Part shown: positions 1 through 64,000 of the stretch, piece by piece
How the letters are laid out: every line of letters begins with the position of its first letter
Position numbering within the stretch: position 1 is the stretch's first letter
NCBI GenBank assembly: GCA_904063045.1
Contig: CAJFCJ010000003.1
Coordinates: 682,001-746,000 of the forward strand
DNA length: 64,000 nt
Direction of reading: 5' to 3'
From: Dimorphilus gyrociliatus
Taxonomy: Eukaryota > Animalia > Annelida
Made by a program: the position numbers and the translations under genes
The notes under the pieces: generated by a model
What the model was told of the DNA's origin: nothing
Databases searched by the model: none
The model's input: only the letters and a program-made list of their open reading frames with translations

Positions 1-532
1 CTTTAGCCAGGCCCTTTCACAAACAAGATCATACTGCAGAGCAAAGTCCAGAAATAAGAAAAAAATTAATGAAATCAATATAAACATTTAGAAATATGAA
101 GCGAATATTTTTGCTTATATTTAGAAAGAATACAATATCAAAAGAGATAGAGAGAAGAGCAAAATGATGATGATAAAATCAAACCTTAGTTGCTACTGTC
201 TCGTCGAAATCCTCCTTGCTGTAAGTCCAACTGTCACAGGTCAATATTTTACTTGTTGCATTCCTATAATGTGCTACCACTCTACATTGCTCCCTCGTAA
301 CATTGACGACATCCTCATCCAAAGTTCCGTTGTAATTGCAAACATGTTCTGGGGTATAAGCAGTCCAAACAATACTCATCATATTAAATAAGGCTGATAA
401 TTCACAGAACATAATATACACTTGAAAGCATTTCTGATAAAACCCATATTCTCCTGTTAACTCGAAGAAACGATCTACCGTCACTTTTTCAAAAGTATTC
501 GATTTAAGATTCCCGTTTTCAGGTTCTTTCAT
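1..532 (-). CDS. SLC22/organic cation transporter-like MFS protein, 5' part (exons 532-185 and 33-<1; continues beyond the window start)
   Basis: Exon 1 has the SLC22 N-terminal pattern (D..FELTGEYGFYQ, TM1, TPEHVC, N-glycosylated loop, CDSWTYS..TVATK). Donor AAG|GTTTGA at 185/184, acceptor CTGCAG|TAT at 34/33. The join gives TVATK-YDLVCERAWLK, the family W/F/Y-DLVC motif. Confidence 0.9.
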
Positions 533-3500
533 CTTATTTCCTCTTCAAACTTCTATTTGATGATTATAATTAGTAAATTAATATAAAAACTTCAATTTAT
601 ATGTATATTTATACATTTGCATACGTTTGTTTTAAATATTCAGTATGCTACCAGTGTACCAGTAAATAGAATGAATAAATATTTATCAATCTATCGTTAT
701 ATAAATGGTATATGTATTATGCTTCTGAATTGAATTGTCTTCAATACGTTGTATAGTCTATTTTGTCATCAAAAAGTTCACACTCTACTATACCGCCACC
801 TATTTTGTAAAAGCTTTCAAGCTCGTTTCTCTCTTTTCTTATACACGTGCAAAAAATCTTAAAGAATTTTAGTGCGTAAGAATTAGCTTTTACACACGAT
901 TCTTTAACTAGATGGCACTATAATACTTTTTACATAAAACATTATAAATTATTAATAAGAGAATAAAATATGAACGGGGAAGAGGAGCAAGGGAGAGAAG
1001 GAAGGAAAAGATGAGTAGAACCTCTAAGCGAAGTAAAACAAGTGAAATAGAACGTATGCATAGAGGAGATCATTAGTGTTTTTATTCTACTTCTTTCATA
1101 GATAGAATGATTAAAGATATTTGAAAATTAAAAGGATAAAATTCTCTTCCTTTTCCGTTTTCTCTAAAAAGAGAAAGTAGAGCGAATGATATAATTTTCT
1201 GAATTTATACGATGATTAGAGGACCTAGTTCTTCTTCCTTCCTTTCCATTCCTTTTCTTTTTGATTGTATTTTTTTATGCTATTGTAAAGTATTACTTTC
1301 TATAACCATTCAAGTTATTGTTTTTCTAGTAAACAAATGCAAATAACGTAATGTTAAATAATAATAATAATAATAGTAAATAAAAATATAACAAACTGTT
1401 AACATACGCAACGACTTTTAGTGATTTATCAATAATACAAAAATCACCGTTCAGTATCAAGGGAAATAAAAGATTACTGAAAAATAATCTTTCTGATCTC
1501 AACCGTCCAGTGAGGGAAAAAAAGCAGAAGAGAGTTTGGACTGTAACTAACCCTTCTCTGCCCTCTTATTCTTAAAATAAAATAGGAAAAATGCGACGTT
1601 AATATATATACAAAGACTTGAGAGTGTGAAGGAAAAAGAAGAATGGGAAGAATAAGATGACAGTAAGAAAGGAATGAATGAATGATGGAAAACTAAGAAA
1701 GAGAGCTTTTATTTTAATAATAATAAAAGAAAACTATATAAACTGTCCAACTTAATTGAGATGCTGAAAACTATGACTATTGGCTCTTTTCGCAATTGAA
1801 TGTTATATTTCCGCAGTTTTAGTGATTTAGTTATACATTTCGCCAAAAACTGTTAGCTGTTTTGTATAAATGATGTCTTTTTTAGATCAAATATTTTAAC
1901 CAACGACGCCATCTGTCGCGTTCGATTTGAAAGACAAGGGATGAAATGAGAAGGCTGCTGGCATTTGGAAGAGCACTAATCGACGATAATCAGCTAGGGT
2001 AAGAGGATTTTTTTAACTTGAAACTAATTTTAGGATTATATACGACTAGTGATGTTATCGGACAATTTACCTTAATGACGTAATTAAGGTGTAGTTGGTT
2101 ATTATTAGTAACAAATATAATAGAAATATCTTTTTATTCATGGCAACTATAATATATCAATGATATGTACTGAATAAAAGCATAAAACTAAATCTTTCTA
2201 GCTTTTAGTCCTAATAGAAAGTTATTAGGAAGAGAAACAAGATAATTATTAATTAGAGAATATTATCAGTTGTGTTTAGTATAAAAATATTATTTATGTT
2301 AAACACGTCTATCGTGTCAAAGTAAAATTTATTTAATTATTCGTTAACGACTTCAATTGTCTGCGGCAATTTTCCTAGAGTTGACATTAAAAATCTATAT
2401 TAATTACCGTTAGATAGATACTTGAATTAAATATAAAAAATATAGTTATCTTTAAATCCTGTACTGCTTATCATTTTCTTCATACTCTATCGTATATAGG
2501 TATGATATACATAGGCTTACAAACTATTTCTCACCCTCTAATACAATTGAATTAATTAGCTATGGTACTTTTCTTTTCGTTCTGCGTCTTTCTTTGCATA
2601 GAGAAAATTTGTTCATTGCTTCTTGTTTATATTCTGAATTATTTACGAATTAGTTCAAGGAAAAAATCAAATGGGGTTCACAGCAAACTTAATGAAAATA
2701 AAAGGGCATGATGTGTGTGAGGGGTTTTTTTTACAGCTTTTATTTATATATGTATATTGTAAATGACGAATGGAAAAGAGAGAGAGAGGTAAGGTGGGGG
2801 AGAGGGGGAGACGGCCAGAGAAAATGGAAGAGAGCATATATAAATAGAGAAACTGTAGTGGTTGGGTTTCATCTATAACTGCAGGGTTGTTTCTTTCATA
2901 CCAATCAGTCAATTTTGCTTAGAGGAACAAGTTTTTGATTGGAAATAATCTAGAAAGGTTTGCATGCTTTTGCTAATTCGAGAGTGCAGCGCATTAATAT
3001 CCATATAATGGCTAATTAGTCAGATTAAGTTAAATGAAACCATAAAAAAGAAAGATAGATAGAGGGAATATACTCTACTATAAAATGGAAAAGTATGTAT
3101 GGCTTTTGAAAACAGGAAGCAAATGAGATTACTTAATAAGAATGTATAATAATAAAGAAAAAAGGGAAAGGACTAATACATCAAATTGGTGAAAAAGAGA
3201 ACGCAAAAAACAAAAGTTTATAGGCTAAAAATGCCATTTAAGAGTCACTTCATCAAGAGAGGAACGAAAAAAGGAAAAGCTATATGACCAATTAATTTTC
3301 TTATGTAATAAAGCAATAAAAGGATAAAAAGAATGAAAGGGAATAATAGAGAGGAAGCAGGTGGCACTAAAGTATTTTTACTTTTTTTAATATTATAAAT
3401 TGAATGGGGTGATTAATTTTTCTGACGATTCTCTTTCTCTCTCTCTCTCTCTCTCCCAGCTCCGCCTCCCCCTTTCAATTTTCAATTTAACAATTGTATT

Positions 3501-4184
3501 GTTACATTTAGCTGTATTATTATTGTATTATGTATTATATTATTTTTAACTTAAACTTTCGAATAAAGTTGAAAATTGATAAGAGGGAATGAATATTCAT
3601 TCTTCCGGCACTTACCCGTTCATTAGTCATAATTATTTCAATTACTCTCGAGACTAAGAGGTTATATGCTAGTCGCTCTTTTACTCAGACTTTTCGCACC
3701 AAATCGATAAGTTTGTAATTAAATTGATTCCTTTTTCTCCAGACTTTTCCAAACTCAATTTTCTACACTAGGCAATCAACGAGCCGCATAAAATCGATGA
3801 CGAACGAAAACACGTGCAATACTCAAGAAAAATTATCATAAATCAATCAAGAAATTCATAACTAATTGACGGATATTTCCATACATGATAACTCAATAAT
3901 TTATATATATATATATATAAATATTATAAGGTAACTAACTATATTCATACAAGTAGATATATACGTATGTATATAAATAAACGTTCGTGGCGACGCATCG
4001 TGACGATTTCAAACTCAAATCTTGGAAGCTTAGAGTTGAGAAAATAATGGAATTATAGACGTTCACTTATTCTGTGACGGAAGACTCATTTAGGGGAAAG
4101 AATTGTTTTTTCTTTCTTTCTCACCCCTCACGTATAGTTTACAAGGAAAGTGTTTGTCAAGAGAAAGGGGATCATGAAAGTGTA

Positions 4185-4710
4185 ATGAGTTTTAACGATC
4201 CACTCAAATTTACGATCGTTTCCATTCTACTGGTTTATTCTTGTAGTGCCGAGTGTAAATTTGATGGCTGGATGAATTGCTTGAAATTGGAAATTAATGG
4301 AAAAGCTCTATCGGAATTAGTTATTGCTGGAACACATGATAGCGTTTGTTTTAAAAAATCTACTGGATTGTTGGATTGGTCAACAGTACATGATGGAAAT
4401 TTAAAGTGATAATCAACCTTTTTAACCATTAATTTTATCCTTAATAAGTACTAAACCGAAAGAAAGAGAAACGAGGGAGAAAGTTACTTTTTTTTTTTAC
4501 ACTTAATTTATTTATAGTTTCTTAAACCGATGTGACCTTGAACATAGGGGACAAAGTTATAGGTATAAAATATAATGCTTTATGCTGCAGCTATCGATCT
4601 TGGAAACAAATTAACTATTAATCATTCTTTATTAATAGCAGATTGAAAGAGTCATAAATCCGTGATAATGTTAGGATCCTTGGGTAAAATAGTGAAAGAG
4701 ACAGAGGAAA

Positions 4711-4791
<81 letters not shown>

Positions 4792-7056
4792 GAGATTGAA
4801 ACAGAAATCCACAAATATGTATTATTTCGCTATGATATATAAAAGAGATTATAAACCATACGTATAATAATAAATTTGATTTATTTCCATAGTTGCTTAA
4901 TCTGAAAAATTTTCTCTCCAAATCTTTCCTTTTTAAATTTCCTATTTATAAAATATAAATAAGGTTTGGGATTTTATTTTAGGCAATTAAGAAGCGAGGG
5001 AGAAGAAATTTCCCTTTCTTTATTCTTACTATTTCTTAAGAATGAATAGGGCTATTTATCATACATAAGTATCGTACAATTCATTCTATGTCACCATAAA
5101 CTCTTTTCTCTTTTAATAATATACATAGAGCAAGCAATATGTATTATGAAAAACGGACGATGCGAATGGATCTTCTTATTATTACCTTCTTGAAATACAG
5201 TCTATTCCAGATATATTTGTATAGTTATTCAGGCGTGATAGCGTGTAAACCGTACGAAATAATGATTTGACAGAGATTCATTTCCTACTGTATAGAGTAA
5301 TTTTAAAGTTTATTCTTGTTTGTTTCGATATAAAGTTGAGATATACATATACTGTACATGTCTTAAGTGGACTTTGCTGTCTATTTTACCCTTCAATCTA
5401 ACCTATATCTTTAATATATTAGTATATTGAATAGTTAACACAATACCCTACTGTCTTTTATATAATATATTACACATTATTAAGTCCCTCAAGTAGATTA
5501 CTTAATTAGATTCTCTCCCAGCCCTCTTTCTCAATATTCTCGGACTTTTACCCATCAAATAATTCACATAACCTTTCCCTTCTAAAATCCCTAACGACTT
5601 AACCCATTCCTTTTTGGTTAACTCTTTTTTTTCTTTTTAAATTTAAATCTTAGAAGCAGTGTTGTTCACCTTGTATTAAAATAAGATTTACTGCTTCTCT
5701 GTTATGTATCAGTATGTATTAGGATACTCTCTGAATCTTATTGCTTTATCTCCTACAACCTTATTTTTACCCCTTAAGAAATCTATTCTGTATGTAGCCT
5801 CTTCTTTTTCCCTACTCTCCATTTTGCTGTCCATTTCTGTCTCGCTCTCTCACTGTCATTTTTATCCTATATGATATTGCTTCAACTATTTGAAGTCTCA
5901 ATTACAGCTACACCTCTCTATTATTATAAACATGTTTACAAATTTAAGTTGGTATATGTGATTCTACTATTCTATTTAGTTATTTTTAGAAGATATTTTT
6001 GGTAAAAATAATTAGCGTAGAAAGCATTAAAAGAAAGAGTTTTTGGTAAAGAAGAAATCAATTACATTCCGTCCTAATCAATTTTTATGCTCTAAGCAAG
6101 CAGGTGGCTATCCTCTTTTCATTCGATGACAAAAATATATAAAAACTATTACATATGCTATATATATATATATATGTCAAGGGTTTATATTCTATGTATG
6201 CTATCAAGTAAAATTTGTTGCTCTCTCCCTAATGTCACGTGATTGAAGCATTCTTTCCACTTGGGTATTTGTATAAGAGTGATAAAATAATGATACATAG
6301 TATAAATATACATGTATGTATGTGAGTAGATATGCAATATAAATATATAAATATATATGTAAACATATGGATACGTAGAGATAGAGATAGATAGATAGAG
6401 AGAGAGAGATGAAAAATTTTTATCAATATCTAATTTAAAATTAAATTATTCAAGAAATGTTATTTTTCAATTTAAACTTAACAATGTTTATTAATCTGAT
6501 AAAGTACCTCTTTAAAACTTATTCAAGGAAGATTATCATTTTGAAAAGGGAACAATTTGATGCTGGTTTCCGTTACTTTCACGTTGCCTTAACAGAAAAC
6601 CTTCAAATTGACTGCTACGGAAAGATAATTTTTACTTTGGATAAATTTCTGCTAGAAATCACCAATTTGACAAGGTCGGAGTTAATTTTGGTTGAATTAC
6701 AGATCATTGATAATCGGCATCGAACGTTAAATGTAATACGTGAGCTCGTTGCAAAGCGGCTAACTAACGGCTGCTTCTATTCTCAGAGCACGCAAACTGT
6801 TGCTGATCTACTGCAAAGCGGTTGCAATATTTTAGTTCTATTGAACGACGATAGTATATTAAGGTTAGAGCCATCTGATGATCCTGAACAGCTTTTTCTA
6901 TCAGTATCAAAGGGATTAATTGGAAGAAATGTCGGAATGTTAACAGTAGTCCATGCATACATAAATCCTCCTAAATATGCAGTATTTGGCGTGATATTTA
7001 CTGGATTTTTTAAAGGAAATTTTCTATTTTCAGCCATGTTCCCAAATAGAAACTAA
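4185..7056 (+). CDS. Secreted PI-PLC X-domain (PLCXD)-like protein, catalytically degenerate (exons 4185-4405, 6549-7056; ~242 aa)
   Basis: Signal-peptide-like MSFNDPLKFTIVSILLVYSCSA, then WM..L, LSELVIAGTHDS and DWSTVHD. A phase-2 join AA|gtgata...aaag|G gives GNLKEQFDAGFRYF, matching the PLCXD EQL.AGIRYFD motif. The AAAG acceptor is weak but keeps the frame. Confidence 0.75.
4713..4794. repeat. Compound microsatellite (AG)n + (ACAG)n
   Basis: Read directly; in the PLCXD-like intron. Confidence 0.95.
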
Positions 7057-7653
7057 ACACATGTAAATCAAATAGAGAGTGAAGATATATATATAAAGAA
7101 AAGCCTAAAGACTAGAGGAAAGATTTAGGAAGATATTAGATAATCTATAAGTTGTACAAGCTTGTCATTCTTATTTTTATCAATAAGAGTTAGGCACGTA
7201 GATATTATTAATATAAATATTCGAAAGACCGGTTTAAATGCCAGGGTAAAGTAACAAGCAAAAATAGAAGCATTTGTTGTATGGATTGGATAACCCTGAC
7301 TAACTCTGTAAGGGATAAATCTCTTATATTAAATGTATAATTCTACAAGGGAGGCAGATTTCTCTTTCTCCTTTTTAAATATATAGCATTCTCATAATAA
7401 TACCCTTTATATTATATCTTTGAAGTTGATATTGAAAATTTTAGAAAGGATGAGGCGATTTCCACCTTTTTAGACAATTTTATTACTCTCTCTTTTTATA
7501 TTTCTATATTTAGATAGAAATGAGGCATCTATTTTTCGAGAACTGGCTTTTAAAAGAAATTTTCCTTAAAAAGTGATTTTATACTTGACAATTAGCTTAG
7601 TAGCCTACCGCAAAGGTTTACGGTTCAAGCCCTCTTTTTGCTGCTGCCCAAGG

Positions 7654-9038
7654 ATGCTGACACTTAAGCGACATTGCATCGCTCTTTTAGCAACACTATG
7701 CTGCCTTTATGTGCTGTATTACGCAATATTTTTACTTCAATTACTTGGTGGATGGAATACTGCCTTCTCGTACGCTCTAGAACATTGCCAAGTTGTAAAT
7801 GAGCTGGGAAAATCATTTCAATCTGAATATGGATCAATTTTTACAATTTATTCTACTGTACAGCACAGTGGGGTCAATTCAATGATAAAACACTGGACAA
7901 GATCAAAATATCGCCCCAACATCTTTCTCGTCCATCATTTCCGGACTAGTGACGCCGCTAGCGTTGCGATATTGGCGAATGACGGCAGATTGATTCGCAG
8001 TTTGACGCTCGCCTTCCAGGGAAGCCCTACATATTTTGGTATGATGTTTTACGATAACGAATAATCCTTTATCAGGCTGTTAAACATTTGTAGAAAAATT
8101 CATATTTAAAGGGTTCTATTATTAAATGGGAAGGGAGAAATGGGAAATTGCTAAGAAATCTTTAAACCTAGTTAATAAGATAAACAACTAATTAAATAAG
8201 GTAGGCCTATTAAGTAAACTTATAAATTTTTATTGTATATAATTAAAATAAGAAAGAAATTAGCTTACTTAGAAAATTGTATAAGGTTCGTATAATGTAA
8301 AAGGACGAATTTTTTCGTTTAAAGATTAAAAGAAATCGAAACAGCTTGATAACATATAATTTACAAAATTGCTCTAAAATTGATAGTATAGTCTTTCAAT
8401 AAGAAAGATGAATTAGAATGCAACGAACCTGTTTCCTTATAAGGATCTTATTTCCTTTAAAAACTTATTTAACATATCTAGCTCCTTATAAACTACTCAA
8501 CAAAATAATCAATTAAATAACTATATTTAAGAAGGAGGTTCTACAATTCGTCCAAATGAATTGGTTTAGGAGATAATCTTTTACTAATAGACAGAAGGAA
8601 TGTATTAAATTTTTTTCGGTTTTAGCCTACAATTGCCCTACAACGGATGTTGCATACGTGGTTGTTTCAAAAGATGAAAACAAGGTTGTTGCTTCAGCCT
8701 TACTTAACGAGGGAGGATCAGTTGACATAAACGAGAACCAGTACCCTATGGATGCTGTCCTATTTGTTTACGTATCTACTAAAAATGGTGTTTGGAGGCA
8801 GTTATTTAGTGGAAATGTTCAAAAGTTAATTGAATCGGAGGAAGATTTATACATAAGATCAACAGAAGCGCAATCGGGCAGTGGATACGCCTACATTTCG
8901 AAAGAATACGATACATACGCCATCTCTTGTTCAGTTTTACCGAAACACAACAGTGTATTAAATTCTACTAGATGGAGCTGGACACCAAACTTTAGCATAA
9001 AAGTTCAAAAAGCATCAAAATTTCCTTTAAAATTTTAA
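7654..9038 (+). CDS. Uncharacterised type II membrane protein (exons 7654-8038, 8626-9038; ~265 aa); start may lie further upstream
   Basis: Two long ORFs joined in phase 1 by G|GTATGA (8039) and TTTTAG|CC (8625), giving ...GSPTYF-A-YNCPTTDVAYVVV... One N-terminal hydrophobic segment (IALLATLCCLYVLYYAIFLLQLL). No family recognised. Confidence 0.65.
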
Positions 9039-9272
9039 TAAAACTACAAAAAAAAGTTAATAAAGGATATAAAAATACTTAAAATAAATAAATGTTAAGG
9101 TTTTCTGTTATCAACTTTTTTATCAAAATATGAAGTTTTTAATTTACTTAAACTACACAAAGAAACACTTAAACCTTATTGTAACTAGCGAAGCTAATAA
9201 AAAGAGTCCTTTGTTTAGTATATCTTCAAAAAAAAGAAAATTTAAAAATTAAAGCCATTTAGCTAATCTATG

Positions 9273-11967
9273 TCAAGCAGTTTTCTCATGAAGCCAATAG
9301 GTTTTCATATCTCCTTTACCCTGAAAGCGATATTAGAATAGTGTAAGAAAGAATTCATTTAGTGAATTGTTAATAAAAGATGTGTTAGAGGGAAAAAAAG
9401 GTAAAGGAAATAAAGGGATAGATGGATAAAATATACTAATATATATAGAATGTCTTGGAAACGGAATCCGAAGGAACAAATGAACTTGTATTAGTTATAA
9501 GTTTCTTTGGTTTTGTTAATCGAAAAAAGAAGAAAATCGTATAATACCTTAAAGTACAATGCAAAGATACTCAAGTAAGATCTCTTTTTTGGGAATTTAA
9601 ATATGAGAAGCAATTGTTGTACTAATGAACTTCTACTAGTGATTCATTATAAAATAGTCTACTAATGGACTCAATGAAGAGAGAATTTCCATATTATACT
9701 TAACTAAATACTTATACAGATAGATTGATTAATGTTGGCAGAAAGAATGTAATAATAAACGAAAGCTATTGTTCGAAAGTCCAGTTAGGTGATTTTAGGC
9801 TAAACAAAAACTAAAAGTTACCTTAATTGGGATAAGTCCTCTATAGACCATTTGGAAATTTCCAGTAGGCCTTAAAAGGCTATAAGTCGACTGGCTAATA
9901 TGAACCTTCAACGGTTCCCCGCTACTTTCCATTCTTGATGCTGTATTTACAGTATCACCAAATCTAAAAAAAGAATCACATTATATATTTTAATTTGAGG
10001 TCTAATGTTTAAATTGAATTTGCTTACAGACAGTATCTAGGCATCTTGTTTCCAACAACCTTGCAAAAAAACATAATTTACATTCATAAATATTCATAAA
10101 ATTGGACGTAAACGATATGTGTATAAAAATATTAAGTTATACCCCTGCTGCACATGGTCCACTATGTAATCCAATTCTTAGTTTTAGAGTTTCATCAGGC
10201 AAATGAGGAATTGAGAAATTTTCTACAGACTTTAATAGTTTTAAAGCCATATTTGCAATTTCTACTGCGTGATGCTCAATTTTTTTTGGTATTCCACTAA
10301 CGACCATATAAGCATCACCAATTGTTTCAACTTTATAGACATTGAACGAATCGATGCAAGAATCGAATAAGCCGTACAATGAATTTAATAGATCAATAAT
10401 TTCATTTGGTGAACTTTTAGCGCTTAAAGTTGTAAATGAGACAATATCGCTGAAATAAATGCTAACGCAATCGTAAAATTCAGCGTGTACTTTTCTTTGC
10501 TGCTTTAAAAGTTCAGCAACAGACTTTGGTAACATTTGATACAATAATTTATCGGCTCTATTCTTCTCCTCCTCGACTTCGTGAGTTTTCTTTGAAACGT
10601 GAAGGGCGTATCGTACCACCTTAGTTGTCATAGAGCTAACGCAGGAGACGTACCTATAAGAGTTCAATTGATTAAAATGAGATTTTGTGTGTCTGATTGC
10701 ATTTTCCAAATACAAACCATAAGGATAGAATAACACAAGCTGTCGTAACTGCAATCATTATTCCTATATTAAGTTTTAACGAATTAGAAGCTTCTTCATC
10801 CAGTATTTCTAGTGATCCTAGAATAGCATCGCCTACTTTTTGCCTTGTTAGATCGATATTTGAAATAAATATGGACATGTTGGAATACCTATTTTCAATA
10901 GCATTGTTTATTTACTGATTTATTATGTTTAAATGCTATTTAAATATCAGACCAATATTTTCGGTTCATTTCTCTCATATTTATAGATGACATTTTGCAC
11001 ATTTCCAAATGATGACTATGCTCTACTGCCATTGACATTTTCATTATTGATTCTCTAGCCTCCATTGGTAAAGTTTTTAATAATATCGACACTTCCTATT
11101 CAAATATATAAAAAAAAATAATTAATGGCGAAAAATGAATACAAGATATTTTCTGAAAGATTAGCGGTATGATCTAACCTCGTATGAGACACTAGCTAAA
11201 TTTAGGTAAGTCTCTCCAGTAGCTGATTCCGATATGTACCAATGTTTTCGCATCATTTCTATTGAACAGGGTAGAAAATACGTAAATCCAAGAGACATCT
11301 TTAATTGAATAGCTGATGCTGCTCTTTCAAGAGCCATAAAAGCAACCATTTTGCTCCAAATGTCCTCTTTTGAAGGCAACACCAGATGAAAAGCCCCACT
11401 GTCCATAATGCTTTTATGAAATGTATAATACAGAGTCAAAACCTTTTCAAAGTTGCTATTTTCCGGTCCCGAATCCCCAAAGTCTTTTATGTGAGATCTC
11501 ATTTGCTTTAAATGATCTTTAATTTCTGATAAAGTAGCTAAAATTGTATCTGCTTCCACTCTAAGTAAACCATAATTATAAAATTCATTTAAAGCTCCAT
11601 CTGTCTTTTCAGTGTAGTTATTAAATATAGAGTAGAAAGACGATCTCTCTGAATGAAATTCACTTAATAATATACCGGCCAGTAATCCTTCTTCTCTACA
11701 GTTAACAGCGAATTTGGCAGCTAGAAGAGCATCTTTCATTTTGCTAAAACCTGATGAAATCTCTCTCTTTTGATTTACACTGGCCTTCAATTGTAATCCG
11801 CACATTATAAGGAGGACAGTAACAGGTGCAAACAGTACCATTAGCATCCTAAAAATTTGTTTAGTTTTACCTCCTTGATCCTTTACAATACTATGCATAT
11901 CTAACTCTGGTTCAACAACCGCAGAGCTCAATTTTAAAGAGTTTTTGAAAGATACTTTAAGAGACAT
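9273..11967 (-). CDS. NIT-domain membrane guanylyl cyclase (NIT-GC); 7 exons: 11967-11179, 11095-10953, 10888-10718, 10653-10143, 10059-10028, 9963-9822, 9320-9273; 611 aa
   Basis: All six introns are GT-AG and phase-consistent (1836 nt). Architecture: TM1, helical NIT-like region ([11 protein letters not shown] ~ QRERGLSAGYL; KTDGAL; W..MVAFMAL; YWYSNMS..I), TM2, coiled coil [14 protein letters not shown], class III cyclase ([48 protein letters not shown]). The Glu/Cys specificity pair indicates GTP as substrate. Confidence 0.9.
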
Positions 11968-13472
11968 TTTGCCAAAACTATGTCAATCTAAAACCAAAAA
12001 AATAAGAAAACTTCCTTTAAGCATAAAGTGTAACTACTAACTAATTAAAAATATTAAAGCTACGAGAGAGATACATAATAATAAAAATATTTTTCACCTT
12101 TATTTACTAGTTTATTCCGTAAGATTTTAGCTTTCAATGGCAAGTTTGTTTGTTCTAGTACGCATGCGTTACTGCTGGAGACAGAGGAGAGATTGAGATG
12201 GGCGGAGAAAGCAGTGAAGCAGGGCAGCATATTTTATTATCCTTAAATTAAGTTTTCTTTGATAATGCTAAGATACTATAAAGTACCAAATTTAACTTGC
12301 TTAAATATTTTAATACCTAATTTTACAATTTCATTGATTATTATGAAAATCATTGATATTAGGGCGTATGCTATTCTTAAATGCATATATTTAAATGACT
12401 CTATGAGGCCTAATTACCAAGCTGTTTTAAAGCTTTCCCCTTAGATGCATTAATTAATTCTTTAAAGTTATTAATGTATTAATTAATTGGAATAAATTTA
12501 TAAAAAGTTCCTTTATTCTTCATCAAGCTATTAAGTTTATTATGTTGTATTCTCAGTTGCTAATTGATAATTTGTATATCTTTAAGCATTGGGTTATTCA
12601 ACCTATATAGAATGTATATAATATAATATCTTACTGAAACTGAGCTTATAGATAGGAAAATGTACTGTTTGGATGAAATTTATAGCTGATTGTTTACAGA
12701 GATTACTAAGAAACGAGTCAAGAACAGCGATTTTAACTCAGTTAAGTTTAAAGATTATCGAATGATAGTAGTATAACTAACTACTTGACTGTTTGTTAAA
12801 AGTCCATAGTACTCTAATATATAGAACTATTATGTAATTAAAGAGAGTTTAGGTCAATATTGATAAAAATTACAATTGATAATGTATGTTTATTCTTTGG
12901 TTCATTCAAACCTGGCGTTTAATTTAAGACAAATTTTAAATGTAACAGAAATTATTATATTTCTCAATATAATACGTTTTAGTTTATTGCCTACTATCAT
13001 TAATATTTTATATTGTTTTGTTTTTTGTCTATTACTACAAGTTTTAACTGATTAATTGATATTAATGAAATTTATGAATGATATAGTTTAATATCTCATT
13101 TTCTGTGAAAAACCACTATTATAATCGAAAATTAAAGATTTATCCATTTAGAATTGTTTATTGGAAGCTCATCCGCAGCATTTTGATTTGATACCTTTAT
13201 TTGTCTAATGTGTACAACGATTTTCAAAAATGTGCCAATTGATACTACAGCGTGATGAATTTGTGGTGCAGCGAAAAATTTACGTTTTACAAGACACGAT
13301 AGATGTCGCTTTAACAGAATTTTAAAAACTTAACGGATAATTATAGCTATGTTCATCTATTGAAAGCAATTAACTAGTAAAGTCAAAAATTCATAACGAA
13401 TCCATCTTTTACATCAGGAAGAGAAAGTTGGCGGATCGCCAACAATTTGTGATTAGTATGCGTGTGTTTTCA

Positions 13473-13480
13473 TGACGTCA
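13473..13480. promoter_or_regulatory. Perfect palindromic CRE (TGACGTCA) in the divergent region between NIT-GC and the zinc-finger gene
   Basis: ATGACGTCAT at 13472-13481, in a CpG-richer patch ~110 bp upstream of a consensus donor AG|GTATGT at 13589. Confidence 0.4.
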
Positions 13481-13764
13481 TAGAACTATGGCGTGATCTG
13501 TACAGCCGTTCAGTCTGACATCATTGTTTTCGATTTCGGTGATAAAAGCTACGAAATCATGAGTAAAATATTGGAATTCTTGAATTAGGTATGTTTGTTA
13601 ATCAATTTTAACTTTTTACGACATTTTCGGATTTTTTTGAACGTTCAAGTTTTAATACAAATTGAACAAATGGCAATGTTGATATGATATTAAGAAGCTG
13701 TAAAAATCAACATTCTGTATAACGATTTTATGTTACAAAGCTCATTTTTGCTATATTTAACGAT

Positions 13765-13772
13765 TGACGTCA
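13765..13772. promoter_or_regulatory. Second perfect CRE (TGACGTCA)
   Basis: Exact 8-mer 292 bp from the first CRE, followed by a donor-like AG|GTCAGT at 13801. Confidence 0.4.
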
Positions 13773-14081
13773 TCGGCTGTATGACGCCTTTGATAAGTAG
13801 GTCAGTTGCTGAGCAACCGATTAAGCCTAGATTGTTGAAACAACAATGAACCAGGCAATTTTAAGAGGGAATTGAATAATGAAAGGCAGAGAAACATGAA
13901 TAAGGGACTGATTAGTTAATCATGATGACGACTGAAGATGCATATTCAATGCTTTAAGTTATAAATCACATTTACGCAATAATTAAACATTATTGATAAA
14001 GATAAACGAAAGATTTCTAAACAGTCACAGACGTTTTGTCAATAATTTCCCAATAATATAAGAAAGAATAGGAATAATAGT

Positions 14082-14086
<5 letters not shown>

Positions 14087-14123
<37 letters not shown>
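14087..14123. repeat. (AG)n microsatellite
   Basis: Read directly. Confidence 0.95.
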
Positions 14124-14130
<7 letters not shown>

Positions 14131-14383
14131 AGAGAGGACACGAGAGGGATGAGAGATATATAAGGAGAAATAATGAAAGAAAAAGAAAAGAATTATGCAT
14201 TTGACATTGTAAAAGGAAAGAGTTTCCCCAAAAAAAAGAAGAAATATCCTTCTCATAAGAAAACTCTTACCTTCTCCATTGCCCTCTCTCTCACTCTAAC
14301 TCTTCTCCATCAGTTATTTATAGCTTTAGAATATGCTAATAATATATATATATTGTTTTTAGAGTAATTTGATATATATACAG

Positions 14384-14388
<5 letters not shown>

Positions 14389-14428
<40 letters not shown>
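14389..14428. repeat. (TA)20 microsatellite
   Basis: Read directly. Confidence 0.95.
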
Positions 14429-14433
<5 letters not shown>

Positions 14434-15357
14434 ATACTTGCATCTATATGCTCTAAAATTAGATTTAAATTATTACCTTTTCCATCTTTTAGGTAGTATA
14501 GCAATTCAAATGAAAAAATCTTTTGTATCTCATGTTCCTCTCTAGACATGTTATATTTTTTCTTATTAATTAGGAACAGTTTCTTTCTCACTGTTTACTT
14601 TTAAAAATTAAAATACTTTATAAGAAAAGTAACACCAAAGAAAATAAAAAATATATGTTAATATGTTTCCTTCTCTTCTTTTTTCCCAATGTTCTCTTTC
14701 CTCTTTTCTCTCCATCTTTCAATAATATATATACTGTATATACCTCATCTCTCTCTCTTTCATACACTCTTTTGTCTCTAATATTGACTTTTTCTTTTAT
14801 AAGATTATTCCAGGTCAAAAGTTTCTGGGTGTTTTCTACTATATATTTTATTAATAATTAATCCGGAATAATTATGGAAAGGCTTAATCATTGTTTAGTT
14901 ATCATTGACTTTGAAGGTTAAACTTTATTAAAAGTTTATAATATGGAGCTACGACTCTAACTCGTCTGAATTGTTTCATTTTCTCTTCCCCCCGTTATTT
15001 TTCCCTTTTATCTGCCCATTTGTTTTTAGCCTATGTTCTATATATTGTATATTTAATATAATGGACTGAGGTGAGAAACATTGTAGGAAGGGTGACCTTG
15101 CTTTACTTACCTATTTTTTTTCATACAATACTTCAATTTAAACAGCTGTGTAGGGTTCAAGACATGCGTATATCGCCTTTATTATCGAGCTTTTAAGTTT
15201 AATTAAGTCGTTTGATATTTTATTCAATTAACAATATTCCTGTAAGAATTCGACAATTTAATTTCTCACGTGACGCCTGACTAAAAAAAGCTACCTGTGG
15301 CGTTTCTAAGCAAGAGCTCCCTCTCCATCTTTATCTCACCCTTTCATTCACTATCTG

Positions 15358-15390
<33 letters not shown>

Positions 15391-15871
15391 ACTCTCTCTG
15401 ATCTCTCTGATCTCTCTGTTTTTCGTTAATTAGGGTATTTTAATTAGAAAAAGAAGTAACTAATATTCTATAATGGATAATTCAAAAATATATTGATAAA
15501 GAAGGTAATACGAAATAAGGCATTTACGCGTTAAAATCCCAATTATTTTTTCATAATAATTTTATCATTATCTTCATATTTTGTCCTTTTTTCTCTTATA
15601 AAATGGTACAGCATTATGTTTCCTATTAATAACAACTTCAATATCAACTAAAGTGCTCTAAACTCTTAATGATACTCTTATGAAGACTTAAATACTGCTG
15701 ATTCGCTTTTTACATTGATTAATAGTAGTTTCGTTCTCTAAAAATAATTGAAATGTTGTAGTAAAGTTGTATTGTTTTTTGAATTAGAAAGATATATATC
15801 ATTTTATAAAATCCTTTATGTTTTCTTTATAGTTATCTGACTATTCTTTATTAGTTATAACAGATGGAAAA

Positions 15872-16450
15872 ATGAACAGAAAACGTCTAAACGACGCGGA
15901 GATAGAGTCAGAACAGAAGAAACTGAAAAATAGTAATGACTCGAAAAAGACATTGCTGCAATATTTTCAACCATCCTCCAGACACTCTTCTTTATGCTCG
16001 GAATGTTCTCTAATTGTTGATGGTCCTGATTTAGCCGAATTGATAAGTTTAATAAACCACCATAAAGAAGAGCACTGCCTTTTTAAATACAATTGTAAAT
16101 TCTGCAATGAACAGACCAATGAATTCAACGAAATTCTCAGGCATGTAATGAATGAGCATAATATGCCAAATCATGCTTTTGAATGCACTTGCGGAAAACT
16201 ATTTAAGGGCCAGCATGATTGTCAAGGAAATGTAACAGAAGGCTATAAAACAATTTTGCAGTCGTATTCCAGTAGAGAAGACATTACATTTATAAACTCA
16301 GTGCCATCTGACGACGCCCTAATGGAGTTTTACAAAGGACATTGTAAACTGTGCAATATTAACTTTTGGACGTAAGCTTCTTTTAATTTTTATTTTAATC
16401 AAAAGAGAATAAAAACTATATAAAGGCTATTGATATTACAAATTGTACTT

Positions 16451-16486
<36 letters not shown>

Positions 16487-17548
16487 ATATTTATATCATC
16501 ATGCAACAGACAAGAAGAAACTGCTGACGAACTAAAAACCATTGTACAATTACATATAAGTTCGGTAAGTTCTGTGTTAAAAGATAATGTTTTATTTCTG
16601 TATCTTCAGTATTTAAAAAAAACTCCTTTTCTCCATCTTACTTTGTATTCTCTTAGAACATTTATACATATATATATATATGTACAGATCTTTAAATGCT
16701 ATGTTTTCTTCGTTTTATCTACCTGTAAGTTCATTTTATCTATATATATACTTTCTTTTTTCTTAAAAAAAGCTATTAAGTAAAAGAATGCGTAATTAAT
16801 TTCATTTTTCTTTTATAAATCTGATGAAAACTCGGATTTATATTTATACAACCAAACTTCTTTGCCTTACTCCTTTACTGTGAATATAGAACGTTGTTAA
16901 TAGTAAAAGGGTCTATCTTTTATAGATACATTTAAAACTTCTTTTCTTTTTATTCCTAACAGAAACATTCTCCTGTGGAAGACGCTTCGTCTCTTTATTT
17001 TATTCAGAAACTAAAGATGAAAGAACAGGACGGATTGCTGCATAATGGTAAAAATTCTTTCTTATTTTACTTCCACTTTTATATTTATATAGTATAGTAT
17101 AGTTAGTTTTTTATACCATCCAAACTCAACAAAAATCAAATAATAGGGGAATCTAATTCTTATGAGTGTTTATCAGTTTATTTTTTTTTCTTTTTTTCAA
17201 CGCCTTAGCAGCAGAGGAGACGAACAATAATGTTGAAAAATCTGCTTTACCTAACGATTTGAAAAGGCATTCTATATCCGGCCCAGTCAGAGGTTCTGAT
17301 TTACCTTTGTCCTTATTAAAGAAAGCTGTTGGAATCAAGTCCAAGTCGGAAATGGAAGACTGCAAATGGAAGAATGTCAGCCCAGAATTAACGAATGTAC
17401 TCTTGAAGTTCTTTGAAAAGTACGTTGTTTTGTTCTTTAGATAATAGATGATGACTGAGCTAGAAAAAGCTAAAGTAAAGACATTTGTTTCGATAGCCAA
17501 TCCACCAAAAAAGAGGCTTTATTCACGGCCTTTACTCTAATAGCAAAC

Positions 17549-17600
<52 letters not shown>

Positions 17601-20600
17601 GAGGGGGAGGGGGCAGGAGAAGGAGAGGATAGAAAAGATAGAAAATGATAGAGTAAGAGGAAATAAAAAAAATTTATCAAGGTATTCAAGTACATTTAGT
17701 GCTTTTCTTTTGTGTTTACCTGATATATTTGAAGTTATCATTTAATAATTAATAAGACTGAAAGACACACACTTCGTAATATCAACTATATATAGATGTA
17801 TACAAAATGTATATACTGTATTGTTTTATATAAGTACATGCCTGCCGTGTACACGTGTACGAATGTATCTATATAAGTGTTATAAAAGAAAAGAAGCTAT
17901 ATCATGTAGAGATATTTTAGAAAATACATAATGTCGTGGAAAAAGCATAAAGAGGAATTGTTTCTATTGTATTCAGCTGAAACAATGTGAATAATTTATA
18001 TTCTATAGTTATCTATAGAAATATATACAATTAAAATTTTGTACGATTCTTATTAATCGTTGATTTAACAATTGCTTTTTTAATTTATGACTTAATTCTT
18101 TTATTATTGTCTTATTAAGTCTTATATCATTTATTACCACAGAAATTCAACACAGGAAATACACTATTGTTTATTTTGCGGTTTTGGCGTTAGTGGTACT
18201 GCAATGGGTACCGTTCTTACTTCAATTTTAACTCGACATTTACATAGTATACATCAAGTTCCAAATTATTCTTGTAAACTTTGCGAATTTGTTACCAATG
18301 ATGGACGTTCCGCAATAAATGATCATTTATTGTCAAATCATAATTTTGAACGCCAGAGAACATTCCATTGCCGTTTTCCAGTTTGCGGCGCAAAGTTCAT
18401 TGAAAGGGCACAAGTTATGGATCACGTAATTATGCATAGTTGGCCACATGACGGACAGAGGTAACTCGATATTATAAATATTAATTATTATACATATTTT
18501 AACCTTTTTTATTGTATAGATTTAATGTTTACGACGTTACTGCTGAACTAAATGAATTTTGGATCGACAATTATGCAAGTAGTGTCACCGTACGGCCAAA
18601 TCATTGTTTTTCAAACGACGTGAATAAACGGTACTTGAAAGTTAAAAAATACTTCAATAATTTGATTTTATTATCTATGAAGTAACTGAATTTATATTTT
18701 TTCAGATGTATAACAGCTGCCTGCAAGCATTGCGATCTCATGTTAGTTATAGCGCCGTCTGACGACGAAACGGATCAATTCAAGGCAACTGAAATTGTTC
18801 ATCAAATTCTCAAGGAGCACCATTCGACAGTCCATCGAAGATTACAATTAATGTGCTGTAGATGCGGTCTAAGAGTTAGAGAATTAAATACGAGATTAGC
18901 TGAGGAACATAAAAGATTGTGTTCACCCTCCTCAAGAAGACGGTCGCTTTGTACTCATGGTAAAGGAGCAGCCTGTGCTGAATGGATTGATTTATCAGGT
19001 TCAATACAACATTACGACGTAAGTGTTCCGGGAACAGGAAGGTTGCAAAGAGCAGCTAGCGCTGAGCCGTTCATTATGAGCGAAGAAGAGACGACGGAGA
19101 GAAATAGGAGAAAACAAAAAAGGCCAAGACAATTTCGACCAGAGGAAAAGATGCGTTTTAAAGTTGAGCATGAAGAAATTTATAAAGTTGATGGATTAAC
19201 AGAAGAAGAATGGATGAAAAGATTAAAAAAAGCAGCGGTAGATAGGAGGAAAACTGTTAAAAAGAATATAGCGAATGAAAATGAACTTGGCAGTTCGTTA
19301 ATGAAAGATTATTGCGAAAATTCATCTCTAATTGGTCAATCTGTATATAGGTGTGATCTTTGTGGTTATTCAGCATCAGCCACGAATCAAACCCATCTAA
19401 TTGCTATATTAACGCGCCACCTACAGGATGTTCATAAGCTTATGAATTTTTCATGCGCGTTATGTAACGAAAGCAACGAAAAGAAAGAAATGATTATTCA
19501 TCACTTAATAATGAATCATTTAAAAAGACAAAGAAATATTTGCCCATTTACCAGCAAATGTGATGACATCTATCAGACATACGACGATTTCAGTAATCAC
19601 GTTTTGGGGCATGTACAAGCTATAAAAAGCATTATAAATTCACCTATTAAAGAGGCTGTTATCGATAACTATCCTGAATTTATTACGTGTGTTAGCAACA
19701 GTTTTGTTAAAAGTGAAATACTTGCGGAATGCGAGCAACTCTACTGTAAACTCTGCGACTTGAGTGTTTGTTGGATGAGAAGAGGTAATGAAGACCAACT
19801 GATAAACTTGGCTATTGACCAATTGGCAGGTCATATTGAAAGAGATCACCATAAAAAAAGATTTCGCTGCAGTGAATGCCACTTGCCGGTAACAAAATTA
19901 ACTGGAGCGACAATTAAAGAACATGAGGTTGTTTGTCCCGCCGGACCTAAAGCTAGATGGGTTAAATACGATCTTACGCATTATATACGTAAAGTACTCT
20001 CGAAGGATATTACTGATAATCATTCTGATGTGGAAGAGGATATTGAAACAGACAAATCAGGAGATCAATCCAAAAAGTTTGTAATTTATTAACATTCTTT
20101 TACCTTAATGTTTTCTCTATGCTTTCTGTTTTTTATATGCAAAATAACTTTCTATACAGCCAAGAAATACGTAAATTCTACTGTAAGGAGATGATAATAG
20201 AATGTCCAACACCATTAGCTCCTTGTCTATCGGTTGTTAGGGAAGAGGCTATTTGTAATCTATGCCAGAAAGGATATGAATACAAGGAAATAGCAGGGCA
20301 TTTATCCGCTGAGCACGTCATGAAACAATATTCTTGTAGATTCTGCTCTTATCAACAAGATAGTGTTAATGATGTTAGATCCCATCAATTAGCTAGACAC
20401 GGACCTTGTTATTGCCTTTGTGAGTTATGCCATATGGAATTCAGAAGGAAGGATGAACTTCAAAAGCATTTAAAAGTTGACCATAATACATTTTTAATGG
20501 ACTCTTTCAATTCGACTACAGTGTCACTTAATGGAAGAAGCAAAGTCAATAATCAACACGATTCTGCCTATCGATTAATTAATCAATTAGAATCGCCTCA

Positions 20601-21741
20601 ATTGGTCAAATGTTGTCCTAAGTGTTCCCTGGTTATAATATCTAAAAGCGTCGATATGCTTCAAATTTTTAAGGATCATTTACAAAAGAGTCATGGTATT
20701 AACCAGTTTCAGTGTATGTCATGCGATTTTAATTCTGCTACTGCAACGGAAGTTAGCAAACATTTTGAAAATAGCAAGAAATGTCATCATAAAACTGTAA
20801 TAGTTGCTGGAGATCACAAAAAGCTAATTAAAATCAATGATTATAATTCGATGCATTCATGTAAGAGATGCTGCTTTGTAATTTTATCCACAAATCACTT
20901 TGATCCAAGTCGATCCGGTTTTGAGCAGATGCCGCAAGAGTTATGGAAGCATATTCTTTCATCGCATCATTTCGGAGGTGATCCAACAGAGGCGGTGAAA
21001 CTAACATCTGTTGTTGATATTAAATCCTGCTCAATTTTAGCGAGAATTCCCGCATTAACAATGCAAAGTAAGAAGATATCAAAAGATGAAATTCACCCAA
21101 AAGAGAACAAGAAAAGAAAGAGAAAAAGAAACGAACTGAACGAAATTTCAACAAATAATCTTTTAGAATTAGAAAATTTGGGTTGTATATTCGAATGCGA
21201 TGATTGCGGTTTCCTTATAGCATCTTCTTCAACTACTACAAATTCTTTAATAGGACTAGCTACTAGGCACGTAACAGAACTTCATTTACCAAGACCTTAC
21301 GCTTGTGCAAAGTGTGGAGCAGCTTGGGAAAATAGAGAAGAAGTTGTTGAGCACGCTATGCACTCGCACAGATATAAAACGACTAACAATAACAACGACG
21401 AACTAATTCAAGATTTGGGCGTCGGAAGGTTAAAACAATTAACTAAATTAAAATTAAATGAAATTAAATGCGATTCTCCGAAGGTACTCATGAAATGTAC
21501 AAGATGCTGTTTATGCATTATAGCTTCTGATAAAATGGTTACTCAATCATTAAATTTACTAGAACATCATCTAATGAGAGGACATTTTATAAGAAAGTAT
21601 AAATGTACAGCTTGCGGATTCCAATCTAATACTTTAGACGGTCAAGACGTCTACGACCACAATCAATTATGCTCTATTGATAAATTGATTAAACAAGATT
21701 TTACTTCGAGAATAAATGTTAACGTTCTTCCCGAAATGTAA
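15872..21741 (+). CDS. Large multi-C2H2 zinc-finger protein; 8 exons: 15872-16371, 16510-16564, 16963-17047, 17209-17419, 18143-18460, 18520-18630, 18706-20076, 20160-21741; ~1410 aa
   Basis: All junctions are GT-AG and phase-consistent (4233 nt). Splicing completes an interrupted finger (CKLC..NFWT|QEETADELKTIVQLHISS|KH). Many CxxC...HxxxxH motifs and basic NLS-like runs (RRKQKRPR, KKRKRKR). A further upstream coding exon is not excluded. Confidence 0.85.
17550..17596. repeat. (AG)n microsatellite
   Basis: Read directly; in a zinc-finger gene intron. Confidence 0.95.
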
Positions 21742-22241
21742 AAATCTATAAGAAAGAATCCATCTTAATGGAGGAAAAAAGATAGAAAAAAAGAATAGAA
21801 GCTTTACAATCATCTCTACATTTGAAATATATTATTATATATATATATATATATTTTATTCCTATTAGAAATGCAGAAAATCACTATTATTTGTAATAAT
21901 TCTATATATTTTACATTCTGATTTTATATGCTTTCCTTTTAAATACGATATATTTGCCATCATTATTGAGAAATATTTTCCCCTATCTTGTTTATAATTG
22001 TTTGTTTATTTGTTTTATTTTGTTTGTTTGTATTTGTTTGTTACGAAATATTTTAAAGCAGTTTTTGTCTATATCATATACTGAGTATATACAATATGTA
22101 TATATGCGTTTATATGTGAATAGATTTTAAAAAATATGTATATACTGTATAATGTAAAGCTGTGATACTAATAACGTACTGTGCTTAAGAAACAAAATCT
22201 TTTGTCTCTCACTCTCTCCCTTCTCCTCCCTACCTCCCTTC

Positions 22242-22279
<38 letters not shown>

Positions 22280-24565
22280 ATCTATCTATCTATTTACTAA
22301 TCTATCAAATCTAGCCATCACTTTCTCCTTGAGACCTCTATTGAATGTATAAATGTGTAATTGCTGACAAGATACATAAATTTATATGCATGTACACTGT
22401 ATGTATATTGATATATTGAAATTTATATTTGTCATATTTTTAATCTAATCTATGCAAATGGAAAAAGGGAAATAATGTTAATTCTTTTTAATTCAACACT
22501 TTAACTATAAACAGAGAAACAATAAACAAAATTATTTTACTATAAATAGAATTAAAGAAAAAAAAACTTGACTATTTATTAACTAATGAATATTCATAAC
22601 GATTATTTATATGTAGACGGGGTTTTTTTACGTTTTTTTTTTAATTTACTAACAGTGTTTTATTTATCATTCTCTTTTATTTTGTTTTGATAACCCGCAT
22701 CCTCCCCTCGCCTCCTCAAAAAAAAACACACTGTATGTGTTTTTTTTTGCCTGCAATATTAAATTGAACTATTTAGATGTGTCATCATTCAACATTGTAT
22801 TGGATGAAAGAAAGAGTAGAAGAGAGTAAAATTTCAACAACAAAAAGAGGAAATGGAAATATTTCCCCCATTCGTTTGCCTGGCTTCACTTTATATATGC
22901 GAAAATATATATATACTGTATATTAGATATTTATACTTGGACTTTAATTATACTCTCATCACTCTCTTGCTCTCATGATTTCCTTTATATAATACAAACA
23001 GCCAGCTATTTCTTTATAAACAATTAGTCTTAATATATTACGCATTTAAATATGCTAATAAGTATTTTAAATATGCTTAGGCTTAATAAGTTTACAAATA
23101 CTTGAACAAGTATTAATAAGATATTAAGGTAAAAGTCGTTTAACCAATTAAAATCATGGTAAGCATTCGAGTTAGAAAATTTACTTATGTATATAAATAA
23201 TTTTTCAATTGTTTATTAAATCGTCGACAGATGTCTCTACTGTAAATAAAGTGATCACAGGCCCTTAAACGTTCAATATAGAAAGTCAAGTTGACCTATT
23301 CAAACACCTGGCGTTCTTCTCAAATTACCTTCAAGAGTCACTTGTCAAGTTAAGGTTATTCCATGCAGAAAATTAATTCTAAATATTTTTCCAACTCAAT
23401 TTCGATCATTCAAGATTTTTGATCCGCAAAAACTAAGAAGAAAGAAGATTGAATGTGACAAAATAAATAATACAAAAATAAAGGAAATTCTCACTATAGT
23501 GTTAAACTTTAGGGACAATCTTTATCAACTAATATATTTTGCCTAACAACAAGAAATATTCTTATTCAAACATATATATACACAGAGTAGATTTTTTTTT
23601 AATTATATAATATGTTTACAGTTATATCTTATATTATAAATAGAATCCATGAGAAAGATAGAAACCAAAAAAAGAAAACTAAGAAAAGGCTGAGAAAATG
23701 AATGAAAAATTGGAGAAAAGTGAAAAAAAGAATACTTTTTTTTTTAAAAAGCAATTTATTACTTTTGAAAAATTGACAATTATCGATTTCTTTTCTTTTT
23801 TGGGACGTTTAAATAGCCAATTACATAGACATTTTTCCCTTTTCCGTTTATATGCATTATTATTTATTACTTTTAATCAATAAAAACGTTTTAAAATCTA
23901 TCAATTTATGCCATTTGGCAACTCTTTTTCTTTTTTATAACTTATGAATATTTTGACACTCTCTTTCATCCAAATTTTTATGGTATTTTGTATTTATATA
24001 ATATATTAGAATAGATTAATAGGCCTTCAAAAATTGAAATACTGTGGTTTCTTTTACAATTCTCACTAAATTTTTCCACTCAAAAGCACTTGTACGAATT
24101 ATTATCATGTCTAAGAGATATTAGAGAGTTTATTAGGCCTATTTATAGGTTAATTTTTTTTTCAAATCCTTTCTTTTATTTAATACATTTTATTAATTTA
24201 TAGTCAAAATTCAATTATATATAGTATATATATACAGTAGTATAGTACTATCCTTATCTCTAATCCTTATCGATAGACAGAATTAGACGCTTAAAAATCT
24301 ATGTAAATTTAATAAATAAATAATGCAGAAGAATATGTAAACATGATAAAAAAATGCCTTTATAACAATATGAAGCATTGTATTTATTGCATATATGTTC
24401 AAATGTATTGAATGACGTGTTCAACCCCTTTTCATACAAGAAACTAACAAAAAAAATTTCGAAAGGCATTAATAATTTAAATACGACCAACAGGTGCCCT
24501 TCTCCTTTCCCTTCTATCGCTTTCCCGGCGCTTTTCCCCCCCCCCCGCCTTAAAAAAAAAATTTT

Positions 24566-24579
24566 CACTAGGTGGCGGC
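24566..24579 (+). promoter_or_regulatory. CTCF-like motif CACTAGGTGGCGGC ~100 bp upstream of the agrin NtA ATG
   Basis: Close match to the CCACYAGRKGGCRS core, inside a GC-rich patch. Confidence 0.4.
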
Positions 24580-24681
24580 ACTCAAACTGACAGAACAATA
24601 TCCGTATTATTATCGACTGGAGAGCGGCCGGGACGCACGCTCTTAGGAAAAATCATACATGAAAGAAGAAAAGAAGGCAAG

Positions 24682-27600
24682 ATGAAAGTAGCATGCATCA
24701 TCTTTCTCCTTCTCGCCTTAGCTATTGTTACTCAAAGCCGGAGGCAACGACGGCACTATTGGTCCAAAAGCCGATGCCTGGAGAAGACTTTAGAAGAGAG
24801 AGAGGAGTATGCCGACGTTGTTCTCGCCGCCACTGTCCGAAGAGTCCGTCGGATTGAACGCCACCTCGTGGCCACTGTTGTAATTAAGGGCATCTTTAAG
24901 GGAAGTCATTACCTAAACAATGTTCATGATCGAAGAAAAAAGATTTACAAGACGGGAGAAGGAAGGTACATAAGGATAAAGGGGCTCGGCAATCCAAAGA
25001 TTTGCGACAACATGGTTTATCCACGCGATACTAGGATCTTTTTGTTGAAATATGAAAAGAATGGAGATTTATTTCTTAACTCAAGTTTGGTAAGAATAAC
25101 ATTAAATAACATGGAAAGAACCGACGCCGCTGTCTCAAGTGAGTATAAACTTCAATAAGCTTCTATTGGTCTTTCTATAATTACGTAATAGTTTCTTATC
25201 TGTCAAAACTCTATTGCTATATTCTTATCTGAACGTAAATATTAACATAGCAATAATTTTGCGGTTGTTGAGAAAAAGCGTCGGTGTTCGAAGGCCTTTA
25301 CTAAAGAGTCTTTTGTACGGATATTTTATACCTGCATTGAAATCGCCCTGTTTCGAACGACTTTATTCAATGGTCATAATTATAGGCCTATAGCCTATAA
25401 CCGTGTTAAGGGTCTAGAGATTATTTAAGGGAAACCTATAAGTGCAGGGCAAAAGTTTTCGATGATATGAAGAGGTCTGAAAAGATTTTATAAGTACGGG
25501 ATAGCAAGAAACCGGAAATCTATAGGACTATGATTTCTATAAAATACCCTTGTAAAAGAACTAATAACAATTTCTAACGAGTGGCATTTTATACACTGCA
25601 TCTTCTATGCTCTCATTCGAACGATTTATTACGTAATCCTATAAGTTTGCTGACTTGGCCGACGAATGATTTAAACAAGATTAGAGTTGTGATATGCTCT
25701 TCATTCTTGTAATCCATGATCTCTGCTGTATTGGTTTTAATTAAAATTGTGTAAAAAAACTCTGTAGGTTGAGCCGGTAGTCCAATATAGGCTAAAAACA
25801 TTTCCTCAGTACATTTTCAAATATCCTGGTAACCCCAATAACTAACTAATAGGCTTAAATATGTTTCGTAGAGAGAGAGAGAGAGAGAGGGAGGGAGAGC
25901 GAGATTGATCGAGGGAAGATAGTAATTTTGTTTTATTTTTCTAGTTAACTTTTTATCATTAACTAAATATTTAAATATATTTCTATTTAAATAAAGCACC
26001 TCGTTTAACTGTTACAGTTTCTTTTAATAAAGAGAACAAGTATATTTATATAGAATGTATTATATATATCTAATATACTGTATATATATTGTTTACAACC
26101 TTACAAATTTTATAAGCAATTTTCTTTCTCTTAACCCTTCTTTTTCATTTTTTTTCTTTACGCACACGTATACGCACACCCTCTCTCCCACCCTCTCTTC
26201 CTCCCTCCTTCCTCCCTCTCTCTCTCTCGCTCTTTCTTTCCCTATTCGAATTCTGTCATTTTCTGTTACGTATCTTTAAGCTATAAAATATTTCTTTCAT
26301 TTACTTTTTATTTTGTAAATATTTTCTTAATATTTTCCTTTTATAGATTCTTTGACACATAAAATCTCTGCTGACCTCTTTTAAATTTGTTCAGGGGTGC
26401 TAAAGTAGGCCTAAATATATAAGATTTTCATATTTCCAGTTACTTTTTTGGGTCATAAAATATTTAAACATAAAAAATTTCCAAAAAAAGAGCATAAAGA
26501 GATAGAGGGAGAAAGAAAGAAAGAAAGAAAAAAAAAGAGAGAGAAAGAAAGAAAATAAGGATATGAATGAATGAATGAATGGGACACAAGATGTTTATAC
26601 ATACATTCGTACACACGCACGCACACACGCATACGTACGTACACACAAAGTATATTTATACATATGTATAAAAAGTGGAGAGACAAAGTATGTTATCTCT
26701 TATTATAGTTGAGCTTCTTTATTGTCCTAAGATAAGATTATTCCAGTAAAGTGGGAGAAACATTCGACAGAAGATCTTGATAGAATTTCCTGTCTAGAGA
26801 AAAAAAAATTGCCAAGAGAACCACGACTGTGTGCTTCAAGCATCAAATTTTTCGATTCATTTATTTCCGCTCGTTGACTGGTTGCCCAGAAAGCTAAGCA
26901 AAGCCGTTTGCGAATTATAGGAGGGAGGGAAAGAGGGAGGGATAGAGGGAGGGGTAGAAAGAGAGAGAAAAAAAAGAAGAAGAAAAAAGATAAGCCCTTC
27001 TAAAAAGCAGCGGAATTTTAATAAAGTTTAAATTAGATGTCAGTTGCTTTGTATAATACTTCATTTTTATCTCTTTTGTCCATCTTAAACTGACTTTGTT
27101 TGAACGATACCGAAAAGGGAAGATCTTGAAGATTACCAAGTTAGCACCCTCATTTTCAAAGTCAATAAAGTCGGTTTGTGAAACGTGATCAGCTAACAAA
27201 ATCATTTTCTTTTGTTCACAATTGTACACAAACTAATGGGGGAGAGGAAGCAAAGCATATGTCATTAGTATATCAACATTTTCTGGTGCCTAGAAATCCA
27301 ACTTCACCCATCTTTTAACCTTTTTCATTTAATCCAGAAAAAAATTACAAAGATTGAGGCTAAAATCATTTATTATACGAATACGTTGAATGTGTTTAAT
27401 TAGTTCTTAATCATTTTCCGACAGTTCCGGCTTATATTTCTGTTTAAACACGTTAAAATCCTTAATTAATGCAAAAGTAATAACGATATACAATATTCTT
27501 TAAAAGACAATTAATCTTTAACTTTTTTATTTATTAAGGCTCGATACTCGATATGAATTTTTTTTTTAAAAAAATCTCTTTGAACCAATCAACATTCTTA

Positions 27601-30600
27601 AGATAAGGAAATTGACAGCACAGAAGTTGTTGGAAGATTAATGACGAATGGATGATTTTTCGTATTTTAGGAATATTGTAATTAGTGGGCGTTAATTACT
27701 CGATTATTCGACCCTAAAATCGATTCGTAGTTATTTATAACATATATTAAATTACTTTCTAATGAACTTGTTGAAGTTCGACCCGAAATAAGTAAATTCC
27801 TTAAAACGTATATAACTATATATATATATAGATATATTTCCAATTAGAAAACGTATATATATGGTTAGAAATAACCTCAAACAAGTCATTAACAAGCCGA
27901 AAAACGGCTGTTAAACAACGGGGTGGCAAATATTTGCTGTTTTTTCCACACATATGCGTACAAGCGTATACATGCAAAGTATGCACGTATAGATGTATAG
28001 AAGTATAATATTTATATGCATATATTATAATATCAGAGCGTATATATTGCCTATAGTAGATTATATCAATCTGTGTAGTTAACTTTCGATAATGCAGAGG
28101 CGTTATAAATCATGAAAAATGTGTTTATATTAAAAAAATAGAGGGTTTTAGTGTCTTTTTCCATTTCGGTTAGGCAAAGTTAAAATATTAAAGATTTAAT
28201 AATCGAGAGAATTTAGCAGATTTCAGGGTTACAAAAGGGTTTAGTTTATCAGAGAGTTGATTGTATATATAAACTAATATATATATTTTGACTATGATAG
28301 TCAAAATATGTATAGTATGCATAGAGTAAAATTTTATAGAAATTGTATACATTTGTGATTAATCGTCTTGTACAGCACGTATTTATTATTATATTCAGTT
28401 TGCAGAGTACAGTATCTGTAGGCTATATAATATCTTGCGTAAAGTATGTGTTTAAATAAGAGCATAATTTATAGTATTATATACAATACTTGGAGAATAT
28501 GAACGTTTCTTTGCCTTTGATCCTATCGTAGTGACGTCGTTTTTTTAGACGGTCCGCTAATCTATAACGAGTTTAGGCGTATATTTCTTCGCCCGATTTC
28601 ACGCCAGTCTAACTGGTTTGAATCGAATAATTTTTTCCTTTCCTTTCTTATACGTTCTTTTCTTTTTCCTTTTTTATCTTATATATTATAAAGTAGAGAC
28701 TTTTTCTCTCTTATTTTTGAATGTGCTAAACGGTCCTTTCTTCTTTTTATAAGGTTTTATTTTTCATGATATTTTTTGAGTTTTGACGTTAAGCCTATAT
28801 ACATTAACCCTGGCCATCTGAATAAACAAAGGGTTGAGTTTATGGCCTAGTTTCTTTTACCTGGGTCCACTAACAGGTTGTCGAGAAATACAGTTGTTGC
28901 CATCTGTAGGCCGATATATATATACAGAATAATAGGGAAACTCCACCACTCCATTTGGAAGGATCCAAATATCTAAATAATAAAAGTCAATAAAAAATGC
29001 TAAAGAAATAGCCGTTGTACAAATAAAGTTGACATACTAAACATAATAATAATAATAATAATAATTCATTTAGAAATTGAATCTCCTCCATTCTATTAAG
29101 ATAAAAATGCGTAAATTGATGATGCAAATTTTCCACGTTTGTAGGCCTAATTGGTCAAGTAGTAGAAAACGAAGTACATTTAACAAAATTGATGAAGTGA
29201 GAAGAATTTAATTTATTATATTTTACCTTTTCGCCCAAGTTTACTTTATTCGCTAATAAAATTTTGTTTGCAGTTCTCCTTAAATAGAGAACGAAACTAC
29301 TTTTTCAATTATATTTTTATCCTTTCCGACTTTATCTATACATCTCTCTGTCTCTCTTTCTCTCTCTCTCTCATAATGTTTTTCTATTCTTTTCTTTTCC
29401 ACTTAACTTATGTCTAAAACGATCCGGCGGGAGGATATAAGAAAAAGATGGCAAGAAGATCTGTTTAAGGCCTATGTAAACCTCATCCCAGATCTGTTAT
29501 CAGCTTATTCGATATATTTGATTCTCGCTCCTCCCCAAATGGGACACAAATATGAGTCAAAGAGTAAAAAGATCTTTTATAAAATCTTCAATATCTTCTA
29601 CAACCAATTAAAGTCTAAATGGTCTATTAATTATTGTGCAAAATACGCAAATTATGGGGTGTCGGAGAATTATTAGTCATATCTATAGAGTCTTTTAATA
29701 TAAGATTACTATGTCTTTTGTTGATTGTGTGTAATTCGTTTTGTGAATTGAATAATTCCACCGTTTAAAATCGTTTGAGCGAAAAATAAGGAAATAGAGA
29801 AAGAAAGTATCGAAAATATTGATAATAATAATAATAATAGTATTAGCAATATTTTATAGTCTATCTATACGATTTGTATATAGGCTTAAGAATAAGTTGG
29901 TTTGTACAAACTTTTATGTAAATAGACAAACCGGGAATAAATAGATTAGTTTCTAATCAACTATTGTCATCTAACACTTTCAAACAAACGATGACCAAAT
30001 TGATACTGTTTAATCAAGTTATTTAAAGATTTTCCTTAATTGTTCTCTACTTAATGGTAAAGCTAACAGGTTATTAGATTAATAAATATTGATAATAGAT
30101 GGCGCAGGAAAAGTAATTAATTAATTATATAAATTATATAAGGAAAAGAAGAAAAGTCAAAAGGAAACATCTTCAGCAAATACTACAGTTTGTTTGATGA
30201 AAACGTCAGAAATATGCAAATCAAATAGGATAATATCTTCCTTTCAACGCTCTTTTTACTATGAAATTATGCAAATGTAAACGCTATCGAATCTTCGATA
30301 AGCATCATCGTTTATGTAAATTCCTATCGAATACTGTATACAAACAGAATAAAAATTAGTTAGAAGAAGAAAGAAGAGCGTGGAAAATCTCTTGGACGAA
30401 TTGCCGATATTTGTCATCAATAACTGAATGATTGATTTCTCGTTTTTTGTTTGGACAAGAGAAATTTTCCAGCCATTCGTTTATTTAAGATCGGATTAAG
30501 ACTTAATCGTTAGAGTATTTGTCCGTTAATCCGCTTTAATTCGGTCGACGTGCTAGTTTTCTAAAAGGGTACGCCAAAGTAGATTGTTTTCATTCTGATT

Positions 30601-33600
30601 GAGCCGGCACATATCGGTTCTCGGATCGATTCAAGTGATTGGTAATAGATGGCGCTTACGTTTCCTTTTTTTTTCCTGATGTGACGTTTGGGACTCGAGG
30701 GTATTTTGCTGTTGAATAAATTCTTGTTTGAGTATGTATTTTGCATGAATAATTCGTACAAATGGGCTCCCATGAACTGTTCATGAACTTTCACATCAGT
30801 GACTTTCCTGTATATCTTATTCTCTCTTTTTCTCTCTTCCTCTCTCCTAGCTCTCTTACTCTTTTCCTATTACGCTATCTCCTCAGCGCAAACTTAAAGG
30901 ACAAGAAAACAGAAAGAGAGTTTAAACATCCGCTTCCCTTTTTCTATAAGACAGAATACAATATTTATGCTATAAAAAATAGATTTCTCCATGATTCCTG
31001 TCAAGATAACAACCAGTTTATCCCTTATCAGAAAGATAAATATAAGTTTTATTCAGTGGCGCATACCAATCGCTATACTAATTATAAAATACTTGCGAAT
31101 ATTAGAGATATTCAATAGAGCAGTTGAATATTTTTTGATAAAATCTATGGATTAAATAAGAATTTCGTATGATACTATGAAAGATTGCTATTTAGTCTAT
31201 TTATAAGGAGAATTCCATAAAGTATTATCTACTCAAAGAAGCCTAAGAAAATAACTAGAAATGGACTCAAACTAAACTGATAGATATCGTATAAATAAAC
31301 CTCTTATTCTTCTCTTTCCTCTGAGGAGTAATTCTCTTTGACCTCAGCAAGTTTTATAAATTACATATATTTTATATTCGACTTGGTTTTTTCTTTTATG
31401 ATAAATGATTGTTGTCTTTAACGTGTCCCATGATGTATGGATTTATCAATGCATCTCTCCACGGAGCTCTCATCTCTATATCCCAAAAAAAAAGAAACGA
31501 AATAAATTACTTTTTTTTTCCATTCTATTTCAACAAGAAAGCCGTCTCTTTTCGACGCCTTTTTTTATGATTTCTTTTTAAATATTATGATTTTCATTTT
31601 GTTTATTCGTTGCATCGATTAGCATTATATATCTATATATATTTATGTATTAGCTTATTGAGAAAGTCCGCAAATAAATAGATATAGTAAAGTGAAAATA
31701 TACGAAAAGGGTATTCATAAAATTGTATTCCAACACCAAATAGCAAGTATTTATTCTGTAAACTTTTACACTGGACGAATATTTCTCATAACTATAAAAA
31801 GAAAAGGTTAAAGGAAAATAAAGATTTTAATTTATATTCAAGTAGATCGTCTCTCTTCTTCTTCTTGTTCTTTCTATATACTGTATATATATATACATAT
31901 ATGTATATACGTCTTCTATTGAATGCTTCAAGAATATTGTAAATGGAAGAGACGCCCCCTTTCTTTCTTACTAGCAACGCCATCTAGCTGTCCAAGAGAA
32001 AAAGTTTTTAATATATGGAATTTGTTTATATTTATTACAATAATGAAGAAGGGAATATTTAAATAGTGTGACAGAATGACGAATGCTTAAGGAAATATGT
32101 AATTATTCCGGATCGTTTTAATTGTTTCGAAACAGATCTGGACGGACGATCGAAAAAGATGAATGACGTCGTTAAAATTTTGACAATAGGTGTATTGTTA
32201 AGGGTTAGAAATGTGACCTTTTTAGATTTAGATAGTTTTGTTATATTGAATGCCGGAAGTATCCGTTTTTACAGTATAGAGTCGTTTGTCGGCGACTTTT
32301 GTAGAGATGGAAAGATAAGGATGAAAAAAGATAAACAACATATACTGTATTGAGAAAAGGTAACCTCTATACAAAGCTTTTGTCAATGGAAGTATCGTTA
32401 GTAATTATTGTTGAAAGATCAATTTAATTTTGCCCTTTTTTCCCTTTTTATATAATAAAAAATAAGGGTCAATTTATTTTTAGTTCAAGAATAAGGTATA
32501 AGAGAATAAAGATAAGAGATTACATAGACTACGAATAATACGTAGTCTATTAAAAGAAAAAAACTACAAAGGAGTATTCTTTATATAGTTAATTTTCGAA
32601 AACTGTAAAGAAGAAAAGGAGTAGCATGAACGAAGAGAGAGCAATTGGTTACATTCTTTTATACAAAGATACGTATCTGCTCTTTCCGTCCATATGTATA
32701 TATATATATATATATATTTACAGCATATTCTTCCTTATTCGTCTCTCTCTCTCTCTCTCTCTCTCTCGCTCTCTCTCTCTCTTATAAAATGATATAAAAC
32801 ACCTTCGTAGAAGTAATTCATGCTCATTAAGTCTTACCGTTTTCTATAATGAAATGATTTTATTCTAATTTAATGTTTAATCAATTATTTACGTAATAAT
32901 TAAACAAACTGAATGTTTTTAAACAACTTGACATTTTTTATTAAGGATTTCAATCAATAAAAAATACGAAAAACCATTGAATAAGAAGAAATAAGTGAAT
33001 AAAAAACGAAAGAAACAAGGCGTTACTCGTCAGACATTGACACATTTTTCTGATTAGGCAATCCGTATAAATTATGTAAATTAAATTGGATAGAAAAATC
33101 GCTTTTTTCCCCAGTCATTCGAAAAACAGCAATGCCTAAAATACATTCTCAATTACTAAATTCTAGTGTAAAGACTGATAGAAAATTAGTTTTTACATTA
33201 TTACTAACATTATTATGGTTAAGCGTTGCAGTTGGAATGTTATTATTTGCTACTCATTTTGCAGATACCGTTTATAAGCCGCGAAAGAGAATAGATATTT
33301 TCTCAAATGGTTTGTATATTTCCTGTCTTTCTCTTCTATCTCTTTTGAAACAAGAAGAGAATATTTTAATCTATTTTGTTGAATATATTTCATTATAACT
33401 TTTTGTGTTATCTCTTTATAGATCCATGTAGAGTCATAACCTGTCCGTATGGTAAAGAGTGTAGAAATATTAAAGGAAAGGACTACGTTTGCGAATGTCC
33501 CGTTTGCCCGTAAGTAAACATATTTTTATGCTACAATGGCTGAATCGACTAATTCTTTACCAACAAATAAACTTTGCAATAAGAGTACTACGCTACTGTA

Positions 33601-36600
33601 AAGTCCTTAAAATGAGACAAGTTGCAGTACTTTTGAATTATTCATAGATTATCCTATGAATACTTGTTCATCTAATAGTATCAAGAGCTTTTTGTTTGTT
33701 TATTTCATAATTGTAGAACGAAAAATTACTAGGAGAGAATGGAATATGAAATATTTTGTATTTCTTAAGTATTTCACATACAGATTGTACAAAGCTGGTT
33801 AATCTTGCTTAAGGGAAGTTAGACTTACACGGTAGACTCATTTTATTAATTGGTTCTCAATTAGCACTAATACGTATTCTGCTCCTTTCAAAATTACGCG
33901 TGTATACACTGGTCAACAAAAGAAATTTGTCCAGAAATATAGGCCTAGATTTATAGCTTATTAATTCATATCTTACTATTTCAGTATAATATTAAGAAAG
34001 CACTTGGTTTCTCTTATGAACAAGAGTAAAAAAATTTTGACGTGTAAGATCAACATCCCAGCATCTCTACCAAGGATCAAATAGCTATATTTATAAATGT
34101 CATGAATATATTACTTATTTTAAATGTCTGTAGTTTTCATAGATATACTTATCTTAGATCACAGATTTACACAGTCTAATAATCTAGTAAAATGGAATCT
34201 TTTATCTAAAAATGTTAGCTATAAACTGAGATTGTTAAAAGTACATCTCTTTCTTACTATAATCCATTTAAAATCACAAACCTATATCTAATCTTACCAA
34301 TATCAATTGAAATAATTAACATTAATTAATTGTAAAGTTTAAAACTAAATACTACTGCAATTGAAACAGCAAAGTGTTTTATCTAACAATATTTTTAATT
34401 AAATGGTTACAATCAATTCTTATTCTTTTTCTTAATAAATCTATTACAAAACTCCCTCTATCAACAACATCTAATATGGTAATTTAATAAAAGTTTTTAA
34501 CTTGTTTTTATAACAGATCTTCTTGGGGAAATAGAAAAGTTTGCGGAAGTAATGGGGTAACTTATTCTTCGCTATGCGAACTAAAGAGACATTCCTGCCG
34601 AGACAGTGTTCTTATAACTATTAGACATCACGGAAATTGTACGGAAGGTGAGTTAAGTTTCAATATTTCGAAAAAAATAGTTAGCATTAAAAACAACAGA
34701 TGGCCATACTATAGTTTCTCCTCTACAAAATAGAACATGTATGTATATACTACATATATATATATATATATATATATAGATAGATAGATAGATAGATAGA
34801 AAGATAGATATTTTATAAGGATTTGGGTATACCAAACAAATTAATTGGTGGCATTTTGGTTTAAATAGCCAATTAAAGAGTTGAGCTCTTTGGCCAGTTT
34901 GTTTTTTATTGAATATGAAGAATATAAACAAAGAGAGCAAATGAAATTGGAGAGAAAGAATAAATAGGAATATATGTAAGAAAAAGAAAGTAGAAATATT
35001 TATCTAAATCACGAGATAGTCACTTTAGCCAAAAGTAAAAAGCTTCTAACGCTAGAGGCTAATGAATTTCATGCAAAGAAAAGCAATGAGTACCAAATAA
35101 AACTTATGATATGTACTACTATCGTATACATGATAATGACGACGATATATATGGCAACTGATAGAAACCTAATTAATTTTCATTGAATATATTTACATAT
35201 ATATATAATGTTTTAAACATGCGAATATGAGAAACCGGCATTAAAGGAATGATATAGAAATTCAGAAACATTACCCTAAAATTAAATCAATATTGTTAAA
35301 CTTTTCATTTAACAATTACAATTTATCGTTTATGAATCCCTTAGGAATTTCTTAATCTGGAATACAAGTCAATAAAATAGAATATTTCGCTTGTTTTTTC
35401 CCTATTTCGTATCAATAATTAAATATTTGAATTAGCAATAAAGTACATACCAGTTTGTTATTAACTATTTAAATAGGTTAAAAAGCATAAAATGATAAAT
35501 GTATATACTGTACTATATACAAATATATATATATATATATAGTTATATATCTGTCTCATTCACTTTCTCTCTTTATCCGTCTTTCATTTATCTTTGTTTT
35601 TTTTAGAAAGATATGATTGTTTTGAGCTTGTAATTATTATTCTTAGAATTTCCATTCTATATCACGCCATTGAGTTTTAGGGAAGAAGAGAGGAGGAGTC
35701 GGTAACCTTTAGAAAAAAAAGAAATTAGGAAACATTTGCGTATCTGTTGCAAATTTTATTGAGTATTTTTCGAGTGTTGATAATGAAGAGGAAGAAAAGG
35801 GGGAGTTTGAAGAAGAATTGCTTTTTCCTTTGACCTACTCAAAGGAGACGGTCAATGAATGAGATTGATAAAAAAAGATGTATAAATCTCTGTTTCTGCT
35901 TTTCCTTTTTATTCCATCTTCTCCTAGAAAACGCATTTCTTTTTTCAATCATCAATTTCCTATATCGATCAATATTTGAAGAGAAACAAAAGAAAAATTT
36001 AATTAAGATTTAGGCTATGAAGCGTCTATTTAAGATTTTAAGGCACAATCTTATCCTATTCGATGAAAATCTAGTGTTGGATTATTTGTGTGAAAAAGAA
36101 GCCAACTTTCTTTAGGCGTCACTTATCGATTTCGGAGTGAGGCGTCTATTTCGGCAGGCGTCTCTCTACATAATTCAAACGACGTCTCCGTCTTTGTTAA
36201 TCAACTTAATGGCATCGGGTTTTTTTCACGTACATTTTTCGCTAAGGTGATTATCGGTCTAAAAGCTTCTTAGTGACCCTTGGGAAGATTATCTCATATT
36301 TTTTTAATATCTACATCAAAAAAATATTGTCACTAGATGGCGCAGTTATAGTAGACGTCTTTTTCAGTTTGGCGTGTGCCTTAGACATGTTAACCGTCCA
36401 GTCCGTCCTAATCTTGTTGATATCCATAAAGATTGTAAACAATTGCTATATGTATCCTCCAGACGTTAGAGATCCATGCAAAGGTGTCGTGTGTCCTCAC
36501 GGAGCTTATTGCGAGCCATCGTTAGACGGTATCAGTTCCAGATGTGTGTGCAGGAAAGAATGTTATTCTTTTGGCAATCATGTGGATTCATATGCCGTTT

Positions 36601-37958
36601 GTGGAAGTGACGGTAAAACATATAGCGATCTCTGTCATCTAGAGAAATATGCCTGCGATAATGTTCTCAATATTACGGTTAAATATAAAGGAGAATGCGG
36701 TAAGTGGATTTCTTAGTTCCATTTCGAACCTGAGGGAGAAAGGCAAAGTAGACGGGAAGAGGGGTATGTGAGAGAGCGGCAGAGAGCGAGAGGTGGAGAG
36801 AGGTAGAGTGGAATCGGGATCGTAGAAGAAAGTCGGCCACTGTCGATACCATAAACCACTTAATTTTTACTTACTTTTTCGCTTCCTCTTCAAATATTTA
36901 AATAAAACAGTAAAATTCTATCCATTAATTAAGAGAGTACCATTTTCTATCGTTCTCTTCGAATTACATCTAAGAAGAAGAAGAAGAAGAAGAGAAAAAA
37001 TGGAATGAATTAATTCTATATTAACTAGCTCCTTATTAATTTCTCCCTATTATATTAATACTACTAATAGTAGTAGTACTAACAATTACAGAAGCGGATT
37101 TCTTTATTATATAAACAATTAACTTCATATATCGGATATAAAGGCAATAAGGATATTAATTATTAAGACTTTCTTATAAAATCTTAATAAAAATGAAGGA
37201 AAGAGTTAATCATAAGATAGTGGAAATATAAAAAAGTCTATAGTCTTATTCTCTGTCATTTAATTTCTATTATGAAGACTTTCTCGGGAAAAATTCCGCT
37301 TTATAGGCTACCACTAAAAATCCTTTTTCTTTCCTTTATAGACAAGACGTCTTAGGCTCTCAAGCGTCCAATTTTGAACGTCTGAGTTGTTATTAGGTCT
37401 ATTTTACGATAATAATGTTCTCAATTGGGCATTGATAACATATAAAAACTAGAGTCTGACAAATCAGTAATTTTCTATAGGAGTTTTCTCTGTTGCGACG
37501 TTCCACTACATTCTATAAATAGAGTCCAAATACTGTATTTATATGCGAATCTAATTGACTACATACCCATATTATTACTTTCAAATGGCAGACATTTCGG
37601 TTTACAAGAAATTATTTAGTGAAAAAAAAAACGCCTATTTTGTTTTTTGACTATTTCAACAATTCTGTACTTAGGACTATATATGGGCACATGGTAGTAA
37701 AAGAAAGTGGGAAGTGGTGAAATGGGGTCATACAATGATGGAATGTTTGTCGTAAAACTATGTTTGTTAAGTGCATACGTCATAGGATAAATCTAATAAA
37801 ATTGATATTGTATTTCTACTGGTTAAGACCAAGAGGGGAAGAGAAAAGAATGATAAACATAGGCTTATTTTTTTCTTATTATTAAAGTTAGAAAAAATGA
37901 TAAGAGTCATATGATTTGGAAAATAAGTGAATGAAATAGGCAAGAATTTGTGTGTGTG

Positions 37959-37992
<34 letters not shown>

Positions 37993-40357
37993 ACACACAC
38001 ACACATAAACTCGAGAAAAGCTTAGAATTAGCTGTGGGAAAAAAGCGACCAGAACTGGAAAATATCTTTTAAGACAGATTGTAAATTATAAATTATAATA
38101 ATCTATTTTTAGATGAAAATATTCCTTAAAATGATTATCTTAGGGGATAATTTTGTCAGCATTTTTAACTTTTTTCTAGTTCTATGGCATTAAATTATTA
38201 AATTATTATGTTAAATGACTGTGTAATATAAACTCTTTGCGAAAGACAGCTCACAAAACACGCATACACACATTCTCTATCTACCTATCTATCTATCTAT
38301 CAGTATATATCCCCAGCAATCTATTTTTCTCTTTGCTTCCCTATGTTTACATATATAAATTATGCGATTCTAATTCTGCCGACTTTCAATTGAATTATGG
38401 TAACATGGCGTTGTTTTTCTTCAGGAGCCGGCTGAGTGTGTTTAATCAAATTTTTGCCGTAGTATTGTAATTAAGAAATCAGCGACCGCCAAAATTTTGC
38501 CCAGCAATTAAGCTTTATTAGATTTATACTATTAAATCCCATTTTACATATATCTATTTATAGTAATATATAAATCTATATAGAAATGAAACAAATTAAA
38601 AAAATACTAACTAGGTGGCGCATCATTATTATTTAGGTTTCTTTCTTCCAAATCGACTTTTCTCGAAAAAGGGATAGAAAAGCTTTGAAAATTGTAGGTC
38701 ATGTTAATGAAAGATAGAGAAGAGACATTTCCTTTTGATGGGGAATTCCGCTTCCTTATTCTGGATAAAATTCGTTAACTTTCCATTAAGGAATTTCATA
38801 GTCTGGAAGAAAAAATCTGAATGATCCTTGGCAATCATCCCTAAATCCTCCATAGATTCCCTTCAGTGTTGAATTTCTATATAAATAAAAACCAATGAAA
38901 TCTATAGTTATAATTAATTTAAAATCCTCTTTCATATAAAAAGAAAGTTCTCCCTTTTTTTAAAAGTTATTTTTAGAAAGTATTCTGTTAAGGAACAAAG
39001 GAAGAAATAAAAAGAATTTGGTCTGGTTAGAGCTAATAATTAGGACTACAAACCTAAATTTTGTCTGAAGAAAACTAGTGACAATTCAATTTTACGCCCG
39101 ACAGATCCATGCGAAGGAGTATTTTGTCCTGACCATTCTGTATGTCAACTGACAAAAGACAGACGAGGGGAATGTTTTTGTAATAGTAATTGTTCGCATC
39201 TACCGAAAAAATCTGTAAGTATAGTTTAAATTTCAAATACTTTATATTATAATTATGTTTTAAAAAACCTTTATTTGCTTTTTCCTTCTTTTCGCCTCAT
39301 TTTTTTAAATAACTCCGCCCCTTTCCTTTTTCCTTGTTAATAATAATCAACATATTCTAGACAAATAATAAATCGAATTTATCAATTAGGTAAGATTCTA
39401 TAGTCTGTTATTAAATGAAAATTCGATGTATTAGTGTAATTATTAAGGATTAAGTCGACCGAACTACTTTGCTAATCGAATCACGCTTATCGACCATATT
39501 GGGGAGAGCGTTGGGAATTTTTACTATAATCCAATACTATATACAGACAACTTTATATTTATATATAAAAGGCCTCTACCCTTCATCCCTACCCTTTATC
39601 CTTTTACTCTATCGTTCCTCACTTACATTAGAGGATCGAAAAAGGTTTTAAAAATCGAAACAACAAACATTCACAATATACTTTAATAATAATACAATGT
39701 TCTTTTTTCTTCTATCTATTTAGATATGCGGAACAGATGGTGTTACCTATTCAAATGAATGTTTCATGAAGTTTCAGTCTTGTAAAACTGGAAAGAATAT
39801 AAAAATATTTCAAAGGAAAAAATGCGACGATTGTAAGTTGAAATTTCTAATATATACTGTATATTAATTAGAGATGATTTAAACAAGCAATAATAGACAC
39901 CTCTTTGTCCCTCTTGTAAATCTAAATAAAATTATAGAAAGATGGTTAAATAAAAGAAATGTAATAGGCCAGAAACATCTGTAAAAATTCTTATGCCTAA
40001 CAAGAACTGATTAGATAAAACCGTATAAGGGTGAATGCATTACGAGTTGCAATTTTTTAGAGTGACAGTTGGTTGTTGACTTTGATCTATCCCAATGGAA
40101 TTTTACTCTAGTGTTTTCCTACCAAATAAATTCCTCTATATATTTGCATTTAAGAGAGAGAGGGGAAGTTCTCTATCTTTAAGCCTATCAAATACTTCCA
40201 ACGTCCATTGCATTTTCTCTTTATTTTAGGTTCGTGCTATGGATAGTATACTACATATAAGCAAAAGAGGGTTTCTAGTAGACTCTTATACAAGATTAAT
40301 AATTTTAATGGTTTATACCACTAGTCACTTAAGCGGATTGAGCAGAATAAAAAAGGA

Positions 40358-40394
<37 letters not shown>

Positions 40395-43300
40395 GAGAGA
40401 GAGAGGGAGAGAGAGAGAAAGAGAGACAGATAGATAGATAGACAGAGAGACAGATAGACATGTTTATTCTCCATTAGTAAGATACTTAATTGTTTAATTA
40501 AACATTCAAAACAAAGTTATCATTACTTGTCTTTGTCTTATTAGTGATACTTTTAGATATTTCAAAAATATCAATATATAAATTTTCATACCAGTTTATT
40601 CAAAGAAAAAAACCTAGTAAACATATATTGCTGGACAGTAACTAACACTTATTCTAAATAGACTTTTTATATGCATATGATATATTGTTCTTGACTACTT
40701 ATAAGTTATTTTATCTCTTCTTTAGTTTCTTATTAGAAAGTGTTCGCTTATATGACATTTCCATCCCAACCTCAATCCAATACATGTCTTGAAACGAGCG
40801 TTGTGGGGTCCATTTTCGTGAATAATTAATATTTTGACTTATAGTAATGGTATTTAAAAGTGTGATAGAGTTGATGAAGTTTTTAAAGAGAATTAAAGAG
40901 AAAGATTCCGATGCAGATACATAGAGAGGGAGAGAGAAATTTGTGTAACGTAAAGGGAAAGAGGAAACAAAATTAGTAGTAAAAGATAATACTTGGAAGG
41001 AGAAACGTGTCAATTACACGATTTCAGCAATTATTACCTTTCCCTAAAGTAGGCCAGCAACACTTATCACAGCAGAAATATACTCACTGTAGCGCAACAG
41101 ACCCTTTAATGCTAGCTTGAGGGAACGTTAAAATAAATGTATTTCTGATATTATCTATTTTTCCTTAAATAAGTTTGAGAATATATCTCAAAAAGAGGTT
41201 GGGAAACGTTTAAGAATGAATTATTCAAAGAAGCCTTTATCTAGCTAGTCAGAAGCGCTGACGTAAAGCCGAATATTGCAGTCATTTATCCAGATTAGTT
41301 CCTTCAGTTTAGTTCACTCTTTTTTCATTCCTCTCATCTTATTTTCTTACTATCCTGCTATATATCGGTCTTGTCTTTTTCTTTTTCTAACAAAAAACTT
41401 AATGGGCTCATTTCTAAAAAAGCAGCCAATCCAGATGTGCAAGTAAATGACGGAAGAGCAGTTGTTGATGGTATTCCCAATCACTATATCATTTATCAAA
41501 ATATATACTTGTTTTATCGATCAGCATCGAAAAAAACGTCACAAAAACACAATATTGAGATGAAAAATATTCGATCACGTGATTTACAGTAAATGTTTCG
41601 TTCACGAATCACTAATATCTTTACAATGTGAATAATTAAGGATTGCATATATATAAAAAAAGGTCTAATTCTAAACACTGCACGAAAATGTTCACCTCAT
41701 TTCCGCCTTTCTGTTTTATATCTGACTAAAAATTCTCTAAAGGGTTTTTTATTTTTCTTCAGTTCATCATCCTTGTTCCTCTTTGAACTGCAAGACACAC
41801 AGAGGAGAATATTGTATGCTCGACCCGATGAATCACTTTGAGCCGAAATGTGTTTGCCCTCCTCCTTGCCCAAAGATGATGAAACCAGTTTGTGGAACCG
41901 ACGGACGAAATTACGACTCACCCTGTCATTTAATAAGGCACGCCTGCAGGAAGGGTTTAGACCTGGCAGAGGCGTATAGTGGTCAATGTAACCCTGACAG
42001 TGCAGCCTGCCAAACAGTTAAATGTCCATATAACGGAATTTGTATATTGGAATATTCGGGAACCAAATGCGTCTGTCCAACCTGTACAAACGAAACTCGA
42101 TGGGTTTGCGGTTCGGACCATGTAGATTATAGAAATGAATGCCAATTGAAGAGATATAGTTGCCTAAATAGAAAAAACGTTCGAGTCGCAAATTTTGGGC
42201 GATGCGACAAATGTACTTTAGGCTTAAAAAAGTGTAAATTTGGTGCAATATGTCAAACCAGACAAGGAAAAGCAAAATGCATTTGTCCGCAAAATTGCCC
42301 AAATATTATAGCTCCTGTTTGCGGGTCTGATGGGTTTATTTACGACAACGAGTGCAAATTAACCGCCGAGGCTTGCCGACAGCAAAGTAATATTACAGTT
42401 TATTCACAAGGGACTCTAGGCTGCGGTAAGTATTACTAAAAAATATATATAGAAAAAAAACAAAGAGAATAGAATTTCTTTCTTGTCTAAATAGAGAAAA
42501 CTAAGAATGAGATCATGAATAATTGAATAATAATTGATAATTAATAGTTAATAAGATTTTAGTCTATATTGCTAATATTTATTTAATCTTTGATATTATT
42601 TAAAATTTCATTCCTATATTCTTTATCTTTATCTAATAATCCTTTTCCTTCTGTTTATCTTTTTTACTATCTACGCTTAACATAGCTTATAAAAAGTTAA
42701 CTTGGCGAACATTTGTGAGGAGGCATACTCGTAAAAGTCTGTTTTTCTCATAGTCAACAAAACAATACTACGGGCAATCACAACCACTTTCCATAATCTC
42801 TTTAGAAAGATGGTCCTAATGATTAATAATGACGGCTTATGATGAAAATAGGCTTATGTCATTTATAGGTTATTAATTGGAGAGAGGACAGCTTTAGAAG
42901 CTTTAGATTGATAAGAGAATAGAATTATTTACGTACAGAGAGATAGGCGACGCTTTTAAAAACAATAGAATAAGGACCATCTATCTAAAACGAATGTGAT
43001 ATGGCATGATAGATAGTTTTTAAAAGGAAAAAGCAACAACGACTTTACAAATCATTCACGTCGTTTCATAAAAACAAATAAGCCTATTCACTAAGTATTT
43101 AAAACTCAATTTGTAAAAGGAAATTTTTATAAGAGAACTCTATAGAGACAAACGAAAAACATTATGCATATCGTGATGAATACTCTATTAAATTTCCTTC
43201 TCCCATCTTAACGGCACAAATTAGATTCGAACAGCACGTAAAAGTCTTTTTATAAAAGCCAGCAATCGCAACCTACCTACCACAAACTGCAATTCGATCG

Positions 43301-46300
43301 TTCACATTCATAAAACTATTTATATGCATAGGCATAGGTCGTTACTTACTTACCAAAATCGCTTATTTTACTGCTTCTTTATTAGTCTTGTTCGAAGAAC
43401 AAGTAATTTCTATAGGCCTACTCTAATATTATTCTAAAGTATAGTTTTAAAAAAGGGAAGAAAGGATAAAAACATTTTATGGGGGATATATAAATTCGAA
43501 TTAAACATAAACTAAAGCTATAAAATGAGAAATAAAGATATGGGGAGGGAAGGGGGAAAAGGGAAGATAGAAAGAGAGTGAGAGAGAGAAGGGGGAAGGG
43601 GAAAGAGCGAGCGAGAGCCGAGATAGCGCACAGGGAGTAAAGAGCCATTTCTGACTCAATTGACTTTAGATGCAAAATATATTCTTCTCACAATTGCTGA
43701 ACAGTAATTAAGTATTGGTTGAGACGTAACGTCTAATAAATCGTTCTAATTCATCGCATGGGATTTAATCAACCTATGTAATAATTAGAAACGTTCCAAT
43801 TAAAAAAGTATTGATTCAAAAACCGAGGGGGAGAGAGAGAGAGAAAGAGAAAGGATAATTGTTTTTTTTTTCTTCCTCTTTTCTTGACGTCTCTTTACCA
43901 TTCAAAGCAAGAGAGTTTATTACACAATACAACACAATATCCATAAGAGTATATCATCATTGCTTATGTGTTTAGTTTTCTTATGTTTATTTATTAAGGT
44001 CAATTAAAGTTATCTCACTCTGTGAACGTTATTCACACGTGCACAAAATGAATTTGATTAGAGACCTTTTCCATTGCTTTTTATTTATTAACATATGAGT
44101 TTATATTTCTAACAGAAGGATGCAGAAACGTCAAATGCGATTACTATGCACATTGCCGAAATGGTGAATGTATTTGTCCAAATTGCGATGGGCATGGCGT
44201 TGAACCTGTTTGCGGATCTGATAATAAACAATATGAAAACAAATGTATTTTGGAAAGATTAGCCTGTCACGAAAGACGAAGATTAACGGTTGAAATTGAT
44301 GGTCCTTGCGAGGATGAATTTAGCGGAGAGGGCTCCGGTAGCGGCCCAGAGTGTAAAGAAGATCATTGTTACTATGGAAGATGCGAGGTTGTTAATGATG
44401 AAGATACTTGCATCTGTAAAGAAGCAGAAATCTGTAGCGATATAGATAAGAATCCATTTACGATTTGCTTATCTAATGGTACAATATTAAATAGTTGGTG
44501 TCAGCTTAGAATTGAAAGTTGTAAGTCTGGTATTGAATTGAAACATCGACCAAAGGAGGAATGCGATGTAAGATATAAAGATACAGATTCCAAATATTGT
44601 TATGGCAAAGATGTTCCCGTTTTACCCAATGGAGAATTCCAGAAATGTCGTCTAGGAGAAGATTGCCGCCAAGGATTACAATGCCATTTCCTTTCTGGTA
44701 TTAAAAGCCACGGATATTGTTGTCCAGATGGTAAGTCTAAACTAATAAAACTTACATATTGTACCATTACTTATATTCAAATATACTTGTTAGATATAAT
44801 TATATAATTTAGGTACAGAAAAATGAATATTCTTATTAATATTAAAATAAGTTAATATAAAATATTTATATTAATAGCAATATGAATATTCATATTATCT
44901 AATTTTAATATTACAACAACGTATAAATGTTTATTTTATTAAATTGAGAGTATTATCATAATGATCTTAATTAATATTCATAATTTATTTAACATCTATA
45001 TACATCTTGATTATGTGTTGTATATATACAGTATATACAGTATAAACTGTACATATATATACATATATAACATAAAAAATACTATAAATTAACTAGTTGC
45101 GCTTCTTATTGATTAGATTGTTTTTATTGTTTATGATTTTTAATTTATTTATCATTTTTTGCGTTCAAGTTTTTTTGATTTTAGTTAAAAAAAAATGAAA
45201 CTATTTTCCTAACCCTTTATGTAGTGAAAATCGTTGTTTAAACCCTGACGTTTTAGATTCTGATTCGTGGGAAAAAGATTATGATGTCAATGTTGCTGAT
45301 CAAGTAATAACTGGTATGTTTTGTTAAAAAAAAACAAACAAACGAACAAAAAATACCTTCCATTTTTTTAATAACTAAAAAAAAAAACAACAACAACAAA
45401 ACAGCAGAGTGTCTCTCTTTTTCCAGTCTTTTTTCCAAATTGGGGTGACGGTTGCACTGCAAAAGAAAAACCTTTCGCGCGATGAATCGACGGCAATCTA
45501 TCCCTCTATAATTCTTTTCAGCAATATTAATAACTCTTTTGAAAAAAAACTGTAATAAGGTTTACTTCTTTTGTTATGGATATATAAAATCTACTTTATA
45601 TAATCTATGGTGCTTCTTATACAGTATGCAGTATATACTGCATAAATGTAAGAAACATATAGATACCTTATTACAATTTCTTAACTTACGCACTGATTTG
45701 ATTTTGCGTTTTTTTTCGTCGATTCTCCGCCAAAAAGTTTTGCCTTGACTCTTCTAGCTAGATGCTAATTCAATAGTTTCTCGACAATAGAGTCTAACTT
45801 AAAAGAATAGAAACCATCCAAAAGTGTTTTAGAAACAAAATTAGTAACCTTAACAGATATGGACTGCCAAGGTTGGAAATACGGCTGCTGCCCCGATGGA
45901 ACATTTGCAACAGGCCCAAATAAAAAGGGTTGTAATCCAGGTATATATCCTCAAAACAGAATGCCCTTCTTGCTTTCAATGTTTTTGATTAGTAAAGATA
46001 TTTTTGTGCAGCCAATTTTTGTAGAGGCGCAATTTTCACTCAAAATAGTTCAGGCTCTTTTTTTTGACGTCTGGTCTACAAATTTTTTCTCAATTTTGAA
46101 ACAAATCACCAATTTTTCTTTTTCTCTTTTTATTTAGAAATTTAATTCTAAACGTTTGTCTTTGTATTCCTATAACTATCTCTTTTTAATTAATTGAGTT
46201 ATTGATTAACTAATTAATTATACTTAGATTTAATCTTTTTATAATTAATTAATAAAAGCCGATTGTTATTTTCTTAATTTAAAGAAGACAAACAAAGAGT

Positions 46301-49274
46301 TAAATCTTTAAATCGTCTTTATTTTGAGTGGGGAGAGAGGGAAGAAAACAGCTCACTGTAGAAAGAAACTTCAATTAAATATCTCATTCCACTACTGCAG
46401 ATAACTGTCGTTGCAATGAATTAGGAGCGTATTCCATTGCTTGCAACAATAGAGGCGGTTGTAACTGTAGGACTGGTGTCGGAGGAAAGTTGTGTGATAG
46501 ATGCGAATCCGGCTACTGGGGTCTATATTTGATTAAGGATGGAGCTGATGGTTGTAAGCCATGCGACTGTTCTGGTGGAGCGGCCAGAGACGATTGCGAT
46601 CAACAAACTGGAAATTGTACATGTAAAGGGGGAATGTCTGGAGCAAAGTGTAACATTTGTCCTGACGGTAAAAAATATGACGAAAAAACCGGATGCAGTA
46701 AATTAGACAACAGATGTGATTGTCATCCCTTCGGTAAATGTGTACCAGAAACGGCTTCTTGCGAATGCCCTTGGGACTGCGACGATCATCGAAAAGGGCA
46801 CAGAGTTTGTGGAACCGATAGTAAAACGTACGACGATATTTGCCAGTTGAAATTTACCGCATGTCGTCTTCATTCTAAGCTGAATTTGCGATCGATGGGT
46901 CCCTGTCCAAGCACTAATAAGAGGACAACAAGACAATTGAGGGTAACGAGGGAGAGCACACTAAAAACAACTGAAAGTCCGATTATAATTTCCAAGTCAA
47001 ATGAACCTTGTAACCATGACGATGACTGTGGCAGATTGGCCCTTTGTGAGAACCAAGTTTGTAAATGTTTATATGAACTGATGGAGGTTAACAATCAATG
47101 GCTATGTACAAAAGGTGGGTCCAAAAATTTGAAAGCTATAGTAACCTAATTATAATTGGCCTTTTTGTTACAATACAAAATAGACGCTTGGGACGATTCT
47201 CCAGCTTTTAATGAAAATAGCTATATGAAATTGAAGTGGCCGGCATCAATTTCAGATTCTGTTACTATAAAAATGAGCTTTAAAAGCTTTAACGATGACG
47301 CATTGTTACTTTTCGGTTTCGATCATCAAAAGCCTTCAGCCGACTTCATTAAGATTACCATTGAAAAAAGACATATTGTGTTTACGTATGTATAATCAAA
47401 ATAATATATAATATCAATAGTATCTATAATCTCATCCTATCTATATCTCATAAATAAACAGCTTAGACGTTGGAGCTGGACCGGAAGTGTTTCGAATGAA
47501 AACTAAAATACTCAAAGGTGTTAAACATCGCCTACAAATTGCAAGAAATAGGAAGCGGGTTCATATGCTATTGGACGATAGTGAAAAAGAGTTTGAACTA
47601 AAGAAAAGCGACTATACTGTACTGAGCGTTGACAATCACTTTTTCCTTGGAGGGCTTAAACATAAATTACCGTCGAAAATGAAAAATCGGCTCGGATCAT
47701 GGGTCGGTTTCGTAGGATGTGTATACGATTTGAAAGTAAAAGGTTCCCAAGGTACGAAAATTGAATATAACCTGGAAATGGGATCAAATCATATTCACGA
47801 CGAGAAAAACATAATGAAGTGCAGAGAGCACGGCTGTTCATTATTACCATGCATGAATGACGCTAAATGTCGTCATGATCCTATAAAGCCGTATCCCTAC
47901 GCTTGCGAATGTTCACCGGGTTATAGTGGTAGAACATGTGAAATTTTAGATTTGAAACCGTGCGCAAGTAATCCTTGTCAAAATGGTGGACTATGCGAAG
48001 AGGTTAACAATGAATTCAAGTGTATATGCCCAAAAGATAGAACGGGAATAACCTGCGAAGTCAAAAATGAAATAACATCACCAAGTTTTGATGGGAAATC
48101 TCTCATAGTCTTGAAATTAAATGATAGGATTATGAGAACTTATTTTAAATATGAAATTATTTTTAGACCAAAAGCGGAAACTGGTGTTCTTTTGTATTGT
48201 GGGGCAAGTAATAGCTCGAAAAGTACAGATTTCTTTTCGGTCGTTCTAGAAGATGGATACGTGGTCTTCCGATTTCAGCTAGGTTCCGGTGTTACCTTAG
48301 TTACCTCTAAAGAAAAAGTATTGATGAATGATTGGAACAGATTAATGTTTCAAAGGGATAAGAAACAAGGATGGATGGAACTTAATTCTATAAGATCCTA
48401 TAATAAATCGACTAAAAAGTCTGAAGATATGAACGTCGATGGAATCTTCTATGTTGGTGGTATAGATAAGAAAATGTCTCCCGAATCGGGTGTAAAATAT
48501 GGTTTTATAGGTGCCATTCAATCGTTAGAAGATACTTACGGAACAAAGCATAATCTAGTGAAAGAGGCTTTAAAAATTCAAGGAATTACTCAATCGCCCG
48601 ACGATCCATGCAATAACTCACCTTGCATGAACCAAGGAAAATGTATAGCGGAGATGGCTTTATTTATATGTAAATGTACGGTCGATTACGGAGGAAGACT
48701 ATGTCGAGAGAGAAGATACCATCCCGACAAACCTGTTAAGTTTCATGGGAATTTATTTTTGAAGTTATTAAATAATGGAACAAAAAAGATAAAAGCGCAA
48801 GAAAAAAATCATATATCATTAATGTTAAGGTCAACAGCTGAAGAAGGAATAATTCTCGTATCGAAGAAGATATTTAGTATCTCTGAAGATTATTTATTGT
48901 TATATCTTTCTAGAGGCTATTTACAGCTGGCCTATAATCTTGGAAAGAACAATCATAAGAATATTTTTACTCTTAAATCAAACTCATTTGTAAGCGATGG
49001 ATACTGGCATAATATTACACTAATAAGAAAACAGAGAAAGGCTACTGTTCAAGTTGATGGAACTTATGTTATTGAGGGTTCATGTGATCCTGGTAGAACT
49101 CAATTAAATACCGATGGCTTCCTATGGTTTGGAGGTTTACCAAAACCTTTGAAATATTCTCATACTAAAGACGGATTTGTAGGATGTCTTAAAGACGTTG
49201 TTATAGAAGGTAAAGAGGTCCTTTTATCTCACGCCGAGAACGCTGCGTCTTTAAATTTGGAATATTGTGATTAG
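24682..49274 (+). CDS. AGRN: Agrin, secreted NtA isoform; 12 exons: 24682-25138, 33422-33509, 34517-34647, 36463-36699, 39105-39214, 39724-39832, 41763-42425, 44116-44730, 45857-45940, 46401-47114, 47184-47385, 47462-49274; 1740 aa
   Basis: Signal peptide and NtA domain (ADVVLAATV, GLGNPKICDN, RDTRIFL, LNSSLVRITLNN). Then 8 follistatin/Kazal domains, YGCCPDG repeat, 2 laminin-EGF domains, a 9th follistatin, S/T linker, and EGF-LG1-EGF-EGF-LG2-EGF-LG3. All junctions are GT-AG and in phase (5223 nt). Confidence 0.95.
33132..33309 (+). CDS. AGRN: Candidate alternative first exon of agrin encoding a type II transmembrane N-terminus
   Basis: MPKIHSQLLNSSVKTDRK-LVFTLLLTLLWLSVAVGMLLFA-THFADTVYKPRKRIDIFSN. 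Phase-1 donor G|GTTTGT at 33310 joins acceptor 33422 to give ..FSN-D-PCRVITC (follistatin 1). Confidence 0.7.
36331..36344 (+). promoter_or_regulatory. CTCF-like motif CACTAGATGGCGCA ~45 bp upstream of the candidate third agrin ATG
   Basis: Near-perfect match to the CTCF core. Confidence 0.4.
36387..36699 (+). CDS. AGRN: Candidate third agrin start: signal-peptide-like extension in frame with the follistatin-2 exon
   Basis: ATG 36387 gives MLTVQSVLILLISIKIVNNCYMYPP, running directly into DVRDPC. The frame is open from at least 36273 to the internal acceptor at 36462. Confidence 0.45.
40359..40460. repeat. Compound (AG)n/(GATA)n/(GACA)n microsatellite
   Basis: Read directly; in an agrin intron. 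Confidence 0.9.
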
Positions 49275-50288
49275 GATGCATTTAGGTAGCTATGTATAGA
49301 GAGAATAATTATATATGAGTTTTTCATCTATATGTGATTGTGTTCAGTATTTTTACGTGTAAAAATTTTTTTTTGTTTATTTTGTTTTTTTTTTCACTGT
49401 CAAAAATACAAAGGAGAACTAATATTTTGTTTTATTCTTCGACTATTTTCTCTCTCTCTCTCTCTCTTCTTTTTTACTGCACTTTCATTTTTCAAAATCA
49501 CATCAAAACGAATTCTTAAGGATTTAATAAAACTAATTTTAACTATATTTTCATTTTTATTTCAATAGTTTATCTGTCTTTGTAAACTTAAAAAAGTTCT
49601 TCACAGAGTATCACAACTATTCCTATCATATAGCTTTATTTAGTTATATAAACAGATGAGAATGATATATTTACCAACTAAATCGAATTTCTGTTGTGAA
49701 AATTCAATAATACAGAAAAAGAACAACTAAAAATTTCGGTACCGATCACTACCAAATAAAGTTAGCAACACCCTTGGGAAAGGTATTGAAAGCTTATTTA
49801 TAATTTATGTTACTATCTTGAATAGCATAATTTATATTTGTTAAAGATAACTTTCTCAATATAAACTTTAATTCAATTTAATCTTCAAATATACTGTATA
49901 TATACAACTCAAATTAATTAGACACTTTTCCAAGAAAAAGAGACAGGGTGAACTTTCTGCATAATTCTATTTTTTTTTAGACTAGTTCTACTCTAGAAAA
50001 GTAGAGTATGTTGTTACTTTTCTATCATTGAATTTATATATAGTTCTTCTAATGGAAAGTTGGGCTTTTTATTGGCAATAAAAAGAAAATTTTATCAAAA
50101 GATCTAGTTTTAGTAATAACATAGTTGAATGGCTAATTTTGGACTATCATTATCCATTATTATGTGTTTTGTGCTCTGGAGAATACAACCACGTCGTTTG
50201 TATGATAGTCACGTGATAGATGAATCCCCGCTCCATGCGCTTGTTACCAGTCTATTCCGAACAACCAACGCATAAAAGCATTTAAAGA

Positions 50289-50297
50289 TTTCCCGCG
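50289..50297 (+). promoter_or_regulatory. E2F-type site TTTCCCGCG upstream of ZNF367
   Basis: Exact TTTSSCGC match 31 bp before the ATG, next to TTTAAA (CHR-like, 50281-50286). Confidence 0.4.
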
Positions 50298-50327
50298 TTT
50301 TTTTTTTGGACAAAAAGCACTTGGAAT

Positions 50328-51256
50328 ATGTCATTGTTTAGCCCTCTGGCTTGCAAATTACCTCAGAAAAGTGAGAAAACTCCTCTATTTCAAAGTAATG
50401 TATCTGTTTTTACGGAGGGGAACGGAGCATGCCGAAAACTTCTCTGGAGTCCTCCATTATCGCGTGGATCTTATGATTCGCCCGATTCTACTGCTAAGAG
50501 AGGTCGGCCAAAACTCATTTCACTGGCCAATTTCCATCAAGAAAGCCCGAATGAAGTTGGAGAACTTCAATGCTCTTATTGTGGAAGGACTTTTCCCAAA
50601 TGGAAATGTTTAAAGGCTCATATATTAACTCATACCGGAGAGAAGCCATTCAAATGCGATTTTCCTGGGTGTGAAAAAAAATTTAGACAAGGTGGCCAAT
50701 TAAAAACCCATCAGAGATTACATACGGGGGAGAAGCCGTTTTGCTGTTCAATCGAAGGTATTTTTATAGTGAATTCATTTTTCTAATGTATAATTCATTC
50801 TTTGGTTGTTTGTCTAACGAAGGTTGCGAATATAAGTTTGCTCACGTTAATCGCCATTGCCCAATGCATCCCTCAACTCCATTGAAAAAACAGGATACTA
50901 CTCTCTCCATAAAAGCTAAAATAGAATTGGAAGGAAATGAAGAAAAAAGAAATTGGCTACAAAAGTACGTTGTTAACTACTTCTTCGTTTTGAATGAATT
51001 TTGTTAATATGCAAATTTAACTATTTTCTCACATAGATACTTGACAAGATCTTACGCACTTAAAGCATATCCTAATGAAAATGACCAATCCATGATTATC
51101 AAGAAACCGTCGAAGACGGTCAAGCGTCTAAGTTATGAGGTAGATGAGAAGAAGCCAGGTTTTCAATTTAATACGGCAAGCCCTCGAAAGAGGAAAGAAA
51201 TTGCTGATAAAATTGATGGTGCACTGGCTCTAGTCGCTTTGTCTCAAGCATTCTAA
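50328..51256 (+). CDS. ZNF367: Zinc finger protein 367-like (exons 50328-50757, 50823-50964, 51037-51256; 263 aa)
   Basis: ZNF367 hallmarks: RGRP before finger 1, GQLKTHQRLHTGEKPF, third C2HC-type unit GC..KFAHVNRHCPMHP, C-terminal GALALVAL. Phase-consistent splicing (792 nt). Confidence 0.85.
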
Positions 51257-51459
51257 AAATCCCCTTGAAAAATTTTTAAATCATTCTCATTATCTACATT
51301 ATTTTTACTCTTAAAGAAAGTTGTATACATGTTCTCTACATCTATAAGTATTTTTTTCATTTTTACTTTTAAAGATATATATGTATATGTGAATATATAT
51401 ATATATATAAAAGATTATAGATAAGCACATTTTTCCAACATATATGCTACATTCTGTTG

Positions 51460-51491
<32 letters not shown>

Positions 51492-51897
51492 CGTATGTAT
51501 GTAAATGTATAACTGTAAATTTATTTTTTGTTTTGTTTACATTTTTTTTTCTGTTAGTATTGCCTTTTGAAAAGGAAAACAGCAGAAATGTTCTGCAAAG
51601 ATGCCATGACTTAATGTAATCCAGTGGAAAAACAGTAAAAATACAATTTAAACTTTATATATTAAAATAACTCACTATTTTCAAATAATTCTTTAAAACT
51701 ATTATCATTAATTATTCATTCTATTGATAAGTAAAATGCAGCTTGCAATAGGTTCTTCTGATAATCCACAATTTAAGATTCTTTCCTTATTGATCTCTTT
51801 ATAAAGTTAAATTTGTGGCGCAAACCGGATACAGTTTTCTCAAATATGACCGCTGTCATGTGATCCTTTTCAGTTAAAGCATCTGTTATTCGGTACG

Positions 51898-54800
51898 ATG
51901 AATGACGATAAATCCGACGATAAACTATTTGAAGGTCAGTTAGATAATTTACTTAATCATTAAATAATAGAGCATTCCTTAGGTCTCGTCTCTGGACTTT
52001 TGGATAGTTTGTCGGATACGAATTACAACTTTATAAAAACAGTAGAAAACTCTTTAAAATCTATAGGTTCAAGAGAGACTGAGCGAACTATTCAACTTAT
52101 CATAAATTATATTACTAAAAGACCGGAAGTAAGTAATTGGGAAAATAAATTCAAATTATCTGTAACGGTATTTAAAAGAATTATTTATAAAACTATATGG
52201 ACTGCTAGTAATAAACAGAATATCGGCTGTTAAGAGATTGTTAACAAATCTATTATTCAATATTGAATTGTGCAGAATAAACCTATGATTAAGACTCACA
52301 AGTTTCGTCGTACAACCTATATATATATATATATATATATATGCATATATTATCATTGACAGATACCAGCAAAACATAAGGCATCTATATTTACATCTGT
52401 AGAAAGAATACTAGAAGATGCAGAGGATATATCGGATGATGTTCAAAAACCATTAATTGATTTTTTGCATAAGGAAATAAGCGAGGTTCTAGTTTTATTT
52501 TATATTTTATCCAACTGTGGTTAATTGATTAAATTCATTTCTTATTTATTGATAAATTAAGAAACAAACTAAGGATCAAGAATGGTCATCATCGGCGAGT
52601 CGAGTTTTTATTGTTCTAAGCAGGAAGAACTGCAACGAAGTAGGGAGATATTACAATAAATCTATTATATTTTATTAGAATATTTTGTTATTAACGATTC
52701 ATTTTTCATCTTTAATAAAGATTATGGAAAATCTTATGTCAAAATTCGAACCTGGTATAAATCCGAATATTATCATTTTAGAAACTTTTGGAGATATGGC
52801 TTTAGCAAATGGTTTTATCTATTATTATTATTACTATGCAATTATTACACTGATAATGATATTCTCTCTTATTTTCATCAGCAAGGGGAATGATACCTTT
52901 TGTATCTGTCATTATGGACACCTTATTACCTCTATTCTCTAACAAAAAATCAGATGTAAAATTGAAGCTTGCCCTCTTATCGCTCTTTGGAAAGTTTGCC
53001 GAGTCTTTATTGGATTACACATCTATGGATGATATTGATCCAAACGTTAGCAAATCGTCGTTTTCGAGCAAATTCTTTTCAGTTATTACAAGTATTCATG
53101 GGTGGTTGCCGAATAGCCGAGATGAGCAGGTTTGTTATTGGCTATCCATCTCCTTTAACTCTCAATATTCTTCCATCATAACAGTTGATCGTCTCTATAT
53201 TATATAATGCTGGTTTAATGGCCAGAGCTTTAAATATCGACGATATAAATAACATATTACAGAAATTAATTACCTGTTTTAATAGCTATGATAAAAAATA
53301 CCCGGAATGTGTTAAAATTAAACAGGTAAGTTTATTATATATTATAAAATGTATTTAAATCTGAATATCTTTCTATAAATGATTAACTTTATAATTGTTT
53401 TTATAATAAAAGGGATTTCAAAATGTACTTCTATCTGCAACTGAAGATTGTACGGAGGAAAGTTCACCAATGACTCAGCATTTAGATTCAACTTTAAATA
53501 TACTTTTTCAGCAGGTAATATTTAATTTTCTCTATTTAAATTTTAACGAATAAGATAGTTAAAGTTAATTAAACTTTCCTCTTATTATTTTTCTTTTAGA
53601 TGTTAAGATGTTGCAGTTCAAAAACAGCTGAACAAAAGATACATATATCAAAGAATGTTAATGAAATATTAAGATCTTTTGGTGTTTTGGCAGTTATTTT
53701 TACAAAAACAACTATACATTATATTCTATCAAAAATAGACCATTCAACATTGGAGAATATATTCATTGCAGCATTTTCAATATTAAAACACCTTGTTAAT
53801 TGCGCAGGTATAAAATTGGCTTTTGCTTTTGTTTATTATATTTATTAAAAATTCATCTATTTTATATTTAGGAGAACAAATCAAGAAAGAGAGTCTTGAA
53901 GAAAATATAGCTCAGGTTACAAAAGGTCTGACAGTTGGCAATAAAAGTACAAAAGTAGGATTCTGAGAAATACGCTTATTGTCTTTTATTCTATTTTATT
54001 CTCCTTTATAAAAATTAGATCAAAAAATATTTGATACATTTAATTGCTACCCTCGTAACTCATGGCTATTTAGATATGGAAGGAAATCTAGTATTGTTGG
54101 ATTATATGGTTTTGCATTCGGCTGTACGCTTGCATCTACTCACTATTCATCTTTTTTTATTTAATTTCTTTACATACAGACTCCTTGCACTGACAACAAT
54201 GAACTTGTGACCTTATCTCATCTATGCATGAATGTACTTCAAGTAATGGCTTGTACTCAAAAAGATTTAAAAGCAATCTTATCTCCTTATATGCTCCAAT
54301 ACATTGTGATGGAACCTTATCAGCATGCTCTACACAATGTTTGCACAACTATAGCAGCCTTTCTGGCACCGAATGAAGACGAGGCTGTTCAAGTATTTGA
54401 CTTGAGTCAAAGTAGCATAGCTAGATCTTGCGCCCTTCTACCACGATTTCTTGTATATCTTGGAGGTTTCTCGTTCAAATCTCAGCAAGATGCTCACGCT
54501 GCGATAACAGTTTTAAAATTATTAAAATTATTATCACCATCCCTTCATTTAAGACTGATAACCTTATGGAATGGTAAAATACCTGAATTGATCAAATTTA
54601 TTGAAGGTTATACTAATTTTACTTATCTCGTTTATCACCCTATATAGTACACATTCAATAATTTCTTTTATAGATAACATGGATAAATTAACAAATCAAA
54701 ACAATGACGATATTTATAACGAATGGCAAAATAATATTGGAATGGTACGAATATTCTTTCTAAGCATTTATATTTCGAATATTAGATAAATGGCTAGTTT

Positions 54801-55700
54801 CTTTTTCTTTATAGTTATTTAGAAAATCTTTAGAAGAAATAAGTAACGAAGTTTTTGTTCTAACGGTGATTGAAAGTATGAAAAATCAATTCTCTTTATG
54901 TTCAGTATCAAAGTATCAAAGGATTATTTGGTTTAAATGTTTCGCTTATTGTTTATACTGCTGTCACGCCAATAGCAGTACAATTATAACAAACTGTTTG
55001 AATTTTATGATTGAACACGTTAATCAAACTGATAAAGAAGAGAGAACGGTAAATATCTATCTATCATATAATGAAATTTTATCGTTTTCAATATTTAAAT
55101 GTCTTCTCTATAGGCATGTTCATCGGCTGTAGGAATTGTTGCATCCTCGCATATTGATCTGGTTTTTAGCCGTATTCAAAGTTTATATGAGAATGAAAAG
55201 AAAAATAGTTTTGTTGAATTCTTTAAAGTAGAGTATTTTGCTGTATATTTAGAAACTTACTTATTACTTTTTATTTATCCAAAATAGGAAAATTTTCAGT
55301 CGAAAGTTGAATATGGAAGAATAACTTTGTTACTTTGTCTTGCTCATTCAATTCAAAATTCACCTGTAACGAATACTTTATTATTAATTGAAACAAGATT
55401 CTTAAGAATAATAATACCTTTACTAAAACAAAAATTAAAATTAGACAATTCAATGAAATGGTGTTTAATTGAATGTTGTAGAATAATAGCTGATTCTTTA
55501 CATCCAAATAAAAAGTTACCACGATCTTTGGAAATTGTTCATAAAAAAGCTCTCTTGGAATTTGTTCTGGTAAAGCTATTATTCCTTTCTTTTTATAGTT
55601 TTCTTCATTATTTTTCTTTCTTTTGCAGAGAATAATGAAAGAAGCGCCAAGTTTAATTGCTGATTGTTTAAGAGCATTAATCTCTCTTATGTATATTTTT

Positions 55701-55732
<32 letters not shown>

Positions 55733-58683
55733 CATATATACTGTATATGTACTGTTTATTATTTATTTTCTCTTATTTAGACGACTACCTCCAATTTTAC
55801 CTGGTGAACAATTTAATGATTTATTATTAGTTTCCTTTACAAATGTTCTAAATGCAACTACCGGTAATTTAATATTAAATTTTAAAATAGATATTCTAAT
55901 TCGATTTTCTTCGTTAAAACCTAATATTAGATGAAAAGAACAAAGAAGAGAAGAGTGAAGATTATAATCAACTATTAACAGAGGAAAAATTAAATAATGA
56001 AATTACCGACTTATTTCAAGAACTTTTAAAATTAACTGTTGAACACGACGGTTCAAGTTCAAGCGCAATGATGTTATGCGATGTAAGTATATCATATATA
56101 CTGTATATAAGAAAAGTAACAGTAATTTTAGCATCATCTCTTTAAACTAATTAGCATATTGGAAGTCAATTGTTAACGAAGAATGATTTTAGAAGGCAGA
56201 AAACTATGCATCTATATAATGGTCTTTTATTAAATGCGAACCATTCACTCTTGGTATATGAGAAGCTTTAAGAATAGAAAAATAAGATATTAATGTAATA
56301 AATTGCTAAATTTAGGTTGACGATGATGTTAGAACGAAATTAATTGGTATAACAATTCCAAGATGCTCGGATTCCGTTGACGAAATTAAGGAATACGCTC
56401 ATAAAAGTATGATGAAATTGGTCTGTTCAAAAGCAGATTATTTGGGTAAAAATGAAATTATATTAATATATCTTTAATTTATTTCTTTTTCTTTTCCTTC
56501 TTAATTAATAGATCAATTAGAAAATAATCAATTTTTTAGAGTCTATTCAGAATTGTATTTGACAAAAGATCCCTCTGAAAAGTATAAAGCGTCATCTAAT
56601 TTAGCTTTGGTAAGGTTTATTATAATCTTTTAATTCTCTCCTTTCTATATTTTAATTTATTCTTTACAGTCAATATGTGACCTATTGGCTCCAAGAGAAT
56701 TAACTTATTTGATACATTATTTATTACCATCTCTTTCTGATCCCTGCGAAGAGAGTCAAGCTGGAGTATCAGTTTGTTTAAACACGATTTTTAAGACGAA
56801 ACCTTTAGACTTGGAAATTGGAGCCGTTGTTGGACATTTAGTTTCTAAACTTGCAGCTTGCAGTGAATCAACTAGACTGAGCTGTTAGTATAAGAGGATT
56901 CTTATATTAAATCACTATATACTGTTTTATTTTAGGTTTATCATCTATAAAAACATTGGCTAGCAGACATTTACATATAACTCTGGAATGTTTACTTTTG
57001 GGTGAACCATCCGAAAGTATAAAAGGTGTTTGGGGAACATTGGCAACTGATAGTAGTTTATCCAGTCATGTACTTGATTATTTCGTTGATGCTATTGTTA
57101 GACAACCTCCTCATCATATGCAGCATTCTGTTCGCATTTAAATTGATTGCATATAGCTTCGGGTTGCAAAAGATTAACTTATTAACGTTATTGCAGATCG
57201 CCTATGCTCTTTTAGAAATGTTACAAGCTAATGAAATTAAACCAACCGCAATCGATAACTTCTCAAAGATATTTTCATCTTTACTAGTCTATTTGGGAAG
57301 TTTATGCTTTATCTTTAAGGTTTACACTAAAACCATTCTTTAATAATTAATTGATAACAAACGTATCCAATTCTTCTAATTAGCATGAAAACTATTCAAG
57401 ACATAACAATAAGGAAGATGATAGGGATTATGTAGTATTTATATCTAGAGCTACCTCTACAATGACATCGTTATTTAGAGCTGTGGGGGCAGATGGATTA
57501 TTGGATTATGTTAAAGAGTATTCACTCTTTGCAAATTTCTTGAATGGTAATTTTGTAACTGGGATTGCTGCTCTATCGGGGTAGGTATAAAGACAGTGAA
57601 AATAGATGCTCTATCCTTACTATATTACTAAGTCAATGATTACTCAATTTTAGGGCTTTATCTACCTTCGAATATTCTTACGTTCCCAAATGTTCGAACT
57701 GTTTACAAAGTGCTTTAACTGCCGTACACGACTCTCATAGAATAACTGCAGCAATATTCTTTTCGGAGGTTAATTATTCAATATTTATAAGATAATTGAT
57801 TTAATTTTCCTACTTTATTATAATGCAGATTTTAGGGACAGAGTGCATTATTCGTGATGATCAATTGTTTGAGATTATATCAAATAACCTCCTGTCGCGA
57901 TTAGAAGATCCTTGCCACGATGTTCGAATAGCTTGTATGAAAGGATTAGGTTTCATTTCTAAGAACGAGGATATTTTACATTCAAAGAGTTCTACTGTTC
58001 TATCAGCTTTGATGATAGCAATGGATGATAAAAGTCCACATATTAGTCACGCTGCTATTTGTTCTCTGCAACTGGTTTTATCATCGTCCATGGCTGAAGA
58101 TGTTAGACCTATTATTATAAATATTGCCGTAAAAGTTAAATGTTGCTTTGAATCGGAATTCGAATTCATTAGAGCGAGTGCATTCCTTCTCTATGCACAT
58201 TTGGCCAAATTCAGAGATGCGGAAACGACAAAATTGCTGACAGACGTTTTTAACGGAAGCTTTGTAACGCTTCTTGTCCATGTTAATGATCCTTGCGAAA
58301 TGGCAAAAAAAAATTGTCAGCAGGCGCTCAAAGAATTAGTTCCACTATTACCAAGCGTTCAATTAACAACAATGTTCGCTAAATGTATGGACAATGATTT
58401 GCACTATGGAGAATTTATGAATAGTGTCGCTAAAATAATAGTTGACGATCTCGGTAACAAATTAACCGTTTTCCTCCAACAAGGAGCAACTTATACTAAA
58501 AGTTCTGTAAGGAATATTAGAGCAGCTGCATTAATGTTTTGCGGTTTTATCCTAAAGCATTGTAAAGATCGTAGTAATTTACCGGTTGACGTAGTTTCTC
58601 AAACTGTATTACAAGCTCTTAAAGACCAAGATACAGTTGTTAGATTAAAAGCAGCTGAAGTTTGTGAGTTCATTTTATGTTAA
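51898..58683 (+). CDS. MROH1: Maestro heat-like repeat protein (MROH1/HEATR7A-like), many short exons; first exons 51898-51934, 51971-52128, 52363-52485, 52562-52639, 52721-52811, 52882-53129; last long exon ends 58683
   Basis: The spliced N-terminus LVSGLLDSLSDT..TVENSLKSIG / EWSSSASRVFIVL / FEPGINPNIIILETFGDMALANARGMIPFV..LLP / GWL resembles MROH1. C-terminal HEAT repeats RLEDPCHDVRIACMKGLG, LLVHVNDP and ALKDQDTVVRLKAAE. I did not trace every middle exon. Confidence 0.8.
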
Positions 58684-58999
58684 TTGAAGCTGTGACATTA
58701 TTCTTTTGTTTTTTAACCGATTTAGCTTAACTTCGTTTTAATTATAAAGAAAACAATACAAAATATGTTTGTTTTTTTTTATTATCAATTTCTATAAATA
58801 GACTTTACACCATATTTGAAATAAATATGCAAAAAATTAATTAGTTCATTAGCATATATTCAATATAGAAAAAATTAGAATATGAATATTCATTTCTTTT
58901 GTTTTATTTTCAAAAACAGAATAAAAGTTAAAAATAGAAAATAGAATTTTTTTAAAAACCAATATAAACAATCATTATAATAAGTTAATTTAATAGACT

Positions 59000-60858
59000 A
59001 TGCCTAAGTCGTTAAAATGCAGAAATAAGGTAATATTACACTAATTATACTATAATATATATACTGTATATATGTACAATATACTTGTTAATATATCTAT
59101 ATACTTTCTCATTAACAATAATTGCTTTTGAATTTAGATAGCTACTAGTTTAAATGAGAATTCCCACTTATATCATATAGATAGATATTTATATACATAT
59201 ACTGTACTTGAGCTAGTCTAAGGATTTTAATATAAATGTACACTAGGCCTAGTTTTAAATTTGAGACTATTATCTAGGTACTTTTACTATGAATGTACAG
59301 TATATTGAATGTATAGCACGTATAAAATATCATTTAAATAGATAATGTAAAGAGTCTTTGCTACATAAAATGTAAATGCTATCAGAAAAAATATGACTTT
59401 GGGGGGCGATGGAACTTTAACGGTGATGCTAATGGCGACGATGATGATTGTATACTAAGAAAGAGCGATATTGTTGAAAATGGTTGGAAAGTTTTAAGAA
59501 AACTAGGTGGAGGTAGTTTCGGTCAAGTATACGAAATTAGAAAAGGATCGCAAATGTGCGCAATAAAAGTAGAAGGTATCAAAGGTACTGAAAAACAGAG
59601 GCCCTCTTTAAAAAGGGAATTTGATATAATTCGAAGGATTGAAAGAAAATATAAAGAATATAGTAATGGAGATATCAAGTTTCCTGTCAATGTTGAATTT
59701 AATCGTTTTTGCTATCTCAAAGGGTTTAGTGTTGAATTAGAGGACGATGATTATAAGGATTGGAAACATGGAGGTACTCCTATTAATCATAATAAATTCA
59801 TAGCGTATTATTATATAATTATGGAGTTAATGGGTCGAAATTTAACTGATCTTAGGAGAAACGAACCCGATCAAAAGTTTGGAATCTATACAATCAGTTA
59901 TTTGGCTTTGGAGACTTTTAAAGCGATAAAAACCCTTCACGCCATTGGTTTTGTTCATAGAGATATAAAACCATCGAATTTTGTTCTTGGAAAGTCAAGA
60001 AATCGCGAAATTTTTCTTGTTGACTTCGGTTTAGCTTATACATTTGGAAGATTAACCAAAGTTCTCTCAGGGAAAAGAGTTTTATCCACTTATCCTCCCC
60101 ATTTCGATTATGTTAATCCAGAGAGAAGAAACGGTGCTGGATTTAGGGGTACTGTTAGATATGCTTCACTAAGAGCCCATAGGGAGGAGTATCTCTCTTA
60201 CCAGGATGATCTAATCAGTTGGTTTTATATGCTTATTGAAATGAGTACCGGAGCTCTTCCTTGGAGAAAGGTTAAGAAAAGGAAAGACGTCCAAAAAATA
60301 AAGGAAAAATATATTAATGTTAATAATCTATTAATATTCTCTTTGCATGATGAAAATGGTCGACTAGGAGAATCGTATAATTTATACGAAGTTCCCGACA
60401 AATTACAACCAACATTTAAGCATATCTATAAAAGAATAATGAATATTAATATCAGAGATCCTATAGATATGGATTCTAATTTTTCAGTTGATCCAACAGA
60501 ACCGCCAAATCCCCGTTCTCAAAATAATTATACCGAGATTGAACTACTCCTCATAAAATTAAGAAACTCTATCGGAAATATGAAAAATATAGAAAGAAAA
60601 CTAGACTGGGAATCGAGAACAAATAGCCAATTTGATAAACTCAATTCAACTAACTCTGTTGGAGCAGTGGTTGAATATAACGGGTATTCAAAAATGAATT
60701 TAGTAATTCCCCCTAGCGAAATCGTTGATGTTGATGAATCAAGAGATGATTCAAAGGCACCAAGGAGATATAGTCAAAAAGTTGCATTACCCAATCAACG
60801 CTTTATACTTCATAGAATAAAACCAATGATAGATAGAAACGAATCGCTCACTAAATGA
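59000..60858 (+). CDS. Tau-tubulin kinase-like (CK1 group) Ser/Thr kinase; proposed exons 59000-59029 and 59386-60858
   Basis: The frame is open upstream of the ORF-track Met and contains the Gly-rich loop (WKVLRKLGGGSFGQVY). Motifs AIKVE, LMGRNLTDLRR, HRDIKPSNF, DFGLA, GFRGTVRYAS, DDLISWFYML and GALPWRK are TTBK-like. The start exon is inferred from AAG|GTAATA and ATCAG|AAA (phase 0). Confidence 0.8.
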
Positions 60859-61141
60859 ATATAGAACCTATTAATAACAATAATATAAAACTAGGCCTAT
60901 TCCTTAAAATATACTAGATAAATTCATTAATAAATCTACTATGGCAAAAAATTAAACAATTGATATCTCCTTAATATTGATTAAACATGTGTAGCATAGG
61001 GAGAATAAATTATTCAATTCACACCTTTACAGTAGCAATCTATTCAATATGTTCAATCAACTCGATAATTTATATATAAATTTATAAACGAAAGAGTTTA
61101 ATGTTGTGGGGAAGAATATATCTTCTATAAAAGAGAGAAGC

Positions 61142-61145
<4 letters not shown>

Positions 61146-61186
<41 letters not shown>
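61146..61186. repeat. (AG)n microsatellite
   Basis: Read directly; between the kinase and CFAP276 3' ends. Confidence 0.95.
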
Positions 61187-61190
<4 letters not shown>

Positions 61191-61523
61191 TAAAAATTGG
61201 ATTGAAAAATGACTGAAAATCATATTAATTTTTAAATGAATCATTATTTATTCATTTGGCCCAAACTTTTTGCATTTACTGAATAAAATAAATGATTAAA
61301 ATGAAAATAGAAATACTGCAGAAGATGTCAAAAATCAACTATATATATATATATATATATACATATAGTTAAAACTAATATATGAATGTTTATTTTCTTA
61401 TCTGTTAATACTTCTTTTATAATCCTTTCATAGCTTTATAAATAAATGTAGAATTATTTTTTTTGTCGATTCTTTTTAAAAGATTTTCTGCATTCTCAAA
61501 TAATCGTCTTTTTACACTTCTTT

Positions 61524-62863
61524 CTATTTTATGTAAAATCCTCCATCCGGTTTTCTATTATAACCTCTTTTAGTTGCTTGAGAATGATGGCCTTCTGTTT
61601 AAATAGAAAATAAAAGAGGTTCAAGAAAAAATTTATTGATTTATCTTTAATCTCTTTTTTTCGAATAAAAAGAAATGAAGAATATTGTAAATATACAATT
61701 TATAAATACAAACCTATGGCGCATTTAATGCTATTTGGACTCTCTTTAAATTCTGCTGAAGCAGATTTTAGTGGATGATTCAAATCTAATGCAGCGGGAG
61801 GTTGTTCAACAACTCTGTTCTTCAAAACTCTCCTGTTTTAATATAATTATATTATTCTATACGTTTCTTTATTTATTATTTATAGAGATATTTAAAAATA
61901 CCAGTTAAACAAATTTCTTTTAATCAATTTATCTTAAATTTTCTCACGTAAAGACAATCCCTTTTTCATATACACACTCAAACACACACACACATATATA
62001 TATATATACAGTTCGCCCCTTTCTCTCTCACTCTCGCTCTCATTCTTCATTTATATCTATGACAAGGCTTAGGCCTACTATTTAAATACTTTCTTCCATT
62101 ATCTTGAGAAAAAATGTTAAATATCATTAATTATAAGAAATGATCCCATTGATAGAAAATAATATATAATTCACTTTTTAGAATATAAACGAGTTTTTTC
62201 ACCCTTTGATTTTCATTATAGAATGATTTATAAATTGTTTACAAAAAAACCCTGGTAGTTACGCCTTCCGTTATATCAATAAAGGAAATAATTTCACTTA
62301 ATGTTTATAAAATGCATTTATATTCTATTTGTTCTAACGAAAGCGAGAATAAAGGTTAATGGAACCTTTATTTAAATCTTGAATTATGTTTCCTTACACT
62401 CTTTTTCACATTCATTAATAAACTCAATCGATTAAACTTCTTCGATTTAAGCCATTTGAAAGAAAAGAACGTTTTCTACTGTGACATACGTACCCGTTTT
62501 GTTGTCCTAAAGTCTCGGGTTGAAAGAGCGTTTCATTCTTTCCTTTCAACCATTCTCTATGATGGTCGTAGTCTGCTTTTAAGACAAAGTCCAAAGAATC
62601 CCTTGGAGCTTTTGGATCGTAATTGTAGACCTCACGTCTGGTTGAAGACAACGTTCCGGAACAGTTTAATCTGTTCCAAGGATCTTGTTTTTGATCCAAA
62701 TGTGTTGGTTGGGTGTATGCTTCTTTCTGTTATTTAAAAATAAAACTTTTAAATTGTCAATTAATTCCGATCTAAACTAATTTACCTTATAACTCCTTAG
62801 ACCAGCAAAGTCATTATCATTTTCGTAGGATGGATAAGGATAAGGATTACGTAAAGATGTCAT
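61524..62863 (-). CDS. CFAP276: Ciliary microtubule inner protein CFAP276 (C1orf194)-like; exons 62863-62786, 62726-62494, 61832-61714, 61594-61524; 166 aa
   Basis: The spliced protein MTSLRNPYPYPSYENDNDFAG..YTQPTHLDQKQDPWNRLN..TLSSTRREVYNYDP.AP.DSLDF.L...YDHH..KESPNSIKCAI.GHHS.AT.RGYNRKPDGGFY matches the recalled C1orf194 motif order. All junctions are GT-AG and in phase (501 nt). Confidence 0.85.
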
Positions 62864-63158
62864 TTTCACTTCTTATTATCTTTCCTCGCAAACTTTTCCT
62901 TAGGCACTAAAGCTTTTCTTTGCAACCAAGGATACGCGTAGCCCCGCACTTAATATAAACTATAAATTCTACAACATTGACAAAAATTATTTGTTGAATG
63001 GTATTTTTGATATAATGAATTAATCCATAAAGAATATTTTTTTATAAAATTATTTTAGAGACTTTTACTTTAATTTATACGTAAATAGTAAGATGGCGCC
63101 ATAGTAATATAGCATTTGGAAGATTTTACCGGAAATTAAAATAACTAACAAGACCAAG

Positions 63159-64000
63159 ATGACAAATCATGAAAATTGGATGGGAAACTTACCCGACAAG
63201 TTTCATAATATGCCACTAAATAAGATTGCTATTCCAGGTTTAGAAATTATACTTCTTTCGATTTAAATAGGCAATGGAAATCGTTAGAAAAAAGTTAATA
63301 TTTAATCAGAATTGAAATTTCTATATAAAATAAATTATAAACTGCTCAAACATGATACTATTATAATTATTTTACAGGATCTCATAACTCCAGTTCAAGC
63401 ACATTGAAAAAATCAAATAATATATCCCCTGATCAGCCATCAGCAATAAAAAACTTAGGGACTTTTGTGAAACCTATTGTTTATAACTGGTCAGTTTGTC
63501 AGGACAAGAGTATCACGGATCAATTAAAATTAGGAATAAGATATTTAGACATAAGAGTCTGTACTAATGGAAACACCGATGAACTCTTTACTTTCCATGG
63601 TCTATTTAGTCAAACTATTGAATCATTGCTGATAGAAGTTCGAGAATTTTTAGAAAATCATTCAAAGGAAGTAGTATTCTTAGATTTTAATCACTTCTGT
63701 GAAGTATCTAATGATCAGCATGAGAAATTGGTAAAAATGATAGAAGACTATATGAATCCTTTCATATCCGTGAGTAATTATACCATTGAGAGTATTTGTT
63801 TAAATGGCTTATGGGAAAAGAAAATCCAAGCTCTCGTCTTTTATCAAAGTGAAAAGGTCAAAAACTGTAAATTTTTGACGAGAAATTCTATAATTAGTCC
63901 TTGGGCTAATACAGAGGAATTTGAAGAACTACTCCCATACCTTCAAATTATGCTGGAAGATGATAGTAGAAAGGATCGTTTTCACGTTTGTCAAATGATT
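63159..64000 (+). CDS. PI-PLC X domain-containing protein (PLCXD2/3-like), 5' part (exons 63159-63237, 63378->64000); absent from the ORF track
   Basis: NWMGNLP...IAIP|GSHNS, WSVCQ, DQLKLGIRYLDIR, FHGL, FLENHSKEVVFLDFNH, SPWANT, FHVCQ. Both catalytic His are present. Phase-1 intron 63238-63377; the frame is open to the window end. Confidence 0.9.

Follow-up and report, generated by a model that had tools for sequence, protein, structure and literature searches.

Membrane-bound agrin is regarded in vertebrates as the neuronal, brain-type form of the protein. It is made from an alternative first exon (TM/SN-agrin; Neumann et al. 2001, as cited in PMC1939731 and PMC2874008). In the mouse, a single SN exon lies 0.4 kb before the first common exon and 8 kb downstream of the LN exons, which are spliced past it (Burgess et al. 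2000, PMC2189804). 5'RACE of C. elegans AGR-1 yielded one N-terminus only, with a signal peptide and with neither an NtA domain nor a TM form (Hrus et al. 2007, PMC1939731). In a survey of agrins, vertebrates alone are drawn with two N-termini (Banyai et al. 2010, PMC2874008), and the pair is treated as a vertebrate feature in PMC2874008, PMC1939731 and PMC8006230. The initial annotation of the locus described here knew of no invertebrate TM-agrin, and our literature search likewise found no description of one.

A second class of exons is relevant to this work. Hybrid exons possess an internal 3' splice site; they are internal exons for transcripts initiated upstream and first exons if transcription starts in or just before them. 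Fiszbein and colleagues reportedly described such hybrid first/internal exons transcriptome-wide in mammals.

The agrin gene of D. gyrociliatus and its transcripts

Dimorphilus gyrociliatus is a tiny marine annelid worm. The window analysed here, a genomic stretch of 64,000 nucleotides, contains a gene that had been annotated as agrin, and the domains detected by Pfam in the exon ORFs agree with this identity. NtA (PF03146, E 8e-22, on the ORF of exon 24682..25138), Kazal_2 (1.6e-29, three copies within one exon, with further Kazal matches besides), EGF_laminin (9e-12), EGF (6e-17) and Laminin_G (1.7e-56, three stretches) were all found in one gene. The gene resembles other invertebrate agrins in its follistatin repeats and its laminin-EGF, EGF and LamG domains; NtA is also present in Trichoplax, sea urchin and Ciona. 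The NtA exon comprises 457 nt and ends at a GT donor at 25139 in phase 1. In the gene table of the public assembly only one model, of 109 aa, is listed between window positions 32387 and 40716. The agrin locus appears to be poorly covered there, which the present exon model corrects (Table 1).

Table 1. Features at the 5' part of the agrin gene, in window coordinates.
Feature	Position	Strand	Evidence
NtA exon opening the secreted form (signal peptide and laminin-binding NtA)	24682..25138	+	ORF, Pfam; final 30 nt match the loose end of a spliced RNA contig
Promoter-like / 5'UTR block before the ATG	33012..33131	+	conserved in L001; promoter function inferred
Part confined to the first exon of the proposed alternative form (start codon, N-tail, hydrophobic helix, HFA)	33132..33264	+	ORF, hydrophobicity, L001 comparison
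45-nt exon common to both forms (…TVYKPRKRIDIFSN)	33265..33309	+	RNA contig; acceptor AG 33263-64, donor GT 33310
112-nt intron, GT..AG	33310..33421	+	spliced out in RNA contig
First common exon, N-terminal EGF-like half of follistatin domain 1 (FS1)	33422..33509	+	RNA contig; coding-type conservation, permutation P<0.0002
Second common exon, Kazal half of FS1	34517..34647	+	RNA contig joint 33509 to 34517; loose end beyond 34647 is 36463-36472
Third common exon, FS2	36463..36699	+	loose ends of RNA contigs 2 and 3; dN/dS 0.03 vs L001

RNA sequences were obtained from the sole run returned, a coral-tank metatranscriptome (0.13 share of words). One spliced RNA contig matches the window at 99% identity or more; it links 25138 to 33265 and also carries junctions 33309^33422, 33509^34517 and 34647^36463. 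The intron of the NtA form therefore spans 25139-33264, and 33265-33309 is an internal exon of 45 nt. This stretch is a real exon, and donor 33310 and junction 33309^33422 are used. The latter junction, which the initial annotation had singled out for a check against RNA, is present in a transcript linked to the NtA exon; direct splicing of NtA to 33422, as assumed at the time, is wrong for the recovered transcript, in which NtA joins 33265. Similarly, the placement of the entire candidate exon within the NtA intron holds for 33132-33264 but not for 33265-33309. In the one metatranscriptome run, 33132-33264 was not covered by RNA, the recovered transcript treating this stretch as intron, and no transcript starting at the candidate exon was seen. 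The absence of RNA over 33132-33264 means little, since it rests on one low-depth contig from one coral-tank metatranscriptome. A 33-nt RNA match at 32859-32891 with three mismatches was dismissed as a low-complexity chance match.

The candidate exon and its conservation in a related species

An ATG at 33132 opens a 59-codon ORF that extends to the GT donor at 33310. Its product consists of an 18-residue polar tail, a 23-residue hydrophobic stretch (L19-T41) and a basic linker, in the order MPKIHSQLLNSSVKTDRK, L19-T41, HFADTVYKPRKRIDIFSN; the polar tail, hydrophobic helix and linker described initially were thus recovered, with 23 residues assigned to the helix. Charged or strongly polar residues are absent from L19-T41, and K/R residues of the predicted tail stand next to this uncharged segment. 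The best 19-residue window has a Kyte-Doolittle mean of 2.42 and a summed Hessa-scale energy of -2.7 kcal/mol. The hydrophobic core of the NtA exon's own signal peptide is 15 residues long, compared with 23 at the candidate exon. With 178 nt the candidate exon ends in phase 1, matching the NtA donor at 25139, and donor 33310 leads via acceptor AG 33420-21 to the follistatin exon 33422-33509, 112 bp downstream, which confirms the initial annotation on both points. The NtA and candidate spliced products are both in frame through FS1 and FS2.

Over 10.7 kb of neighbouring intron sequence, ATG-initiated ORFs of at least 59 codons occur four times on the plus and five times on the minus strand, none with a comparable hydrophobic stretch; on the plus strand of the whole window, six of 37 have one. 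In composition (GC 27%, T 40%), 33132-33264 resembles an intron, and the stretch doubles as the 3' end of the intron in NtA transcripts, with a branch-point-like TTACTAAC and a polypyrimidine tract. The polypyrimidine tract and branch-point sequence of a real acceptor translate by themselves into hydrophobic residues. Given the chance ORF counts and the intron-like composition, the ORF alone is weak evidence, and it is on the comparison with a relative that the case rests.

A protein search with the uninterrupted ATG-to-stop ORF, which reads past the donor and encodes 88 aa (61 aa in the relative), produced one match only, a genomic contig of a related species (L001). It is colinear with 31.6-38.2 kb of the window and retains the ATG, the upstream in-frame TGA, the internal acceptor 33264/33265 and donor 33310. 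The hydrophobic ORF, whose lack of conservation in relatives was one of the refuting conditions named in the initial annotation, is present in this one relative. Codons 1-44 differ by 19 nucleotide changes and no indels, resulting in six amino-acid changes (two V/I, one H/R), while nine codons changed purely synonymously. The NG86 estimates for these codons (dN/dS 0.16, dS 0.51) are similar to those of neighbouring true exons (pN 0.016-0.17). When the same substitutions were permuted, a mean of 12.9 amino-acid changes was obtained and a stop arose in 76% of trials (P 5e-5 to 2e-4, for a pairwise test on one relative and 19 substitutions). As L001 was found through the ORF itself, the comparison is biased in favour of intact frames; if an open frame is taken as given, the excess of synonymous changes still yields P ~2e-4. 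For the mini-exon 33265-33309, dN/dS is 0.08 with dS saturated.

Control conserved non-exonic islands contain 1-13 stops per frame and 0.44-0.78 amino-acid changes per nucleotide change; the value for codons 1-44 is 0.32, below that range. Intronic islands of agrin are conserved equally or better without a frame (32058-32319 at 93%, 36080-36462 at ~90%, and 37340-37470). Sequence conservation with L001 ends exactly at donor 33310. The intron that follows is 32% identical and ~65 nt long in L001 as against 112 nt, the read-through tails beyond the donor are unlike in length and sequence (29 vs 2 codons in L001), and no conservation at all is seen ahead of the next acceptor (33421). Taken between these two species, the data support purifying selection on the frame upstream of the internal acceptor, beginning at the conserved ATG.

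Further upstream, the 120 nt of block 33012-33131 are 90% identical to L001, compared with 45% in the preceding 112 nt. The block includes a TATAAAT at 33065-33071 and an in-frame TGA at 33051-53, both conserved in L001, and one minimal uORF (ATG-TAA at 33074). Its changes are not codon-like (none of four changed codons synonymous, and two homopolymer indels); the coding-type substitution pattern begins at ATG 33132. We infer that this block may act as a second promoter, independent of the NtA promoter.

Searches for further relatives were negative. An exhaustive profile search of 1.84 billion representatives returned no genuine relative beyond the sister species L001; nine weak profile matches to P0002, a 923-aa translated tandem repeat, were rejected as an artefact. 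Among 114 pattern matches from a metagenome scan with the two-species profile, none was confirmed. ESM Atlas neighbours were uninformative, being only unnamed small bacterial membrane proteins at 0.83. The FS2 ORF as query retrieved nothing but the 109-aa product of the window itself, exact look-ups of the 88-aa ORF and of a neighbouring kinase ORF found neither on record, and Rfam reported for 25.1-38.5 kb only a sub-threshold mir-297 match within a repeat.

Proposed membrane form and alternative readings

We favour, with a probability of roughly 0.55, the reading of 33132-33309 as a hybrid first/internal exon served by a promoter of its own, yielding an NtA-less agrin that is probably anchored in the membrane as a type II protein. 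When compared with mammalian hybrid exons, internal use of the annelid exon (33265-33309) is documented by RNA (25138^33265), and use of 33132-33309 as a first exon is suggested by conservation. In the secreted form, as the RNA shows, transcripts from the upstream promoter splice the signal-peptide/NtA exon to acceptor 33264/33265 and keep only the last 45 nt of the hybrid exon. A second promoter in 33012-33131 would give transcripts beginning just upstream of ATG 33132, in which the internal acceptor has no donor to pair with, so that the whole exon would be kept. The constitutive donor 33310 would then connect this exon to follistatin domain 1 without a shift of frame. Such a product would be devoid of NtA and begin with the 18-residue basic tail, followed by the 23-residue hydrophobic segment. 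This segment would most likely serve as an uncleaved signal anchor, placing the follistatin, EGF and LamG domains on the extracellular side in type II orientation. With two alternative starts, promoter choice alone would switch agrin between basal-lamina-bound and cell-surface-bound forms. Position, phase, donor use and coding conservation speak for the secreted-versus-membrane switch as initially proposed; on the other side, a transcript starting at the exon was not among the RNA recovered.

Translation of 33132-33264 and the type II topology are predictions from sequence. The charge over 15 flanking residues is +2 on each side of the helix and more positive on the C-side in L001, so that type II is not clearly favoured. 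The NSS of the tail is NSG in L001; the N-glycosylation site is thus not conserved, which fits a cytoplasmic tail. Furin-type cleavage at KPRKR was dropped as a candidate, since L001 has KPRKT.

The exon might be a real alternative first exon whose hydrophobic segment is a cleaved signal peptide, in which case agrin lacking NtA would be secreted without being laminin-bound and no membrane protein would result. We rate this as unlikely. The comparative coding evidence applies to it equally, an N-terminal hydrophobic segment behind a basic n-region fits it just as well, the flanking charge difference does not favour type II, and the small-residue motif A33-V34-G35, a possible signal-peptidase site, is kept in both species. 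However, a run of 23 uncharged residues would be long for a signal peptide that is cleaved, the gene's own having 15, the candidate site sits inside the hydrophobic stretch without a polar c-region, and an alternative site after residue 44 carries H or R at -3. That there is no second start at all, with 33012-33264 being a conserved non-coding element (an intronic enhancer, or a splicing regulator of the 45-nt exon that includes its branch point and polypyrimidine tract) and the ORF a T-rich by-product, seems distinctly unlikely. The only transcript seen removes the stretch by splicing, its composition is intron-like, the three intronic islands listed above are equally conserved without a frame, and T-rich sequence before other agrin acceptors also translates into hydrophobic residues. 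Such an element, however, does not predict nine purely synonymous codon changes against six replacements, the absence of indels, or an ATG that is conserved together with the in-frame stop directly before it; moreover, the control islands are devoid of coding-type properties, and the region before acceptor 33421 is unconserved.

Use of an upstream in-frame acceptor in some NtA transcripts, which would place the hydrophobic stretch between NtA and FS1, is very improbable. Exon starts at 33058, 33115 or 33130 come into question, with AG 33056-57 (13/20 Y, conserved) and AG 33113-14 (13/20 Y) as acceptors. The latter is TG in L001, though, the changes in 33054-33131 are of a non-coding kind, with homopolymer indels that compensate one another, and the one transcript seen uses 33265. 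With a helix behind a cleaved signal peptide and NtA, the disulfide-rich follistatin and LamG domains would also end up in the cytosol, an implausible arrangement. Least probable of all is that the ORF belongs to a small membrane-protein gene of its own, lying within the agrin intron and reading through the donor (88 aa): the ATG-to-stop ORF is uninterrupted in both species, but the parts past the donor are wholly different, conservation ends at the donor, and donor 33310 is demonstrably spliced in RNA.

Comparison with vertebrate agrin

The proposed hybrid exon resembles the vertebrate TM/SN exon in being a single alternative N-terminal exon that follows the NtA exon(s) at a distance of ~8 kb and is soon followed by the first common follistatin exon. 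In both, a short N-tail and one hydrophobic segment replace the signal peptide and NtA, as far as predicted for the annelid. In vertebrates the switch is one of promoter choice; its annelid counterpart is proposed from sequence. The layout matches the LN/SN arrangement of the mouse (PMC2189804), while shared ancestry with the vertebrate exon is hypothetical: the likeness is one of layout, sequence similarity is not expected, and the lineage is protostome. Unlike in the mouse, the NtA form of the annelid includes the 3' 45 nt of this exon as an internal exon. In contrast to C. elegans AGR-1, the annelid gene would have two N-termini, perhaps three.

It is conceivable, if doubtful at best, that a two-promoter secreted/membrane switch with the order and spacing found in the mouse is ancestral to bilaterians, the annelid TM exon doubling as a mini-exon, possibly with a third, signal-peptide start before follistatin domain 2. 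If the transmembrane start of the annelid is real, the origin of the switch would move back to early bilaterians, or a notable convergence would have taken place. D. gyrociliatus would then offer a small, tractable animal in which the roles of cell-bound and matrix-bound agrin may be studied outside the vertebrate neuromuscular junction.

Structure of the agrin locus and RNA evidence

In the published assembly of Dimorphilus gyrociliatus, a marine annelid (GCA_904063045.1; PMC10735302), the window is CAJFCJ010000003.1:682001-746000, and its + strand carries the agrin gene between 24.7 and 49.3 kb. Exons downstream of the NtA exon encode Kazal/follistatin repeats, laminin-EGF, EGF and three LamG domains. 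Across 32387-40716 (8.3 kb) the gene table lists a single 109-aa gene where RNA links at least four agrin exons, and the locus seems to be fragmented or without annotation. The candidate first exon (33132-33309) also appears unannotated, since an exhaustive profile search found no other protein, long agrin model or not, that contains it, and the table lists only the 109-aa product. A match (E 2.7e-12) to P0002, a 923-aa tandem-repeat protein encoded outside the window, was rejected; it consists of nine weak matches to query-profile residues 39-58, and repeat proteins can inflate HMMER scores of short queries. The + strand immediately upstream of agrin (15833-21738) carries several very long open frames of 180, 468 and 564 aa with many C2H2-like Cys/His pairs, which are probably parts of one large zinc-finger gene.

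The initial annotation described an ORF of 59 codons plus one base starting with the ATG at 33132, a phase 1 GT donor at 33310 matching the NtA donor at 25139, and a 112-nt intron followed by a follistatin exon (33422-33509), all of which were recovered. RNA evidence was taken from contigs of one coral-tank metatranscriptome, of which one of 371 nt matches the window, each piece having 0-1 mismatches. This contig links 33265-33309, 33422-33509 and 34517-34647, and runs on at its 3' side into the first ten bases from 36463. Its 5' side comprises 97 nt more, the last 30 of which match only the end of the NtA exon (25109-25138). On this contig the postulated 33309^33422 junction and the 33310 donor are real, whereas direct splicing of the NtA exon to 33422 is contradicted by use of an internal acceptor (tttgcag/ATACC, AG at 33263-64). 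Because the NtA exon joins this acceptor, the last 45 nt serve NtA-agrin as an internal exon, and its intron spans 25139-33264; the idea of an exon inside the NtA intron thus holds for 33132-33264 but not for these 45 nt. The hydrophobic part is intron in the recovered NtA transcript (one contig).

Features of the agrin 5' region and their identity to contig L001 of a related species
Feature	Position	Strand	Identity to L001	Remark
NtA exon, first of the agrin gene	24682-25138	+		signal peptide and NtA domain, Pfam E 8e-22
Segment upstream of conserved block	32900-33011		45%	
Block before ATG	33012-33131		90%	
Hydrophobic part	33132-33264		86%	
45-nt exon	33265-33309		73%	
112-nt intron	33310-33421		32%	

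Conservation of the candidate exon and its surroundings

The 88-aa read-through ORF, used as a protein query, had a single match, a 61-aa ORF with 82% identity that is present on two Logan contigs of another species. L001 (6.7 kb) is colinear with window 31.6-38.2 kb, and all conservation figures derive from one pairwise comparison with this one relative. In the global alignment intron background was about 30-60% identical and true exons 70-89%, with a few islands standing out. L001 retains the ATG and, 27 codons upstream of it, an in-frame TGA, as well as the internal acceptor and the donor. Conservation stops at the 33310 donor, with read-through tails of 29 versus 2 codons in the two species. 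A hydrophobic ORF is present at this position in the relative, with no indel in codons 1-44.

These codons contain 19 substitutions. Nine codons changed synonymously only, including two first-position Leu changes, and six replacements occurred (S/G, V/K, K/T, V/I twice, H/R). Nei-Gojobori estimates were pS 0.37, pN 0.078 and dN/dS 0.16, compared to pN 0.016-0.17 and dS 0.65 or more in true exons nearby. When the same substitutions were placed at random, replacements averaged 12.9 and 76% of trials acquired a stop; a result with as few replacements and no stop arose in 5e-5 (20,000 trials) to 2e-4 (5,000 trials) of placements. The ORF itself led to L001, so that ascertainment partly accounts for the open frame; if an open frame is taken as given, P remains about 2e-4. 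Control islands that are conserved but non-exonic (32058-32319, 33012-33131, 36080-36335 and 37340-37470) had at least one stop in every frame and 0.44-0.78 amino-acid changes per nucleotide change, versus 0.32 in codons 1-44. This is the pattern of an ATG-led frame (33132-33264) under purifying selection between the two species.

Of four changed codons in the 78 nt that separate the upstream stop from the ATG, none was synonymous, and two homopolymer indels shift and then restore the frame. Change here is not codon-like, but the contrast with the coding part is only suggestive (Fisher P 0.09). A TATAAAT (33065-71, 61 nt before the ATG) is fully conserved in L001, and the sole upstream ATG (33074) is immediately followed by TAA. 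Two in-frame AG dinucleotides, each with a fair pyrimidine tract, precede the ATG at 33056-33057, kept in the relative, and 33113-33114, TG there; both are possible cryptic acceptors, their use having no RNA support in the one contig.

Other conserved elements occur in the locus. (i) The roughly 380 nt that precede the acceptor of the FS2 (follistatin domain 2) exon (36080-36462; exon 36463-36699) match the relative at 90-100% and contain repeated AGGCGTC / GACGTC motifs. From the ATG at 36387, where the annotated 109-aa product P0003 starts, a signal-peptide-like frame (MLTVQSVLILLISIK…) continues through the acceptor into FS2 without a change of frame; its 3 substitutions in 25 codons are too few to test coding constraint. 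This region may be a third promoter, giving a third agrin N-terminus, or merely a conserved intronic element. (ii) Intronic islands at 32058-32319 (93%) and 32450-32550 (~87% identity) lie some 1 kb before the candidate exon. Every frame in them is interrupted by stops, and Rfam gave no match; they hold CRE-like TGACGTCG and could be an enhancer of the proposed internal promoter. (iii) The intronic island 37340-37470 (core 37350-37450, 92-98% identical) has stops in all frames. An Rfam mir-297 match at 26572-26636 (-), in a TG/CA-rich repeat and below threshold (30.9 bits; gathering score 90), is almost certainly due to chance.

Proposed reading and its alternatives

We consider 33132-33309 to be an alternative first exon encoding a type II anchor, with a probability of roughly 0.55; a real first exon as such, with anchor or cleaved signal peptide alike, is rated as probable. 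A hybrid first/internal exon is the simplest account of the selected frame, which is bounded by the conserved stop and TATA block upstream and by a known spliced donor downstream. In transcripts from the NtA promoter, 33132-33264 is removed together with the intron. Transcripts begun in the conserved block would retain it, since the internal acceptor would have no partner, and the constitutive 33310 donor would link the retained exon in frame to FS1 (follistatin domain 1). The two predicted proteins would be identical from TVYKPRKR… onwards.

The predicted peptide comprises an 18-residue polar tail ending in KTDRK, 23 residues none of which is charged or strongly polar, and a basic linker (best 19-residue window: Kyte-Doolittle mean 2.42, summed Hessa energy -2.7 kcal/mol); the NtA-exon signal peptide of the same gene has a 15-residue core. 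Judged from sequence, the length of the segment and the basic residues that immediately precede it speak for an uncleaved anchor rather than a cleaved signal peptide that would yield secreted, NtA-less agrin. The latter is rather unlikely, even though flanking charges are balanced over 15 residues around the segment and an A-V-G conserved in both species could be a site for signal peptidase. In the relative the tail's NSS sequon is not conserved, which fits a cytoplasmic tail.

The only reading favoured by the recovered RNA is that the frame arose by chance within a conserved element that is non-coding or acts in splicing. The stretch 33132-33264 is intron-like in composition (GC 27%, T 40%; true exons 40-43% GC) and includes a branch-point-like TTACTAAC and a polypyrimidine tract; as T-rich intron ends give hydrophobic translations, a chance ORF is a serious rival on RNA and composition. 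It leaves the codon-periodic substitutions unexplained, and we rate it slightly below the cleaved signal peptide. A longer internal exon via in-frame acceptors (exon starts 33058, 33115 and 33130) is highly improbable: the relative lacks one of the acceptor sites, the sequence preceding the ATG evolves unlike a coding one, and the resulting topology would be absurd. Least probable is a nested micro-protein gene, given that conservation ends at the spliced donor.

Comparison with known agrins

In mouse agrin, the LN exons are followed after 8 kb by a single SN exon with its own 5'UTR and, 0.4 kb further, by the first common exon; the switch is one of promoter choice (PMC2189804). The proposed annelid arrangement, in which we infer first-exon use, is that of mouse LN/SN agrin. 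However, mouse LN transcripts skip the SN exon entirely, whereas the annelid NtA transcript keeps the last 45 nt. A survey of invertebrate agrins draws two N-termini for vertebrates only (PMC2874008), and 5'RACE revealed one N-terminus in C. elegans (PMC1939731). The initial annotation knew of no invertebrate TM-agrin (the SN form), and a search of published papers covering invertebrates, C. elegans, annelids and Dimorphilus likewise found no description outside vertebrates. The Dimorphilus exon is a candidate alternative-promoter N-terminal switch of agrin, known in type and with an unusual hybrid-exon layout.
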